DNA of 64,000 nucleotides. It comes from Vulcanimicrobiota bacterium. GTDB taxonomy: Bacteria; Vulcanimicrobiota; Xenobia; Xenobiales; JADMJV01. Below are positions 1 to 64,000 of the stretch, in pieces. The notes below the pieces were generated by a model. The model ran no database searches and had not been told where the DNA came from. It was given only the letters and a program-made list of their open reading frames with translations. The stretch's first letter is position 1; the number at the start of each line of letters is the position of its first letter. The position numbers were made by a program, and so were the translations under genes. Location of the stretch: NCBI GenBank assembly GCA_017307785.1, contig JAFKGI010000012.1, forward strand, positions 1 through 64,000. Direction: 5' to 3'.

Positions 1-140
1 AGATTGTGGCGGTTGCGTCCCCCAGACAGGGCGTAGACCACGCCGCCCAGATACTCATGCCTAGTTTCCGACTCAAACTCGGCGGCCAGATAGTCCTCCA
101 CTGAGACCGACTCGTATTGTTTCAACGACTCCACAACCAC
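1..140 (-). CDS. Uma2/DUF820 family putative endonuclease, 5' portion only (gene continues past left window edge)
   Basis: Reverse-strand frame translates ...VVVESLKQYESVSVEDYLAAEFESETRHEYLGGVVYALSGGRNRHNL off the edge. This matches the N-terminal (E)EYL..E..SE.RHEY..G.(V/I).AM.GG...HN signature of Uma2-family proteins. No ATG; candidate GTG starts near 134–140. Absent from the ORF track because it is open-ended. Confidence 0.45.
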   Translation of the reverse strand, partial: MVVESLKQYESVSVEDYLAAEFESETRHEYLGGVVYALSGGRNRHN

Positions 141-217
141 CAGTGTATCCCGCCGACTCTTTTGAAGCAGGGCGAGTTCAGCAGGCCAAGCCCAGCTGCA
201 ACAGAACTCTCGCCTGA

Positions 218-460
218 ATGAAACCGACTCGTCATCAAATACTCGACGGCGTCACGCTGGAGGCGATCCTGACCGAGCTGATCCGCTCCTATGGCTTTCG
301 CAACCTGGCGGAGAAGATTCCGGTGCGCTGCTTTCTCTTCAACCCTACCCTGGTCTCCAGTCTGCGCTTTATGCGAAAGACGCCGTGGGCACGGGCGCAG
401 CTGGAAGAACTTTACGTGGAATACAAGCAACGCCCCATAGAGCCCCCACAGGTCCGCTGA
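218..460 (+). CDS. DUF2132 (VF530-like) small conserved protein
   Basis: 80 aa, ATG at 218. ILDGVTLEAILTEL..YGF..LAEKIPVRCF..NP...SSLRFMRKTPWARAQ.EELY resembles the DUF2132 family as I remember it. The antisense ORF 122..430 is rejected. Confidence 0.5.
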   Translation: MKPTRHQILDGVTLEAILTELIRSYGFRNLAEKIPVRCFLFNPTLVSSLRFMRKTPWARAQLEELYVEYKQRPIEPPQVR

Positions 461-510
461 ACCTGGAGTTTGACACTCCCCTCCCGATTTGCTAACTTCC
501 AGGGGTCTGA

Positions 511-586
511 CTCCGCGTAGCTCAGGGGATAGAGCGGCCGCCTCCTAAGCGGCAGGTCGTTGGTTCGATTCCAATCGTGGAGACCA
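511..586 (+). tRNA. tRNA-Arg (anticodon CCT)
   Basis: Cloverleaf readable by eye. Acceptor CTCCGCG/CGTGGAG (one G-U); D-arm TAGCTCAGGGGATAGAGC; anticodon stem GCCGC/GCGGC with loop CTCCTAA; T-arm GTTGG-TTCGATT-CCAAT; discriminator A and encoded CCA. Confidence 0.85.
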
Positions 587-614
587 TAAGCCGTCCGGCG
601 CAAGCCGGCGGCTC

Positions 615-1964
615 TTGTTTTTCGAGAGGGTTATGTCCGAGAACGAAACCGCAGAGACATCCGAGGCTCCCTGGTCGGGAGAGGCATCCCCCCGTGTTTG
701 GACGCGTCAGCACTGGCTGATCCTGGGGGCGATTTTGCTGCTGGGCCTGTTCATGCGGGTGTGTCTGCTGGGCTTTCCACCCAGCAAGTTCTTTGACGAG
801 ATCTATTATGTGGACGCGGCGAACGACTATCTCAAGGGGATTGCCGACGCCAATTCGGTCCATCCTCCGCTGGCCAAGATTCAGCTGGCCGCCACCATAC
901 TGCTTTTTGACGTGGCCAAGCTCAAGGGCTTGGTGCCCTTGGAAGACACCGTCGGCTGGCGTCTGGCTCCGGCCCTGAGCGGAGTGGCCGTGGTCGGCCT
1001 GACCGCCTGGCTCGCCTATGTTCTGGTGGGGCGGCCGCGGGCGGCGCTGCTGGCGGCGGCTCTGGTGGCCGTCGAGCATCTCTCGGTGGCCGAGTCGCGC
1101 ATCTGCACCCTGGATAATATCCAGGTGTTCTGGATCATGCTCGGGATCTGCTGCGGCGCCGAGCGTATTTGGCGCAGCAGTGATGACAAGTGGTTGTGGT
1201 TCTCGGCTCTGGCTCTTGGGGTAGCCACCGGCTGCAAATGGAACGGCTTGTTCGCCGCCACCGGCGTGGTGCTGGGATTGTGGACCATCCGCGTCGGGGA
1301 TCTTCCCAAGTCGCACCCCCTCAAGGTCTTTTTCGTCTACGCCCTGGTCATTCCGGCCATTTATGCGGCTGCTTACATCCCCTACTCCCGCACCCTGGCG
1401 CCGGAGAAGCGCACCATCAGCCAGGTCACCTCCGACGTGGTCGCTCAGCACGTGCGCATGTACAAGTTTCGCAAAGACCCGAAGCAGTTCAAGCATCAAT
1501 ACCTGAGCCCGATGTGGCAATGGCCGTTTGTGATCCGGCCCATCTGGTTCCATTTCCGCAGCGAGCCGGCCAAAATGTGCAGCGGCATCGTCGCTTTCGG
1601 CATGATCCCGTTCTACTGGTTCTCGGTCTATCTGCTGCTCGAGTGCGTGGCCGGCGCCTGGACTCGCCAGTATTGGGACCCCGCCGGTCAGTTTCTCTTT
1701 CTCACCTATGGAACCCAGTATTTTCTCTGGGCCAGCAGCTGGACCGGTTTTTTCTATTATATGCTTCCGATGGTTCCCTTGATGGCGGTAGCCGTGGCGC
1801 GACAGCTGGACAACTGGCTGGACTATCCGGAAAGCCGCAAATGGGCGCTGGGATTCCTGACCTTACTGGCGGTGATGACGCTGCTCTATTTTCCCTTTAT
1901 GGTCGGGCTGACCGTCCCTTACAAGTACTTCCAGGTGCTCTTCTTCTGGCATAGCTGGGTGTAA
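615..1964 (+). CDS. Membrane glycosyltransferase, GT39 / PMT (dolichyl-phosphate-mannose protein mannosyltransferase-like) family
   Basis: 449 aa polytopic membrane protein. N-terminal loop FFDEIYYVDAANDYL and HPPLAK correspond to the DE-motif loop and HPPLxK of PMT-type, phospholipid-carrier-dependent glycosyltransferases. Confidence 0.65.
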   Translation: MFFERVMSENETAETSEAPWSGEASPRVWTRQHWLILGAILLLGLFMRVCLLGFPPSKFFDEIYYVDAANDYLKGIADANSVHPPLAKIQLAATILLFDVAKLKGLVPLEDTVGWRLAPALSGVAVVGLTAWLAYVLVGRPRAALLAAALVAVEHLSVAESRICTLDNIQVFWIMLGICCGAERIWRSSDDKWLWFSALALGVATGCKWNGLFAATGVVLGLWTIRVGDLPKSHPLKVFFVYALVIPAIYAAAYIPYSRTLAPEKRTISQVTSDVVAQHVRMYKFRKDPKQFKHQYLSPMWQWPFVIRPIWFHFRSEPAKMCSGIVAFGMIPFYWFSVYLLLECVAGAWTRQYWDPAGQFLFLTYGTQYFLWASSWTGFFYYMLPMVPLMAVAVARQLDNWLDYPESRKWALGFLTLLAVMTLLYFPFMVGLTVPYKYFQVLFFWHSWV

Positions 1965-2006
1965 AGCCAGCAGGGGGGTCTTTTAGGCTAGACGAAGGCC
2001 GCACCC

Positions 2007-4514
2007 GTGCGCGGCAACCAGTTTATCAGTATCAACATCAAGCTGGCGCTGGCTATTGTCCCGCTGATCCTGGTGTTCATGGGCTTCAACTTCGTGGTCA
2101 TCCTCGATCACGAACAGGACATTCTCAAGCAACAGACCGAGCGCCGGGCCATCTCCCTGGCCACCACTCTGGCCATCGTCTCGGCCGATGCCTTGCGCAC
2201 TTTCACCGAGTATCAACTGCAGCAGAATGCGGTGCAGTTCGCCAAGGACAGCGACATTGTCAGCGTTGCCATCCTGGACAGCCAGAACAAGGTGTTGGCT
2301 CATAACGTCGCCAGCGAACGCGGCAAAACCGAGGCCTCCACCAGCGCCGAAGAAGCGCGCAACAGCAGCAGCTCGATGTTGCACTACGACAAATTGAACA
2401 AGCGACGGGTGCTCGAGGTCTACCACCCGATTAGCATCGACCAGAAGCGCCGAGGCACGGTTCAGATCGTGATCTCGATGGACGCCATGGACCAGGCTCT
2501 GGCCCGCTCGCAACGCTACCTGACCGGATTGACCATGGTGCTGCTCTCGGGAGCCGTCGTTTTCGTGGGCTTCCTGGCGCGCTGGTTCTCTCAACCTTTG
2601 TTGACGCTGGCCCACGTGGCTCGCAAGCTCTCCAAGGGCGAACTGCAGACGCGAGCGCAGGTCTCGTCCTTTGACGAAGTTGGCCTGCTGGGCATGGCGC
2701 TCAATCACATGGCCTCGCGCCTGGAGGGCATGATCGAGCGCGAGAAGGCGGCTCGCAACGAATTGCAGCAACGCGTCACTTCGCTGTTGGAGTTTACCGA
2801 CCGGGTGGTTGCCGGCGACCTCAAGGGTCACGCCGAGGCCGGTCAGGACGACGAAATGGGTCGTCTGACGCTGGCCGTCAATGAGATGGTGCGCCACCTG
2901 CGCATCATCCTGGAAGACGAACGCTCGGTTCGCGAGAATCTGGAGCGCAGCCGCACCGAGCTCGAAGAAGCCAACGAGAAGCTCAAAGAACTCGACCAGA
3001 TGAAGAGCGAGTTTCTCAACACGGTCAGCCACGAACTGCGCACTCCGCTCACGGCCATCAAGGCCTTCGCCGAGATTCTGCTCGACAACGAAGGCGAAGA
3101 CATGGAAACCCAGATCGAATTTCTGGGCATCATCAACAAAGAAGCCGACCGCCTCACGCGCCTCATCAACAATCTTCTGGATCTCTCGCGCATCGAGGCC
3201 GGCCGTATGAACTGGCACTTCGAGCCCACCGACCTGGAAGAGCTGGTCAACAACGCCTACATCACTCTCAAGCCCGCCGCCGATAAGAAGGAAGTCATCT
3301 ACAACGTCGAGCGCTCAGAGCGCTCATTGCCCGTGCACGCCGACTTTGACAAGATGCAGCAAGTCTTCACCAACCTGATTGGGAACGCCCTGAAATTCAC
3401 CCCCAGTGGCGGCGCCGTGACCATCCATACCCGGCGCGTCGGGGACAAAGCCGAGGTGGTGGTGTCCGACAGCGGCATGGGTATCGCTTCGGAATTTCAT
3501 GCCAAGATTTTTGAGAAGTTCGGCCAGGTGGACACCTCCGAGACCCGTGAAATCAAGGGCTCCGGACTTGGTCTGCCCATCGCTCGCAGCATTGTCGAAG
3601 CTCACAAGGGAACTCTGACGGTCGACAGCGAGGCCGGCAAAGGCGCCCGCTTCATCGTGCGTCTGCCGCTTTTTGGGGTGGAAGGGGTGAGCAGCAATCC
3701 CAGACCGGAAGCGCCGGCCGTGGGCGAGCTGCCGATTCATCTGCCGGCTTACCAGCGCAACGTGCTGATCGTGGACGACGAGCCGAGCATCCGCCGTTTC
3801 TTGCGCCATCTGCTCGAGCAGGAAGGCTACGACGTGCTCGAGGCCGGGTCGGGCAAGGAAGCCTTGACCCGAGCCGAACGGGAAAGCCCAGACCTGGTGC
3901 TGCTCGACCTGCGTCTTCCCGACATGACGGGCTTCGAGATTCTTAGTGAGCTGAAAAAGCGCCCCGAGACCCACAACATTCCGGTCGTCATCCTGTCCAT
4001 CGTGCAGGATCGGGAGGAAGGCTTCCGCCTGGGCGCTAGCGACTACCTCACCAAACCGGTGGACCGCGACAAGTTGATGGAGCGCATCCAGCGGCTGATC
4101 GGCTCCCAGAACAAGGCCAACATCCTGGTGGTGGAAGACGATCCCTCGGTGCAGCGAGCTCTCCAGGCCATCTTGGAGAACCACAATTACTCGGTGAAGG
4201 CCGTGTTCTCAGCCGAAGACGCCCTGGTGACGCTCAAGGAGTGGCACCCGACGCTGATTTTGCTCGACTTGATGCTGCCCGGGCTGAGCGGCAACGATTT
4301 CCTCAAGGAGTTGAAAGAAAATCCAGACTGGGAGAATCTGCCGGTGGTCGTGCTGACGGCCGCCGATTCGGATTCGCGCAGCGAGGCCAAGCTTTTAGGC
4401 GCTCACAGCGTGGTGGGCAAACCCTTTATCGAAAACGAGCTGACCGGTCTGATCCGGGGAATTTTCGAAGGGGAGATTTTCCAGCAAGGCGAAAGGCCTG
4501 CCGACGGAGGATGA
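2007..4514 (+). CDS. Hybrid sensor histidine kinase (periplasmic sensor – HAMP – HisKA – HATPase_c – REC – REC)
   Basis: 835 aa, GTG start. Two TM helices flank a ~150 aa periplasmic domain. HAMP follows, then H-box SHELRTPLTAIKAFAEIL, the HATPase N/G boxes (NLIGNALKFT, SDSGMGI, GSGLGLPIARSIVE) and two receiver domains (VLIVDDEP...LLDLRLPDMTG and ILVVEDDP...LLDLMLPGLSG). Confidence 0.85.
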   Translation: MRGNQFISINIKLALAIVPLILVFMGFNFVVILDHEQDILKQQTERRAISLATTLAIVSADALRTFTEYQLQQNAVQFAKDSDIVSVAILDSQNKVLAHNVASERGKTEASTSAEEARNSSSSMLHYDKLNKRRVLEVYHPISIDQKRRGTVQIVISMDAMDQALARSQRYLTGLTMVLLSGAVVFVGFLARWFSQPLLTLAHVARKLSKGELQTRAQVSSFDEVGLLGMALNHMASRLEGMIEREKAARNELQQRVTSLLEFTDRVVAGDLKGHAEAGQDDEMGRLTLAVNEMVRHLRIILEDERSVRENLERSRTELEEANEKLKELDQMKSEFLNTVSHELRTPLTAIKAFAEILLDNEGEDMETQIEFLGIINKEADRLTRLINNLLDLSRIEAGRMNWHFEPTDLEELVNNAYITLKPAADKKEVIYNVERSERSLPVHADFDKMQQVFTNLIGNALKFTPSGGAVTIHTRRVGDKAEVVVSDSGMGIASEFHAKIFEKFGQVDTSETREIKGSGLGLPIARSIVEAHKGTLTVDSEAGKGARFIVRLPLFGVEGVSSNPRPEAPAVGELPIHLPAYQRNVLIVDDEPSIRRFLRHLLEQEGYDVLEAGSGKEALTRAERESPDLVLLDLRLPDMTGFEILSELKKRPETHNIPVVILSIVQDREEGFRLGASDYLTKPVDRDKLMERIQRLIGSQNKANILVVEDDPSVQRALQAILENHNYSVKAVFSAEDALVTLKEWHPTLILLDLMLPGLSGNDFLKELKENPDWENLPVVVLTAADSDSRSEAKLLGAHSVVGKPFIENELTGLIRGIFEGEIFQQGERPADGG

Positions 4515-4515
4515 C

Positions 4516-4884
4516 TTGGGAAAAACAATCCTGGTCGCGGATGACGAACCAGCGGTTCTAAGGTCGCTGGAGTTCATTCTCAAAAAAGAAGGTTATCGCG
4601 TTCTCACCGCGGTCAACGGGCAGGAAGCCTACGATCAGGCCAGCGCTAATTTGCCTGACCTGGTGCTTCTTGACGTGCAGATGCCGCGCATGGACGGCAA
4701 TCAGGTCTGTCGCCAGCTGCGCGACACTCCGGCCAGTTCCAATCTCTATATCATCATGATTACGGCCAAGGGTCAGGAATCGGACCGCGTCAACAGCATG
4801 GAGTCCGGAGCCAACGAATACATCACCAAGCCGTTTTCGCCCCGCAAGGTCATCGCTCGGGTCAAAGAGATCCTGGGCGAATAA
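4516..4884 (+). CDS. Single-domain response regulator (CheY-like receiver)
   Basis: 122 aa, TTG start 2 nt after the HK stop. ILVADDEP, the phospho-acceptor context LVLLDVQMPRMDG and ITAKG are all present. No output domain. Confidence 0.8.
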   Translation: MGKTILVADDEPAVLRSLEFILKKEGYRVLTAVNGQEAYDQASANLPDLVLLDVQMPRMDGNQVCRQLRDTPASSNLYIIMITAKGQESDRVNSMESGANEYITKPFSPRKVIARVKEILGE

Positions 4885-4885
4885 C

Positions 4886-6268
4886 ATGCCTCCCCAGGTC
4901 GAGACTCATTTGGAATTGCTGTTGGAGCCGGGGTTGCTGGACGGTCTCAATCGCTCCTTCGCCACCCTCGGCATCGGCTGGGTGGTTCGGCAGATGGACG
5001 GCCAGCTGTATTCGCAGTGGCCGGACCACATGACCGGGCAAGACTGGCTGGCGCAAGTTCCTTTGCTGCCCGGCAGCCATCCTTGGGACGAGGGCATGGC
5101 GGTGCAGAAGATGGTGGAAATCGACGCCGGGCCTCTGGCCTGGGTCTGCGAACTGCGCTCCGCCGGTAGTACCGCTCCCAGCTTGATCGATCACGCCGCC
5201 GACCTGCTGCGTCGCGAAAGCGGTCTGCGCTATGAACTCCAGAGCACGCTGGAAGAATTGATCTCCAAATACGAAGAGCTGACGGTGGTCTACGACAGCG
5301 CCGAAACCATCGTGAGCATCACGGACCTGGACGGGATGGCCCAGCGTATTTTGGATGAAGCCGCCGACCTGCTCGACGTCGATCACGCCTCGCTGATGCT
5401 GGTCGAAAAGGACCGGCTGGTGGTCAAGGCCGCCCGCGGAGCCCGCAAAGACCTGGTGAATTCGAGCCTGCCGCTGGACGCGGACCAGATTTCCGGCCAC
5501 GTGGCTCGGGAAGGCAAGCCGGTTTTGGTGGAAGATCTGGCCACCGACACCACCTTTGGTCGCGGCAGTCGCGAGGAAGACGCGGCCCGCTCGTTGTGCT
5601 CCGTGCCCCTGCAGGTACGCGGCTCGGTGCTGGGAGTGCTCAACGTCAATCACAAGCGCAGCGGTGACCCGTTCAACTCGGGAGACCTGAAACTCCTGAT
5701 GGCTTTGGGGTCTCTGGCCGCTATCTCCATCCAGAACGCGCGTACCTATCAGAACGCCATCACCGATCGGCTCACCAATCTCTACAACTACGGATACTTC
5801 CGCGAGCAGCTCGAACGCTTCCTGGACGTGGCCCGCGAGGAAGAGTCGACGGTCAGCATGATCATGTTCGACATCGATCATTTCAAGAATTTCAACGACG
5901 TCAACGGCCACGACCTGGCCAATGTAGCCCTGGTAGGCGTCTCCAGCCTGTGTGTGGCCAATTCGCGCCAGCAAGGCGACCGCATGCCCGACCTGGTGGC
6001 GCGCTACGGCGGCGAAGAGTTTATGATTTTGCTCCAGGGGGTCTCGAAAACCGACGCCTACCTGACGGCGGAGCGCATCCGCAAGCAAGTCGAGGGCACC
6101 CACTACGAGGGGGGACAGAATCAGCCCATGGGGAAATTGACCATCAGTATGGGTGTGGCCAATTTTCCTGAAGACGCCGAAAACTCCGAAGCCTTGATCA
6201 AGCAAGCCGACCAGGCGCTCTACAAGGCCAAGCGAGCGGGGCGAAACAATGTCCAGCTCGCAGGCTGA
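4886..6268 (+). CDS. GAF-GGDEF diguanylate cyclase
   Basis: 460 aa. GAF-like region lies around residues 150–290. GGDEF domain carries the intact active site RYGGEEFMILL and the upstream DIDHFKNFND. Starts 2 nt after the REC gene. Confidence 0.85.
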   Translation: MPPQVETHLELLLEPGLLDGLNRSFATLGIGWVVRQMDGQLYSQWPDHMTGQDWLAQVPLLPGSHPWDEGMAVQKMVEIDAGPLAWVCELRSAGSTAPSLIDHAADLLRRESGLRYELQSTLEELISKYEELTVVYDSAETIVSITDLDGMAQRILDEAADLLDVDHASLMLVEKDRLVVKAARGARKDLVNSSLPLDADQISGHVAREGKPVLVEDLATDTTFGRGSREEDAARSLCSVPLQVRGSVLGVLNVNHKRSGDPFNSGDLKLLMALGSLAAISIQNARTYQNAITDRLTNLYNYGYFREQLERFLDVAREEESTVSMIMFDIDHFKNFNDVNGHDLANVALVGVSSLCVANSRQQGDRMPDLVARYGGEEFMILLQGVSKTDAYLTAERIRKQVEGTHYEGGQNQPMGKLTISMGVANFPEDAENSEALIKQADQALYKAKRAGRNNVQLAG

Positions 6269-7385
6269 ACCGGACTGGCTCGACGAAGCCCTCCCCCTGC
6301 CCAAGGCAGGCCTGATCTGGCCCTGGATTGTGGCCGGTTCCATCCTCTTCTTGTTCGGTCTGTATCTGCTGCTGCCGGGCATCCAGGAAAATCCTCGCGC
6401 CAAGCCGAGCCCGGCACAGATTGCGGATCAGCCGGTCAATTCGGGCACGCCCGTCCTGGTGGACGAGCACGCTCTCAACTTTCTCGTCGTGGACAGCGCC
6501 ACTTCGAGCTTTGCCCAGGCGGCCGAGCAATTGGACCGGGACATGCGCACCCAGACCGACGGACGAGTGGCCTTCAACATTCATCCCTCGGGCCAGTTCC
6601 AGGGCCAGAAACTCGACGAGATGAGCATTGTGCAGAAGGTGCGCAAGGGCGAAGCCCAGATTGCCATCGTCACTTGCAGTCCGCTGGCCAACTTCGCACC
6701 GGCTTTTGAAGTACTCGACCTGCCTTTCCTGTTCCACAGCTACGAACAGGCGGACCGTGTGATGGAAGGTCCGGTCGGCGACAAGATTTTAGGCACCCTG
6801 AGTGAGTATGGTCTGGTGGGCCTGGGAACCCTGGAGGTGGGATTTCGGATCTTCTCGTCCTCGACTCCACTGCCCACCCTTGAGGACTTCCGCGACAAGA
6901 AAGTGCGCGTGATGCAGAGCTCGGTCGCCATCGGAATGGCTCGCGCCCTGGGCTGCGAAGCGGTGCCCTCACCGGTCGACAAGATCTATCAGATGGGCAA
7001 GGAAGGCTATATCGACGCCGCCGACCGAACCTACCCGACCTACTGGGACTTCAAGCTCTTTGAGGTGCAGCGCTACATCACCGAATCGCGCCACAGCTAT
7101 ACCAGCAAGGCCATCATCATGAACAAGACCGCCTACGACAAGCTGAGCGAAGCCGACCGCAAGACGCTGCGCCTGGCCGTCAAGAAAATTCAAACCGAGC
7201 AGCGCAAGCAGCAACGCCTGGATGACCAGCGCGTCAAGCAAGAGTGCCGCAAGCAGGGAATTCAGATCTACGAACTGGGCCCCGCCGAGACCAGCCGCTT
7301 CGCCGAAGCCTGCCGCCCGCTCTACGACGAATACACCAAGCTACGCGGCTCGGAGTACATCGACGCCATTCGCGCCGCCAAGTAA
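6249..7385 (+). CDS. TRAP-type (DctP family) solute-binding protein with N-terminal membrane anchor
   Basis: 378 aa. One TM helix (LIWPWIVAGSILFLFGLYLLL) and a ~50 aa linker precede a full DctP-like fold (DLPFLF...EGPVG...GL..L......G.R......P......D..G.K.R...). Overlaps the GGDEF gene by 20 nt. No dctQ/dctM permease genes anywhere in the window. Confidence 0.65.
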   Translation: MSSSQAEPDWLDEALPLPKAGLIWPWIVAGSILFLFGLYLLLPGIQENPRAKPSPAQIADQPVNSGTPVLVDEHALNFLVVDSATSSFAQAAEQLDRDMRTQTDGRVAFNIHPSGQFQGQKLDEMSIVQKVRKGEAQIAIVTCSPLANFAPAFEVLDLPFLFHSYEQADRVMEGPVGDKILGTLSEYGLVGLGTLEVGFRIFSSSTPLPTLEDFRDKKVRVMQSSVAIGMARALGCEAVPSPVDKIYQMGKEGYIDAADRTYPTYWDFKLFEVQRYITESRHSYTSKAIIMNKTAYDKLSEADRKTLRLAVKKIQTEQRKQQRLDDQRVKQECRKQGIQIYELGPAETSRFAEACRPLYDEYTKLRGSEYIDAIRAAK

Positions 7386-7400
7386 CCCCTACGCGAGGTC

Positions 7401-7603
7401 GCAATTGCGCCTACCGGTGTCGGCGCAACCACGGGTTCCGGCAATGCACCCACCGGTACCGGCTCAACCACGGGTGCCGGAATTGCGCCCACCGGTGTCG
7501 GCGCAACCACGGGTTCCAGCAATGCGCCCACCGGTATCGGCGCGCCCACGGGTGCCGGCAATGCGCCCACCGGTGTCGGCGCAACCACGGGTGCCGGCAA
7601 TCC
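7401..7603. repeat. Tandem array (~5.2 copies) of a ~39-nt unit carrying an internal palindrome
   Basis: Units begin near 7401, 7441, 7480, 7519 and 7558, with a partial sixth. Consensus is GCAATGCGCCCACCGGTGTCGGCGCAACCACGGGTGCCG. Each unit contains GCGCC-CACCGGTG-TC-GGCGC, i.e. a hairpin-capable imperfect palindrome. No unique spacers between units, so this is not CRISPR. It fills the convergent intergenic space between the DctP-like gene stop (7385) and the lpdA stop (7612). Confidence 0.8.
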
Positions 7604-7611
7604 CCGGGCGG

Positions 7612-8976
7612 CTAGATGTGGATCGGGCGGCCGTCCACGGCCAGAGCGGCTTCTTTGACCGCTTCGGAAATGGTCGGGTGGGCGTGGCAGACGCGGGCGA
7701 TGTCCTCACTGGAAGCCGAGAACTCCATGGCCACCACGCACTCGGCGATCATATCGCCGGCGCCGGCGCCCAGGATGTGGACACCCAGGACCCGATCGGT
7801 TTCGGCGTGAGCCAGAATCTTGACCATACCGTCGGTCTCGTTCTGAGCCCGAGCGCGGCCGTTGGCCAGGAACGGAAAGCTGCCCTTCCGGTAGGGAACG
7901 CCCTTTTCTTTGAGCTGTTCCTCGCTCAGACCCACGCTGGCAATCTCCGGATGGGTGTAGACGATGCCCGGAATGGTGTCGTAGTTGACGTGCCCGTAGC
8001 CGGTGGCCAGGAACTCGGCCACGGCCACGCCCTCGTCCTCGGCTTTGTGGGCCAGCATCGGGCCCGGGATGCAGTCGCCGATGGCGTAGATGCCGTCGAC
8101 GTTGGTGGCGAAATGCTCGTTCACCAGGATGCGTCCGCGGTCCGTTTTGACACCGGCTGCTTCCAGGCCGAGACCGTCGAAGTAGGGCTTGCGGCCGACG
8201 GCTACCAGCACGCGGTCGCCTTCCAGACGCAGGCCGGACTCGGTTTCCACTACGCCCTTGTTGCCTTCGGCTTTAGCGGCCGTGACTTTCTGGCCCAGGT
8301 GGAACTCGATTCCCTGCTTCTCCAAAATCTTCTGGGCGGCTTTGGCGATCTCCAGATCGGTGCCGGGCAGGATGCGGTCCATAAATTCGACCACGCTGAC
8401 TTTGGCGCCCAGGCGACCCCAGACCGAGCCGAGCTCCAGTCCGATGACGCCTGCGCCGATCACGATGAGATGTTCCGGCACTTCTTTATAACTCAGGGCT
8501 TCGGTGCTGGTGCCCACGCGATCATAGTCCAGGTCCATGCCGGGGAAGAAGCTCGGAACCGAACCGGTGGCGATCAGGATGTTCTTGGTCTCGAGCTCGC
8601 GGTCGCCGACCTTGACCTTGCCGGGGGCAAGGATTTGGCCGGTTCCCGTGACCTTCTCCACCTTGTTCTTGGCGAAGAGACCGTCGATGCCCTTGGTCAG
8701 GGTCTTAACCACCGTATCCTTGCGGCGCAGCATGCTGCCGAGGTCGAATTCGACGCCGGAAACCTTGATGCCGTGGCGAGACAGATCGTGTTGGGTCTGA
8801 TGATAGAGATGGCTGGACTGCAGCAAAGCTTTGCTGGGAATACAACCGATACGCAAGCAAGTGCCGCCCAGAGCGGGCTCTTTCTCTACGCAAGCCACCT
8901 TGAGGCCCAGTTGAGCGGCGCGAATGGCCGCAACATAGCCGCCGGGACCGGCGCCGATAACCACCAAATCGAACAT
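7612..8976 (-). CDS. lpdA: Dihydrolipoyl dehydrogenase (E3)
   Basis: MFDLVVIGAGPGGYVAAIRAAQLG...GGTCLRIGCIPSKALL redox-active disulfide motif; C-terminal HAHPTISE. Start moved to the ATG at 8976, with GGAGG 9 nt upstream and 5 nt after the sucB stop. The track's 9021 start overlaps sucB. Confidence 0.9.
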   Translation of the reverse strand: MFDLVVIGAGPGGYVAAIRAAQLGLKVACVEKEPALGGTCLRIGCIPSKALLQSSHLYHQTQHDLSRHGIKVSGVEFDLGSMLRRKDTVVKTLTKGIDGLFAKNKVEKVTGTGQILAPGKVKVGDRELETKNILIATGSVPSFFPGMDLDYDRVGTSTEALSYKEVPEHLIVIGAGVIGLELGSVWGRLGAKVSVVEFMDRILPGTDLEIAKAAQKILEKQGIEFHLGQKVTAAKAEGNKGVVETESGLRLEGDRVLVAVGRKPYFDGLGLEAAGVKTDRGRILVNEHFATNVDGIYAIGDCIPGPMLAHKAEDEGVAVAEFLATGYGHVNYDTIPGIVYTHPEIASVGLSEEQLKEKGVPYRKGSFPFLANGRARAQNETDGMVKILAHAETDRVLGVHILGAGAGDMIAECVVAMEFSASSEDIARVCHAHPTISEAVKEAALAVDGRPIHI

Positions 8977-8981
8977 GCTCT

Positions 8982-10172
8982 TTAGACCTCCAGCAGAATC
9001 CGGCTGGGATTCTCCATGCACTCTTTGATGCGCACCAGGAAGCTGACGGCTTCGCGGCCGTCCACCAGGCGGTGGTCATAGGTGAGGGCCAGATACATCA
9101 TCGGGCGAACGACCACCTGACCGTTGCGCACCACGGCGCGATCCTCGATCTTGTGCAGACCGAGCACGCCGCTCTGAGGCGGGTTGACGATCGGGGTGCT
9201 GAGCAGAGAGCCGTAAACGCCACCGTTGCTGATGGTGAAGGTGCCGCCCTGCAGCTCCTCCAGCTTGATCTTGCCTTCCTGGGCACGCTGACCGAAGTCC
9301 TTAATGTTCTTCTCGATGTCGGCAAAGCTCAGGCGCTCGGCGTTTCTCAAGATGGGCACTACCAGACCTTTGCCACCGCCCACGGCCACGCCAATGTCGA
9401 AGTAGTTCTTGTAAACCACCGCTTGCTCACGCACCTCGGCGTTGACGGCCGGGAAAGCCTTGAGAGCCTCGATGGTGGCTTTGACGAAGAAGGACATAAA
9501 GCCGAGCTTGGTGCCGTGCTTGGCCGAAAAGCTGTCCTGGTAAGACTTGCGCAACTCCATGACGGCGCTCATATCGACTTCATTGAAGGTCGTCAAGAGA
9601 GCGGCGTTGGACTGAGCTTCGATCAGGCGACGCGCAATGGTCTTGCGCAGGGGCGACATGGTGACCACTTCTTCCTGGCGGCCTCCACCGGCCGAGGCGG
9701 GAGCTGACGGGGCTGCGGCCGCAGGGGGTGCGGAGGCCGCTTTGGCCGGCACGTCTTCTTTGAGAACCTGTCCATCTTTACCGCTGCCCTTGACGTCTTC
9801 GGGCTTGAGGCCGGCTTCGTGGAGAGCGCGCTTGGCGGCGGGGCTGGGGTCTTTGGCAGCAGCCTCTTTGGCGGGAGCTTCCTTGGTCGCGGCCGGCTTG
9901 GCGTCGGCCTTGGACTCGGTCTTGGCCGGGGCGCTGCCTTCTTCGAGCACGCCCAGAATGTCGCCGATGCCGGCGCTTTCACCGCTCTTGACCAGAACTT
10001 TGGAAAGCTTGCCGGAAACCGGGGCGGGCACTTCCACGTTGACCTTATCCGTCTCCAGGACCACCAGGATGGTATCCTGGGCCACACTCTGGCCGGGTTG
10101 AACCAGCCACTCGCCCACCACCACGCTGGAAATGGATTCGCCTACGGCGGGCACTTTCAGATCGACTGACAT
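8982..10172 (-). CDS. sucB: Dihydrolipoyllysine-residue succinyltransferase (E2 of 2-oxoglutarate dehydrogenase)
   Basis: N-terminal lipoyl domain, Ala/Pro-rich linker, and C-terminal 2-oxoacid dehydrogenase acyltransferase catalytic domain with the ...DHRLVDG active-site motif. Confidence 0.9.
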
Positions 10173-10195
10173 CTTTTAAAAGCTCCTTCGGGGTC

Positions 10196-12958
10196 CTAAG
10201 TTGGTACGGCCATTTTGAAGGCTTGCTCGATGAGCGAAGCCTGTTCGATTTTGTGACTTGCGCCCGAACCCGTGGCCGGACTGGCCGATTCGGGGCGAGA
10301 AATCTGCATAAAGGGATAACGGTCGTAGAGACGATCGTCGAAGCGGCAGTGCAGGAAGGGCAGAGCTCCCATATTGGCCGGTTCTTCTTGCACCCAGATG
10401 GCGGCCGTCTCCTTGGGGAAGACCGAGAGGGCGGCCTTGAGGGACCGATCCGGGAAGGGATAGAGTTGCTCCACGCGCACGATGGCCACGTCCTTGCGGT
10501 TGTGGGCCTTGCGATAAGCGTCCAGCTCATAGAAGAGCTTGCCGCTGCACAGCAACACGCGCTGAACCTTGCTCGAGGGTCCGGCTCCGACATCCGGCAA
10601 CACCCGCTGGAAGCTGCCTTCGGCCATCTCCTTCAGCGGGGTCACGCACTCCGGGTGGCGCAACAGGCTTTTGGGCGACATCACCACCAGCGGTTTGCGC
10701 AACGGGCGCAGAACCTGACGGCGCAGACAGTGGAACAGCTGACCGGGAGTGGTCAGGTTCACGATCTGGATGTTGTCCTCGGCCGCCAGGCTAAGGAAGC
10801 GTTCGAGACGAGCCGAGCTGTGCTCCGGTCCCTGGCCTTCGAAGCCGTGGGGCAAAAGCATCACCAGTCCGTTCAAGCGCGACCACTTGTCTTCGCTGGA
10901 GACGATGAACTGGTCGATGATCACCTGAGCCACGTTGACGAAGTCGCCAAACTGGGCTTCCCAAAGCGTAAGACACTCGGGACGGTCCAGCGACAATCCG
11001 TATTCGAAGGCGAGCACGGCCACCTCGGAAAGCGGGCTATCCCAAACCTGGTAACGAGCCTGTTCCGGGCTTAAATTGTTGAGCGGAATGTACTGCTCAC
11101 CGGTTTCGTAATCGTGGAAGATGGCGTGGCGGTGACTGAAGGTACCGCGGCCCACATCCTGACCGGAAAGACGCACGGGGAAGCCCTGCACGATCAAGCT
11201 GGCATAAGCCAGCAGTTCGGCGGCTCCCCAGTCCAGCGGCCTTTTGCCGGCCGCCATGTCTTTGCGCACTTCCAGGACCATTTTTTGCAGCTTGGGATTG
11301 GTCGTGAAACCCTCGGGAGCTTCGGTCAGCTTGACCAGCAGCGAGGCCAGTTTCTCGGGGTCGACTTCGGTGGCCACTTCCGGGGTGTCCTTGTCCAGGC
11401 CACCACGATAGCCGCCCTGGGTCGACAACTGCTTGTAGTCGTAATCCTTGGCGCGGGCCTTGGCCAGCTCGGCTTCAAGATACTCGCGGCGCTTGGCGGC
11501 GATATCCTCGACTTCGCTGCGTCCCAGAGCCGGCTGAGGCACCTTCATCAGACTTTCCACATAGCGCTCGCGCACCGAGGGCATCTGCGCGATCTGCTTG
11601 TACATGAGCGGCTGCGTGTAGGTGGGGTCATCGCCCTCGTTGTGGCCGCGGCGGCGGTAGCACCACATGTCGACCACCACGTCTTTGTTGAACTTCTTGC
11701 GGTATTCCATGGCCAGTCGAATGGCCTGGGCTACTGCCTCGGGATGCTCACCGTTGACGTGGATGATGGGAATCTGCAGCATTTTGGCCACGTCGGTCGG
11801 ATAGGTTCCGGAGCGTGCCTGCTTGGGCGAGGTGGTAAAACCGACCTGGTTGTTGACGATGATGTGGATGGTCCCGCCCACCGAGTAGCCGGCGATCTCG
11901 CTCATGTTGAGCATTTCCTGGACCACGCCCTGACCCGCGAAGGCGGCGTCGCCGTGAATGACCAGGCCCATCACGCGCTGGTGAGCACCCTGGCCCAGCT
12001 TCTCCTGACGAGCGCGCACGCGGCCGAGCACCACCGGTCCCACGAACTCGAGGTGAGAGGGGTTGAAGCACAGAGCCAGGTCAATCTTTTTGCCGGTGGA
12101 GGTGGTCCAGACGCTGGTGTAACCCAGATGGTATTTGACGTCGCCACGGCCGAAGTGCAGCTCGGGGTTGGTGTCGTCAAATTCCCGGAAAATTTGGCCG
12201 GGGTCTTTCTGCATGATGTTGGCCATCACGTTGAGACGACCGCGATGGGCCATACCGATGACGATGTCCTCGATGCCGAATTCGCCGGCGTCTTCGAGAG
12301 CCAGGTCGAGCAAGGGAATCAAGCTCTCGGCACCTTCCAGGCCGAAGCGCTTGGCGCCCACGTATTTTTTGGCGATGAACTCTTCGAACATCTCGGCGTC
12401 GGTCAGCCGGGTCAGAATACGAATCTGCTCGGCGTGACTGAGAGAACGGACGTTCTGGGTGGTTTCCATGGTCTGCTGGAGCCAGAACTTGGGCTCCGGG
12501 TCGTCGATATGCATATACTGCACGCCCACCGCGCGGCAGTAGGTGTTCTGCAGCACCTGCAGGATGTGCTGCAGGGTCACCGCCTCTTTCATCCCCAGGG
12601 ACAGCGCCCAGAAGCGGGTCTGCAGGTCGGCCTCGGTCAGTCCGTAATGGTCGAGCTGCAGCTCCGGGAAGGGAGCGGGCTCGCTGCCCAGCGGGTCGAG
12701 CCAGGCGGTGCGGTGACCGCGCACGCGATAGGCACGGATCAGCTGGTCAACGCGCTCTTGCTTGAAGGCGTCGCCTTCTTTGCTGACGGGTGGATTGAAG
12801 ATGGTGCTGGGTTCGTAGCTCGGACCCAGGGCCAGCCGCTGCCCGTTGATGCCTTCCTTTTCGAAATAGCTGCGCCAGGCCGGGTCGACGGCGGCCGGGT
12901 TGCGCTGGTATTCCTTGAGGACGTCTTCGACGAAGTCGAGATTATCCGCGTTAATCAT
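10196..12958 (-). CDS. sucA: 2-oxoglutarate dehydrogenase E1 component
   Basis: ~920 aa ThDP enzyme with strong full-length E1o similarity (MINADNLDFVEDVLKEYQRNP... N-terminus). Start set to the ATG at 12958, with AGGAG upstream. The track ORF extends 28 codons further. Confidence 0.9.
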   Translation of the reverse strand: MINADNLDFVEDVLKEYQRNPAAVDPAWRSYFEKEGINGQRLALGPSYEPSTIFNPPVSKEGDAFKQERVDQLIRAYRVRGHRTAWLDPLGSEPAPFPELQLDHYGLTEADLQTRFWALSLGMKEAVTLQHILQVLQNTYCRAVGVQYMHIDDPEPKFWLQQTMETTQNVRSLSHAEQIRILTRLTDAEMFEEFIAKKYVGAKRFGLEGAESLIPLLDLALEDAGEFGIEDIVIGMAHRGRLNVMANIMQKDPGQIFREFDDTNPELHFGRGDVKYHLGYTSVWTTSTGKKIDLALCFNPSHLEFVGPVVLGRVRARQEKLGQGAHQRVMGLVIHGDAAFAGQGVVQEMLNMSEIAGYSVGGTIHIIVNNQVGFTTSPKQARSGTYPTDVAKMLQIPIIHVNGEHPEAVAQAIRLAMEYRKKFNKDVVVDMWCYRRRGHNEGDDPTYTQPLMYKQIAQMPSVRERYVESLMKVPQPALGRSEVEDIAAKRREYLEAELAKARAKDYDYKQLSTQGGYRGGLDKDTPEVATEVDPEKLASLLVKLTEAPEGFTTNPKLQKMVLEVRKDMAAGKRPLDWGAAELLAYASLIVQGFPVRLSGQDVGRGTFSHRHAIFHDYETGEQYIPLNNLSPEQARYQVWDSPLSEVAVLAFEYGLSLDRPECLTLWEAQFGDFVNVAQVIIDQFIVSSEDKWSRLNGLVMLLPHGFEGQGPEHSSARLERFLSLAAEDNIQIVNLTTPGQLFHCLRRQVLRPLRKPLVVMSPKSLLRHPECVTPLKEMAEGSFQRVLPDVGAGPSSKVQRVLLCSGKLFYELDAYRKAHNRKDVAIVRVEQLYPFPDRSLKAALSVFPKETAAIWVQEEPANMGALPFLHCRFDDRLYDRYPFMQISRPESASPATGSGASHKIEQASLIEQAFKMAVPT

Positions 12959-12968
12959 TGAGCCACTC

Positions 12969-14324
12969 CTAGGATTTGACCGGGTCCCGCAGCAGCACGA
13001 ATTCTTCGGCGGCGGTGGGATGAACGGCCAGGGTTCGATCAAAGTCTTGCTTGCTCGCCCCGCAAGTAAGGGCTACGGCCAGAGCCTGAATGATTTCCGG
13101 AGCGTCCGACCCCACCATGTGGCAGCCCAGAACCAGCTGGTTGGAGCGACGCACCACCAGCTTCATCATCACTTTTTCCGGCTTGTCCGGCAGCGTGTAT
13201 TTCATCGGCCGAAAACTGGTGCGGTAAACGTCGATGTCGCCAGGATTGCTCTCTTCGGCCTGCTCCTGGGTGAGGCCCACCGTTCCCACAGCCGGCTGCG
13301 TAAAGACGGCCGTCGGAACGTGGTGAGGACGAAAGTCCGCGTTCGGATCCTGAAAAAGTCGGGCGGCCAGCGCGCGTCCTTGCGCGATGGCGTAGGGAGT
13401 GAGCTGCACCCCGCCCACGCAGTCGCCTACGGCGAAAATACTCTCGACGCTGGTGCGGCAATGCTCGTCGGTGAGCACCTCGCCCTTTTCGCCCAGGTTG
13501 ACGCCGACTTCCTGAAGACCCAGGCCTTCGGTGTTGGGCACGCGACCGGTGGCGGCCACGAAGATCTCGGACTTCCACGAGCCCTGATCGGTGTGGACTT
13601 CGATCTGGTCACCGGTCTGCGTGAGCTTTTCCAGGCTGGCTCCCGTAACAAAACGGATGCCACGGCTCTCCATCTGCTCTTTCAGGACTTTGCGCACGTC
13701 GCCGTCCATCTCGGGCAGAGGCAGGTCACTGCGGAACATGACGGTCACTTCGGACCCAAGGCCGGCGAAGATGCCGGCGAATTCCAGGCCGATGTAGCCG
13801 CTGCCCATCAAGGTGACGGACTTGGGAAGCTGCTTGAGATGAAACAGATCGTCGGAAGTGAGGGCCAGTTCTTTGCCCGGTTTGTCCGGCACCCAGGACT
13901 TGCCGCCCACGGCGATGGCCAGATATTTGCCGCTGACTTTCTTCTCCCCCACCTGAACGGTGTGAGCGTCGAGCACGCGGGCGCTGCCTTCGAAGCGAGC
14001 CACTTCAGAGCCGTCCAGCAGCTTGCGGTAGACGCCGTTGAGTCGGTCCAGCTCTTTGTCTTTGTTGGCCATCAGCTTCGTCCAGTCGAAGTCGGGAGCG
14101 GCCGATTCAAAGCCATAGCCGGGAAGCAGGGCCAGTTCGGAGCGGAGCGAGCTGGCGTAAACCATCAGCTTTTTGGGCACACAGCCGCGATGCACGCAGG
14201 TGCCGCCGTACTCGGACTGCTCGCAAATGGCGACTTTCGCGCCATAGAGCGCCGCACGCCGGGCCAGTCCCACTCCCCCAGAACCGGCTCCAATCACCAC
14301 CAGATCGTAGTCATATTGAGCCAT
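12969..14324 (-). CDS. gor: Glutathione-disulfide reductase
   Basis: 451 aa. MAQYDYDLVVIGAGSGG...GGTCVHRGCVPKKLM and C-terminal AVHPTAAEEFV are close to the E. coli Gor signature (GGTCVNVGCVPKK / AIHPTAAEEFV). Ends 10 nt upstream of sucA with an AGGAG in the spacer, so it is probably co-transcribed. Confidence 0.8.
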   Translation of the reverse strand: MAQYDYDLVVIGAGSGGVGLARRAALYGAKVAICEQSEYGGTCVHRGCVPKKLMVYASSLRSELALLPGYGFESAAPDFDWTKLMANKDKELDRLNGVYRKLLDGSEVARFEGSARVLDAHTVQVGEKKVSGKYLAIAVGGKSWVPDKPGKELALTSDDLFHLKQLPKSVTLMGSGYIGLEFAGIFAGLGSEVTVMFRSDLPLPEMDGDVRKVLKEQMESRGIRFVTGASLEKLTQTGDQIEVHTDQGSWKSEIFVAATGRVPNTEGLGLQEVGVNLGEKGEVLTDEHCRTSVESIFAVGDCVGGVQLTPYAIAQGRALAARLFQDPNADFRPHHVPTAVFTQPAVGTVGLTQEQAEESNPGDIDVYRTSFRPMKYTLPDKPEKVMMKLVVRRSNQLVLGCHMVGSDAPEIIQALAVALTCGASKQDFDRTLAVHPTAAEEFVLLRDPVKS

Positions 14325-14408
14325 AAAAATCCCCTTTGCGCCCCGCCAAGCGAGTCCTGCCCCCTATTTAGAAGGGTGCGCGCCGACACGACGCGTAGGC
14401 CTGAGCTT

Positions 14409-15233
14409 ATGAATGAACGATGGTGGGCGCGCACGATGCGCTTTCTACGCTATCCCGTCTTTCGCCATATTCTCGGGGGCGTAGTTTTTTTCTGTGTCTA
14501 TGGTTGGCTGAGCATGCGCTACGAAATCCTGATCCTCGGCGAGGATCTGGAATTCCCGGCCAGCGTGAACACGCTGCTGGGCGTTTCGCTGTCGGTGCTG
14601 ATCGTTTTCCGCACCAACGGCAGCTACGACCGCTGGTGGGAAGGCCGTAAGCTCTGGGGCCTTCTGGTCAACCGCTCGCGTTCTCTGGCGGCGGTGGTGT
14701 GGAGCGCGCAATGTCTGCCCCTGGAGGAACGGCGCCGCTTCCTGGACACGCTGGGCGAGTTTGCCTACAAGTTGCGCGATCACTTGCGAGGACCGTGGCC
14801 GGCGCCGGACAATGTCCCCCAGCGCTTGCTCAACACTCTGAGCCAACAACTGGGCCGCTGGGATCACCAGGGCCTGGTTCCCACCCATCTTTTTCTGGCC
14901 ATCGAGCGCAACATGAATGAGTTTTACGACATTCACGGCGCCTGCGAACGCATTCGTGGAACCCCGCTGCCGCTCAGCCACCGGGCCATCGTGCCCCAGG
15001 GCATTTTCATCTACCTGCTGGCCCTACCCTGGGGCCTGCCCCACGGACCGGTGTCGATCACCATCATCGGGGTGGTCGCCTACTTCCTGATCAGCCTGGA
15101 AATGATCGCCGAGGAAATCGAAGAGCCCTTCGGTCAGGACCCCGACGACCTGCCCCTGACCCGCACCTGCGTCAACATCAACGCCGGCCTGCAACGCCAA
15201 CTCGAACTCCCGGGCGAACTGGAACCGGCTTAA
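14409..15233 (+). CDS. Bestrophin-like / UPF0187 (YneE) family anion channel homolog
   Basis: 274 aa. SYDRWWEGRKLWG and IAEEIEEPFGQDPDDLPL match the family's conserved motifs, and four hydrophobic segments are present. Only the C-terminal part of track ORF 12900..15233 is real; its first 1.5 kb is antisense to gor. Confidence 0.7.
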   Translation: MNERWWARTMRFLRYPVFRHILGGVVFFCVYGWLSMRYEILILGEDLEFPASVNTLLGVSLSVLIVFRTNGSYDRWWEGRKLWGLLVNRSRSLAAVVWSAQCLPLEERRRFLDTLGEFAYKLRDHLRGPWPAPDNVPQRLLNTLSQQLGRWDHQGLVPTHLFLAIERNMNEFYDIHGACERIRGTPLPLSHRAIVPQGIFIYLLALPWGLPHGPVSITIIGVVAYFLISLEMIAEEIEEPFGQDPDDLPLTRTCVNINAGLQRQLELPGELEPA

Positions 15234-15403
15234 CTGCCTTCCTCCAACCCTCGTCCCGAAGGGGGAGGCGGGAAGAAGGGGAGCGGGAGAGAGCAGTGTC
15301 TGTTATTCCCTTATAAGAATTTTTGGCACTGGTTCGATTTGCCGCGACCGCTCTCTCCGACTTCCCCTCTTGCCACCTTCCCCTTCTAGGAAAGCAAGCG
15401 CGG

Positions 15404-18097
15404 TTAGAGGCGGATGCCGACGGGGAGGGCTTCGCCGAGGAGGGCGGCGGCTTCTTGTTGGGCGCCGACCTGGCCGTCGAGGCTGGCCAGGTGGTTTTGG
15501 AGGCCTTCTTTTTCCAGGCGGTTGCGCACGCGCTCGACCTGATCCTCGGGGAAGTCCCGTTTGATGTCATCGGTTTTCCGCATCATGGCGGACAGGGCCC
15601 AGCCCACGGTTTCCTTCTCGCTCCACTTGGAGTCGAGGATCTTGCTGATCCAGGGCCAGACGGCGTCGGGGGGGACGACCCATTGAGGTCCGGCGCCGAG
15701 CAAATTGCGGGTGCCGATACGGGCGATGCGCCAGAGGTCGTCGCGAGTGCCCTGGAACTTCTTCATAATGATTTCTCCCAGCAGCACCTTGTCGGCCACC
15801 GGGATCTGCGAGAGGGACACGGCCAGACGCAGCAACTCGTTGTCCTCGGCGATGCTGCGCTGGTGCGGCACGCGGGTTTTCCAGTGCTTACGCCCCGGGA
15901 TCATCACGGCCGCCAGCTGGGTCCAAAGCTGCTCTTGACGAGCCACACTCATGCCGGCGGCCAGGCGGCGCAGCGTTACCCACAACTCCATGCGAACCGG
16001 CTCGAGCTTGGGGAACTGCAGCCAGGAATCGAGCAGAGCCGAGGTCTTCTCTACGCGCCAGGCGTCGAGCTTGGAGCCGGTGCCGGGACGCAGGCAGTAA
16101 CCGACGCCGTTGAGCCAGCTCTGCTCATACTCGGGCTCCACGCGACGGCGCTGATGCACGTCCACGAAGCCATCCCAGAGAGCGCGTAGCAGGGCCACCG
16201 ACCAGAGTTGGCGACCCAGCCCGAAGTGCTGCTCCAGATTGGCCAACAGGCTGCGCGGGCGCACGCCCGAGCCCAGTCCCTTGGGCTTGCGCAGAAAGGC
16301 CTCGGCAATGGTGTCCTTGGCCTGCTTGACGACTTCCGGAGGAAATTCCGGGCCGCCTTCCAGCACCACATCGCCGCGCAGCGGGAACTCAAGCTGAAAG
16401 CGGCGCTTGCCCTCGAGCATGCGGCAAGCGATCGAGAGCGTTCCGATCTCGGTGACCTCGCCGGAGAGCAACACCGGCACTTCGGTCACCTTCAGGTCGG
16501 GAGCGCGCACCACCGTTTCCATGGCCGGCAAAACTTGAAACTCGGACTCTTCGCTGCCCGCAGCCGCGATATCCACCAGCGCTCCGGGCTGGTCTTCGGG
16601 TCGGTTGGAGCTGCTGAAGATGGGAAAGCGCACCGGGCGCTCCAGGGTGAGCTGCAAGATGGGCTCGGGCAAGTCCACGCGCGAGCCGGCCTCGAGGTTA
16701 CGCGGAACCACGCACAGGGCCTGGGTCGACTCTCCGTCGCTGCTCAGCTGCAGATAGTAGCTGCGGGCGATACCGCCGCCGATGCGCTTGCCGCCGCTAC
16801 GCTTGAGGTGGCCGTAGTAGGCGGCTCCACGGGCCACCGAGAGGTCGGACTCGGGATTGATCAATTCCTCGACCGGACCACCACGCCAGGACTCCAGAAT
16901 CTGTAGCAGGCGCTGACGAATGGCCAGAGCTCGGCAGGCGCCACCATTGAAGAGAATTTTATTGGGGACATTGTCTTTGCGACCATGGCGGCGCAGGAAG
17001 CTGCTCAGATGGCGCGGCACGGCCGGATCACTGGCGTAGGGCAGTCCCCACTCTTTGAAGCCGAGCCGGCGTTCGGCCTGCAACGGCTCGTCGATAGGCA
17101 CGGCCGGGAAGAAGCCGTCCAGCACCAGCTTCTCCACTTCCTCGCGGGAAAGGTCGGCCTGCAGCGTGCCGGCCACCAGCTTGGAGCCGGAGCCGGGCAC
17201 GGTCACGGTCACCTTCTCGGGGGGCTCGTCGCCGAGCAGCAGTTCCTTGGCGCGGCGGCACTCGTTGCGTAACACCCCCCACTGCAGAATGTCCAATTTG
17301 GCGCCCAGACGCGGTTCCACCAGGTAGGCCAGGGCGATGTCCAGGTTATCGCCGCCCAGCATCAAGTGCTCGCCCACGGCTACGCGACGCAGGCCTTTGT
17401 CGGCATACTCAATCAAGGTAAAGTCGCTGGTGCCGCCGCCGATGTCGCAGACCAGAATCTGATCGCCCTGCTGAAGATTGACCGGGCTCTCCACGCTCAA
17501 GCCGTTGGCGTAGAGGTAATGATAGAAGGCCGCCTGCGGTTCTTCCAGCAGCGTGATCTTGTCGAGACCGGCCTGGCGCGCGGCCGACACGGTGAGCTCT
17601 CGAGCCAGCTCGTCAAACGAAGCCGGAACCGTCAACACGATTTCGCACTCATCCAACGGGTGGTCCGGGTACTGATGGCGGAAAGCCTCGCGCAAATGCT
17701 CGAGATAACGGCGCGAAGCCTCGACTGGAGAAACGCGGGGCGCGTCGGGCGCGCCGTCCCAGGGCAGCAACGGCTGACTGGGGTCGGCCTGACGATGGGC
17801 CAGCCAGGACTTGGCCGAAACGACCACGCGACCGGGCACGCGGGAGCCCTGCACGCGGGCGAACTCGCCCACCATAAAGTCGCGCTTTTCGTCCCAGGGC
17901 AGAGCCAGCGAACCTTCCGGCAGTTCGTGGGCGCCCGGCAGGTAGAGGAATGAAGGAAGCAGCGACTGTTCGCGGACTTCCGATTCCGAGACCCGCTGCG
18001 TCAGCTTGAGTGTCTCAATCTCACCACGATCTCCGATGATTCGCGCCAGGGCCGTGTTGGAGGTGCCCAGGTCGATGCCGACCAGCCAGTTGCTCAT
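15404..18097 (-). CDS. Hsp70-fold ATPase paralog (897 aa) with ~400-aa non-DnaK C-terminal extension
   Basis: N-terminal actin/Hsp70 NBD motifs GIDLGTSNTA (phosphate-1), CDIGGGTSDF (phosphate-2) and GGDNLD. No canonical DnaK substrate-binding domain or EEVD tail. The long C-terminal region is predicted helical. Its start overlaps the stop of the upstream paralog by 4 nt. Confidence 0.75.
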   Translation of the reverse strand: MSNWLVGIDLGTSNTALARIIGDRGEIETLKLTQRVSESEVREQSLLPSFLYLPGAHELPEGSLALPWDEKRDFMVGEFARVQGSRVPGRVVVSAKSWLAHRQADPSQPLLPWDGAPDAPRVSPVEASRRYLEHLREAFRHQYPDHPLDECEIVLTVPASFDELARELTVSAARQAGLDKITLLEEPQAAFYHYLYANGLSVESPVNLQQGDQILVCDIGGGTSDFTLIEYADKGLRRVAVGEHLMLGGDNLDIALAYLVEPRLGAKLDILQWGVLRNECRRAKELLLGDEPPEKVTVTVPGSGSKLVAGTLQADLSREEVEKLVLDGFFPAVPIDEPLQAERRLGFKEWGLPYASDPAVPRHLSSFLRRHGRKDNVPNKILFNGGACRALAIRQRLLQILESWRGGPVEELINPESDLSVARGAAYYGHLKRSGGKRIGGGIARSYYLQLSSDGESTQALCVVPRNLEAGSRVDLPEPILQLTLERPVRFPIFSSSNRPEDQPGALVDIAAAGSEESEFQVLPAMETVVRAPDLKVTEVPVLLSGEVTEIGTLSIACRMLEGKRRFQLEFPLRGDVVLEGGPEFPPEVVKQAKDTIAEAFLRKPKGLGSGVRPRSLLANLEQHFGLGRQLWSVALLRALWDGFVDVHQRRRVEPEYEQSWLNGVGYCLRPGTGSKLDAWRVEKTSALLDSWLQFPKLEPVRMELWVTLRRLAAGMSVARQEQLWTQLAAVMIPGRKHWKTRVPHQRSIAEDNELLRLAVSLSQIPVADKVLLGEIIMKKFQGTRDDLWRIARIGTRNLLGAGPQWVVPPDAVWPWISKILDSKWSEKETVGWALSAMMRKTDDIKRDFPEDQVERVRNRLEKEGLQNHLASLDGQVGAQQEAAALLGEALPVGIRL

Positions 18098-19836
18098 TTC
18101 TTTTCTCGCACTTCAAATTCAAGTTTCCAGCGGCCCGTGCCGCCTCTTTGCTGACACCAGAGCTCCAGTGTCCCCACCTCGGTGGCCACCGTCTGCAGTT
18201 GCACGGGAACCACCGGTTGATCGACCTCGGAGCTGCGCAGAATGCTGGTGACGGTGGCGATCTGCTCGATTTCGTCCTCATCTTCCCAGTCGTCCACTGT
18301 CTGACCGGGCTGGTCTTCGACGCGCTGGTTGCTGGTCATGAAGGGAAACTCCACCAACTCACCCAGCACCAGCCCCAACTCCAGGCCCGGCAGGTCCACC
18401 GTGGCGCCCTCTTCCATCCCCTGGGGAGCCACGCAAATGGCCTTGGTCGGGGGAGCGAACCCGGGAACGGCCGGACGGGCGACCTCCACTCCGATGTAAT
18501 AGGAACGGGGCAGGCCGCCGCGGATGCGGATGCCGCCCTGCAGGCGAGCTCGACCGTAGGCGGCGGCACCGCGGGCCACGGCCAGATCGCAATCCTGGTT
18601 CGGCAGCACCTTGACCGGCTCGTCCAACCAACTGTTCAGGACTTCCAGCACTCGCTGCTGGACGCCCGGAGATTTGCACACGCCGCCGTTGAAGAGAATG
18701 GCGGTGGGCTTGATAAACTCGCCGCCCTGGTGGAGAAAGCGGGCCAGATGCTTGGTGATGGCCGGATCCGACTCGTAGGGCAGTCCCAGTTCGGTCAGAC
18801 CGAAGCGGCGCTGGCGCTGGGCGAAGTCCTGAGCGCCGACCTTCGGGAAGAATCCGTCCAGGATGACCTTCTCGACTTCGCTGCGGTTGATCTCGGTCGA
18901 AGTGGAGCCAAGCAACATCTTGGCGCCGCGACCCGGAATGGTCAGGGGGGAAAGTTCCAGCGGGTCGGTGGCCAGCATCTTCTCTTTGGCGTTACGGCAC
19001 AGGTGAGTCAACACCTGAAACTGCCAGGAGTCGATTTTCTGTCCTTCGGCGCGCAAGCGCGCCTGCACGGTGGCGGCCAGACTCAGATCCATGTTGTCGC
19101 CGCCCAGCAGCAAGTGGTCGCCCACGGCCACGCGGGTCAAGCTCAGTTGGCCCTCTTCTTCGTCCACTCGAATGAGGGTGAAGTCGGAGGTGCCGCCGCC
19201 CAGGTCGCAGACCAGAATGTGATCGCCCAGCTTGACCGCTTCGCGCCAGGAATCCCCCATCTGCTCCAGCCAGGCGTAGAAGGCGGCCTGCGGCTCTTCC
19301 AGCAAGGTCAGATTTTCCAACCCGGCTCGCTGAGCCGCCTCCACCGTGAGCTCGCGAGCGACGGCGTCGAAGCTGGCGGGCACGGTCAGAAAGACGGAAT
19401 GTTCATCCAGGCTGCCCCCCAGCCGCGAAAAGCGCCAGGAGTCGGCCAGATGGCGAAGATAGCGGGTGGTCACCTCGACCGGCGACAGCTTGGGGACTTC
19501 TTCCGGCGACTTCCAGGGCAGCAACGGCTGTTGTCGGTCCACTTGAGCGTTGCACAGCCAGCTCTTGGCCGAGACGATCAGTCGGTCGGGCACCCGTGAG
19601 CCTTCGTCGCGAGCCATGGTTCCCACGGCGAACTCGGCCACTTCATCCCAGGGCAGCGACAGGCTTCCCAGCGCGAACTCATGCTGCGAGGGCAGGTAGA
19701 GATAGGAGGGCAAGGTGGGGCGAGCTTCGATCTCTTCGGGAGCCACCAGTTGGGGGATGGCGAAGTCGTGGACGCTTTCTTCTCCCACGTAAGAGAGGGC
19801 GCAGTTGGTGGTCCCCAGGTCAATTCCAACGATCAC
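18094..19836 (-). CDS. Hsp70-fold ATPase paralog (580 aa)
   Basis: GIDLGTTNCA, CDLGGGTSDF and GGDNMD NBD motifs, followed by a ~200-aa C-terminal domain. Overlaps the DUF2760 gene upstream and the 897-aa paralog downstream by 4 nt each. Confidence 0.75.
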   Translation of the reverse strand: MIVGIDLGTTNCALSYVGEESVHDFAIPQLVAPEEIEARPTLPSYLYLPSQHEFALGSLSLPWDEVAEFAVGTMARDEGSRVPDRLIVSAKSWLCNAQVDRQQPLLPWKSPEEVPKLSPVEVTTRYLRHLADSWRFSRLGGSLDEHSVFLTVPASFDAVARELTVEAAQRAGLENLTLLEEPQAAFYAWLEQMGDSWREAVKLGDHILVCDLGGGTSDFTLIRVDEEEGQLSLTRVAVGDHLLLGGDNMDLSLAATVQARLRAEGQKIDSWQFQVLTHLCRNAKEKMLATDPLELSPLTIPGRGAKMLLGSTSTEINRSEVEKVILDGFFPKVGAQDFAQRQRRFGLTELGLPYESDPAITKHLARFLHQGGEFIKPTAILFNGGVCKSPGVQQRVLEVLNSWLDEPVKVLPNQDCDLAVARGAAAYGRARLQGGIRIRGGLPRSYYIGVEVARPAVPGFAPPTKAICVAPQGMEEGATVDLPGLELGLVLGELVEFPFMTSNQRVEDQPGQTVDDWEDEDEIEQIATVTSILRSSEVDQPVVPVQLQTVATEVGTLELWCQQRGGTGRWKLEFEVREKK

Positions 19837-20312
19837 AACTCCACCTCCGCGGGCACCAAAATATCTAAAGTCTTGAGTTCAGGCAATTTGGCCGAAGCCA
19901 GTTTCCAGCCGTGATGGCGCAACGTCCCCTGAAAGGGAGGGTCGCCCTGCACCTTACCGACCAGGCGAATCTCGGCGGGACTGAAGCCTTCAGGGACCTG
20001 CACTTTGTCGCCGTCCTTTTCCGGTAGAACCGGTTCCAGCACCAGATACTGCTGCAGCACCTTGGCACAGCCGATGTGGACTCCTCGCGCCACCCCACCG
20101 ACTTGAGCATCGGGAAAGCCCTCCAGACTCTCGCTGAGAAAGTCCAGCAAGCGACCTTCCTTTTGAAGCGCGGCCAGCAGTTGAGCGGCCGTGGCCGGAG
20201 GCGGCCCGGGCGGAAGAGCTTTCATCTCCTTGAGCAAGTCATCCACTTTCTTGGAGAACTGGCGGTTGAAGAGAGCCTTGAAAAAAGCTCGAAAGGCGGT
20301 TGTCAATCCCAT
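19833..20312 (-). CDS. DUF2760-like small protein, first gene of the Hsp70-paralog operon
   Basis: 159 aa, MGLTTAFRAFFKALF... The family assignment is from memory: DUF2760 is a small protein family typically encoded next to non-canonical Hsp70 genes. Gene order and 4-nt coupling support a real gene. Confidence 0.5.
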   Translation of the reverse strand: MGLTTAFRAFFKALFNRQFSKKVDDLLKEMKALPPGPPPATAAQLLAALQKEGRLLDFLSESLEGFPDAQVGGVARGVHIGCAKVLQQYLVLEPVLPEKDGDKVQVPEGFSPAEIRLVGKVQGDPPFQGTLRHHGWKLASAKLPELKTLDILVPAEVEL

Positions 20313-20360
20313 CGAAAGGCGCCTACGACGCCTCCTGGGAGCCCCCTGCAGGATTCGATC

Positions 20361-21446
20361 ATGGACGCAAGAACCGTGGCCGGCGTGAATGGTTGGCGAG
20401 GGAAATTGGCCAGACTGGTGCTGGTCCTCTTAGTTTCTTGGGGTTTGCTCGAAGGGCTGCTGCGCTTGACCGCGCCCTACTTGGGAACGGACGTCTGCAA
20501 CGAGCTGGTTCGCAGCTACTCCAACGAGCCCGGCGGCATCTACTTTTTCGAGCCCAAAAGCAAGCTCAACTTCCCCTACCCCAACGACCACAAGCGAGTG
20601 GCCGTCAACGGTCGCATCTGGCACCACGACACCGATCAGCGCGCCTTCCGCAACCCGCCCGATACCCCCCACGAGATTGTCGTCTTTGGCGATTCCTTTC
20701 TCTACGGCCACGGTATCGAGGAGCCGCAGACCGCGGTGGCCATCTTGCGCAACCAGTTCAAGTGGAAGATCTACAATATGGCTCGCCAGGGAGACAGCAT
20801 CTGGCAGCAGTACATCCTTTTCCGCCTCTGGTTTGACGAACTCAAGCCCAAGCACATCATCCTTTGCCCGTTCGGTAACGATTTTTGGGACATCGAAGGA
20901 CCGCGCACCCCGGAAGATCAGATGGATCCTCCCGAGTTCAAGCCGGGCTTTATCGAGACCGTACGGACCAATATCAACGACCCCGAGATCCGCAAACCTT
21001 ACGGCAACTGGTGGACTTCGAGCTATTGCTATCGGCTGGTTTCTTTCGCGCGCCGCCGCCTGGAGCATCGCAACGACTTCCATCCCGAAACCGATGAAAG
21101 TCGCAAGGTCGCCGATTTCGAACGCGAGGGCCACTACTACACGGCGCTCTTCGAGGATATGCTCAAGCGTGCCCGGGCCGCCGGCTGCACGGTGGACATG
21201 GTCTACATCGACACGGCCACCGACTCGGACTACTGGCGAGATCAACAAATCAAGATGGGCGTTTTCTTCAAAGCTCTGTGCGAGCGCAATAAAGTCCCTT
21301 ATTATTCGACTCGCGATCTTCTCAAAGGACACGACGAACTGGTGCTGCCCAACGACGGCCACCTCAACCCCAAGGGCAACCAGGTCCTGGCCGAGTTTAT
21401 CGCTCGCGAGTGTCCCAAAACCTGGACTAAAGATGGAAGTTACTAA
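20361..21446 (+). CDS. SGNH/GDSL-type hydrolase with N-terminal membrane anchor
   Basis: Start set to the internal ATG at 20361. The track start at 20076 overlaps the DUF2760 gene on the other strand. Block I VVFGDSFLYG, block III CPFGNDFW and block V NDGHLNPKG (DxxH) are present. Confidence 0.55.
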   Translation: MDARTVAGVNGWRGKLARLVLVLLVSWGLLEGLLRLTAPYLGTDVCNELVRSYSNEPGGIYFFEPKSKLNFPYPNDHKRVAVNGRIWHHDTDQRAFRNPPDTPHEIVVFGDSFLYGHGIEEPQTAVAILRNQFKWKIYNMARQGDSIWQQYILFRLWFDELKPKHIILCPFGNDFWDIEGPRTPEDQMDPPEFKPGFIETVRTNINDPEIRKPYGNWWTSSYCYRLVSFARRRLEHRNDFHPETDESRKVADFEREGHYYTALFEDMLKRARAAGCTVDMVYIDTATDSDYWRDQQIKMGVFFKALCERNKVPYYSTRDLLKGHDELVLPNDGHLNPKGNQVLAEFIARECPKTWTKDGSY

Positions 21447-21460
21447 GGGGGAATCCTAAG

Positions 21461-22588
21461 ATGGGCTACAACGCCAGCCTCACCGCCAAGTGTTGGAAAT
21501 TGCATACCTGCGTCAACTGCAGCACGGTCTTCCGCTACCTGATGACCCGTAAGGTCACCGCCCAGGGCAACACCGAAGCTCAGGCGCGAACCAATCTCGG
21601 CCAGGCCGTGGTCAAGTCCCTTACCAACGGAGTGGACCAGCATTCCTGTCCGACCTGCGGCCTGCACCCTCCGGAAATGGTGACGTCCGCGCGAAACGCA
21701 CGCTTCGGTTGCCTGAACGGGCTGGTGGTGGCCGTCTGTTTTGGCCTGATGATCGCCCTGGCCATCGAGTATCCGGTGTCCACCATCACCCTCTGGGGCG
21801 GAGTGCTGCTGGCGCTGTTGGCAGCCAACTACGCCTGGATGGCCCTCAAGAATCCCAACAACCATGTGCCGAGCAATCTCGAGCGAGCCCAGAAATCAGT
21901 CCAAGAGCAAAAACTGTTTGTGGAAGAATCTCCTCAAAATCCTCCGGTGCGACGCAGTGATCTGGCCGAGTTGACCCACGGTCGCAACCCGTTGGCGCTG
22001 GCGCTACTGGGCTCGGGTCTGCTTTTGATGGCGCTACCGGAAGTGACGCGTTCCGTCAGCGGCTGGCAGGAAAACCCCAAGTTTTTCCCGGCCGTGGTCG
22101 GCCCCGGAGACAACCCGACCTACTATTTTGACCGCAAGATTCACAGCCTCAAGGGCTATTGGCGAGCCACCAACATCAGCGCCGAAATGGATGGCAAGAA
22201 GCTGACGGCGACCGCCAAAGACAACAACTGGGGGAGCAGTATCTCGGTCAAATCCAGCGAGCAGAACACTCAGGAAACGCTGTGGCTCAAAGTTGCCGTC
22301 CCGGACGATGGGGCGCTGGCCAAGAAAACCGAAAAGCTCGACTTGAAAGTTCAGTACGTGGCGCCGGTCATGTCAGGCTCCAGCAACTTCCGCGAAGAAG
22401 ACGGAGAGGTAGCCGAAAAGCCCGAACTCCACCTGGCCACGGTCGGGGCCGGCAGGCTTTACGGCAAGCTCGCCTGGCTGGGAGTGCTGGGAGGACCAGG
22501 CCTGATGTTTCTGGCCGGCTGGTTGTTCATCCGTCACGCCAAGTCGCTCAAGGGCAATCCCCATCAGGCTCTAGAAGCGGAGGACTAA
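21461..22588 (+). CDS. Hypothetical membrane protein with N-terminal zinc-ribbon (CxxC...CxxC)
   Basis: 375 aa. Cys pairs TCVNC and CPTCG sit in the first 70 residues, followed by 2–3 TM helices, a soluble domain and a C-terminal TM. I recognise no family. Confidence 0.45.
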   Translation: MGYNASLTAKCWKLHTCVNCSTVFRYLMTRKVTAQGNTEAQARTNLGQAVVKSLTNGVDQHSCPTCGLHPPEMVTSARNARFGCLNGLVVAVCFGLMIALAIEYPVSTITLWGGVLLALLAANYAWMALKNPNNHVPSNLERAQKSVQEQKLFVEESPQNPPVRRSDLAELTHGRNPLALALLGSGLLLMALPEVTRSVSGWQENPKFFPAVVGPGDNPTYYFDRKIHSLKGYWRATNISAEMDGKKLTATAKDNNWGSSISVKSSEQNTQETLWLKVAVPDDGALAKKTEKLDLKVQYVAPVMSGSSNFREEDGEVAEKPELHLATVGAGRLYGKLAWLGVLGGPGLMFLAGWLFIRHAKSLKGNPHQALEAED

Positions 22589-22642
22589 AACCCGACCCCC
22601 GCGAAACGCCGGGAGCATACTCTCAAATTAAAGGATTTCTTT

Positions 22643-23206
22643 ATGGCCTTCGTTTCATCCAATGACCTGTCCACCGGCATCACCGTCGACATCGACGGCG
22701 ACCTGCTTCAGGTAATCGAATTTCAGCATGTCAAGCCCGGCAAAGGCTCGCCCTTCGTGCGCGCCAAGTTCAAAAACATCAAGACCGGCTACACCAAAGA
22801 ATTCACCTTCCGTGGCAACGAAAAGATGACGCGCGCCCACATCGAGCGCCGTCCGGCCTCGTTCCTGTACGCTCAGGACGACGAATATTCGTTCATGGAT
22901 TCGGAGAGCTTCGACCAGCACGCCGTCACCGGCAAAGAAGTCGGTGACCAGCGCAAGTGGCTGAAAGACGGCATGGAAGTCATGCTGGTGCTCTACGATG
23001 ACCGCATCATCGGCATCGAATTGCCCAACTTCGTGGAGCTGGTGGTCATCGAGACCGAGCCCGGCTTCAAGGGTGACACCGCCACCGGCGCCACCAAGCC
23101 CGCCACCGTGGAAGGCGGCGCGGTCGTCTACGTGCCTCTCTTTGTGGAGCAGGGCACCAAGCTGATGATCGACACCCGCACCGGCGAGTACATGAAGCGC
23201 GTCTAG
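22643..23206 (+). CDS. efp: Elongation factor P
   Basis: 187 aa. Full-length EF-P similarity, including the KPGKGSPFVRAKFKN loop with the modifiable Lys. Confidence 0.9.
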   Translation: MAFVSSNDLSTGITVDIDGDLLQVIEFQHVKPGKGSPFVRAKFKNIKTGYTKEFTFRGNEKMTRAHIERRPASFLYAQDDEYSFMDSESFDQHAVTGKEVGDQRKWLKDGMEVMLVLYDDRIIGIELPNFVELVVIETEPGFKGDTATGATKPATVEGGAVVYVPLFVEQGTKLMIDTRTGEYMKRV

Positions 23207-23209
23207 CAC

Positions 23210-24196
23210 GTGTCCATCCTGATCGTCGGGGCAGGGGCCATCGGCCAGTGGCTGGGGGCCCTTTTGCATGAAAGGGCTGGCGAGACGGTCACCATGTTGG
23301 CCCGTCCCCGTCAACTGGAGGCCCTGGCTTCCTTGCCCATGCGATCGGTGGCTCAGCTGGAGCCGGGGACCGCTTTCGACGACGTCATCTTCACGGTCAA
23401 GGCTTTTCAGGTGGAGGAAGCGGCCGCTCAGCTGGCCGCTTCCGGCCTGCGGCTGAAGCGGATCTGGGGCTTCCAGAACGGGATGGGCAGCGACGAAAAG
23501 CTGGCGGCCCACTTTCCCGGTCTCTGGTTCGGGGCTATGACCACCACCATTCCGGTGTACATCGAGAATGGCAAACCCCAACCGGGGCCGCGCGGCGGTC
23601 TGGCCTGGGCCACCAAACACGAGCGCTTCCTGGCCCCGCCCTGGCTGGATCGCATGGGACTGCCCTGCACCGCAGTGCCCCGGGTCGACTCCCTGAAATG
23701 CTCCAAGCTGCTGCTCAACGTGACCTGCAACTCCAGTTGCGCTCTGCTGGACATGCTGCCCTCGGAAGTGGTTGCCCACGGCCCCATGTTCAACTTTGAG
23801 CTGGCCTGCTTGCGCGAATTCCTGGCCGTGGTGCGGTCCAATCGCATCCCCCTGGCCGACCTGCCCAACTACAAGGTGACCCAGATGGCCGGGCTGGCCT
23901 ATCTGCCCAACTTTGCCATTCGCTCGTTGCTCGGCTCCAAGATCACGAAGGCGCGCGGTCAAAAGCCGCCCTCGTTGCTGGTCGATCTGCGGGCCGGACG
24001 CCCTCAGAGCGAGGTAGAGGTGCTGAATGGAGCCGTGGTGGAGCTGGGGAAACGCAGCGGCATCCCCACTCCCGGCAATGCCTGGTTGTTGGAAAACCTG
24101 CGCGCGGTGGTGGCCGACAACTCTCTGTGGGCCGGCTATCGCGGTCAAATTGACAAGGTGGCCCAGCAGGCCCTATCGGCCCTCAAGACAAAATAG
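23210..24196 (+). CDS. Ketopantoate reductase (PanE/ApbA) family oxidoreductase
   Basis: GTG start. N-terminal Rossmann ILIVGAGAIGQWLGALL, plus KCSKLLLN in the C-terminal domain (the family's Lys/Asn motif). Confidence 0.6.
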   Translation: MSILIVGAGAIGQWLGALLHERAGETVTMLARPRQLEALASLPMRSVAQLEPGTAFDDVIFTVKAFQVEEAAAQLAASGLRLKRIWGFQNGMGSDEKLAAHFPGLWFGAMTTTIPVYIENGKPQPGPRGGLAWATKHERFLAPPWLDRMGLPCTAVPRVDSLKCSKLLLNVTCNSSCALLDMLPSEVVAHGPMFNFELACLREFLAVVRSNRIPLADLPNYKVTQMAGLAYLPNFAIRSLLGSKITKARGQKPPSLLVDLRAGRPQSEVEVLNGAVVELGKRSGIPTPGNAWLLENLRAVVADNSLWAGYRGQIDKVAQQALSALKTK

Positions 24197-24201
24197 GCCG
24201 G

Positions 24202-25362
24202 GTGAGTAGTGAGCCAGAACAAGCGCCCTTAACCCAAAAGATCGACGAAGGATTCGGGTCCTTCGAAGGGGATCAAACCGCCGTCCGCCGCCCGCGACCG
24301 GAAGACGACATCGTTCCCGGCAAAGGTCGCCGCCTGCGACCCGAGGACGACAACGTGGGCCCCAAAGCCAAGTATGAGTCCAAGGCCCTGGTGCTGGACG
24401 TGGCCGATAAGCCGCCCTGTTGGGACGGGCAAATCCTGGACGTGCGCAACCTCACCAAGGCTTACAACAAGCAGCTGGCCGTCAACGAAATGACCTTCCA
24501 GCTCTATCCCGGAGACATCCTGGGATTTCTCGGACCCAACGGTGCCGGTAAGACCACCACCATCCGCATGCTGGCCACCGTGCTCGCCCCCGACGGCGGT
24601 TCGGCCTACGTGGGCGGCCACTCGCTCAAAGAGGTGGAAGAGATTCGCGCGCGAGTCGGCTACATGCCGGACTTTCTGGGCGTCTACGACGACCTGCTGG
24701 TCAAGGAATACCTGGAGTTCTTCGCGCGCGCTTATAAAATCAGCGCAACCCATCGAGATTTCGTGATCCGGGAGGCTTTGGAGATCACCCGTCTGACCAG
24801 CCTGGCCGACAACCCGGTGGACGGACTGTCGCGCGGTCAGAAGCAGCGTTTGGGCCTGGCTCGCCTGCTGATGCACGACCCGGTGCTGCTACTGCTCGAC
24901 GAACCGGCCGCCGGTCTCGACCCCCGCGCCCGCGTGGACCTGCGCGACATCCTGCGCAGCCTGCAGCAGCGCGGCAAGGCCATGATCGTCTCCAGCCACA
25001 TCCTCAGTGACCTCTCCGACTTCTGCAACAAGGTGGGTATCGTCGTCAACGGCAAGCTCATCCTGTTTGACGAAACCAAGCGCCTGATCGATCGCATGCG
25101 CGACCGTCGCCGTTTGCGCACCCGCTTGCTGCACGGTGGGGAAGACGCCATGAAGTTCCTCAACAATCGCCCCGAGGTACACAACGTCCAGTTCCAGGGC
25201 GAAGATCTGCTGTTTGAAGTGGTGGGCTTCGATCAAGAAGTGGCCGATCTCCACCGGGCTTTGTTTGAAGCCAACTTCTCCATCATCACCCTGTCCGAGG
25301 AGCCCTGGGATTTGCAGGATATCTATCTGCAGGCCACCGAGGGGATCGTAACTAGAGACTGA
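24202..25362 (+). CDS. ABC transporter ATP-binding protein with ~85-aa N-terminal extension
   Basis: Walker A GPNGAGKTT, signature LSRGQKQRLGLA and Walker B LLLLDEPAAGLD are all present. No permease gene is adjacent. Confidence 0.8.
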   Translation: MSSEPEQAPLTQKIDEGFGSFEGDQTAVRRPRPEDDIVPGKGRRLRPEDDNVGPKAKYESKALVLDVADKPPCWDGQILDVRNLTKAYNKQLAVNEMTFQLYPGDILGFLGPNGAGKTTTIRMLATVLAPDGGSAYVGGHSLKEVEEIRARVGYMPDFLGVYDDLLVKEYLEFFARAYKISATHRDFVIREALEITRLTSLADNPVDGLSRGQKQRLGLARLLMHDPVLLLLDEPAAGLDPRARVDLRDILRSLQQRGKAMIVSSHILSDLSDFCNKVGIVVNGKLILFDETKRLIDRMRDRRRLRTRLLHGGEDAMKFLNNRPEVHNVQFQGEDLLFEVVGFDQEVADLHRALFEANFSIITLSEEPWDLQDIYLQATEGIVTRD

Positions 25363-25991
25363 TGCTGTCCCAACTGCTCGATATCTATGAACAACTCTGG
25401 ATGCGCGACGACTCGCCCTGGGCCGCTCACGAAGCCGACAGCCTCGGGCGGATGCGCCAGTTCCTGGCCAGCTCTCCGGAGGTATTTCAACGTTCCCATA
25501 TTCCCGGCCACTTCACCGGATCGGCGCTGGTTTGCGATCCGCATCTGACCCGGGTGGCCCTGACCCATCACACCAAGCTCGACAAGTGGCTACAGTTTGG
25601 CGGCCACGCCGACGGCGATGACAATCTGGCGCGGGTGGCGCTGCGCGAGGCCGAAGAAGAGAGCGGACTGCCCAGGCTCAACTATCTGGATTTTGAAGAG
25701 GCGCTCGGCTGCCCGCATCATCCGGTTCCCTTCGATCTGGACATCCACGAAATTCCGGCCCGAGGCTCCGAGCCCGCCCACCTCCACTACGACGTTCGTT
25801 TCGTGGTGGTCAGCCAGACTCAGGCGCTCCAGATGAACGAGGAATCCCAACAACTCGGCTGGTTCAGCCTGGCGGAAGCTCGAGAAAAGACTCAGGAAGA
25901 GTCGATGCTACGCCAGTTTCAGAAGCTGGAGCTGCTGCATCGCACGCTGGTCAAACAACCCACAGAAATATCCACTTCTCCTCAACGGTAA
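25362..25991 (+). CDS. NUDIX hydrolase
   Basis: Nudix box GGHADGDDNLARVALREAEEESGL (GX5EX7REUXEEXGU). The start overlaps the ABC gene stop (ATGA). Confidence 0.75.
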   Translation: MLSQLLDIYEQLWMRDDSPWAAHEADSLGRMRQFLASSPEVFQRSHIPGHFTGSALVCDPHLTRVALTHHTKLDKWLQFGGHADGDDNLARVALREAEEESGLPRLNYLDFEEALGCPHHPVPFDLDIHEIPARGSEPAHLHYDVRFVVVSQTQALQMNEESQQLGWFSLAEAREKTQEESMLRQFQKLELLHRTLVKQPTEISTSPQR

Positions 25992-26354
25992 TGCGCTGCT
26001 GAGCCGGCCAGTCTCCCATATCGAAGCTATGCGAGACGAGCCGGGTTCCGGGCGGAAGCTCTCGACGCAACTTGGGCAGCAGTTTGGCATTGACCGAATG
26101 GAGTAAATAGAGGGCAACGACGGTAGCCCCCGTCAAATCCGCATCGAAGAAGTTGCCGGTGCGGAACTCCGTCCGCTCGGACTGACCGGCGGCGCTCGCG
26201 TTTTCTCGACTGCGCAGGACCAGCGACGGATCGATGTCGATTCCGACTCCGCGCGCGCCCCGCTCGGCCGCTCCTATGACCAGGCGGCCATCCCCGCCAG
26301 CATGCCGGCTACCACAGCGGGCGGCGAGGCCACGTAACGAATGTCCTTTTTCAT
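25951..26354 (-). pseudogene. Small class I SAM-dependent methyltransferase, disrupted (frameshift/internal deletion)
   Basis: ATG at ~26354 with AAGGAG upstream opens MKKDIRYVASPPAVVAGMLAGMAAWS*. A different frame then continues ...GGDGRLVIGAAERGARGVGIDIDPSLV...GNFFDADLTGATVVALYL...LVSHSFDMGDW. That is a typical ~180-aa MTase whose motif I (DLGSGDGR) is truncated at the frame junction. The track ORF start at 26400 would read through the upstream terminator hairpin. Confidence 0.45.
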
Positions 26355-26392
26355 CGGGGCTCCTTCTCGCCGGCTCCTGCCTGGTTCCCCTG

Positions 26393-26433
26393 AAAAGCAA
26401 AAAGAGCTGTCTCCGAAGAGACAGCTCTTTTTT
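26393..26433. terminator. Bidirectional intrinsic terminator (perfect 10-bp GC-rich hairpin between A- and T-tracts)
   Basis: AAAAGCAAAAA-GAGCTGTCTC-CGAA-GAGACAGCTC-TTTTTT. On the − strand it directly follows the stop of the Gly/Met-rich gene (26443). Confidence 0.7.
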
Positions 26434-26442
26434 AGCTCTGGC

Positions 26443-26925
26443 TTAAAACAGAGGACGGGGGCCGGCCATCGCGCCCATCGGACCGACACCGGCGAAGGCG
26501 CCGGGCATTCCGCCACCCATCATCGGGTTGCCTCCGCCCATCGCGCCCATCTGGGCCTGCAGCTTCTGCATCTTGTGCATCAGCTTGCGCATCTTCTTCA
26601 TCTTGTGACCGCCTCCGCAGGGGCCGCAGCCACCCGGGCCACCGGGGCCGCCCGGGCCACCGAAGGAGTTACCGAAGTTGGGGGTGCCCTGCGGGCCACC
26701 GAAGCCGCCAAAACCACCTGGTCCGGCCGAAGCGAAGGCTCCGGGTCCGCCGGCCGAGGCGAAAGCACCACCGGCGCTGGCCACTGCGGTTGCGCCTCCG
26801 GCCGAGGCGACGGCGCCGCCGCCGAGTCCGTTGAAGAGAGATTGTCCGACTCCCCCGCCGGCCATTGCCATCGCGCTGGCCTGAGCTTGCTGTAAGGGGT
26901 TAACTCCAAAGCTGGTTCCGAACAT
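26443..26925 (-). CDS. Glycine/methionine-rich low-complexity protein (hypothetical)
   Basis: Start set to the ATG at 26925, with GGGAGG 8 nt upstream. 160 aa: MFGTSFGVNPLQQAQ..., long GGxG/AGG/PGG tracts, CGPCGGGH, a basic helix HKMKKMRKLMHKMQKLQAQM, then MGAMGGGNPMMGGGMPGAF. No signal peptide. A strong terminator lies downstream. Confidence 0.55.
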   Translation of the reverse strand: MFGTSFGVNPLQQAQASAMAMAGGGVGQSLFNGLGGGAVASAGGATAVASAGGAFASAGGPGAFASAGPGGFGGFGGPQGTPNFGNSFGGPGGPGGPGGCGPCGGGHKMKKMRKLMHKMQKLQAQMGAMGGGNPMMGGGMPGAFAGVGPMGAMAGPRPLF

Positions 26926-38445: not shown

Positions 38446-40068
38446 TTAGACTTTGTCGCGCAGACGGCCCTTCACGCGCCAGGCGGTGAAGGCCACGAAG
38501 AGAACTTCGGCGGCGCTGTAGACGGCCACATACTGGACGCCTCCGGTACCGAAGCCGTAGCTGTGCAGGCCCGCCCCGAGCACGAAGTTGACGCCGTACC
38601 AGGCCATCAGGACGCCCTGGAAAGCCAGCACCGACCAGGCGGCGATGCCGAAGGCACCGATCCAGTTGGTGAAGCGGGCGTGCAGGATGGCCAGATAACC
38701 CAGCAGTGCGATCAGAGCCCAGACTTCCTTGGGATCCCAGCCCCAGAAGCGGCCCCAGGAGTAGTTGGCCCAGACGCCACCGAGCAAAGTCCCGGCGGCC
38801 AGCAGAACCACGCCCACCTGGATGGCTTTGTAGAGAGCCGTGTGCAAGGCGGTCAGCTCTTCCTTTTGATCCGGGCCCTGCAGGTGCTTCCACAACACCA
38901 TGTGGCCCAGGCCCATCGAGAGCAGGAAGGCCGCATAGCCCAGGGTGATGGTCAGCACATGGATGGTCAACCAGAAGTTGCTGCGCAACACCGGCATCAG
39001 GGGACGGATGGAGGGGTCGAGAACGGCCGGCAGCTGGTCGGCCAGGGCCAAACAGATGACGGCGCCGCTGCAGGCGGCCATCAGGTAGCTGCGCTGCCGG
39101 TAGAGCAGTTCGAAAATCAAGGCGAAGGTGATGGCGCCAAAGGCAACCCAGATCACCGACTCATACATGTTGGTAACGGGCGGACGGCCGCCAATCGCGC
39201 AGCGCAGGTAGAATCCGTAGGCGTGAAGAGCCCAACCGCCGGCCGCGCCGGCAACACCCAGCCAGTAGAGCGAGGTTCCCCGGGTGGTCAGGAACAGGCA
39301 CACCAGGCTGAACAGATAGAGCATCCAGGCTTTGCGGAAGGGATGGAAGTGATTGTAGTGCACTTCGCGCGACAGCGCGGTGCCGTCCGGGTAGGGACCG
39401 ATGGCCTGAAGTGCGGCCGCCAACTCATTGACGGCCTTCTCTTCGCCGCTTTTGTTGACGACGGCGGTGTGGAAATTCTCGATAGCCTTTTTCAGCTCGG
39501 GCGGCGCGTTCTCAGCGTTCTGCACTTCGTAGAAGTTGGCCCAGGGCGAGGTCAGGGCGTCGGGCGAGGGAACCAGTGTCCAGGAAGCGCCCTTGGAGAT
39601 CATCTCCAGGTAGCCCATCTTGGAGAGCAGGTCGCTCATGGCCGAGAGCCGGTTGGGCACTTTGTCGCCCGGCTTCATCTTGTGCAGCTCTTCGCGGACC
39701 TTGACCACCTCGGGATTGGCGTTGAGTTCGTTCACCGTGAAGTAGCGCTGGTCGACCGGCAGCCCCAAGGTCTTGTGCCAGTCTTTGTTGCGGAACTCGA
39801 TGACGGGCAGTTCGGCCACTTTGGGGCCGGCGGCATACCACTGCAGCATGGTGACCACCGGATCGCGTTTCTCGAACTCGGCCTTGCCGGTGATGTAGCG
39901 CACCGTTTCCAGGGCAAACGTGTCGAAAGGCTTGAGACGTCCCCCCTGCTGCACGGCGAGATAGCGGAAACGGTCCGCCCAGTCCGGCACTTCTTCGGCC
40001 CAGGCCGCCAGCGGAGCCAACAGCAGGCAGAGCAACAAAATCCATCTAGACATCTTCAAAAACCTCAT
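38446..40068 (-). CDS. ccsA: Cytochrome c-type biogenesis protein CcsA/ResC (System II heme handling)
   Basis: WGRFWGWDPKEVWALIALLGYLAILHARF is the Trp-rich WWD heme-handling motif. Polytopic. The start overlaps the ccsB stop by 4 nt. Confidence 0.75.
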   Translation of the reverse strand: MRFLKMSRWILLLCLLLAPLAAWAEEVPDWADRFRYLAVQQGGRLKPFDTFALETVRYITGKAEFEKRDPVVTMLQWYAAGPKVAELPVIEFRNKDWHKTLGLPVDQRYFTVNELNANPEVVKVREELHKMKPGDKVPNRLSAMSDLLSKMGYLEMISKGASWTLVPSPDALTSPWANFYEVQNAENAPPELKKAIENFHTAVVNKSGEEKAVNELAAALQAIGPYPDGTALSREVHYNHFHPFRKAWMLYLFSLVCLFLTTRGTSLYWLGVAGAAGGWALHAYGFYLRCAIGGRPPVTNMYESVIWVAFGAITFALIFELLYRQRSYLMAACSGAVICLALADQLPAVLDPSIRPLMPVLRSNFWLTIHVLTITLGYAAFLLSMGLGHMVLWKHLQGPDQKEELTALHTALYKAIQVGVVLLAAGTLLGGVWANYSWGRFWGWDPKEVWALIALLGYLAILHARFTNWIGAFGIAAWSVLAFQGVLMAWYGVNFVLGAGLHSYGFGTGGVQYVAVYSAAEVLFVAFTAWRVKGRLRDKV

Positions 40069-41771
40069 TCGGAAACACCCCGCCGACCAACATTCACCTT
40101 GTAGGGGCGAGTGATGAACATAATGGCGATACCCATTACCACCATGATCGAACCCAAGTATTTGAGCGCGATTCCAGGGTCTTTGGCTACCGTGAAAATC
40201 GAGTAAGTCGGCTGGCCGGGAACTTCCGAGTAACTGCTCTGGAAGAACTTGTAGCCGCCTTTGACCAGCGGTTCATTCATTTGAATCAGATAGCTCTGGC
40301 CTTCCACTTCCACCTCGCTCTTGAAAGCGGCGGGGCTGTTGGTGCCGGGATCCATGTCCATCTGGAAGTCCTTGAGACGCAGGGGAAAGGCGAGCTCGAT
40401 GCTTTTGTAGGCGTAGCCGACGATCAGCTCTCCGCCTGAATCGGCGTGAATCTGAAGCACGTCGCCGCGCTCCATCCAACGCATTTCGTTCTCCTTGGCT
40501 CCCAGCAGGCGCAACCGAATGGCTGGCGGGGGGGCGGTCTGTTCCGCGCCCTTCTCGACTTCCACGGAAACGAATTCCCGGACTTCGACCGCCTTGGGCA
40601 GAAGTTTGCTGACTTCGAACTGCAGGTTCATCCAGCCGGTCGCCTGCGGCTTGTTGAGGTCGACCGGGTGGGCCGCTTTGTCGTCCACTTTGCCCCAGAG
40701 TTTGCCGTTGGGATCGACGATGAAGCTGAGAACGTGACCTTCGCCGGCCGTATCCCAGGCGTAGAGCAGCTTGGCCGGAATGGCCTCGCCTTTGGAAGCG
40801 GTGCGGGTATTCAGGTCGGGCAGACGCGCGAACAGCAGCCAATCCTGGTAATTGCCCTTGCTGTCGGCGAGGCGAACGTCGAGGCAGGGGTTGACGGGAT
40901 TGTCGCTCTGCGAAACCAACTCGTCTTTCTCGATGACGGCGTGCGGCAGATAGCGCCTCAGGGTGACGGTGAATTCGCCGACCTGGAAGGGCTTGTTGGC
41001 AGAGAGTTCAGAAACGTTGATCTGCAGGGGCTCCCCCGCCACCAGCAACTGGAGTTCGCCGCGCTCGCTGGAGCCGGCCTGGATCAGGCTCTTGAGGTGC
41101 TCCTGGTTGTTGGCGCGCAGCAGGCGGATGCGGGCCGGTCCCAACTGCACGTCGCCCTTACCCGCGGTCAGCCATTCGTGCTGGTCCACGCGCTCGTTGA
41201 AGATGCGCATTTCCAGAGCGGGCACTCCCTGGGGAGCTTCTTTATAGTAGGTGTTGCGCCGGGCGTGGTGGAGATACTCCACCACCTCGGCGGTCACACC
41301 CTCGCCCAGGTTGACCTTCTGGGGTCGACTTTCGCTGGGCGGAGTCCAGCGAAATTCAGCCGGCACTTCCTTGAGTTGAGCGCTCGGGCGCCCCACGAAG
41401 AAAACCGGGTCGTTGAGCATGATCCGCTTGGAGGTCTGCCCTTCCTGGATGATCATCGAGCCGTCCACGCCGGCCACCATCGTAAAGGCGGCGGCTGCGA
41501 GCAGAATCAAGATTCCCAGATGGGTGATGACGAAGCCGGTCTGCTTCTTGCTCCAGGGGTAGCGGATGGCCGTCGAGGTAAAGATGTTGACGAAGAAGAT
41601 GACCAGAAAGACGGCGAATAGAGGGCTTTTGTAGACGAGATGCTGGGCCGTCGCGGTATCGTAGGCGGATTCATAGTAGGTGGCCGAGGCCAGAATCACC
41701 ACAAAAAAAACGAAGAGAATGACGGCCAGCTTGATGGAGGCCAGGAACTTAAATACTTTGTTGCGCTTCAC
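40065..41771 (-). CDS. ccsB: Cytochrome c biogenesis protein CcsB/ResB (Ccs1)
   Basis: ResB-like N-terminal TM segments, large periplasmic domain and C-terminal TM. Paired with ccsA. Confidence 0.7.
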   Translation of the reverse strand: MKRNKVFKFLASIKLAVILFVFFVVILASATYYESAYDTATAQHLVYKSPLFAVFLVIFFVNIFTSTAIRYPWSKKQTGFVITHLGILILLAAAAFTMVAGVDGSMIIQEGQTSKRIMLNDPVFFVGRPSAQLKEVPAEFRWTPPSESRPQKVNLGEGVTAEVVEYLHHARRNTYYKEAPQGVPALEMRIFNERVDQHEWLTAGKGDVQLGPARIRLLRANNQEHLKSLIQAGSSERGELQLLVAGEPLQINVSELSANKPFQVGEFTVTLRRYLPHAVIEKDELVSQSDNPVNPCLDVRLADSKGNYQDWLLFARLPDLNTRTASKGEAIPAKLLYAWDTAGEGHVLSFIVDPNGKLWGKVDDKAAHPVDLNKPQATGWMNLQFEVSKLLPKAVEVREFVSVEVEKGAEQTAPPPAIRLRLLGAKENEMRWMERGDVLQIHADSGGELIVGYAYKSIELAFPLRLKDFQMDMDPGTNSPAAFKSEVEVEGQSYLIQMNEPLVKGGYKFFQSSYSEVPGQPTYSIFTVAKDPGIALKYLGSIMVVMGIAIMFITRPYKVNVGRRGVSE

Positions 41772-41807
41772 TTTGCACCACCGCCAGGGCGGTTGTGCGC
41801 CCGGGCG

Positions 41808-43781
41808 TTATTTCTTTTTGGGCTTCTTCCCGGTTTTCTTGGGAGCTATACTTGCCGGAGCAGATTTTTTCCCAATCGGTACAGCCAGGATTCCGTCCAC
41901 CTCTTTGGTCAGATCATCGGCATAGGCCGGTTGACCTTGAGCCTGGGCCAGGCGTCGGACTTCCTCCAACTGGTTCTTACTGCCCTCGACATCGCCCAAC
42001 TGGGCCAGGGTCAGGGCCAGATTGCCACGCGCCGCCAGCAGTTCGGGCTCCAGGCTGAGCGCCCGGTTGAAGTGGTGCATGGCGGTATCAAATTGACGAA
42101 GTTCGTAATGCGCCAGAGCCAGATTGAAATGGCCTTCGGCGTAGTCCGGCATTTGCTCCAGGGCCTGCTGCAACTGGGCGACCGCGTCCTCGAAGCGGCG
42201 CAGGCGAGCCAGCACGATGCCCAGGTTGTTCCGCGAGTAGACGTCGCGCGGGTCCGAGGCCAGGGCGGCATGGAACCGGTCGGCTGCCTCCTCGAAACGC
42301 TCTAGAGCGGTCAAGACCAGGCCTAGATTGCTCAGCGTGTAGCCGTCGCTGGGCTCGCTGGCCAGAGCCTGCTCAAAAGCCTGAAGGGCCTTGTCGACTT
42401 CACCCAGTTGGTAGCGAGTCAAGGCCAGATGGTTGAGGGCATAGACATCCTGCGGGTCGGCCTGGACGGCCTGCTCAAAACGCTGTCCGGCTTCCGCCAG
42501 ACGACCCAACTGAGACAGAGCCAGGCCCCAGTGGGTGAGCGCGTAGGCGTCGCGATCATCTTGGGCCACGGCAAACGAGAAGTGTTCAATGGCCTCATCG
42601 TACCTGCCCAGCGAGGACAGCGAAAAGCCCAGATTGTTGCGGGCCAGCACGTCACCGGGGTCCACTTCCACGGCCCGCACCAGCACGTCGACGGCTTCCT
42701 GCATGTGACTGGAGCGAATCAGGCAAAGGCCCAGATTGTTGAGGGCGTAGCTGTCGCGGTCGTCGGCGATCAAACTGCGACGGAATTCTTGCTCGGCCTC
42801 GCTGACGCGACCGAGGCTGAGCAGGGCTCGTCCCAGGTTGTTGCGAGCGTAAGAGTCGTGGGGGGAAAGCTCCAAAGCACGACTGTAGTAGCTGACGGCT
42901 TCCTGCCACATCCCCTGCTGGGCGTGGACGCGTCCCAAATTATGGTAAGCAACCGCATCGTCCGGATGCTCTTCGAGGACGGCCCGGAACTGCGCGACGG
43001 CAGCGCTCTGGTCCCCTTGCTTGGCCAGGATACGCCCCAGATTGTTGCGCGCGTAGGCGTCTCCCGAGTCGATCTGCAGGGCCAGCTCAAACTCGCGACG
43101 GGCTTCGTCGATGCGGTCGGTGCGCTCCATCAGCTTGCCCAGGTTATTATGAGCGTAAAGGTCGGTTCGGTCCAACTCGAGTGCGCGACGGAAGCAGCCC
43201 TCGGCGTCCTCCAGTCGATTCTGGCGAGCGTAGACCTGACCCAAATTGTTGTGCGCGTAGACGTCGTCGGCGTTCAACTGGAGAGCCTGCAGATAGTAGG
43301 ACTCCGCCTGATCCAGCTGACCCAGACGCGAATACATCAGCCCCAGGTTGTAGTAGGCCTGAGAGTAGTCGGGAGAGAGTTCGAGGGCCTTCTCCCAGCA
43401 CTCGATCGCCTTGGCGTACTGCGTCTGACGCGCGTAGACCAGGCCGAGATTGTTGTGGGCGTAGGGGTCTCCGGGACGATGCTCAAGCGCCTGGCGATAT
43501 TGATCGGCTGCCTGGCGGAACTTGCCCTGCCCCAGGTAGTACATCCCCAGGAAATACCGCGCTGCCGAGTGAGCGGGGTCCAACTCGACGACCTTGCGCC
43601 AGTGCTTGGCCGCTTTTCCCTGCTCTCCCTGGCGAGCCAGGGCCACGCCCAGATCGAACTGAATGTCGGCCCGGTCGGGGTGCTCTTTCTCCAGATTCCG
43701 TAGCTCTTCTACCGAGGCCACAGACTGGTTTTCGGCGCTGGGCGGGTCTGCTTTGAGGGAACGGGTACGGCGCTTGGTCAT
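41808..43781 (-). CDS. Tetratricopeptide-repeat protein (~17 TPRs)
   Basis: Repeating W-LG-Y....G-Y..A...F..AL...P 34-mers throughout. Start set to the ATG at 43781, because the upstream part of the track ORF is Cys-rich junk. Confidence 0.8.
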   Translation of the reverse strand: MTKRRTRSLKADPPSAENQSVASVEELRNLEKEHPDRADIQFDLGVALARQGEQGKAAKHWRKVVELDPAHSAARYFLGMYYLGQGKFRQAADQYRQALEHRPGDPYAHNNLGLVYARQTQYAKAIECWEKALELSPDYSQAYYNLGLMYSRLGQLDQAESYYLQALQLNADDVYAHNNLGQVYARQNRLEDAEGCFRRALELDRTDLYAHNNLGKLMERTDRIDEARREFELALQIDSGDAYARNNLGRILAKQGDQSAAVAQFRAVLEEHPDDAVAYHNLGRVHAQQGMWQEAVSYYSRALELSPHDSYARNNLGRALLSLGRVSEAEQEFRRSLIADDRDSYALNNLGLCLIRSSHMQEAVDVLVRAVEVDPGDVLARNNLGFSLSSLGRYDEAIEHFSFAVAQDDRDAYALTHWGLALSQLGRLAEAGQRFEQAVQADPQDVYALNHLALTRYQLGEVDKALQAFEQALASEPSDGYTLSNLGLVLTALERFEEAADRFHAALASDPRDVYSRNNLGIVLARLRRFEDAVAQLQQALEQMPDYAEGHFNLALAHYELRQFDTAMHHFNRALSLEPELLAARGNLALTLAQLGDVEGSKNQLEEVRRLAQAQGQPAYADDLTKEVDGILAVPIGKKSAPASIAPKKTGKKPKKK

Positions 43782-43812
43782 TTGCCGCCTTTCGCCTAAA
43801 AAGTTGGCTGTC

Positions 43813-44889
43813 CTACTTAGCCAAAACGTTTTGCAGCAGGTTGCGCACCTTTTCCAGGTCGCCCGCCTCACCGCGCACAAAGAGCACGTTGAGACGATCA
43901 TCCTGGATGACTTCGACATCCGCGACCGCTCGGCGAATTGCCGCCACCAGGTCCTTGGCCGACTTGTCCGGCATCAAAGGAAAATAGTCGCTGACCAGCT
44001 TCAAAGTGCGCGTGCCGGTGTTGTCGGTGGAAACCGGCGGAGGCACGGGCACGGTCGGAACCAGGGTGGCGCCCGCACCGCTGTTATCGCCGAAAACTCG
44101 CAGACGATTGCCCTCAATCTTCATCTCGTAGAGGTCCTGCTGCTTCCCGAGAACCCGGGTAATGGCTTGCGAGAGTGGTACGTCCGTGAACGTATCCGTT
44201 ACTTTACCCTTGACTTCGGGACCCACCTCGGCCTCCAGGCCGGCGGCGCGAGCCATCTCGCGGATGGCCACAGGCAGGTCCTTGTTGACAAAGCTGATGG
44301 TAATGATGCGCTGGTCCACGTTGTTCCGTGCCGGAGCGGGTGTGGGCGGAGTGGGCTGGGCCGGTCGGGCCGGGACATCGTTGTGAGCCACCGGCGGCGG
44401 GGTGGGACGAGGGGCCGGGCGACTGGGAGTGGCGACCGGCTTGACCGGAGGCAAACTGGCAAAACCCTGGACGGCTCCACCTGCGGGCAACTTGGGAGGT
44501 TCGTTGCCCGCGGCCATCTCGCCGGCGGAAATCCGCAGGGTCCAGTTTTTCTTGTCCGCACTGCTGACCCAACTCATCTTCGGACTCTGCAAAGCATAAA
44601 CCGTGACGACCACAACGCCGCTGCCGGGCTTGACCTCGATCTTTTGCAGCACGCCCTTGTCGATGTTCGAGACGGCCTTGCCCTGCCATTCGACCTTGGG
44701 CACGGTGATCTCGAGCCGATGGGGATTCTCCCGCCATTTTTGAGTCACATTCTCGAAGGGCTTATCCTGGGAGAGTTTGACTTCCACTCGGTCACTGGTC
44801 TTGTGAACGTCGACCCCCAGTTTCGGGTCGGCCCAGGCCAGGCCGTTCAAGGCAATAGCAAAAAGAAATCCGGCATGATTACGAGACAA
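43813..44889 (-). CDS. Secreted protein with AMIN-like domain, Pro-rich linker, STN and secretin-N domains but no secretin pore domain
   Basis: Signal peptide. STN-like block ITISFVNKDLPVAIREMARAAGLEAEVGPEVKGKVTDTFTDVPLSQAITRVLG...YEMKIEGNRLRVFG. Secretin_N-like block TLKLVSDYFPLMPDKSAKDLVAAIRR...RLNVLFVRGEAGDLEKVRNLL. The protein ends there at 358 aa. Confidence 0.5.
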   Translation of the reverse strand: MSRNHAGFLFAIALNGLAWADPKLGVDVHKTSDRVEVKLSQDKPFENVTQKWRENPHRLEITVPKVEWQGKAVSNIDKGVLQKIEVKPGSGVVVVTVYALQSPKMSWVSSADKKNWTLRISAGEMAAGNEPPKLPAGGAVQGFASLPPVKPVATPSRPAPRPTPPPVAHNDVPARPAQPTPPTPAPARNNVDQRIITISFVNKDLPVAIREMARAAGLEAEVGPEVKGKVTDTFTDVPLSQAITRVLGKQQDLYEMKIEGNRLRVFGDNSGAGATLVPTVPVPPPVSTDNTGTRTLKLVSDYFPLMPDKSAKDLVAAIRRAVADVEVIQDDRLNVLFVRGEAGDLEKVRNLLQNVLAK

Positions 44890-44930
44890 AGCGGTTAACC
44901 TCCGCGAGTAGATTCGGTGGGCAGGGCCGA

Positions 44931-45254
44931 CTAGGGAGAGGTGACGGGCACCATCTGTCCATTGGGAGTCTGCACGCCGTCAATGGTCTCCAAGCGGAGA
45001 AAATTATTCTGGTCCAGGCGAGCCGAGCAATCGATAATCATCCCGGGCACCAGGGTGGAGGGAATCAGGGCGCCCTCCTTGACGAACACTCGGAGGTACT
45101 GAGCGTCGGGGGAAACCAGCACGAAGTGGTTTGCCTGAACGTAGCCGACGGTGCCGTGTAAGCGCGCGGGCGGATCGAAGATATCCCTGAGAACATCGGC
45201 GTTAGCCGTTCCCATCAGAGTTACCAGCATCAAAAGGCGAACGAACATTTTCAT
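44931..45254 (-). CDS. Small secreted hypothetical protein
   Basis: Start set to MKMFVRLLMLVTLMGTANA (signal peptide). The upstream part of the track ORF is Gly/Arg-rich junk. Confidence 0.4.
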   Translation of the reverse strand: MKMFVRLLMLVTLMGTANADVLRDIFDPPARLHGTVGYVQANHFVLVSPDAQYLRVFVKEGALIPSTLVPGMIIDCSARLDQNNFLRLETIDGVQTPNGQMVPVTSP

Positions 45255-45295
45255 AGCCGCCCTGGTTTCCCCCAGGGAACTGGAATCCCTTTTCT

Positions 45296-46243
45296 TTACC
45301 GATAAGGTGTGACGCGGCTGGGTGCGACCCATTCGTCCGGGTAATCTTGGGCCAGGCCCATCCAGTGGACGAGTACGCCGCGATGGCCCTGTTCCACCAC
45401 CCGCGCCTTCCAATTCGACCCGTCGGCAAAGACGCTCACATAAGCCCCCTCCCCCGCCCGCAGCGGTCGGGCCGTGCGAATCCAGGGAGTGGTATCCGGG
45501 AAGAGCGGAGAGCCGGAGCCGCCTGCCTTCTGGTTCTCGGCGAACTGCATATCCTTTTCCACTTGCTGGGACATCTCGGCCAGGCTGATGACACCATCGC
45601 CGTTGGTATCACAGCGCGGGTCGCCGCCCAGAGCATCGAGCAGACAGTCGGTGAAAGTCCAATTGCCGGTGCTGCTCAGACGAGCGGTCGAGGAGGAGAG
45701 AGCGAAGAAGCCGATGTTGCTGACGTTGCGCCTGGCGGCCAGGCGCATCGCGCCGGAGTGGCAACAGTCCGCCGATAGGAAGACCCGGCTTCCCTTGAAC
45801 AACCGGTTGACGTCGCGTTCGATACCGCGCAGGCCCCACAGCGTGTCTACGTCATAGCCGTCGTAGGGCACCATCCAAAAAGTCCGGTCCGCCTCGTCGC
45901 GATAGCCGTGGCCGGCATAGTAAAGAATCAAGGTGTCGCCGGGACGGCATTTTCCTAGAATCTTCATAAAGGCGTCGTGAATGCCCTGACGGGTTGCATC
46001 CCGGTCCAGCAGCAGAGTCACCTGATCGGGAGGAACGCCCAGCCGCTGATAGGCCAGAGCCAGGCGAACGTCCCGCCGATTGGTTTTGGGAAAGCTTGGA
46101 TAGACGTCGGAACGAGCCCACTCCAGACATCCGACCGCGAACACCCAGGTGCGCTTCGGGTCCAGTCCGTCGGCCGCGGTCGGCCCCTGAGCCCAGGCCC
46201 AGACGGTCAACGCCAGCCAGCAGGCCAACAACCGTCTAATCAC
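45296..46243 (-). CDS. Secreted orthocaspase (peptidase C14, metacaspase-like) with EF-hand-like Ca-binding loop
   Basis: Signal peptide; catalytic His in YYAGHGY and catalytic Cys in DCCHSG, matching the metacaspase dyad context. C-terminal DTNGDGVISLAEM is an EF-hand/dockerin-type loop, followed by a small beta-rich module. Confidence 0.7.
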   Translation of the reverse strand: MIRRLLACWLALTVWAWAQGPTAADGLDPKRTWVFAVGCLEWARSDVYPSFPKTNRRDVRLALAYQRLGVPPDQVTLLLDRDATRQGIHDAFMKILGKCRPGDTLILYYAGHGYRDEADRTFWMVPYDGYDVDTLWGLRGIERDVNRLFKGSRVFLSADCCHSGAMRLAARRNVSNIGFFALSSSTARLSSTGNWTFTDCLLDALGGDPRCDTNGDGVISLAEMSQQVEKDMQFAENQKAGGSGSPLFPDTTPWIRTARPLRAGEGAYVSVFADGSNWKARVVEQGHRGVLVHWMGLAQDYPDEWVAPSRVTPYR

Positions 46244-47573
46244 TCATCACCCAGGTTGCGGCGATTTGAGCTCCCGCCTTGACATTGGTGACATCGCTAT
46301 CGGAGACACGAACCAGCGGATCGGCAACCGCCGCTCCAAACATGTAGGGATCGAAGTCGAAGCGAAAATCCTCGAACTTCCAGCCGTCTTCCAAGGGCAC
46401 CGGAAACTCGGCGTGGGGGATGTGCACGCGGCGCTGCGCCACGTAGCGGTCTTTCACGGCCTCTTCGATGGCCCGCTCCCATGCCAGATCGTCCATTTCC
46501 CAGCCCAGGTAGAGACCCTGACCACCGTAGCCATCGGCCGGCTTCAGAATGGTCTGCTCGCGCTCCTGACGCAGTTTGTCCAGCAGCGGCCCATCCTCGA
46601 CGATGGTGGTCCACGGCACCAGCGAGCGCAAGAAAGTCAGGTCGGATTTGTTCAGCAAAGTCTCAAACTCGGGGCGGTGCACCCAGGAGAGCAGAGACTT
46701 GACGGTCAGCGGCTTGCAGGCAAAGGAGTTGACCACGCACACGGCCTCTTCGCGGTAGGCGTTCAAGAAAGGCCGAGCCGCCTCGGCGTGAGCCAGCAAA
46801 TCTTCCACCAGGACGCGACGATAGACGAGATCGATAACTTTTCCATCGTAGTCGAGCAACTTTCCGTCCCGGTATTCTAGTTCCCGGGGATCGCAAATCA
46901 CCGTTTCGTAGCCGAGACGATTGTAACGCAACTTCAGCAGTTCGAACTCGCTGGCGGTGTTGACCGTGATCCAGTCGACCACGGCAATGCGCGGCTTGCC
47001 CTTGCCGCCCCACTGTTCCCAGGACTTCAAAAGCAAGGGCAGGTCACGGCTATCGGTGGCCAGATAGCGACCGGGGAATTCTTTGGCCAATCGCTTCCAC
47101 AAGGACGTTTTTTTCAGGAGCCGCACGCATTCGTCCATAAAGGCCGCGCCGCCCGGGCTATCCACGTTGAGCTCCACAATCTGATAGCCGATCTCTCCGT
47201 TGGAAAAATCCAGGAAGCCATCCACTCGGGAGATATACTCACCGGCTTTGAGACGGCTGGGCCACTGAATCAGTTGCTGCTCGGTCCGGGAAATTCCCAG
47301 GCGGTCCAGCCATTGAGTGGTGCGCAGAGGCTCTTCGAGCTTGGCCAGCACGCGCACCAGTCGGCGCATCTGATCCTGCAACGGCTTGAGGTGAGCCTGA
47401 CGCATCAAAGCGGGCGCGATGCAGATCGGCAAAGGCTTTCCTTGAAAGAGGATGCCTCGCTTGGTCAGACCCTTTTCAATTTCCGCGTATTCCTGACGGG
47501 TGCCGGCAGGGTCCGCTTCCAGATGCTGCCGAATAAAATCGAATGCTGCTCTACAATAGGGGTCTGGAATCAT
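46236..47573 (-). CDS. Circularly permuted ATP-grasp family enzyme (GSP-synthetase / CP_ATPgrasp-like)
   Basis: The Mg/ATP 'ELN' block (IVELNVDSPGG, ~res 135) lies before the Gly-rich B-loop (TILKPADGYGGQGLYLGW, ~res 340). That is the circularly permuted order. Overlaps the orthocaspase start by 8 nt. Confidence 0.55.
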   Translation of the reverse strand: MIPDPYCRAAFDFIRQHLEADPAGTRQEYAEIEKGLTKRGILFQGKPLPICIAPALMRQAHLKPLQDQMRRLVRVLAKLEEPLRTTQWLDRLGISRTEQQLIQWPSRLKAGEYISRVDGFLDFSNGEIGYQIVELNVDSPGGAAFMDECVRLLKKTSLWKRLAKEFPGRYLATDSRDLPLLLKSWEQWGGKGKPRIAVVDWITVNTASEFELLKLRYNRLGYETVICDPRELEYRDGKLLDYDGKVIDLVYRRVLVEDLLAHAEAARPFLNAYREEAVCVVNSFACKPLTVKSLLSWVHRPEFETLLNKSDLTFLRSLVPWTTIVEDGPLLDKLRQEREQTILKPADGYGGQGLYLGWEMDDLAWERAIEEAVKDRYVAQRRVHIPHAEFPVPLEDGWKFEDFRFDFDPYMFGAAVADPLVRVSDSDVTNVKAGAQIAATWVMSD

Positions 47574-48076
47574 ACTCCGTCGCGTTCCGCGCGGGCTGGC
47601 GTTTTGCCTGCAGTCTGGCTCTTCTTCTCGTGCTTTCGGGCACAGCTCGGGCCCAGATGCCGCCGCCTGACTGGCGGACTCTAAACCCGGAACAAAGAGC
47701 CTTTCTCATGGACGCCTTCCAAATGGCGCCCGAGGTGCGCCAATCCTTCTCCGATGGCGTCCCCGACGAGATCAAACAGAACCTTCTCAACTCTCTCTGG
47801 AGCGTGCTCACTCCCGAAAAACGGGTTCAAGTCGCCCTCTACGCCCACATCGAGAAACCCTGGAGCACCCAGTCGGAGTCGACCTCCAAGGTGCTGGCCC
47901 CGCAATTTGCCAAACTGTCCAAACTGCAGAAATTCCGCGTCTACGAAGCCGCACATTGGGACGCCACCCAGCGGGGTATTTTCGAAGCCCTTCCGAACGA
48001 GCTTCGCCAAGGAGCCTTTGAGGCGCTCTGGTCCTACCTGGACCCCAAGGCACGCAAGGCAATCCTGGCTCCCTAG
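47543..48076 (+). CDS. Secreted hypothetical protein
   Basis: Signal-peptide-like FACSLALLLVLSGTARAQ. The start is uncertain: the ATG at 47543 overlaps the divergent ATP-grasp start by 31 nt. Confidence 0.4.
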   Translation: MLLYNRGLESYSVAFRAGWRFACSLALLLVLSGTARAQMPPPDWRTLNPEQRAFLMDAFQMAPEVRQSFSDGVPDEIKQNLLNSLWSVLTPEKRVQVALYAHIEKPWSTQSESTSKVLAPQFAKLSKLQKFRVYEAAHWDATQRGIFEALPNELRQGAFEALWSYLDPKARKAILAP

Positions 48077-48100
48077 AGCTCACCAAGAAAGGCATCAACG

Positions 48101-48814
48101 TTGAAAAAGCTACTCGTCTCTTGCTTGCTCCTGGCTTCGGCTTCGGCCGCCTGGGCGGACAGACTCTATGTGCGCAATCGGCCCTTTGAGGGCTATGTCA
48201 TCGGGACTCTGGACAACCTGTCAGCCCTGGAAGTGGACGCCCGCGACTTTGCCAGAGCTCTCGGCTACAACCTGGACGAGGTGGACGGCAACTGGGTGCT
48301 GCGCTCCCCGAACGACAAGAGCGCCCCCGCGTTGACTGCCGGAGCCCACAAGCTCTATGCCGGTGGCCACGAACTCGCCTACCGCGCCGACGTGGACCGG
48401 AAACTGGTGAAACTGGCCGATCTGGCGCAAGCCCTGGGCGGTCGAGTGGTGCGCCACTCAGAGCTGGGCACCGTCGACTTCGACTTGATCAACGGCTACA
48501 AAGAAGAGATTGGCTTCGACCCCAAGCAATTCCACCTGATCTACTACGGAGCCGATTGGGCGCCGGCCGCCAAATTGTTCAAGCCGGTGGTGGTGGAGTT
48601 CGATCTCAAAAAACTGGTGCCGGTCATCTACGTGGACTGTATGCAGCCCCGCTCCCCCGTCTATAAGAACTTCATCCGCTACTTCAACGGCGACAAAATC
48701 CCCTATGTCGTCCTGCTCGGTCCCAACGGCAAAGTGGCCAAAACCTGGACCGGCTACCAGGACATCGGGCCCTGGACGACCGAGATTCAAAAACTCACCG
48801 GTCAGCGCTTCTAA
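48101..48814 (+). CDS. Secreted hypothetical protein with thioredoxin-like C-terminal region lacking CxxC
   Basis: Signal peptide MKKLLVSCLLLASASAAWA. The C-terminal HLIYYGADWAPAAKLF...VVLLGPNG is Trx-like in pattern but has no cysteines at the CxxC position. Confidence 0.35.
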   Translation: MKKLLVSCLLLASASAAWADRLYVRNRPFEGYVIGTLDNLSALEVDARDFARALGYNLDEVDGNWVLRSPNDKSAPALTAGAHKLYAGGHELAYRADVDRKLVKLADLAQALGGRVVRHSELGTVDFDLINGYKEEIGFDPKQFHLIYYGADWAPAAKLFKPVVVEFDLKKLVPVIYVDCMQPRSPVYKNFIRYFNGDKIPYVVLLGPNGKVAKTWTGYQDIGPWTTEIQKLTGQRF

Positions 48815-49986
48815 AGCTGGGCCGCCTTGAGCATCGAGGCGGCCCCCAAGAGATTGCCCAGGCCCACGCACACGTTGGTCAGGAGCATCACCAGCAAAAT
48901 TCGGGTGACTCGGTTCTGATACATGAACTTGAGGGTCAGCGACTGCTCGGAAATGGCCTCAAAATCGGCCACTCTGGGCTTGCGCAGACCAGCTTCCACC
49001 AGACCCGTCATCCAGCCGGTGGCGATCAGAGGATGGAGCGCCCCGATAGGAGCAAAGAGAAAACCACTGAGAGTGGTCAGGGGATGGGCCAACGACAACA
49101 GGCACCCCAGAGCTCCGGCGCAGGCCGTGATGAGAGCCCACATTCCGAGCATCCTCAGCGCCACGTTCTTGCCCCAGTGCAAAAAGCCGTAGACGATGGC
49201 GGCCACAATGGCCAGGGGGATGAGCCAACCGAGCAACTTGGAAAATTTGCTGGCCGGAGGGACAACCTCCAAGGGCGCTACATCCTGAACCTCGCCGAGA
49301 TAGCGAGCGATACCGGACACGTGCCCGGCACCCACGACCGCCAGCACGCGCTCACCCGGAGCCGAAAAAATCTTGGCGGCCAGGTAACGATCCCGCTCAT
49401 CGACCAGGGTTTCGCCGACTTCCGGCAGGTGCTGGGAGAGCTCCTTGAGCGCCTCTTCCAGAGCATCGCTGCGCTTCAAGCGCTCGACTTCTTCTTTGCT
49501 GATCTCAGCGCTTTCGAAGATCCCGAAAAGGGAAGAGAAAAAGAGCTTGGAGAGACTCCACCACGAGAGCCGCCTCCAGGTACGCCGCAGAGTGGTGCCG
49601 ACATCGCGGTCCGCCAACACAGTCGGGATATCCAACTCCTGGCTGGTCTCCATGGCCTGCATCATCTCGGCGCCCGGCTTGACTCCCAACTGCTTACCGA
49701 TCTTTTTCTGAAAGCTGGCCAGCAGCAACTGGGCCAGCAGCAGATTGCCCTTGCCCTTTTTGATCACTTCGACGATGTCGGTATTGCGCCAGCGGTCCGG
49801 ATCGCGAAGGGTCTGATAACGAGAGGCGCACAATTCCACCGCCACCGAGTCAGGCTTGAGTTCATGAAGGGTATCCTTGACCAGGTCCACGCTGGCCTGA
49901 CTGACGTGGGCCGTACCCAGCAGGTAAAACTTGCGGCCGTCACGCTCGACCAGTCGAATATCGGGGTGCTCCATTAAGCGATCCAT
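48811..49986 (-). CDS. TraB/GumN family protein
   Basis: FYLLGTAHVS, AVELC and VVGAGHV motifs, plus a C-terminal membrane region. Confidence 0.6.
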   Translation of the reverse strand: MDRLMEHPDIRLVERDGRKFYLLGTAHVSQASVDLVKDTLHELKPDSVAVELCASRYQTLRDPDRWRNTDIVEVIKKGKGNLLLAQLLLASFQKKIGKQLGVKPGAEMMQAMETSQELDIPTVLADRDVGTTLRRTWRRLSWWSLSKLFFSSLFGIFESAEISKEEVERLKRSDALEEALKELSQHLPEVGETLVDERDRYLAAKIFSAPGERVLAVVGAGHVSGIARYLGEVQDVAPLEVVPPASKFSKLLGWLIPLAIVAAIVYGFLHWGKNVALRMLGMWALITACAGALGCLLSLAHPLTTLSGFLFAPIGALHPLIATGWMTGLVEAGLRKPRVADFEAISEQSLTLKFMYQNRVTRILLVMLLTNVCVGLGNLLGAASMLKAAQL

Positions 49987-50939
49987 TCTGCCAGGCGCGC
50001 CGGGGCGATGTTGCCGCCACTGAGCACGACCCAGGTTCCTTCTTGCTCGGGTATTTGCCCGCTGCGATAGGCGGCTAACCCTGCCGCACCGCCCGGCTCG
50101 ACCACCAGCTTGGCCTCCTCCACCAGATAGCGCACCGCGTCACGCACCGCTTCCTCGGACACCTCCACCATTTCATCCACCCACTGCTGGGCCAGCTGCC
50201 AGGGAAGGTCGCCCGGTCGATTGGCGGTCAGCGCGTCACATTCCGTCACCACCGTATCCAGGCGTCGCAGTTCGCCGTTTCTCAGGGAATCCACCATGGC
50301 ATTGGCCCCCTTGGGCTGGACGCCCACGATGCGAACCAGGGGATCGATTTGTTTGAGTGCCAGCGAAGTGGCCACCAGCAATCCCCCCGTGCTGGCCGGG
50401 ATGATGACCTGGCGGGGTCGCGCCGCCGCCAGGTCCAGTCCCAGGGTCGCGTGACCGACCAGAACTTCAGGGTCATTCAGGTGATCCACCACATGGATGC
50501 CCTGCTCGGTGAGCGCGTGCAAAGCAGCGGTCCGCTCTTCCGTGGAATCACCGCTAAAAACCACTTGTCCGCCCCAGGCGCGCACTCGCTCCACCTTCCA
50601 GGGATGACTGCGCCTCATCATGACGGCCGTGACGGGAACGCCGTAGTGACGGCCGGCCCAGGCCAGGGCGACCGCAAAATTCCCGGAGGATGCCAGCGCC
50701 AGTCCCTTCTCACCAAGACCCCTGGCCTTGAGGTTGAGAATGTGACAGATGGCCCGAACCTTGTAGGCACCGGTGACTTGCAGGTTCTCGCACATCAGGC
50801 CCAGGCCGTCGACCTGTCGAAGCGGAGGGACAACGACCTCCTGGGGCAGCGCCCGCCGTGCCGCCTCAATCTTTTCCAGAGTGCCCCATTCGGGCGCTTC
50901 GTAGTGCATCTGTCTGTTCCTTAACATGTTATTCATCAA
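49974..50939 (-). CDS. PLP-dependent threonine/serine dehydratase family enzyme
   Basis: Fold-type II PLP enzyme. Lys in TGAYKVRAI, then ASSGNFA and a Gly-rich PLP-phosphate loop. Confidence 0.6.
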   Translation of the reverse strand: MMNNMLRNRQMHYEAPEWGTLEKIEAARRALPQEVVVPPLRQVDGLGLMCENLQVTGAYKVRAICHILNLKARGLGEKGLALASSGNFAVALAWAGRHYGVPVTAVMMRRSHPWKVERVRAWGGQVVFSGDSTEERTAALHALTEQGIHVVDHLNDPEVLVGHATLGLDLAAARPRQVIIPASTGGLLVATSLALKQIDPLVRIVGVQPKGANAMVDSLRNGELRRLDTVVTECDALTANRPGDLPWQLAQQWVDEMVEVSEEAVRDAVRYLVEEAKLVVEPGGAAGLAAYRSGQIPEQEGTWVVLSGGNIAPARLAEWIA

Positions 50940-51002
50940 GTGTTCTTAACGGCGGTGGTATGAAGGATGTAACACATCCCACCCCCAGGAGCGAAACATA
51001 CT

Positions 51003-51230
51003 ATGAAAATCGCCGCCCAGAATCACCAGTCTTACACCAGAAACACCCGTCGCAGCAAGGACGGCCCGGACGACGTTCCCCCGGAATTCCCCGGCCGCAA
51101 AACCGATCCCGGACCGGACGACGTCTATGACCCCGACTTCGGCGGACGCGGTCGCGGTTCCGACTACGGTGGCAGCGCCCACTATTACGACAGCGACAGC
51201 TCCGGCGGCAGCGCCTGGGTCCTGTTCTAA
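51003..51230 (+). CDS. Small hypothetical protein (75 aa, low complexity, Asp/Gly/Arg-rich)
   Basis: AGGAG 12 nt upstream of the ATG, with a clean intrinsic terminator immediately downstream. Confidence 0.5.
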   Translation: MKIAAQNHQSYTRNTRRSKDGPDDVPPEFPGRKTDPGPDDVYDPDFGGRGRGSDYGGSAHYYDSDSSGGSAWVLF

Positions 51231-51252
51231 GCCCCTCCAAAGCTTCTCAAGA

Positions 51253-51289
51253 ATCGCCATCGGCCAGCGCCGGTGGCGATTTTTATTTT
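51253..51289 (+). terminator. Rho-independent terminator
   Basis: ATCGCCATCGG-CCAGCG-CCGGTGGCGAT followed by TTTTATTTT. Confidence 0.65.
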
Positions 51290-51500
51290 CGTCATAACTT
51301 CCTGAAAAATCGCGGCTTTCCGCAGTTGCTTTGCAAAAAATCCCATGGTATGCTTGAGCTCCTCATGCACACGGCTGGACTCAAGTTCTCTCTGTCCGCC
51401 CAGGCAGCCCCCGGCTGTCCTTGTTGTTGTTGCTGTTGTTGTTGTCGCTAACCCCCTTTCCTGACACAACCCGCAACCTTTTCACAACAATGAGGACCGC

Positions 51501-52226
51501 ATGCACAAAGTCAAAGTCGCAATTTTAGTTCGCAGCAATTATTGGCACTTCCCCGCCGGCCCCGTCAACGGAGCCACCCACCGCAGCGTCCCGGACATTA
51601 TGCGCGCCATCCGCCGAGCGGGCGGAGAGCCGGTTCTGGTCTATCAAGACGGTAGTGCGCAACCCGACCAGTGGGACGCGGTGGTGATCCCCGGCGGCAA
51701 CGATCTACACCCCGGCTGGTACAACCAGGAAGCCCACAGCAGCGTCGACCTGGCTACCGTGGACGCCGATTTTGACCATTTCCAACTGCGCTGGACCCGC
51801 TGGGCTCTGGAAAACGACAAGCCACTGCTCGGCATCTGCCGTGGAATGCAGGTCTTGAACGTGGCCGCCGGCGGCAACTTGATCCAGGACGTGGCCCACC
51901 ACACCTCCCCCGAGCTCCAAAATGACCCCAGTCGCCGGCGCGAGCCTGCTCACGGCATTCACATCGTGCCCGGCTCGCGCCTACACCAGATCCTCGGCGA
52001 CGATTACGTGCGGGTCAACTCGATCCACCACCAGGCGGTGGACCGCGTCGGCGAACGCTTCCAACCGGTGGCCTGGGCGCCGGACGGAGTGGTGGAAGCC
52101 ATCGAAGGACGCAACAGCCCCTGGCAACGTGGCGTCCAGTTTCACCCCGAAGATATGCAGGAAAGTGCTCCCTTTCAAGCCCTCTTTCAATCTCTCGTCG
52201 AGGACGCCCGCAGCCACGAGGACTAA
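51501..52226 (+). CDS. Class I glutamine amidotransferase, gamma-glutamyl-GABA hydrolase (PuuD/peptidase C26)-like
   Basis: GICRGMQVLN (Cys nucleophile) and NSIHHQAV (His). GAGGA RBS. Confidence 0.75.
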   Translation: MHKVKVAILVRSNYWHFPAGPVNGATHRSVPDIMRAIRRAGGEPVLVYQDGSAQPDQWDAVVIPGGNDLHPGWYNQEAHSSVDLATVDADFDHFQLRWTRWALENDKPLLGICRGMQVLNVAAGGNLIQDVAHHTSPELQNDPSRRREPAHGIHIVPGSRLHQILGDDYVRVNSIHHQAVDRVGERFQPVAWAPDGVVEAIEGRNSPWQRGVQFHPEDMQESAPFQALFQSLVEDARSHED

Positions 52227-52277
52227 TCCCCGCCACGGGTAATACTTAGGACATAGACTGCGAGGAGATGAACTAGA

Positions 52278-52994
52278 GTGGCAACTGCGATGGACATCGT
52301 TCACTGCTTCAAGCCGGCCGAACACCTGGATCAAGCGATCTACCGGGACCTGCTGAAGAGTCGCCAAAAAGGAGCGGACGAGCTCCGCTTCATCAGCCTG
52401 CTCGGAGCCAAAGAAGAAGCCACCCTGGTCTATGAAATCCTGCGCCTCCCCCAGCGCCAGGTGCAATCGGAATACAGCTCCCTGGGCAAAGTGGCCCTGA
52501 CCGCCCTCCTTTTCACCCGAGCCCTCTTCACCGGCAAATCGGCCCATTGGGCCGGCGCTTTGAGCGCGGGCGCCATCACCATGTTCGACGGCGAGGAAAC
52601 GCTGCAGCGCGCCAAAGGCGCGCTACAGCGTATCAGTCGCGCGGGCAGCCTGGGCAAAGCCACTCTGCGCTTGACCCCCAGTGAGGCCGTGCTGGTCTAC
52701 GAGGGCCAGCAGGTGCATATCTCGCTGGCCCCGATGCGCCAGGTCGTGCTCCGCGCCGTGCGGGGGGCGGTCGACAGCCAGGAAGTCTACTACTGCATCC
52801 ACATCGATTTGCAGGACGGCCGGGTGATGCCGGTCATCCGCTCCAATCAAGCGGTGGAGGCGCGACGCCTGTCCCATCAACTGGCCGGCGCCCTGCACCT
52901 GCCCATGAGCTTCCAGAACGTGGACGTCAGCGAAGTTCCCAATGGCTACAGCTGGGAAATGGGACCCCAACTGGTCGAACCCGCTCTCAATTAG
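52278..52994 (+). CDS. Hypothetical protein
   Basis: GTG start with GAGGAG upstream (or the ATG at 52290). No recognisable domain. Confidence 0.4.
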   Translation: MATAMDIVHCFKPAEHLDQAIYRDLLKSRQKGADELRFISLLGAKEEATLVYEILRLPQRQVQSEYSSLGKVALTALLFTRALFTGKSAHWAGALSAGAITMFDGEETLQRAKGALQRISRAGSLGKATLRLTPSEAVLVYEGQQVHISLAPMRQVVLRAVRGAVDSQEVYYCIHIDLQDGRVMPVIRSNQAVEARRLSHQLAGALHLPMSFQNVDVSEVPNGYSWEMGPQLVEPALN

Positions 52995-53413
52995 CCTACG
53001 TCCAGCCGCTGCACGAAGTCTTTCCCCGGGTCGGCCAGATCGGCGTGAAAACAGAGTAGCGTCTTGCCCATGCCGGGTATCGCCGTGTAGCTGAGCAAAT
53101 CAAAGCCACGATCGGTCTGCAGGCTCTGCGAGAGAAAGCAGCGCTCTCCCTCGGAAGAAAGAGTGCGCAGATGACGCCCTTCTTCATCCACGGAGTAGGT
53201 CATACTCCCACCGTTGGCGGTCAAGACCTGCCCGACAATCGGGTCCAAATCGCCGGGCGCGTTGTCTCGGCTCATGGCGTTGCGCAGGTTCAGGTCGAGC
53301 ATGTCCACCATTCCGTCGCGCTCGCGGGCGGGCATGGGCTCTTTTTTAACCCCCGGTAGCTCCCGATTTTTTTCGAAGTGCTTAAAATAGAAGTTAAGGG
53401 GATGAATCGGCAT
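52991..53413 (-). CDS. Hypothetical protein
   Basis: Strong AGGAGG RBS. 140 aa with no recognisable domain. Confidence 0.45.
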   Translation of the reverse strand: MPIHPLNFYFKHFEKNRELPGVKKEPMPARERDGMVDMLDLNLRNAMSRDNAPGDLDPIVGQVLTANGGSMTYSVDEEGRHLRTLSSEGERCFLSQSLQTDRGFDLLSYTAIPGMGKTLLCFHADLADPGKDFVQRLDVG

Positions 53414-53510
53414 GGTTTCCTCCTGGTGTGTGCTGATGAGACCAGCATAGCGGAAGAAACGGAGTTAAAGGTTGCCCTTCTTTGTCCGATCCATGTCCAA
53501 AATTATTCGT

Positions 53511-53936
53511 TCAGGCCGCGAATCGAGAATAGACGATCAGACCACACAGAAAGAGCGAGAAGAAATAGGTTCCAATGGCCCCGAGACGGCGCAACAGATT
53601 GGGGCGACGCAGATTGAAGAACAAAATGCCGGCCGCGTGCAGAACGCGAACCAGTACCAGCGCCGGTCCCAGCCAGACCGCCCAGGTGGGCATCCCCGCC
53701 CCCATGGAAGAGATCACCGAACACACCAGCATCAGAACGCACAGGATCGGTCCATACTCACAGGCGTTCCGATGAGCTACGATGGCGCGATAGAGACTGT
53801 TGCCCGGGTCTTCTTCACAACCGTGCGATTTCTTGAGGATGATGCGATTCAAACTGCAGTTGAGGGCCAACAGGATCTGCAGGATGGCCAGGCAGGCGAC
53901 GGAGATAAAAGTCACGGAAAAGAAGGTGCTTGTCAT
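53511..53936 (-). CDS. MAPEG family membrane protein (microsomal GST-like)
   Basis: 141 aa with 3–4 TM helices. RAIVAHRNACEYGP resembles the MAPEG RAHxNxxEn motif. Overlaps the M48 gene stop by 1 nt. Confidence 0.5.
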   Translation of the reverse strand: MTSTFFSVTFISVACLAILQILLALNCSLNRIILKKSHGCEEDPGNSLYRAIVAHRNACEYGPILCVLMLVCSVISSMGAGMPTWAVWLGPALVLVRVLHAAGILFFNLRRPNLLRRLGAIGTYFFSLFLCGLIVYSRFAA

Positions 53937-54976
53937 CAGCGCACCTTCAGCCAGACCAGTCGGTCCCCTTCCGAGCCGTTGCGAACGGCCAGCCCAAAGC
54001 GAGTGACACCGCCTCGGACGACCCGCTGAGCCACCTCCAACGTCAGCAAACGACGCTCCAGAGCAGGGTCCGACTCTCCCGCGGGACTGACCAGCAGAAA
54101 CCCGTCCGCGTCCAGGTTCAGATTCTCGAGTTGGCCGCGACTGCTACTCATCAGCTGAGGATCCTGCTTCCACCCGGTGGACTGGACCAGCGCCTGAGTC
54201 AGGCGTTCCAGCAACGGCCTGGCTCGGGTCATGGTCGGTTGCTGCACCGGCGCAGCTCCTCCGGCATTGTAAGCGAGAAGGGGAATATAGCGGTAAGAGT
54301 CGGTGATGCGGTCTTGAGGCATGGGATGGCTGCCTACCATGGCGTTAATGAAGGCAGGGGTCTCGCTGTTGTGCTTGCCCGCCAAAGTCCGCAGAGCCAC
54401 TAACGCATAGGCGGGGTCATAGCCGGCCCGAGCCATCATGGCCGTTCCCAATCGGTCGGCCTCGGACTCATCTGCCTGACTGAAGCGACTGTCGAGCATC
54501 TGATCCACCAGACCCGCCAACTGCACAGACTGCTGATTGATTCGACCGCCGCTCAAGCCGATCAGAACCGCCAGCCAGCCGGCCTTGCGCATCTGCTCGT
54601 TCTCCATCTGACGAATCGAGTGGCGTTGCACGACGTGAGACAGTTCGTGGCCGAGCACGAAAGCAATCTCACCATCGCTCATACCGCGCATCAGGGACCG
54701 CGTCGCATAGACAAATCCACCAGGAAGAGCCATTGCGTTAAACTCATCGCTGGCCAAAACCTTAAACTGAAACTGGATGTCGTTCCGCCCGGCCACCCGA
54801 GAGAGCGCCTGCCCAATCGTCTGTAGTCGACGGTTCAGATCAGGGGAATTGTCGATTCCGTATTGTCCTTCGATCTTCTGCGCGGCAGACCGCCCCAGAG
54901 CGACTTCCTGCTGTGTGCTTACTTCAGCCCAAAGCGCTCCGCTTAGAAGAACCACGAGAAACAGGCGAATCCACAT
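53936..54976 (-). CDS. M48 family zinc metallopeptidase (BepA/HtpX-like), secreted
   Basis: Signal peptide; NAMALPGG; GHELSHV (HExxH); ESEAD third-ligand Glu. Confidence 0.75.
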   Translation of the reverse strand: MWIRLFLVVLLSGALWAEVSTQQEVALGRSAAQKIEGQYGIDNSPDLNRRLQTIGQALSRVAGRNDIQFQFKVLASDEFNAMALPGGFVYATRSLMRGMSDGEIAFVLGHELSHVVQRHSIRQMENEQMRKAGWLAVLIGLSGGRINQQSVQLAGLVDQMLDSRFSQADESEADRLGTAMMARAGYDPAYALVALRTLAGKHNSETPAFINAMVGSHPMPQDRITDSYRYIPLLAYNAGGAAPVQQPTMTRARPLLERLTQALVQSTGWKQDPQLMSSSRGQLENLNLDADGFLLVSPAGESDPALERRLLTLEVAQRVVRGGVTRFGLAVRNGSEGDRLVWLKVR

Positions 54977-57900
54977 CAGTTCTTACTCTTCACCATCTGG
55001 TTCAGACGGTCGTCCGCCTGGCGGATGCGAGCGGTCAGCACCTTGATGATTTCAAAAGCCATTTCCGGCATCTGCTCCACCAGATCTTTCAACTGCTCCC
55101 CTTTGAGCACAAGCAGGCGGGAATTGCGCTCCACCACTACACTGGCGCTACGCGGCTCATCGTCGAGAATGGCCATTTCCCCAAAGTAATTGACGCCCTC
55201 CAGACGGGTCAACAGCAACTCCTGGCCGCTACCGCGGGCTTTCACGATGCGCACGCTGCCATCGAGAAGAATATAAAGCTCGGCGCCCAGCTGGCCTTCT
55301 TCGAAGACCACTTCCCCGTTCAAATACTCTACTTCTTCGAGCCGCTGATCGATGGCCACCAGTTGCTCCAGATTCATCTGGGCAAACAGAGGCACCTTAC
55401 GCAGCACCAGTAGTCGTTCCACTTTCTCCTCCTCGGCTTCGTTCCAGGACTTCTCCTTGCGCAGCCATTCCACCGCCTGACTCAGCCAGGGATCGCAAGC
55501 AAGCCACTGGCTGGAGCAAAAAAGCTCCCAATCCGCCTGGCGAACCAGCGAAGCGGGCAGATCCCCCATCTTGTCGCGAAGATCGCCGCTTTCCAGCAGC
55601 AGCACCAGCAGCTGGGAGGCCTCGCGATCCCCCAAATTGGACAGCACCTCCAGGGCATCCGCTCGGGCACGCAGGTTGGTGAAGCGCAAAACCTTCTCCA
55701 CGCTGCGGATCACTTTGGGCGTCTCGATGCCGGCCAGGATATCAAACACCAGCTTACGGTTTCTCCCGATAGCGTTGTCCAGACACAGCTGCATGTAGTC
55801 CAGTTGTAGCTGGGGCGCATCGCCGTGAGGCAGACGGAGGAGCGTGCATACCCAGAGTTGCTGGACCTGAGAACGCAACATGCGAGTCAGTCGCTCGCGA
55901 CTCTCTTTTCGGCTACTCTGGCTCAGACAGGCAACCGCCGCTCGAGCCGTGTTGCCGGAAGCCGAGTCCAGGTATGGCTCCAGGATAGGCCCCAGATCGA
56001 GCGGACAGCTGGCAAGCACGGCAATACAGCGATCGCGGGTGGCCTTGGACGGCTCTTCCAGATGCCGACTGATACGCCGCCAAACTTCACCTTCCTCAGG
56101 AATCAACTCCTGGTGGCTCTGTAGCAGTTGCAGAGCGGCGCGGCGCACCGGGGCCTCGCGGCGATCGAGAGCTTCCAGGGCCGAAAGCACCCAATGTCGC
56201 CTGCGCCCCTGGTCCTCGCCGTGAAACTCGGCCAGGCGCAGCATGGCCGCCCGAGCCACACGCGCGGACGGATGCGAACTGCGCGCCACCAGCTCGCTGC
56301 TCAAACTCATAGGAGTGTGGCGCAGTGCCGCCACCACCGTAGGTGGCTCGCCGTCGGCCAACATCTCCAGCAAGCATTGACTGGCCTCCGAGGCCTCTTT
56401 TCCTTTGGGCAAGCCGATCAGCAGAGAAGCAGCCAGGGCCCGCACCTCGGTCTGGGAGTCTTGCATGCAGGCCACCAGCCAGCCTGGAACCAGGCCGGGT
56501 TTCAGTTCGCCGACAGCCCGCAAAGCCGCCAGCCGAATCTCCGGCTCGGGGCTGCCGGCACACTCCTGCAGCAGACGCCAATCGCGCGGCCAGCCCGGCT
56601 GGGCCAGGGCCTGCAGACAAGTCCGGCGCAGCCAGACGGGAAGCTCCCGATCACTGGCGGCGACTTCAGCCAGAGGCCCCCAGGCCTGGCGACTGGCCAA
56701 GGTCTGAGCCAGACGCAGAATGGCCGGGTCGGGGCTGTCCGAAGCTTCTCGACACAGATCCTGCCACAGACCCGTCAGGCGCTGCAGTTCCGAGACGGCA
56801 AACCCACCGCTCAGTTCTTCCAGGTCCAGCCGTCCGGCCTGGACTTCATCGATCATCGTGTGCAGGTAGGAACTGCGCACCGCCCAGTTGGCGGCGAAGT
56901 AGAGCGCGGCCGCGGTGAAACCCAGGCCATACATCCAGGTAGCCGGTTTGGCTCCGGAACCGACCACCCAGAGAATCACTCCGGCCAAAGCCATGGCGGC
57001 GTAGGTGACCAGACCCTCCAAGAAAGCTCGCACGCGCCCGCGGGAGCGTGCCGGCAGCGCGTTGTAGACAAGCCCACGAATAGGACTGGCAATCGCGTTC
57101 TCCAAGCTTTCGCGAGTGGCGCGCAGCGCAACCGCCGTGACCAGGTTCGGGCTCAGGCAAATGGCCAGAAAGCTCAGACAAGTCAGCCCGGAGTGCACCT
57201 GATTGGCGTTGGCCACTCCTAATGTCCGGATCAACCAGGGGGTCACGGCCACTTCCACCAGAATCTCCAGGCCGTTGGTGATGGCCAGCAGCCGGCTCAA
57301 AAAGGCCGCCAACTGCTCACTGTCAGGATAGCTGGCCAGAATGATGCTGGAGTAGAGATACTGCCCCAGGAAAGCCGCCAAAATCATACAGGCGCAGGAA
57401 ACCACCAGTTGCTGCCCGAGTTTGGACTGGCGAAGGTAATTGGCGGCGTTGCGCATCTCGCTGATACTGGTCTCGTCCGCTTCTTCCAGCTCCAGAGGAC
57501 CCCAACGGCGCAGCAAGCGCCGACTGACTCGCAGCAAAAGGGCAGCCAGCAACAGAAAGGCTGGCCAGAGCAAGAGCAGTTCTTCGGAACGCACGTAAGC
57601 ACCAAGGGCGGTCACCAGGAAAGCCCCGATCATCCCGCCCAAGCTGGCCCCGACTACAAACAAGGGAAAGAGGCGCTTGGAAGCCAGGGTGTCAAAAAAG
57701 TCGCCGGTGAAAGTCCAATAGTGGTTGGTCAGAATGCACTGACTCAGGTAAAAGAGGCTGACCAGCGCGAAATAAAGACCCGGGACCTCGCGAGTCAGGC
57801 CGGCCCAGGCCAGCACCACCAGAGCCGCCAACCCACCCAGCAAGCGAATAAAGTAGCGGTCGTTCTTGGCGCGATGAACGCCTAGCGCATAAAGCAGGCT

Positions 57901-64000: not shown

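Follow-up and report, generated by a model that had tools for sequence, protein, structure and literature searches.

Organisation and conservation of the locus

The locus consists of three genes that follow one another on the minus strand of the window (the whole stretch of DNA analysed, 64,000 nucleotides). They encode a DUF2760 protein, a short Hsp70 paralog (S) and a long Hsp70 paralog (L), at positions where the ORF coordinates agree with the initial annotation, and they are joined by two short overlaps:

19833..20312, minus strand: DUF2760 gene (159 aa), ATG start, identified from its ORF and Pfam PF10816 (E 1e-43); MBN9416207.1
18094..19836, minus strand: short Hsp70 paralog S (580 aa), with a nucleotide-binding domain (NBD) and an SBD-beta-like domain but no lid, GTG start; MBN9416206.1
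15404..18097, minus strand: long Hsp70 paralog L (897 aa), ATG start; MBN9416205.1
19833..19836, minus strand: 4-nt overlap GTGA between the DUF2760 stop and the GTG start of S, with GGAGGTGGAG directly before it, read from the sequence
18094..18097, minus strand: 4-nt overlap ATGA between the S stop and the L start, read from the sequence

The three translations are identical to the listed accessions, which are recorded from a Candidatus Eremiobacteraeota MAG. Because thousands of homologues are known, the three ORFs are genes and not chance reading frames. Both junctions had been described as ATGA-type overlaps; a 4-nt overlap is indeed present at each, but only the second reads ATGA, whereas the first reads GTGA, S starting with GTG. 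Around the operon, neither a sigma-70-like promoter nor a convincing terminator was found. The neighbouring genes in the window are housekeeping genes, and neither dnaJ, nor another J-domain gene, nor grpE lies between positions 8982 and 25991, as had been proposed.

The genome scan used full-length alignment and gave at least 598 species-level genome matches. Among the 69 loci with sufficient upstream sequence, 46 keep the order DUF2760-S-L on one strand, which bears out the view of a conserved three-gene unit. These loci span more than 10 phyla and include Eremiobacterota-like MAGs, Myxococcota, Burkholderiales, Desulfobacterota, Binatia, Methylomirabilota, Acidobacteriota, Chloroflexales, Fibrobacteres, Verrucomicrobiota, Lentisphaerae, Planctomycetota and a Selenomonadaceae MAG. 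Clustering of the flanking genes of 80 loci revealed no fourth conserved gene, and no conserved J-domain or GrpE gene. Physical linkage is not universal, since L is solitary in 21 of the 69 loci (mostly in Planctomycetota) and the DUF2760 gene stands alone in Schlesneria; in one Binatia genome DUF2760 is followed by L, and S is missing. Natural fusion proteins of S and L also exist, with lengths of 1499-1536 aa. A homology search with the DUF3731 profile, which describes the C-terminal part of L, returned mostly gene fragments from short contigs, and one long contig with an apparently free-standing DUF3731 protein in fact carries an L gene that is split or frameshifted.

Domain structure of the encoded proteins

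The following domains and motifs were delimited in the three proteins:

18553..19836, minus strand: NBD of S, approximately residues 1-428 (Pfam HSP70, conserved motifs, alignment with E. coli DnaK)
18106..18531, minus strand: beta-sandwich of S, approximately residues 436-577, a homologue of the domain modelled in L (alignment with L residues 441-574)
16808..18097, minus strand: NBD of L, approximately residues 1-430 (PDB profile matches, conserved motifs)
16376..16777, minus strand: SBD-beta-like beta-sandwich of L, residues 441-574 (AF2 strands, Foldseek)
15440..16339, minus strand: modelled C-terminal alpha-solenoid of L, residues 587-886, including Pfam DUF3731 (residues 656-897)
15407..15427, minus strand: conserved C-terminal motif LPVGIRL of L (family consensus LPxGL(R/K)L)
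20226..20309, minus strand: Phe-rich conserved N-terminal helices of DUF2760, residues 2-29, LAFRAFFxxLF (alignment and AF2 model)
19839..20192, minus strand: core domain of DUF2760, residues 41-158, with conserved PAEVEL at its C-terminus

S and L are paralogs with 47% identity over residues 2-577, that is, over the whole of S. Profile searches place both in the Hsp70 family, in agreement with the initial annotation (Pfam HSP70, E 8e-19 for S and 2e-15 for L). In both proteins the Pfam match is limited to the N-terminal half of the model, being confined in S to the NBD half (residues 2-323), and an L profile searched against PDB sequences found Hsp70 NBDs and nothing beyond. The Hsp70 superfamily signature is present in both, comprising the phosphate-1 motif DxGT, the catalytic Lys and Glu, the phosphate-2 motif DxGGGTxD and the adenosine motifs. 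The motifs read GIDLGTTN, CDLGGGTSDF and GGDNMD in S, and GIDLGTSN, CDIGGGTSDF and GGDNLD in L; the motifs quoted previously are thus found in both ATPases, except that L has DIGGG and not DLGGG. The DnaK catalytic positions D8, K70, E171, D194, T199 and D201 align with counterparts in S and L. Catalytic motifs are kept in 49-51 of 51 S homologues, and D9, K96, E186, D218, G220-T223, D225 and GGDN of L in 80-81 of 81 homologues. Judged by these residues, the NBDs of S and L are catalytically intact.

Downstream of the NBD, the AF2 model of L contains a beta-sandwich, for which Hsp70 substrate-binding domains account for 46 of the 50 best Foldseek matches in the PDB (probability 0.95-1.0, with E-values of only 2e-3 to 1e-2). 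The assignment is a fold comparison, based on one AF2 model and Foldseek, and for S the fold evidence is taken from the L model. HHalign of the beta-domain profile with residues 380-560 of E. coli DnaK gave a probability of 0.1%, and the same profile yielded only chance matches among PDB sequences. By predicted fold, then, the beta domain of S and L is a sandwich of the Hsp70 SBD-beta type, with peptide binding as a putative function. S terminates 3 residues past the last strand and consequently has no lid; in the model of L, a HEAT/ARM solenoid comes after the sandwich and takes the place of the lid. The EEVD tail is absent from both. The earlier statement that neither protein has a DnaK-type substrate-binding domain, lid or EEVD tail is therefore correct for the lid and the tail, but not for the substrate-binding domain, of which, by predicted fold, the SBD-beta-like sandwich is kept.

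An additional helical domain at the C-terminus of L is indeed present, although it comprises about 320 residues (575-897) and not the approximately 400 initially given. Its structure prediction, which had been suggested as a check, models it as a HEAT/armadillo solenoid. The Pfam profile PF12531 (DUF3731, ‘DNA-K related protein’) matches L with 179.7 bits (cut-off 25, E 1e-52) over model positions 3-248 of 248, corresponding to residues 656-897, C-terminal to the Hsp70 NBD. Searched against PDB sequences, the DUF3731 profile gave only chance ARM-like matches (E at least 0.2). In the AF2 model, the LPVGIRL motif forms a short strand preceded by a linker of low confidence. Residues L891, P892 and G894 are invariant, and in most of the 81 L homologues 0-6 residues separate the motif from the C-terminus.

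The identity of the 159-residue protein as DUF2760 is confirmed by Pfam PF10816, which scores 148.6 bits (cut-off 25, E 1e-43) over model positions 4-124 of 124. The AF2 model has helices at residues 2-15 and 17-29; the hydrophobic moment of the N-terminal helix is modest (0.27). A TM-like N-terminal segment, located at the Phe-rich helices or just upstream of them, occurs in 52 of 270 DUF2760 homologues. The C-terminal tail, which is modelled with high confidence, may simply be part of the fold. DUF2760 is a small stand-alone protein throughout its 2176 clusters, the best 150 of which span 136-306 aa, and its profile found no match among PDB sequences even at E ≤10.

Relation to known Hsp70 systems

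The family is already present in databases but mechanistically unstudied. DUF2760, DUF3731 and their Pfam accessions are mentioned in none of the papers searched, consistent with the initial description of the system as essentially uncharacterised. The closest experimental information concerns MXAN_5323 (925 aa) of Myxococcus xanthus, which is very probably the ortholog of L. This assignment is based on length, family and a 90% cluster shared with a DK1622 protein, and not on the locus tag: the L genes of two Myxococcus loci (L054 and L066) encode 925 residues, and their 90% cluster includes the DK1622 protein. The MXAN_5323 deletion primers had no match within 3 mismatches in either locus; by eye, the junction primer resembles the ribosome-binding region that precedes L in L054, which supports the assignment weakly. 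MXAN_5323 is dispensable, although sporulation and survival of H2O2 are lower in the deletion mutant, mild phenotypes that are common to other hsp70 deletions, and its overexpression had no reported effect (PMC8265645). In that work the protein is handled as a lone ‘cd10170 Hsp70’, and its DUF2760 and short-Hsp70 neighbours and DUF3731 are not discussed (PMC8265645). We also considered StkA-StkB-StkC of M. xanthus, which likewise combines a non-canonical Hsp70 with two small proteins in one small operon, and rejected it as a match; its partners are SCP2-like (StkB) and PhaE-like (StkC), it has a single Hsp70 and neither DUF2760 nor DUF3731, and the two systems are unrelated.

S and L resemble DnaK, HscA and HscC in having an actin-type NBD with all catalytic residues, followed by a beta-sandwich in the position and with the predicted fold of SBD-beta. 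The Pfam HSP70 matches and the fact that HscA and DnaK are the best NCBIfam models would suit a chance adjacency of two ordinary chaperones, a reading that we regard as refuted by the profile scores and the DnaK alignment, and of negligible probability. The NCBIfam DnaK and HscA scores range from 58 to 86 bits (best scores 85.9 for S and 77.8 for L), roughly a tenth of the curated cut-offs of 620-823, and the C-terminal half of the Pfam model is unmatched. The NBDs are approximately 25% identical to that of DnaK and carry, in their N-terminal part, an insertion (LPSFLYLP...LPW) and a deletion; the hydrophobic VLLLD linker has gone, with RIxGGxxRSYY in its place, and the helical lid is lacking. 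R167, N170 and T173 of DnaK, which we take to be the J-domain docking residues, are replaced by T, E and Q in the alignment, and an EEPQ motif is near-invariant in the S and L homologues. Furthermore, L bears the family-specific DUF3731, and S and L form a paralogous pair with DUF2760, without DnaJ or GrpE partner genes. According to the abstract of the M. xanthus study, an E. coli dnaK mutant was rescued only by the two canonical DnaKs and not by the other hsp70s tested, including MXAN_5323 (PMC8265645). The initial view of S and L as divergent Hsp70s outside a canonical chaperone cassette thus holds.

For bacterial DnaK derivatives in general, an Hsp110-like role has been proposed (Goloubinoff, De Los Rios and Rebeaud, FEBS J 2026, PMC13580251). 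Applied to the present locus, S and/or L would be co-chaperones dedicated to the housekeeping DnaK, acting as nucleotide-exchange factors of the Hsp110 kind. The absence of a J-protein or GrpE from the cassette and the overlap of the M. xanthus deletion phenotypes with those of other Hsp70 mutants fit this proposal, but the paralogs are adjacent and sometimes fused, pointing to partners of each other. Moreover, S and L retain all catalytic motifs together with a sandwich resembling a substrate domain, whereas Hsp110 largely gave up substrate and J-protein functions, and overexpression of MXAN_5323 was without reported effect; we consider a DnaK-dedicated role unlikely.

Slightly less likely still is an anti-phage or conflict module, in which the cassette would detect infection and then activate an effector, akin to CnuD of type III CoCoNuT (McrBC-like) systems. 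CnuD is described as an Hsp70-like NBD/SBD followed by HEAT-like repeats, with degenerate ATPase motifs (PMC11090510). L, likened to CnuD/CnuCD by that description, has the same domain order, and varying neighbourhoods, carriage of one cassette on a conjugative Bradyrhizobium plasmid and interruption of one copy by a toxin-antitoxin pair are in line with this reading. However, the ATPase motifs of both S and L are intact, and no McrB-like GTPase, DUF2357/McrC, HEPN, coiled-coil partner or other conserved effector accompanies the genes in the window or is a conserved neighbour in the 80 loci. PADLOC-DB 2.0 gave no significant match, its sole hit being PDC-M61B over the motif region of the S NBD (E 0.0028, 14 bits). 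The cassette is surrounded by housekeeping genes, L orthologs of Myxococcus and Pyxidicoccus species share at least 90% identity, and plasmid matches are nearly all to chromids or megaplasmids. The phage collection contained no DUF2760 homologue, and its only matches to L were of the generic Hsp70 NBD kind. The best reading is that the cassette is not a defence system. A polymerising function of S and L as actin/MreB-like ATPases, forming a DUF2760-anchored cytoskeletal or membrane-remodelling filament, is very improbable. Partial MreB_Mbl Pfam matches (24 and 31 bits) and the membrane anchor of some DUF2760 homologues would speak for it, but these matches are limited to the core common to actin folds (profile positions 71-185 of 327), where the HSP70 matches are stronger, and the proteins have both the catalytic Lys specific to Hsp70s (K70 equivalent) and, by predicted fold, a domain of the Hsp70 SBD-beta type.

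The proposed heterodimeric machine

We propose that the locus probably encodes a self-contained, non-canonical and specialised heterodimeric Hsp70 machine with DUF2760 as cofactor. S and L would form a 1:1 heterodimer, which would account for their occasional fusion in one chain; these natural fusions speak for such a pairing. Their ATP cycles may be coupled NBD to NBD, by analogy with the eukaryotic Hsp70-Hsp110 pair (Sse1/HSPA4), which likewise consists of two Hsp70-superfamily paralogs of which one is C-terminally enlarged. Such a heterodimer would explain the absence of GrpE (see PMC13580251). The two systems stem from independent duplications, and differ in that L is enlarged by a HEAT/ARM solenoid and not by an extended SBD and lid, and in that S and L both keep catalytic motifs.

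The solenoid of L may act as a built-in nucleotide-exchange clamp on the NBD of the partner, or as a platform for binding clients or adaptors; this arrangement would make GrpE, and probably DnaJ, unnecessary. Armadillo-repeat nucleotide-exchange factors of Hsp70 include HspBP1/Fes1 and Sil1, in which a solenoid is associated with the Hsp70 NBD. The likeness to the C-terminal domain of L is one of ARM/HEAT fold class alone, and here the solenoid is fused to the Hsp70. DUF2760 would be a dedicated cofactor or adaptor. In some lineages a true TM helix takes the place of its conserved hydrophobic N-terminal helix or precedes it, so that DUF2760 probably tethers the machine to the cytoplasmic membrane, or brings the client. 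The physiological role may lie in accessory proteostasis or remodelling during stress and differentiation, and not in bulk folding.

We tentatively raise the possibility of a bacterial Hsp70 machine free of J-proteins and GrpE: an obligate heterodimer of two active, lidless paralogs, with the HEAT/ARM domain of one subunit serving the other as exchange factor or client platform, and a membrane-tethered DUF2760 replacing DnaJ in targeting and activation. If true, it would be an independently evolved prokaryotic counterpart of Hsp70-Hsp110 combined with an armadillo-type exchange factor.

Bacterial Hsp70 biology has been built almost wholly on the DnaK-DnaJ-GrpE paradigm. Bacterial DnaK derivatives have been called unexplored ‘dark matter’, with some speculated to be Hsp110-like (2026 review, PMC13580251), and the three-gene cassette provides a concrete and tractable case, found in culturable and genetically amenable bacteria such as Myxococcus, Burkholderia, Paraburkholderia, Janthinobacterium and Massilia. 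Solving it would tell whether bacterial Hsp70 cycles run without J-proteins and GrpE, and would give functions to two Pfam DUFs with thousands of members each.

The three-gene locus and its surroundings

Three consecutive genes on the minus strand encode a DUF2760 protein (D), a short Hsp70 paralog (S) and a long Hsp70 paralog (L). Their placement in the initial annotation is borne out by the ORFs and by exact matches to deposited proteins of a Candidatus Eremiobacteraeota MAG: MBN9416207.1 (D, 'DUF2760 domain-containing protein'), MBN9416206.1 (S) and MBN9416205.1 (L), the latter two annotated 'Hsp70 family protein'.

Cassette genes and neighbouring features in the window
19833..20312, minus strand: D gene, ORF of 159 aa, ATG start
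18094..19836, minus strand: S gene, ORF of 580 aa, GTG start
15404..18097, minus strand: L gene, ORF of 897 aa, ATG start
8982-14324, minus strand: 2-oxoglutarate dehydrogenase cluster
8982-10172, minus strand: E2 of 2-oxoglutarate dehydrogenase
about 10196-12961, minus strand: E1 of 2-oxoglutarate dehydrogenase
12969-14324, minus strand: E3-like pyridine-nucleotide disulfide oxidoreductase (flavoprotein)
21461-22588, plus strand: 375-aa ORF, downstream of the GDSL-like hydrolase gene

ATGA-type overlaps had been described at both junctions. The S/L junction (...AAGAAATGAGCA) is indeed a classical ATGA overlap, but at the D/S junction (...GAGTTGTGATCG) the TGA stop of D overlaps the GTG start of S, giving GTGA; GGAGGTGGAG lies just 5' of this GTG. 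Intergenic distances in homologous cassettes range from -4 to >200 nt, and the 4-nt overlaps of the window are therefore not a family trait. Only 48 bp (20313-20360) separate the start of D from the divergent GDSL-like hydrolase gene, which starts at 20361. No sigma-70-like promoter was detected; the promoters must be unconventional or be located within neighbouring genes.

The cassette is surrounded by housekeeping genes, including the 2-oxoglutarate dehydrogenase cluster and genes for bestrophin, the GDSL-type hydrolase, EF-P, PanE, an ABC ATPase and a Nudix hydrolase. E1 was mechanically assigned a TTG start at 13042, which probably extends the ORF too far, into the E3-like gene. The 375-aa ORF had no match in Pfam; it may encode a membrane protein, given its hydrophobic segments and two CxxC pairs near the N-terminus.

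Domain architecture of S, L and D

The family assignments made from the sequence alone held in Pfam: the first ~320 residues of both S and L match HSP70, and D matches DUF2760 (E 1e-43). Residues 656-897 of L match DUF3731, 'DNA-K related protein' (E 1e-52). The two Hsp70s are paralogous, with 47% identity between residues 2-577 of S and 5-574 of L, an alignment across nearly all of S which indicates that L corresponds to S plus a C-terminal extension. This extension comprises ~320 aa rather than the ~400 aa estimated initially.

When 51 S and 81 L sequences from the genomes of many phyla are aligned, the motifs of the ATPase (DLGT, SAKSW, LLEEPQAA, DxGGGTxD, GGDNxD and NGG) prove near-invariant, and they line up with D8, K70, E171, D194, T199 and D201 of E. 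coli DnaK; judging from these motifs, both S and L should hydrolyse ATP. The sequence DLGGGTSDF, ascribed to both window proteins, is not found in L, which reads DIGGGTSDF. The J-domain is contacted by DnaK residues R167, N170 and T173, which align with T, E and Q in the S/L family motif LLEEPQ. The N-terminal part of the nucleotide-binding domain (NBD) also carries a family-specific insertion (LPSFLYLP...LPW) and a deletion relative to E. coli DnaK.

The Pfam HSP70 match does not extend beyond position 300 of the 599 in the model. When the 150-residue region following the NBD was used as a profile, no Hsp70 was retrieved from PDB sequences, and HHalign of this region against residues 380-560 of E. 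coli DnaK was negative. When residues 430-897 of L were modelled with AlphaFold2 from an alignment of 56 sequences (mean pLDDT 86), the model showed a nine-strand beta domain (residues 441-574) followed by an all-helical domain. Hsp70 substrate-binding domains (SBDs) account for 46 of the top 50 Foldseek matches of the model in the PDB, among them the DnaK C-terminus and the SBDs of HscA, BiP and human Hsp70 (probability 0.95-1.0, E 2e-3 to 1e-2, TM-score <=0.51 on targets consisting only of the SBD beta-sandwich, SBD-beta). Of the earlier statement that S and L lack a DnaK-type SBD and lid, the missing lid stands, but an SBD-like beta domain is indicated at the level of fold. S and L are lidless, catalytically intact Hsp70s, each with an SBD-beta-like domain, and L alone of the two carries a HEAT/ARM solenoid. 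Within 0-6 residues of its C-terminus L has the conserved motif LPxGL(R/K)L, which in the model adopts strand or bridge geometry after a low-confidence linker; this geometry suggests that the motif may dock on the beta domain.

D is a small putative cofactor of novel fold and a conserved neighbour of S and L. Among 1.84 billion cluster representatives, a profile search identified 2176 DUF2760 members; the best 150 of these are without exception small proteins of 136-306 aa in which the domain occupies the extreme C-terminus, and none is a fusion. AEVE[LIV] occurs within the last 13 residues in 239 of 270 homologues. A TM-like N-terminal segment is present in 52 of the 270, several of them with unmistakable transmembrane helices preceding a conserved LAFxxFF helix.

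Conservation and variants of the cassette

The D-S-L feature is real and conserved. Peptide patterns specific to the family, scanned against 185,579 species with a single genome for each, gave at least 600 matching stretches, at least 598 of them confirmed. Six-frame ORFs of the 80 best loci were searched with the three window proteins. These loci come from Eremiobacterota-like/UBP9 MAGs, a Selenomonadaceae MAG, Methylomirabilota, Binatia, Planctomycetota, Verrucomicrobiota, Lentisphaerae, Myxococcota, Desulfobacterota, Chromatiales, Acidobacteriota, Chloroflexales, Fibrobacteres and Burkholderiales (Burkholderia, Caballeronia, Paraburkholderia, Trinickia, Massilia, Janthinobacterium, Propionivibrio). 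D, S and L follow one another on one strand across many phyla, in 46 of the 69 loci with enough upstream sequence (a count in which over-extended ORFs were corrected by inspection); 21 loci have L alone, mostly from Planctomycetota but including two UBP9 MAGs, and S-L without D and D-L without S occur once each. All-against-all clustering of flanking ORFs in the 80 loci revealed no fourth conserved gene. No J-protein or GrpE gene is linked to the cassette in the window or conserved in the 80 loci, in line with the absence of dnaJ and grpE noted initially.

In the Planctomycetota loci L010-L019 and L025-L031, L is alone and the three genes are mostly dispersed. One Planctomycetota MAG has a D-S pair 3 kb downstream of L, and Schlesneria paludicola (locus L082, 8001-8558) has a lone DUF2760 gene with an ABC transporter on one side and a ZIP transporter on the other; this phylum therefore does have the module, but in dispersed form.

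S and L are fused in three proteins of 1499-1536 aa (P0029, P0031 and P0081), each of which contains two NBDs and a single DUF3731 domain. Such fusions are classical evidence of a physical complex, and point to one between S and L. One of the three is annotated Polyangiaceae.

Individual loci deviate in other ways. On the Binatia chromosome OZ246888.1 (L009, 9219-12850) D is followed directly by L, with no S within 10 kb; the trio is complete in two other loci from Binatia. In the Selenomonadaceae MAG (L002, 7266-7921) a VapBC-like toxin-antitoxin pair (86 aa and a 132-aa PIN-like protein) is inserted between the D and S genes. For locus L084 (4457-7383), gene calling divides the long Hsp70 between two ORFs with a 4-nt overlap (515 aa, HSP70; 460 aa, DUF3731); the gene is either truly split or frameshifted in this long-read MAG.

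Proposed mechanism and physiological role

We consider it rather probable that D-S-L is a specialised Hsp70 pair in which S and L form a 1:1 heterodimer, with nucleotide cycles coupled NBD to NBD as in Hsp70-Hsp110, and D serves as adaptor. D would act as a dedicated activator or adaptor that is often tethered to the membrane through its N-terminal helix or a transmembrane segment. Armadillo-type exchange factors are known in eukaryotes (HspBP1/Fes1/Sil1); by analogy of fold class, the solenoid of L could be a built-in exchange clamp, or else a platform for a client or adaptor. We speculate that the conserved tails LPxGLRL (L) and PAEVEL (D) are candidate ligands within the complex, for the lidless SBD-beta clefts or the solenoid.

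Four other readings were weighed. Some bacterial DnaK derivatives have been proposed as Hsp110-like co-chaperones of DnaK (PMC13580251); that S and/or L are such helpers of the housekeeping DnaK seems unlikely. NCBIfam DnaK/HscA models score S and L at 58-86 bits against cut-offs of 620-823 bits, which rules out DnaK, HscA or HscC. Family-level tests likewise contradict both the ordinary DnaK/HscC reading, whose probability is practically nil, and the formation of actin-like filaments, which is highly improbable.

A defence or conflict module related to CnuD of type III CoCoNuT systems is improbable. CnuD, an 'Hsp70-like NBD/SBD plus HEAT-like repeats' protein (PMC11090510), shares its domain order with L, but has degenerate ATPase motifs and McrBC/HEPN partners, none of which occur at the D-S-L locus. 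The cassette lacks an effector, a defence-database match (PADLOC gave no significant match to the three window proteins) and an island context. No homologues were found in phages, and only 11 of 72,556 plasmids carry L, most of them Burkholderia/Caballeronia chromids and megaplasmids. One genuine conjugative plasmid, the 110-kb pCC829_3 of Bradyrhizobium barranii (NZ_CP088103.1), bears a complete cassette (L083, 4387-9796), flanked by trb transfer genes on one side and a topoisomerase gene on the other, with a gene for a MarR-family regulator immediately upstream. The L proteins of M. xanthus, M. virescens, M. eversor, M. qinghaiensis and Pyxidicoccus fallax fall in a single 90%-identity cluster, a pattern that fits a core gene and not a fast-evolving defence gene.

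A deletion phenotype is available from Myxococcus. Among six M. xanthus hsp70 genes studied by Pan et al. (2021; PMC8265645), MXAN_5323 is described as cd10170-type; at 925 aa, its product greatly exceeds the others in length. L genes in Myxococcus loci encode 924-925 aa and share a 90% cluster with the 925-aa 'heat shock protein 70 family protein' of DK1622; by length and clustering, MXAN_5323 is almost certainly the L ortholog. Its deletion is viable, with normal growth, motility, predation and fruiting and no heat, cold or osmotic phenotype, but reduces sporulation and both recovery from and survival of H2O2 (PMC8265645). According to the abstract, an E. coli dnaK mutant was rescued only by the two canonical DnaKs, not by MXAN_5323 or the others tested; the two genes upstream of MXAN_5323 are not mentioned (PMC8265645). 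The mechanism of the system is unstudied, in keeping with the initial view of it as functionally uncharacterised.

D-S-L is not categorically new, as it consists of catalogued Pfam families and recognisable Hsp70 derivatives, and for one ortholog the phenotype of a deletion has been published. The literature searched does not, however, describe such a system, in which two lidless Hsp70s, one of them with a HEAT/ARM domain, are combined with a DUF2760 protein as private cofactor and lack DnaJ and GrpE; we found no mention there of DUF2760, DUF3731 or their Pfam accessions. Physiologically, the system probably serves in accessory proteostasis or remodelling when cells differentiate or face oxidative stress. 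Bacterial DnaK derivatives have been called largely unexplored 'dark matter' in a 2026 review (PMC13580251), and the D-S-L cassette bears directly on a question just raised in the chaperone field.

Follow-up and report, generated by a model that had tools for sequence, protein, structure and literature searches.

The open reading frame at 26443..26925 on the minus strand of the window, by which the whole stretch of 64,000 nucleotides analysed here is meant, is a genuine, conserved protein-coding gene as judged by comparison of sequences. It belongs to a family not described before, which is restricted to one lineage and consists of small predicted cytoplasmic proteins (136-188 aa) of fixed architecture, in which an uncharged N-terminal domain is followed by a Cys pair, a helix of ~22 residues, an uncharged Gly-rich tail and an R-L-F end. 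The best guess as to its role, tentative and possible rather than probable, is that of a putative cohesive gel- or condensate-forming scaffold which would be anchored or oligomerised by the helix, and such a self-sticking gel or coat is more likely than a classical copper-binding site. The features on which this view is based are given below in the direction of transcription.

26999..27058, minus strand: promoter/operator-like block, with GTTTACAATCTGGTAAC at 27058-27042, TGTTAC at 27026-27021 and TGACAT at 27004-26999
26934..26939, minus strand: Shine-Dalgarno (SD) sequence GGGAGG, 8 nt 5' of the ATG, read from the sequence
26443..26925, minus strand: coding sequence of 160 aa by translation, with ATG at 26925 and TAA at 26445-26443
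26629..26925, minus strand: N-terminal uncharged low-complexity domain, residues 1-99, with pLDDT < 50 and zero charged residues
26605..26628, minus strand: CGPCGGGH, residues 100-107, with the Cys pair C100 and C103, directly N-terminal to the helix
26539..26610, minus strand: predicted cationic amphipathic helix, residues 106-129, an AlphaFold block with pLDDT 89 and 76
26446..26547, minus strand: C-terminal Gly/Met/Pro tail, residues 127-160, with the R-(P)-L-F end at 26446-26457
26390..26432, minus strand: intrinsic terminator with a 15-bp perfect stem, a UUCG loop (26399-26432) and a GCUUUUC tail

Translation recovers exactly the Gly/Met-rich protein of 160 aa that a first-pass annotation of this DNA had described, including the three segments it had singled out, namely CGPCGGGH, HKMKKMRKLMHKMQKLQAQM (residues 107-126) and MGAMGGGNPMMGGGMP (residues 126-141). 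Gene calls on 16 contigs, which come from several samples, contain this protein unchanged; thiocyanate-bioreactor samples such as PRJNA279279/KANT15 and SRR13325156 are among those that carry the exact gene. Where the first-pass annotation had allowed for an ORF without homologues and without a codon-usage signature of coding, ~29 homologues with the same domain order were found and synonymous codon choice matches that of the host and of neighbouring genes, with an avoidance of GGG (1/50 Gly codons vs 15% in reference genes, P = 0.003). These homologues are 37-86% identical, differ by in-frame indels and have a start/stop architecture common to all; dN/dS between them, although dS is saturated, ranges from 0.17 to 0.44, which indicates that the family is under purifying selection. 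The view that the ORF arises by chance from GC-rich DNA or marks a non-coding element, which could be argued from the high GC content that gives long ORFs in several frames here and from the lack of a database family, is effectively refuted by these in-frame indels and shared start and stop, by dN/dS < 1, by the conservation of the SD and terminator and by an empty Rfam search. The competing ORFs at 26341..26895 (+) and 26598..27068 (-) are without comparable support. A longer version with a TTG start (26443..27027) was rejected, since the equivalent upstream stretch in the related locus L010 is in another frame and the homologues all begin with MFGT or MGGV.

The gene is organised as a stand-alone unit with its own promoter-like block, a strong SD and a terminator, an arrangement that is consistent with high or regulated expression. 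Both the strong ribosome-binding site and the perfect terminator reported in the first-pass annotation are present and recur in homologues: the SD is identical in the related loci L009 and L010 and is replaced by GAGGA-type SDs in more distant homologues, while the terminator stem is maintained by compensatory changes in L009 and L010, that is, by covariation among close relatives. The terminator has a fold energy of -28.3 kcal/mol (z = -3.7 vs shuffles) and was missed by a simple terminator scan because its U-run lies partly within the stem; as A- and T-runs flank both sides, it may be bidirectional. The promoter-like block is unchanged across the window, L009 and L010, and many family members carry upstream TGTTAC(A) at -90 to -101 and TGACAT/GGTGAC at -76 to -82. 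A 17-mer of the block occurs once in the window, vs 0.03 expected by chance, and we infer a promoter or operator function for this block. No sigma-70 consensus or sigma-70-like site was found there, and a sigma-54 promoter was rejected on inspection, because TGTTAC-N5-TTGCA resembles one but is without the GG doublet. A regulatory RNA in the 5'UTR was likewise discarded, as Rfam gave no match and the folds were not better than those of shuffles; a CCUCCC/GGGAGG anti-SD pairing is confined to the window clade and not significant. Judged from the SD, the terminator and the avoidance of GGG, abundant expression is a plausible prediction.

A word-indexed homology search was swamped by low-complexity candidates and returned 2 matches, or 13 with a profile; when 1.84 billion representatives were scanned exhaustively with HMMER, 18 matches resulted. 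The family was found in 4/185,579 species genomes, of which two carry the label Vulcanimicrobiota (Eremiobacterota), and in bioreactor and digester metagenomes. Its occurrence is limited to a narrow set of Eremiobacterota-like bacteria that are uncultivated. Searches of Pfam, NCBIfam, PHROGs, PADLOC and PDB sequences gave no match for the window protein or its homologues, Pfam having none for any of the 18 members, and at present this is an orphan family without known relatives. Besides the fixed domain order, its members have in common the recurrent motif GAFA(S/Q)AG and, in most cases, an alternating strand-like segment, I-S-I-A-M-S-L-S. Paralogues are often clustered in groups of two or three (three copies in L015, two in L018 and two in L023), as expected of a structural component, and no second copy was found within the 64-kb window.

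The window protein consists of 31.2% Gly, 15% Ala, 8.8% Met, 8.8% Pro and 6.9% Phe, contains no Asp or Glu and has eight Lys/Arg in total, all within the helix but R157, with a pI of 10.7 and a GRAVY of +0.09. Across the family, GRAVY ranges from -0.41 to +0.31, Met accounts for 3-9% of the residues, Asp and Glu together number 0-3 per protein, and the only Lys/Arg outside the helix are a single N-terminal Lys and the C-terminal Arg. The N-terminal domain is built from motifs such as MFGTSFGVNPLQQAQ, SLFNGLGG, two copies of GAFASAG, GGFGGFGG, PNFGNSFGG and PGGPGGPGG. Throughout the family, the median gap between potential stickers is 7 for aromatic and 3 for hydrophobic residues, and the linkers consist of G (36%), A (19%), P (12%), Q (11%), N (8%) and S (7%), with D+E at 0.7%. 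This family-wide composition, with Phe/Met/Leu stickers, uncharged linkers and Asp+Glu < 1%, fits the suggestion of the first-pass annotation that the protein is phase-separating or elastomeric.

Intrinsic disorder, which had also been proposed, is borne out as a prediction. AlphaFold gives a mean pLDDT of 52, with values < 50 for 97/160 residues and confidence only for residues 106-129, and a homologue presents the same picture (pLDDT ~51-52, helix alone confident); as low pLDDT is no proof of disorder, the protein is predicted, rather than established, to be largely disordered. With regard to localisation, the absence of a signal peptide stated earlier agrees with a check by inspection and hydropathy, in which neither a transmembrane segment nor a signal-peptide-like hydrophobic core was found (maximum 19-residue hydropathy 1.24) and a basic n-region is absent, there being no Lys/Arg among the first 8 residues. 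No Sec, Tat, lipoprotein or pilin-type signal was seen in any family member.

The heptad a/d/e positions of the helix are occupied by M112, L115, M116, M119, L122, Q123 and M126, with Lys/Arg on the other face, and the Q123 of the window protein is Met in 23/29 homologues. The family consensus reads K-M-(K/R)2-L-M-(K/R)-K-M-x-(K/R)-L-M-A-Q-M-G-G, in which the columns K111, M112, L115, M116, K118, L122, M123 and M126 are conserved in 23-27 of 29 sequences. Five Met fall on one helix face, each being Met in 16-27/29 sequences (23-27 for four of the five, 16 for M119). The window helix has a hydrophobic moment of 0.49 and a net charge of +6 (18-mer), and the helices of the family span 0.49-0.80 and +4 to +9, with 5-9 Lys/Arg. 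A C-x(0-3)-C pair (CxC/CxxC) occurs in 23/27 members at varying positions, and three members are without any Cys. At the other end of the protein, R157 is conserved in 27/29 and L159 in 24/29 sequences, and position 160 is F in 19, V in 7, I in 2 and L in 1. The Met richness of the tail segment MGAMGGGNPMMGGGMP is limited to the close clade of the window protein, with Phe/Gly/Pro there in the others, while His107 and His117 are each His in 1/29 sequences.

In the scaffold model tentatively favoured here, the uncharged flanks would be cohesive through multivalent weak hydrophobic or beta-type contacts, much as in the YG domain of PEX13, FG-nucleoporins or sequences of elastin- and silk-like type, and it is therefore proposed that the protein would condense into a gel, coat or condensate. 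Specific contact would be supplied by the central cationic amphipathic helix, which might form a coiled-coil bundle with a Met/Leu core or, alternatively, bind to an anionic partner surface, such as polyphosphate, nucleic acid or the inner membrane, that would neutralise its charge; without a polyanion, a helix with a charge of +6 to +9 would be expected not to bundle readily with copies of itself. Chains could be cross-linked at the Cys pair, via a disulfide or a shared metal, and R-L-F at the C-terminus probably serves as a tag for docking or turnover. Left unexplained by a pure sticker-spacer model are the preference for Met over Leu at 4-5 helix-core positions, the retention of the CxC pair and the ligand of R-L-F.

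A precedent for such an arrangement is provided by PEX13, in which a hydrogel phase is formed by an uncharged aromatic/Gly domain and the amphipathic helix that follows it and is essential (PMC9795577). As in the YG domain of PEX13 and in FG domains of the Nsp1/Nup49/Nup57 type, the domain described here is uncharged and of low complexity, with short Gly/Ser-type linkers between aromatic or hydrophobic residues, and it is directly followed by an amphipathic helix, here a predicted one, as the only ordered and conserved element. The likeness would be one of mode of action and is not one of homology, there being no Pfam or PDB sequence match. In contrast to these systems, the protein is bacterial, only 160 aa long and without a transmembrane segment or SH3 domain; its stickers are Phe/Met/Leu rather than Tyr or FG-repeat Phe; its helix is far more basic and has low-complexity tails on both sides; it carries a CxC pair and an R-L-F terminus; and its gel formation is only predicted. 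With 11 aromatic residues it also falls below what is typical of FG or YG domains, and it is short. Elastin- and spider-silk-like proteins provide a second comparison, as they too combine Gly/Pro/Ala-rich hydrophobic domains with a Lys-rich alpha-helix (cf. the cross-linking domains of tropoelastin), and GPGG/GPGA motifs and GAFASAG blocks are present here, although in the present case motif copies are few and form no long tandem array, the protein is intracellular by prediction, and neither a lysyl oxidase nor homology was found.

Few bacterial proteins organise the cytoplasm via cohesive low-complexity domains, and almost none of these are uncharged and FG/YG-like. The clean architecture of the family, with two charge-free arms, a Met-lined helix, a Cys pair and a C-terminal tripeptide, would therefore offer a compact and testable prokaryotic sticker-spacer model, and the family may serve as a marker of cell biology in the uncultivated Vulcanimicrobiota/Eremiobacterota branch. 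Whether scaffold or metal buffer, the protein would be new in either case.

Met-based Cu/Ag sites are typically found in the periplasm, where those of PcoA and CueO, in Met-rich regions, also lie; in the cytoplasm such sites rely on Cys. The proposal of the first-pass annotation that Met/His clusters form a Cu(I)/Ag(I) site fares poorly in this light: both His are specific to the window protein, the Met-rich tail is specific to its clade, a signal peptide was not found, and no cop/cus/sil/pco gene occurs in the 64-kb window. A SilE/PcoA-type Cu/Ag site is not supported by these comparisons. A broader version, in which the predicted Met stripe and the CxC/CxxC thiolates coordinate a soft metal (Cu(I)/Ag(I), possibly Zn) for binding or buffering, is unlikely and nevertheless deserves consideration. 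The Met stripe would be stacked in an oligomer, cf. the MxxxM rings of Ctr1 or SilE-type helices, and folding or assembly would be driven by metal binding. It would account for the fact that sulfur ligands are among the best-conserved residues, both in the helix, where M112, M116, M123 and M126 are retained in 23-27/29 sequences and M119 in 16, and in the Cys pair of 23/27 members; the Met residues are spaced i, i+3/i+4 on one helix face in the manner of SilE motifs (PMC5008109), and the window clade has extra MxxM/MM clusters in its tail. However, the Cys pair shifts position and is missing from the three members without Cys, the 5-9 Lys/Arg that flank the Met face disfavour cation binding, the Met-rich tail gives way to Phe/Gly/Pro in most members, no export signal was detectable by hydropathy or inspection, and no metal-resistance gene (cop/pco/sil/cus) was found in the window or in the homologous loci examined. 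SilE and PcoE are periplasmic proteins with ten positionally conserved His, repeated MxxH/HxxM motifs and sil/pco operons (PMC5008109). Like them and like the Met-rich inserts of PcoA/CopA/CueO, the present protein is small and predicted to be disordered, with Met at i, i+3/i+4 on a helix face and, in the window protein alone, HxM/MH spacings; unlike SilE/PcoE, it has a single helix and no conserved His, and neither a signal peptide nor a metal operon was found. If the Met stripe and CxC do bind Cu(I)/Ag(I), the protein would be unusual as a metal buffer that is cytoplasmic and based on Met.

It is somewhat less probable still that the protein is an exported structural protein, which would leave the cell through lysis or by a non-classical route, contribute to fibres or a matrix of silk-, elastin- or amyloid-like type and become cross-linked there through its Cys pair. 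The GPGG-type and Ala-rich motifs, the I-S-I-A-M-S-L-S segment and the paralogue clusters resemble those of secreted structural proteins, an oxidising compartment would suit the Cys pair better, and a GspE-like secretion ATPase adjoins family genes in L023/L024 and L007, with an adjacent partial ORF in L008 that resembles a GspE-like N-terminus on inspection only. This is countered by the lack of classical export signals in every member, by the missing ATPase linkage in the window, L009, L010, L014, L015, L018 and L020, and by the number of GPxG motifs, which is just 0-7 per protein and not a long tandem array.

A role in stress protection via the Met-lined helix, either as a "methionine-bristle" holdase or as a sacrificial Met antioxidant with the Gly-rich arms as entropic spacers, appears improbable. 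In this case the preference of the hydrophobic face for Met over Leu and the family-wide Met content would find an explanation, and the conserved, non-sigma-70 promoter-like block suggests conditional expression. Hsp21 offers a precedent, in that its methionine-rich region, with an amphipathic helix, lies in flexible client-binding arms (PMC5427286), and the family shares with chloroplast Hsp21 and the SRP54/Ffh M domain a conserved Met-lined hydrophobic face on an amphipathic helix joined to flexible segments (PMC5427286, PMC4497383). On the other hand, no sHSP (alpha-crystallin), SRP or other chaperone domain was found, the polar face with its 5-9 Lys/Arg is extremely basic, unlike the helices of the SRP54 M domain and Hsp21, no msr gene or stress operon is linked, and hydrophilin/LEA/dehydrin-type protectants are ruled out as GRAVY is ~0 and not strongly negative.

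A more far-reaching extension of the preferred scaffold reading, to which very little credence is given, is that the family constitutes a convergent bacterial counterpart of FG-nucleoporin/PEX13-YG barriers, that is, a selective gel-like permeability phase held by the helix at a membrane or compartment, docked to a scaffold by R-L-F and tuned by CxC. The cationic Met-lined helix would place copies either along the cytoplasmic membrane or about a compartment made of protein, and the cohesion of the mesh would be adjusted by the redox state of CxC or by metal. If this is true, no selective-phase protein of such a kind would have been seen in prokaryotes before.

Most improbable among the coding alternatives is a Gly-rich bacteriocin/microcin or RiPP precursor, for which the Gly/Ala-rich composition with Cys, an ABC ATPase gene 1 kb away and the abundance of P450 and type III PKS genes in the lineage might speak, but the N-termini (MFGT.../MGGV...) contain no double-glycine leader, a length of 136-188 aa with a conserved internal helix is atypical for the class, no C39-peptidase ABC exporter, immunity gene or modification enzyme is adjacent, the ABC protein is an ATPase-only DrrA-like protein separated from the gene by a NUDIX gene and a degraded methyltransferase gene, and neighbourhoods are not conserved.

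Regarding these neighbourhoods, the degraded methyltransferase gene sits between the window gene and NUDIX. An obligatory link to this downstream aKMT-like lysine methyltransferase, which had appealed owing to the Lys-rich helix, was rejected, as the methyltransferase gene carries a 46-nt frameshifting deletion in the window and is itself missing from L010. A vault-protein (MVP) homologue lies 1.4 kb from the window gene, but L009 and L010 lack it at this place. Comparison of the loci revealed no partner gene that is conserved: synteny, which comprises DUF1570, a gene for a small lipoprotein-like product, NUDIX, ABC and ApbA, is confined to the window, L009 and L010, and neighbourhoods differ beyond these close relatives. 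P450 genes recur near family genes, and together with the GspE-like ATPase of some loci they look like residual synteny rather than an operon.

The minus-strand ORF at 26443..26925 translates into MFGTSFGVNPLQQAQASAMAMAGGGVGQSLFNGLGGGAVASAGGATAVASAGGAFASAGGPGAFASAGPGGFGGFGGPQGTPNFGNSFGGPGGPGGPGGCGPCGGGHKMKKMRKLMHKMQKLQAQMGAMGGGNPMMGGGMPGAFAGVGPMGAMAGPRPLF, in which all three protein segments quoted in the first-pass annotation are found. The product is rich in Gly (31%), Ala (15%), Met (9%), Pro (9%) and Phe (7%), lacks Asp and Glu altogether, and has a pI of 10.7 and a GRAVY of +0.09. By hydropathy and inspection its N-terminus has no signal-peptide-like character and its 19-residue hydropathy never exceeds 1.24, in agreement with the absence of a signal peptide noted earlier, and both the strong ribosome-binding site and the perfect terminator attributed to the gene were recovered, the hairpin having been missed by a simple terminator scan. 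The signals associated with the gene are as follows:

26934..26939, minus strand: Shine-Dalgarno GGGAGG, 8 nt 5' of the ATG, read from the sequence
starting 11 nt 3' of the stop codon, minus strand: terminator hairpin with a 15-bp perfect stem, UUCG loop and U-rich tail (-28.3 kcal/mol, z = -3.7)
26999..27058, minus strand: conserved upstream block GTTTACA-N5-GGTAAC, TGTTACA, TGACAT/GGTGAC, at a fixed distance from the ATG in orthologues and paralogues, and also in the homologue loci L007, L013, L015 and L018

Several lines of evidence indicate that this ORF is a genuine, conserved gene with autonomous expression signals. Gene calls on 16 contigs give an identical protein; these contigs derive from several data sets of bioreactor or wastewater origin, NCBI assembly GCA_001724515.1 among them. 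The search for homologues proposed in the first-pass annotation was productive: four loci were found in 185,579 species genomes, 18 matches at E < 1e-3 among 1.84 billion representatives scanned exhaustively with a HMMER profile, 13 in a second profile search, and further members in a word-indexed search and in JGI metagenomes. Indels between homologues are in-frame and pairwise dN/dS is 0.17-0.44, with dS saturated. In L009 and L010, two loci of close relatives, the terminator stem is maintained through compensatory changes, and the Shine-Dalgarno sequence plus ~130 nt upstream is near-invariant. The GC content is elevated (0.675), the excess stemming from codon position 2, i.e. from Gly/Ala/Pro, and a coding signature was evident, as synonymous choice follows that of neighbouring genes (GGC, GCC, CCC, AAG, TTC), GGG being rare (1 of 50 Gly codons versus a 15% background, P = 0.003). 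Neither the antisense ORF at 26341..26895 nor the alternative-frame ORF at 26598..27068 is similarly backed; a TTG-extended start at 27027 was rejected as the frame is not conserved upstream, and Rfam returned no RNA family match in the region.

All family members (136-188 aa) share one fixed order of elements. The N-terminus, MFGTxFGxNPLQQAQ or MGGVxKVxxxQ, is followed by a strand-like I-S-I-A-M-S-L-S-x-G-L-G or by SLFNGLGG, and then by the motif G-A-F-A-(S/Q)-A-G, which occurs one to four times and is often accompanied by GPGG or GPNG. A C-x(0-3)-C pair, mostly CGCG and CGPCG in the window protein, occurs in 23 of 27 members, either ~35 residues N-terminal of the helix or directly at it; the L010 member has C-x4-C, and two of the three Cys-free members adjoin a Cys-containing paralogue. 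A pre-helix segment (N-F-G plus a GPQNPFQAGFQQG-type sequence) leads into a basic helix whose columns, numbered by window-protein residue, are strongly retained among 29 sequences: K111 (27), M112 (23), L115 (25), M116 (27), K118 (27), M/L/I119 (29), L122 (25), M123 (23), M126 (25) and G127 (27). The tail is rich in Gly/Pro plus Phe, replaced by Met in the clade formed by the window protein and its close relatives, and the C-terminus carries R157 (27/29), L159 (24/29) and a final F (19), V (7), I (2) or L (1).

The disorder and composition analysis proposed earlier bore out a low-complexity protein, Gly/Ala-rich and devoid of Asp/Glu, with AlphaFold2 confident for the helix only. Using family alignments, mean pLDDT was 52 for the window protein and 51 for the homologue P0002, the helix (residues 106-129 and 90-118, respectively) being the sole confident element. 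It has Met at heptad positions a and e, Leu at d and Lys/Arg at b, c, f and g, with a net charge of +4 to +9 and a hydrophobic moment of 0.49-0.80. Family proteins contain 0-3 acidic residues, and all basic residues apart from one N-terminal Lys and the C-terminal Arg lie in the helix; outside the helix a hydrophobic residue occurs every ~3-4 positions and an aromatic one every ~7, in linkers of G 36%, A 19%, P 12%, Q 11%, N 8%, S 7% and D+E 0.7%. The product is a charge-free protein, predicted to be mostly disordered and moderately hydrophobic in composition, whose single helix is cationic and amphipathic.

It is tentatively suggested, with somewhat less than even confidence, that the flanks would act as cohesive sticker-spacer domains while the helix would supply oligomerisation or anchoring on an anionic surface. 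The closest documented functional analogy is PEX13, in which an uncharged Tyr/Gly domain and short Gly/Ser linkers precede an essential amphipathic helix and which forms a hydrogel phase like that of FG nucleoporins (PMC9795577); elastin- and silk-like sequences offer a looser one. The earlier suggestion of a phase-separating or elastomeric protein agrees with this sticker-spacer reading. The architecture, a putatively cohesive low-complexity protein plus an amphipathic helix in a family unrelated to any described one, is unusual for bacteria and experimentally tractable.

A purely cohesive model does not account for the retention of Met, not Leu, at four to five helix positions or for the CxC pair retained in the family, and two rivals drawing on these features are therefore kept. 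Soft-metal binding is the stronger of them, albeit unlikely. SilE and PcoE are periplasmic, and their defining trait is a set of repeated MxxH/HxxM motifs in which His is fully conserved (PMC5008109), whereas the two His of the window protein are unique to its sequence and it has no signal peptide; because, moreover, the Met-rich tail is clade-specific, Lys/Arg encircle the Met face and metal genes are unlinked (no copper or silver gene lies in the 64-kb window), membership of the SilE/PcoE class fails and the proposed Met/His Cu(I)/Ag(I) site was not upheld. Export as a fibre is slightly less probable still, given a protein without any export signal. The second rival that the retained Met and CxC would favour, a redox or Met-bristle role as in Hsp21 or SRP54 M-domain helices (PMC5427286 and PMC4497383), is considered improbable to a similar, marginally greater degree. 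A bacteriocin or RiPP precursor is very improbable, leader, exporter and modification genes all being absent, and a spurious ORF can be set aside with near certainty because the gene is conserved. Overall, the original observation is confirmed and its interpretation partly supported.

The family is rare and lineage-restricted, since genome matches are few, two of the four species-genome matches being labelled Vulcanimicrobiota MAGs and a third carrying an "EREM" isolate label, and the remaining members come from metagenomes of bioreactors, anaerobic digesters and similar sources. Vulcanimicrobiota, as NCBI currently names the phylum (with the classes Vulcanimicrobiia and Candidatus Xenobia), corresponds, according to an abstract, to Candidatus Eremiobacterota/WPS-2. 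Searches of Pfam, NCBIfam, PHROGs, PADLOC and PDB sequences gave no family match; by these comparisons the gene is the founding member of a hitherto undescribed family of narrow distribution, without homology to any described one.

In many members TGTTAC(A) is located 90-101 nt, and TGACAT/GGTGAC 76-82 nt, 5' of the ATG, a fixed spacing that points to a non-sigma-70 promoter or operator common to them and to a 5'UTR of ~70 nt. The block does not match the sigma-70 consensus, its 17-mer occurs once in the window, and it may represent an alternative-sigma promoter or operator. No significant structure was found in the ~70-nt 5'UTR, which folds no more stably than shuffled controls. In predicted folds of the window, L009 and L010, CCCUCCC (26954..26961), ~30 nt upstream, can pair with the GGGAGG at 26934..26939; this pairing is missing from distant homologues.

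The gene is monocistronic, without a second family copy in the 64-kb window. Its divergent neighbours are a small lipoprotein-like gene (27170..27625) and the gene of a DUF1570 HExxH protein; on the downstream side follow a degraded methyltransferase, NUDIX, ABC ATPase, ApbA and EF-P. This order is retained only in L009 and L010, distant members residing in unrelated neighbourhoods. Clustered paralogues (three in L015/L016, two in L018/L019, two in L023/L024) are transcribed as separate units, often convergently. In L023 (4157..7449; also L024) two paralogues flank a 700-aa ATPase that combines FHA domain, zinc ribbon and GspE/PilB-like module; in L007, frameshifted GspE-like ATPase remnants are convergent with the family gene, and in L008 a partial ORF after it resembles, by inspection, a GspE-type ATPase N-terminus. 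The window shows no such linkage.

Downstream of the terminator lies an archaeal-aKMT-like protein-lysine N-methyltransferase gene (25951..26400, minus strand, start remnant 26354; NF041081, E = 3e-25), in which a 46-nt deletion has taken out the SLARVGPDDLVYDLG motif-I region and caused a frameshift, so that MKKDIRYVASPPAVVAGML... is out of frame with ...GDGRLVIGAAE. As L009 has an intact copy (10550..10999) and L010 none, the window copy is probably a pseudogene, and the methyltransferase was rejected as an obligatory partner of the Lys-rich helix protein. On the same strand, 1.4 kb upstream, an 810-aa major-vault-protein (MVP) homologue is encoded (28352..30784, minus strand; MVP_shoulder 1e-25, Vault_3 repeat 4e-11, SPFH/Band_7 weakly), which does not adjoin the family gene in L009 or L010. 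Published bacterial MVP homologues come mainly from gliding Myxococcales, Cytophagales and Oscillatoriales (bioRxiv 10.1101/872010), and this Eremiobacterota-like example may extend the list of carriers. Its 3' end overlaps by 59 nt that of the convergent DUF1570 ORF (27610..28410, plus strand), whose HExxH motif, LIHESNHALL, was identified by inspection.

Elsewhere in the window, two consecutive HSP70-family genes (15404..20312, minus strand) encode proteins of 897 aa, with DUF3731, and of 580 aa; together with the DUF2760 gene that precedes them, they look like a non-canonical Hsp70 module. A caspase-like Peptidase_C14 gene immediately 3' of a circularly permuted ATP-grasp gene (45296..47573, minus strand) may form a signalling or defence module with it. 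"Eukaryote-like" domains occur in a PMT-family protein O-mannosyltransferase (615..1964, plus strand), a bestrophin-domain protein (12900..15233, plus strand) and a 1039-aa HEAT-repeat/cNMP-binding protein (54976..58095, minus strand).

Follow-up and report, generated by a model that had tools for sequence, protein, structure and literature searches.

A putatively composite eight-gene cluster in an Eremiobacterota genome: an ATP-grasp/TPR module, cytochrome c maturation genes and a probably late-inserted orthocaspase

The 64,000-nucleotide stretch of an Eremiobacterota MAG analyzed here (the window) carries a tightly spaced cluster of eight called genes on its minus strand (37690-47573, Table 1). 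The cluster is probably composite (we give this reading a probability of about 60%), that is, an operon-like array of three layers of differing age in which the caspase gene was inserted late. The first layer would be a four-gene module conserved across Eremiobacterota, encoding an ATP-grasp ligase, a small secreted and beta-rich protein, an AMIN-N0-N1 protein, and a TPR protein. The second would be dedicated to cytochrome c maturation, with ccsB, ccsA, and a Suc_Fer-like gene directly downstream of the module, and the third would be a secreted Tudor-like orthocaspase gene, placed between the ATP-grasp and small-protein genes in one shallow lineage only. The evidence comprises gene content, folds, motif order, the synteny pattern, and the phylogeny of the insertion. 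We consider the four-gene module upstream of ccsBA a more interesting feature than the ligase/caspase pair.

Layout of the cluster

The five co-directional genes of the initial annotation, from the ATP-grasp to the TPR gene, are all present on the minus strand. The 8-nt overlap described between the ATP-grasp and caspase genes is borne out by their start and stop positions: downstream of an in-frame TGA, the GTG at 46243 is the first codon at which the caspase could start, and the last base of the ATP-grasp TAG lies at 46236. The remaining gaps, from the caspase through the Suc_Fer-like gene, are 41, 41, 31, 36, -4, and 0 nt, and the block does run directly into ccsBA (36 nt between the TPR gene and ccsB, and a 4-nt overlap between ccsB and ccsA). 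Since no gap exceeds 41 nt, there is no space for a separate substrate gene, and the suggested small peptide gene would not fit between the cluster genes.

Signal peptides were judged by eye. Signal-peptide-like N-termini are present in the caspase (MIRRLLACWLALTVWAWA), the 107-aa protein (…GTANA), and the 358-aa protein (…GLAWA), while the TPR protein (MTKRRTRSLKADPP) has neither a signal peptide nor a TM segment. Read from these N-termini, the term "periplasmic", initially applied to the whole cluster, would suit those three products but not the ATP-grasp or the TPR protein.

Table 1. Genes of the cluster and features within them (window positions; features listed below their gene)
Feature	Position	Strand	Details
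ATP-grasp carboxylate-amine ligase, circularly permuted	46236-47573	-	445 aa; opens the conserved block; fold as in GspS, YgiC and eukaryotic GS; signal peptide absent
E134-L-N136, putative Mg-binding E-x-N motif	47166-47174	-	N-terminal to the phosphate-binding loop
K344-P-A-D-G-Y-G-G-Q-G, glycine-rich ATP-binding loop	46515-46544	-	C-terminal to E-x-N (permuted order)
C14 orthocaspase, predicted secreted, one C-terminal Tudor/Agenet-like domain	45296-46243	-	315 aa; GTG start; Peptidase_C14 27.6 bits (above 21.4); clade-specific insertion
Catalytic His112 (YYAGHGY)	45908-45910	-	invariant column in family alignment
Cys160-Cys161 (ADCCHSG)	45761-45766	-	C161, invariant catalytic Cys in family alignment
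EF-hand-like loop D212-TNGDGVISLA-E223	45575-45610	-	fits DxNxDGxIxxxE
Tudor/Agenet-like C-terminal domain	45299-45460	-	aligns with the first Agenet/Tudor-knot domain of homologues
Small protein, predicted secreted	44931-45254	-	107 aa
Secretin-N-like protein (AMIN, Pro-rich linker, N0, N1)	43813-44889	-	358 aa; predicted periplasmic; secretin N-terminal region, no pore domain
AMIN domain	44515-44826	-	AlphaFold model
N0 domain	44089-44316	-	AlphaFold model
N1 domain	43834-43995	-	AlphaFold model
All-TPR protein, ~17 repeats	41808-43781	-	658 aa; 15 stretches matched by TPR_16 and 13 by TPR_2 (342 bits)
CcsB/ResB, System II cytochrome c biogenesis	40065-41771	-	PF05140, 70 bits
CcsA/ResC haem-handling protein	38446-40068	-	PF01578 (Cytochrom_C_asm), 105 bits
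Suc_Fer-like protein (thioredoxin-like ferredoxin family)	37690-38445	-	PF06999, 69 bits; last gene of the conserved block

The ATP-grasp ligase and the caspase

The circular permutation of the ATP-grasp was confirmed by its motif order and fold. Residues E134 and N136 are invariant across an alignment of 35 homologues, as are K344, P345, D347, G350, and G353 of the ATP-binding loop, and positions 8-49 of the GSH-S_ATP profile align to residues 315-356. The HMM assignment agrees with the permuted class, although CP_ATPgrasp_2 scores 29.6 bits on the window protein, slightly below its gathering score of 32; a precomputed PF14403 match is found in most homologues among the matches listed. The structural neighbors are thiol/polyamine ligases, namely GspS, trypanothione synthetase, and glutathione synthetases. 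Since its catalytic motifs are intact, the enzyme, predicted to be cytosolic, would most likely form one carboxylate-amine amide bond using ATP. The premise that such enzymes partner with alpha-E and transglutaminase-like proteins was not borne out for this subfamily: neither was matched among the immediate same-strand neighbors of outgroup relatives, which instead pair with GCS2 (gamma-glutamylcysteine-ligase family) and a second ATP-grasp-like protein. Paralogous ATP-grasps are located elsewhere, without ccs genes, and some of them adjoin an ABC exporter that is MsbA-like only generically.

The intact His/Cys dyad and signal peptide of the caspase were correctly recognized from the outset. 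A Caspase_w_EACC1-type domain scores 50.7 bits on it, under the cutoff of that model. Its family comprises 463 representative clusters at E<=1e-30, and Agenet/Tudor-knot domains are carried by homologues. As for the reported EF-hand, the motif is there, with D212 and E223 invariant and D216 at least 90% conserved in the family alignment, but it is a single loop within the region matched by C14 models and not a separate EF-hand domain; its residues suggest that it may bind Ca.

The pairing of ATP-grasp and caspase is recent: it goes back to an insertion into an older conserved block and is confined to a single shallow lineage of Eremiobacterota. Caspase adjacency is limited to ATP-grasps at least 71% identical to that of the window (73-90% in loci L004, L005, and L091). 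In these three loci, the close relatives examined, an overlap of 4-8 nt is kept, and for further members of the 90% clusters, equal-sized contigs in the ATP-grasp and caspase lists support co-occurrence of the pair. ATP-grasp relatives at 42-64% identity keep the module without the caspase and have a spacer of 75-118 nt between the ATP-grasp and small-protein genes. On the caspase side, the relatives at 40-47% identity are solitary in all three cases traced outside the clade (L086, L087, and L088), and in a neighbor-joining tree (like our other trees, without support values) the in-cluster caspases group in a single clade whose sisters are solitary caspases from Vulcanimicrobiota. One MAG appears to hold both copies, because the accession numbers of a solitary caspase (MFN8608015) and an in-cluster pair (MFN8608263/264) are only ~250 apart. 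The inserted gene would most likely be a duplicate of a solitary paralogue common in the phylum.

The initial annotation had proposed that ligase and peptidase form a pair in which the protease has been swapped. In such a system, the ATP-grasp would attach a group to a peptide or protein through an amide link, and a lineage-recruited caspase would remove or process it, in parallel to RimK/RimB, RloC/RloA, and CP-ATP-grasps with transglutaminase or Anbu. The overlap conserved in the window and its three relatives, together with the co-occurrence across 90% clusters, speaks for this, and operons of an ATP-grasp and a peptidase have precedents (PMC11957051, PMC5666114), including RloABC, where the secreted peptidase RloA is paired with the cytosolic ATP-grasp RloC (PMC11957051). 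Nevertheless, we regard the proposal as poorly supported and unlikely, since the pairing, conserved among close relatives, is absent from deeper orthologues, the closest caspase relatives among those traced stand alone, the ATP-grasp catalytic and conserved residues are the same as in caspase-less relatives, no substrate gene could be accommodated, and the two products would occupy different compartments, as only the caspase has a signal peptide. The conserved overlap could still reflect selection for co-translating functional partners. Under the preferred composite reading, the partnership would be positional and not an old two-enzyme system. The caspase would now be translationally coupled to the ATP-grasp and so co-expressed with the envelope module, and most likely acts independently, cleaving periplasmic or extracellular proteins; its EF-hand-like loop may confine activity to the Ca-rich extracytoplasmic space.

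The conserved module and the cytochrome c genes

The four module genes were found together in 12 of 12 loci, and in all 12, which have a TPR gene and reach far enough upstream of it, the ATP-grasp lies upstream; because many come from related MAGs, these loci represent perhaps seven independent lineages. The module followed by ccsB(A), with no caspase, is present in L090 (64% ATP-grasp identity; the contig ends inside ResB), L014 (59%), and L003, L012, L017, L094, and L095 (42-44%). Of the 11 module loci extending past the TPR gene, 10 have the module directly upstream of ccsB, down to 42% identity; in L011 (44%) it stands alone, with no ResB detected downstream of the TPR gene by tblastn. Outside close relatives the flanks differ, the block surviving while both are replaced, and in the tree each of the two deep Eremiobacterota subclades includes ccs-linked ATP-grasps. 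Gene order conserved within one phylum can, however, partly reflect inheritance and not selection.

The small, predicted secreted protein is a conserved member of the old module, with orthologues in L003, L004, L005, L011, L014, L017, L090, L094, and L095 (weak DUF5666 match in two of seven). The 358-aa protein was rightly described as AMIN+STN+Secretin_N stopping before the pore. By itself the window copy gives weak Secretin_N (23.9 bits, below 28.2) and weak N0 matches; its orthologues match Secretin_N (8/8), STN (4/8), and AMIN (3/8), and its AlphaFold model has three confident domains, which match N-terminal regions of PilQ (B2/N0/N1), GspD, XcpQ, and InvG. The family was seen only on Eremiobacterota-like contigs, and no pilus or secretion genes adjoin the gene. 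The sole cultured Eremiobacterota strain has a Gram-negative envelope that includes an outer membrane (PMC9758169). By analogy with PilQ AMIN domains, the protein is probably peptidoglycan-tethered and, as it lacks a pore domain, would probably be a scaffold or ring element.

The count of ~17 repeats in the TPR protein agrees with TPR families matching up to 15 stretches; orthologues (42-92% identical) occur in all module loci, and the protein would be a large cytosolic scaffold. An analogy with the CHAT theme (caspase plus TPR) was rejected, as the TPR protein is encoded by a separate gene three genes off, has no signal peptide, and stays with the block regardless of the caspase. A Suc_Fer-like gene follows CcsA in all module loci reaching past CcsA, and also in L096 and L097.

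The position upstream of ccsB while flanks change, the thiol/polyamine ligases among the structural neighbors, and the GCS2 adjoining outgroup ATP-grasps would all fit a module serving cytochrome c maturation. In that case, the GS/GspS-like ligase would either produce a small amide, for instance a conjugate with a polyamine or one carrying a thiol, or modify some factor that CcsBA needs to handle haem or apocytochromes; chaperone or scaffold roles would fall to the TPR and AMIN-N0-N1 proteins, and the caspase would be a passenger. This reading is doubtful, given that ccsBA and Suc_Fer occur without TPR or ATP-grasp in L096 and L097, ccsBA occurs without the module in L099 and L100, a TA pair and an MBL-fold gene interrupt the block in L012, the ATP-grasp paralogues lack ccs genes, and neither a thiol-specific residue nor transporter evidence was found, the exporter of the paralogues being generic. 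Still less probable is that independent genes stay together merely through inherited order, in a chromosomal region that rearranges little. In favor of this, the evidence is all positional, there are no gene fusions or known pathway in common, and the spacer of caspase-less loci could hold a separate promoter, but the block outlasts both flanks, its four module genes are never apart in the 12 loci, and the window genes overlap or lie within 41 nt.

Comparison with known systems

As in RimK/RimB and RloABC (ATP-grasp ligase plus aspartic peptidase), the ATP-grasp gene adjoins a peptidase gene, and the secreted peptidase and cytosolic ligase of Rlo (PMC11957051) are also predicted for the window pair. 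In contrast, the window peptidase is caspase-fold and not retropepsin-like, the ligase is permuted and GspS-like and not RimK-like, the pseudo-transglutaminase membrane protein of RloABC is absent, and the adjacency is recent and restricted to one clade.

The ligase shares the E-x-N-before-glycine-loop order and the ATP-grasp catalytic residues with the class of GspS/YgiC/YjfC and eukaryotic glutathione synthetase (CP_ATPgrasp_2, PF14403; structure 3n6x), but is just 11-16% identical to solved members and lacks the amidase domain of GspS. Its genomic partners differ both from alpha-E/transglutaminase systems and from those of its own outgroup. The caspase has the signal peptide, His/Cys dyad, STGNWTF motif, EF-hand-like loop, and Tudor-like C-terminus of bacterial C14 orthocaspases with C-terminal Tudor/Agenet-like domains; unlike these, it lies in an operon, overlapping the ATP-grasp gene, and has one Tudor-like domain instead of two.

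The 358-aa protein has three domains in the same order as the secretin N-terminal region (AMIN/B2, N0, and N1 in PilQ; N0-N1 in GspD, XcpQ, and InvG), and outside its family the sequence closest to it is P0279, a PilQ-type secretin of full length. It differs from secretins in having no pore domain (PF00263), as it ends right after N1, and in some orthologues (L003, L017) N0 is missing as well. Finally, the downstream genes conform to System II cytochrome c biogenesis (CcsB/ResB plus CcsA/ResC), with both Pfam families above threshold and the W-rich motif in CcsA (WGRFWGWDP, residue 442); no CcdA/ResA-type thiol-redox gene was found among the cluster genes searched. Compared with the usual System II, ccsBA in the window is preceded by the unusual four-gene module and followed by the Suc_Fer-like gene.

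Gene content and surroundings of the cluster

Eight co-directional genes on the minus strand were defined from an ORF listing and HMM searches of the window (see table). The GTG start of the caspase gene at 46243 is preceded by an in-frame TGA and overlaps the stop codon of the ATP-grasp gene by 8 nt, so the overlap reported in the initial annotation is real. The other intergenic gaps are 41, 41, 31, 36, -4 and 0 nt; with none exceeding 41 nt, there is no room for the small peptide substrate gene that had been envisaged nearby. By exact look-up, the ATP-grasp corresponds to MBN9416233, the caspase to MBN9416232 and the 358-aa protein to MBN9416230, and the only NCBI names returned for cluster proteins were 'hypothetical protein' and 'caspase family protein'. 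As first described, the cluster leads directly into ccsBA, the ResB and CcsA families being above threshold downstream of the TPR gene. These two domains, together with a W-rich haem-handling motif (WGRFWGWDP, at residue 442 of CcsA), place the genes in System II cytochrome c biogenesis. A promoter and terminator scan gave counts at or below shuffle expectation, and an Rfam scan of the window found a single tRNA (511-583) and no RNA element in the cluster.

Genes of the minus-strand cluster, with the evidence used for their assignment
Gene	Coordinates	Strand	Product	Evidence
ATP-grasp	46236-47573	minus	445 aa	ORF listing and HMM searches
C14 caspase	45296-46243	minus	315 aa, GTG start	ORF listing and HMM searches
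Small protein	44931-45254	minus	107 aa	
Secretin-N-like protein	43813-44889	minus	358 aa	
TPR protein	41808-43781	minus	658 aa	
ResB/CcsB	40065-41771	minus		PF05140, 70 bits
CcsA	38446-40068	minus		PF01578, 105 bits
Suc_Fer-like	37690-38445	minus		ORF listing and HMM searches

Divergent from the ATP-grasp gene, two plus-strand genes (47543-48076 and 48101-48814) encode secreted proteins of 177 and 237 aa without Pfam or NCBIfam match. The only plausible ATG of the 177-aa protein, at 47543, results in a head-to-head overlap of 31 nt with the start codon region of the ATP-grasp gene (47573). This divergent arrangement recurs in L004 and L091 among the comparison loci, and L090 too still has both genes. 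Four kb upstream of the ATP-grasp gene, on the opposite strand, lies a Peptidase_C26/class-I glutamine amidotransferase-like gene of the gamma-glutamyl hydrolase type (51501-52226, plus), which is absent beside the ATP-grasp in every related cluster locus examined. At the other end, the Suc_Fer-like gene is followed on the same strand by genes for two small acidic cytosolic proteins (37279-37677 and 36924-37274); the first, of 132 aa, is kept in L004, where the adjoining gene call has a faint TerB match, and neither is kept in more distant loci. Elsewhere in the window, an 810-aa ORF (28352-30784, minus) with Pfam MVP_shoulder (90 bits, cutoff 25) and Vault_3 domains is homologous to the major vault protein of eukaryotes, here in an Eremiobacterota MAG.

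Protein families and predicted compartments

The window ATP-grasp scored 29.6 bits on the CP_ATPgrasp_2 model (PF14403), slightly below its gathering score of 32, and 24.7 bits on the ATP-binding part of the GSH-S_ATP model; PF14403 is a precomputed match in most of the listed homologues, some of them 90-93% identical to the window protein. Since a sequence search against the PDB returned chance-level matches only, a fold search was needed. The AlphaFold model (pLDDT 91.7) matched structures of the permuted class (GspS, YgiC, eukaryotic GS, 3n6x) far better than classical ATP-grasps. Within the protein, the Mg-binding E-x-N motif (E134-L-N136) lies about 200 residues ahead of the glycine-rich loop K344-P-A-D-G-Y-G-G-Q-G (344-353). 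From what is known of GshB and human GS, this order is reversed in GshB-type classical ATP-grasps, where the glycine-rich loop comes before E-x-N. Motif order and fold match thus uphold the proposed circular permutation. The enzyme looks active, given 40 columns that are invariant over 35 homologues with identities down to 30%, including E134, N136, K344, P345, D347, G350 and G353. As it lacks a signal peptide and requires ATP, it should be cytosolic. All characterised members of the permuted class join a carboxylate and an amine in small molecules (Cp1B: PMC12568646).

The caspase exceeded the cutoff of Peptidase_C14 (PF00656; 27.6 bits versus 21.4), and H112 (in GHG) and C161 (in DCCHSG) are invariant across 13 family members and align to the corresponding motifs of metacaspase-4 and GSU0716, in agreement with its reading as an orthocaspase with a His/Cys dyad. 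The EF-hand that had been assigned to it stands as a single consensus loop inside the caspase domain (D212-TNGDGVISLA-E223, kept across the family), but not as a separate EF-hand domain. Proteolytic activity and, from the fit of this loop to DxNxDGxIxxxE, Ca dependence are predictions from these motifs. The N-terminus (MIRRLLACWLALTVWAWA-QG) resembles a signal peptide; reading it as that of a lipoprotein (LLAC) was discarded, as the aligned orthologues have no Cys at this position. Over its last 55 residues, the caspase aligns with the first of the Tudor/Agenet-like domains found in homologues. A profile search with the family retrieved 463 representative clusters at E<=1e-30; those members that are named belong to Planctomycetales, Pirellulales, Pyrinomonadaceae, Blastocatellia and other groups. 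Judged by these alignments, the window caspase is a member of a widespread family of putatively secreted caspase-Tudor proteins.

The small protein carries a putative signal peptide, as expected from its initial description as secreted, and 2 of 7 orthologues show a weak DUF5666-like signal. The TPR protein consists of TPR along its whole length and has no signal peptide; its high NCBIfam scores for MamA and PilW were set aside, being summed from many TPR repeats. For the 358-aa protein, the window copy alone gave weak Secretin_N and N0 matches only, and HMM searches of orthologues identified Secretin_N (8/8), STN (4/8) and AMIN (3/8). Its model contains three confident domains (residues 22-125, 192-267 and 299-352), matched by Foldseek to PilQ B2/N0/N1 and to the N0-N1 regions of GspD, XcpQ and InvG (E 2.6e-11 to 1e-3). 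The secretin pore domain PF00263 had no match in the protein, whose C-terminal end lies 6 residues past N1, which bears out the earlier view of an AMIN, STN and Secretin_N protein that stops before the pore. The family comprises 40 matches, seen only in Eremiobacterota-like contigs, the closest protein beyond it being a full-length secretin of the PilQ type. Since the phylum's only cultured representative is Gram-negative and has an outer membrane (PMC9758169), a periplasm is expected here. The term "periplasmic cluster" suits three of the first five genes, but not those for the ATP-grasp and the TPR protein, both without signal peptide.

Conservation of the module and age of the proposed caspase insertion

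Wherever a locus has a TPR gene and extends far enough upstream (12 of 12 loci), that gene comes after those for the ATP-grasp, the small protein and the AMIN/N1 protein; these four genes are here called the module. Eleven of these loci reach past the TPR gene, and ccsB comes next in 10 of them; the exception is L011, where tblastn found no ResB. The analysis also covered a metagenome scan anchored on ResB. Two loci (L096 and L097) have ccsBA and Suc_Fer with neither the TPR gene nor the ATP-grasp. Both flanks of the block, that is, the module with ccsB, ccsA and the Suc_Fer-like gene, change outside close relatives. In the Eremiobacterota ATP-grasp tree, each of the two deep subclades contains ccs-linked copies, and other paralogues (L001, L002, L006-L010, L015) are located elsewhere. 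Two genomes hold such an unlinked copy together with one from clade B, the subclade whose copies are otherwise ccs-linked: the clade-B copy in L012 is ccs-linked, and the contig of the second genome (L013) ends just past the clade-B ATP-grasp gene. As far as we found, a module of this kind with a pore-less secretin N-region appears to be previously undescribed, synteny being its only support.

In L012, the conserved block is interrupted at two places (11430-12003 and 15855-16694), by two small ORFs, toxin-antitoxin-like by eye, between the ATP-grasp and small genes, and by a metallo-beta-lactamase-fold gene between TPR and ResB; the same metallo-beta-lactamase gene precedes ResB in the module-less L096. 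An MsbA-like ABC exporter of ~595 aa is encoded beside or near unlinked paralogues (L007 6354-8138, L008 8144-9931, L015 5244-7055), divergent and directly adjacent in L008 and L015. It was rejected as evidence of thiol export, being only generically MsbA-like and below every curated NCBIfam cutoff, including CydC/CydD. The GST and esterase genes flanking the L002 paralogue were dropped as a lead, as they were not seen in L007-L010 or L015.

Outside the phylum (69 loci, 30-36% identity), the immediate same-strand neighbours of the ATP-grasp are a conserved second ATP-grasp-like protein of ~325 aa upstream and GCS2 downstream (28/54). Loci L016-L085 (e.g., L020 8949-12336) present this as a three-gene amidoligase cluster in Chloroflexota, Dormibacterota, Acidobacteriota and others, in the order ATP-grasp-like protein (without Pfam match), CP-ATP-grasp, GCS2, sometimes also with Peptidase_M29. 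Neither GCS2 nor the second ATP-grasp was found in the window or the Eremiobacterota loci. The initial annotation had started from alpha-E and transglutaminase-like proteins as the known partners of CP-ATP-grasps, a partnership reportedly described in the amidoligase paper of Iyer et al. from 2009, which PMC5666114 cites. Here, neither partner was matched among the immediate same-strand neighbours of the outgroup ATP-grasps, where GCS2 and the second ATP-grasp-like protein were found instead, nor among the cluster genes searched or the called genes with Pfam annotation in the Eremiobacterota loci traced.

Where the ATP-grasp is 73-90% identical to the window copy (L004, L005, L091), the full cluster includes the caspase, whose gene overlaps that of the ATP-grasp by 4 or 8 nt, and further ATP-grasp homologues down to 71% identity are tied to caspase homologues by contigs of matching length. 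The block is caspase-less in L090 (64%), L014 (59%) and L003, L011, L012, L017, L094 and L095 (42-44%), with the gene order ATP-grasp, small protein, AMIN-N0-N1-like protein, TPR; ResB, CcsA and Suc_Fer follow in all six caspase-less loci extending that far (the L090 contig ends inside ResB). Ligase-peptidase adjacency was thus seen only at an ATP-grasp identity of at least 71%, and was absent at 64%, 59% and 42-44% and in the 69 outgroup loci. No ATP-grasp lies near the caspase relatives traced in Vulcanimicrobiota (L086 and L087, 46-47% identity) and Planctomycetales (L088, 40%); each is a solitary gene. In the caspase tree, the in-cluster proteins form one clade, whose sister is the solitary Vulcanimicrobiota caspases. 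One MAG apparently contains both a solitary copy (MFN8608015) and an in-cluster one (MFN8608263, adjoining the ATP-grasp MFN8608264), judging from accession numbers that lie close together. All this is most simply read as one event in one shallow lineage, in which a solitary caspase gene was duplicated and inserted between the genes for the ATP-grasp and the small protein. On this comparison of loci, the caspase adjacency is a lineage-specific variant, and the expected conservation of the pairing does not extend to the deeper orthologues, which are caspase-less.

The ATP-grasp and caspase had been suggested as a possible ligase/peptidase pair with a swapped protease. The P. aeruginosa RloABC operon does pair a secreted peptidase with an ATP-grasp that is cytosolic (PMC11957051); however, as the window pairing is recent and its two enzymes would act in separate compartments, we consider a dedicated ligase/peptidase system unlikely. 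The analogy to CHAT fails: CHAT proteins typically carry TPRs in the same polypeptide as the caspase domain, but here the TPRs are encoded three genes downstream, by a separate gene of the old module that every caspase-less orthologous locus also has. For the caspase, Pfam at E<=0.01 gave Peptidase_C14 only, with no CHAT-type domain.

Proposed role and comparison with known systems

We propose that an old four-gene module, comprising a cytosolic GspS-like ligase, a small secreted protein, a probably peptidoglycan-tethered, pore-less secretin stump and a cytosolic TPR scaffold, stands ahead of the System II cytochrome c maturation genes, and that a secreted caspase-Tudor gene was inserted recently and is now translationally coupled to the ATP-grasp. 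Only position and the thiol/polyamine-ligase fold class suggest a link of the module to cytochrome c maturation. More specifically, the four genes, with the small secreted product taken as a beta-protein, could form an envelope-spanning system whose ligase product, or a protein modified by the ligase, is required in the periplasm alongside System II maturation, the lineage-recruited Ca-loop caspase being the processing protease; we give this reading a probability of about 12%. If true, it would be the first ATP-grasp/caspase-fold ligase-peptidase system.

Of interest in itself is that a phylum with hardly any cultured members has a conserved module that lacks annotation, in which a pore-less secretin N-region, a large TPR protein and a small secreted one invariably accompany a permuted ATP-grasp. 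The module's usual position directly ahead of ccsBA, at present a synteny observation only, offers a starting point for studying the envelope or cytochrome maturation of Eremiobacterota. Were the ligase/caspase coupling functional, a caspase-fold enzyme would join the known partnerships of ATP-grasp amidoligases and peptidases, and a bacterial orthocaspase would be placed in a defined biochemical setting, something that hardly any of them has. As the evidence favours a recent insertion, this is a weak prospect. In the literature searched, no paper connects an ATP-grasp with a caspase, metacaspase or orthocaspase, and nothing relevant emerged on Tudor. Compared with conserved ligase/peptidase operons of the RimK-RimB or RloABC type, the window pair lacks an adjacency kept over a wide phylogenetic range, being confined to ATP-grasps of at least 71% identity.
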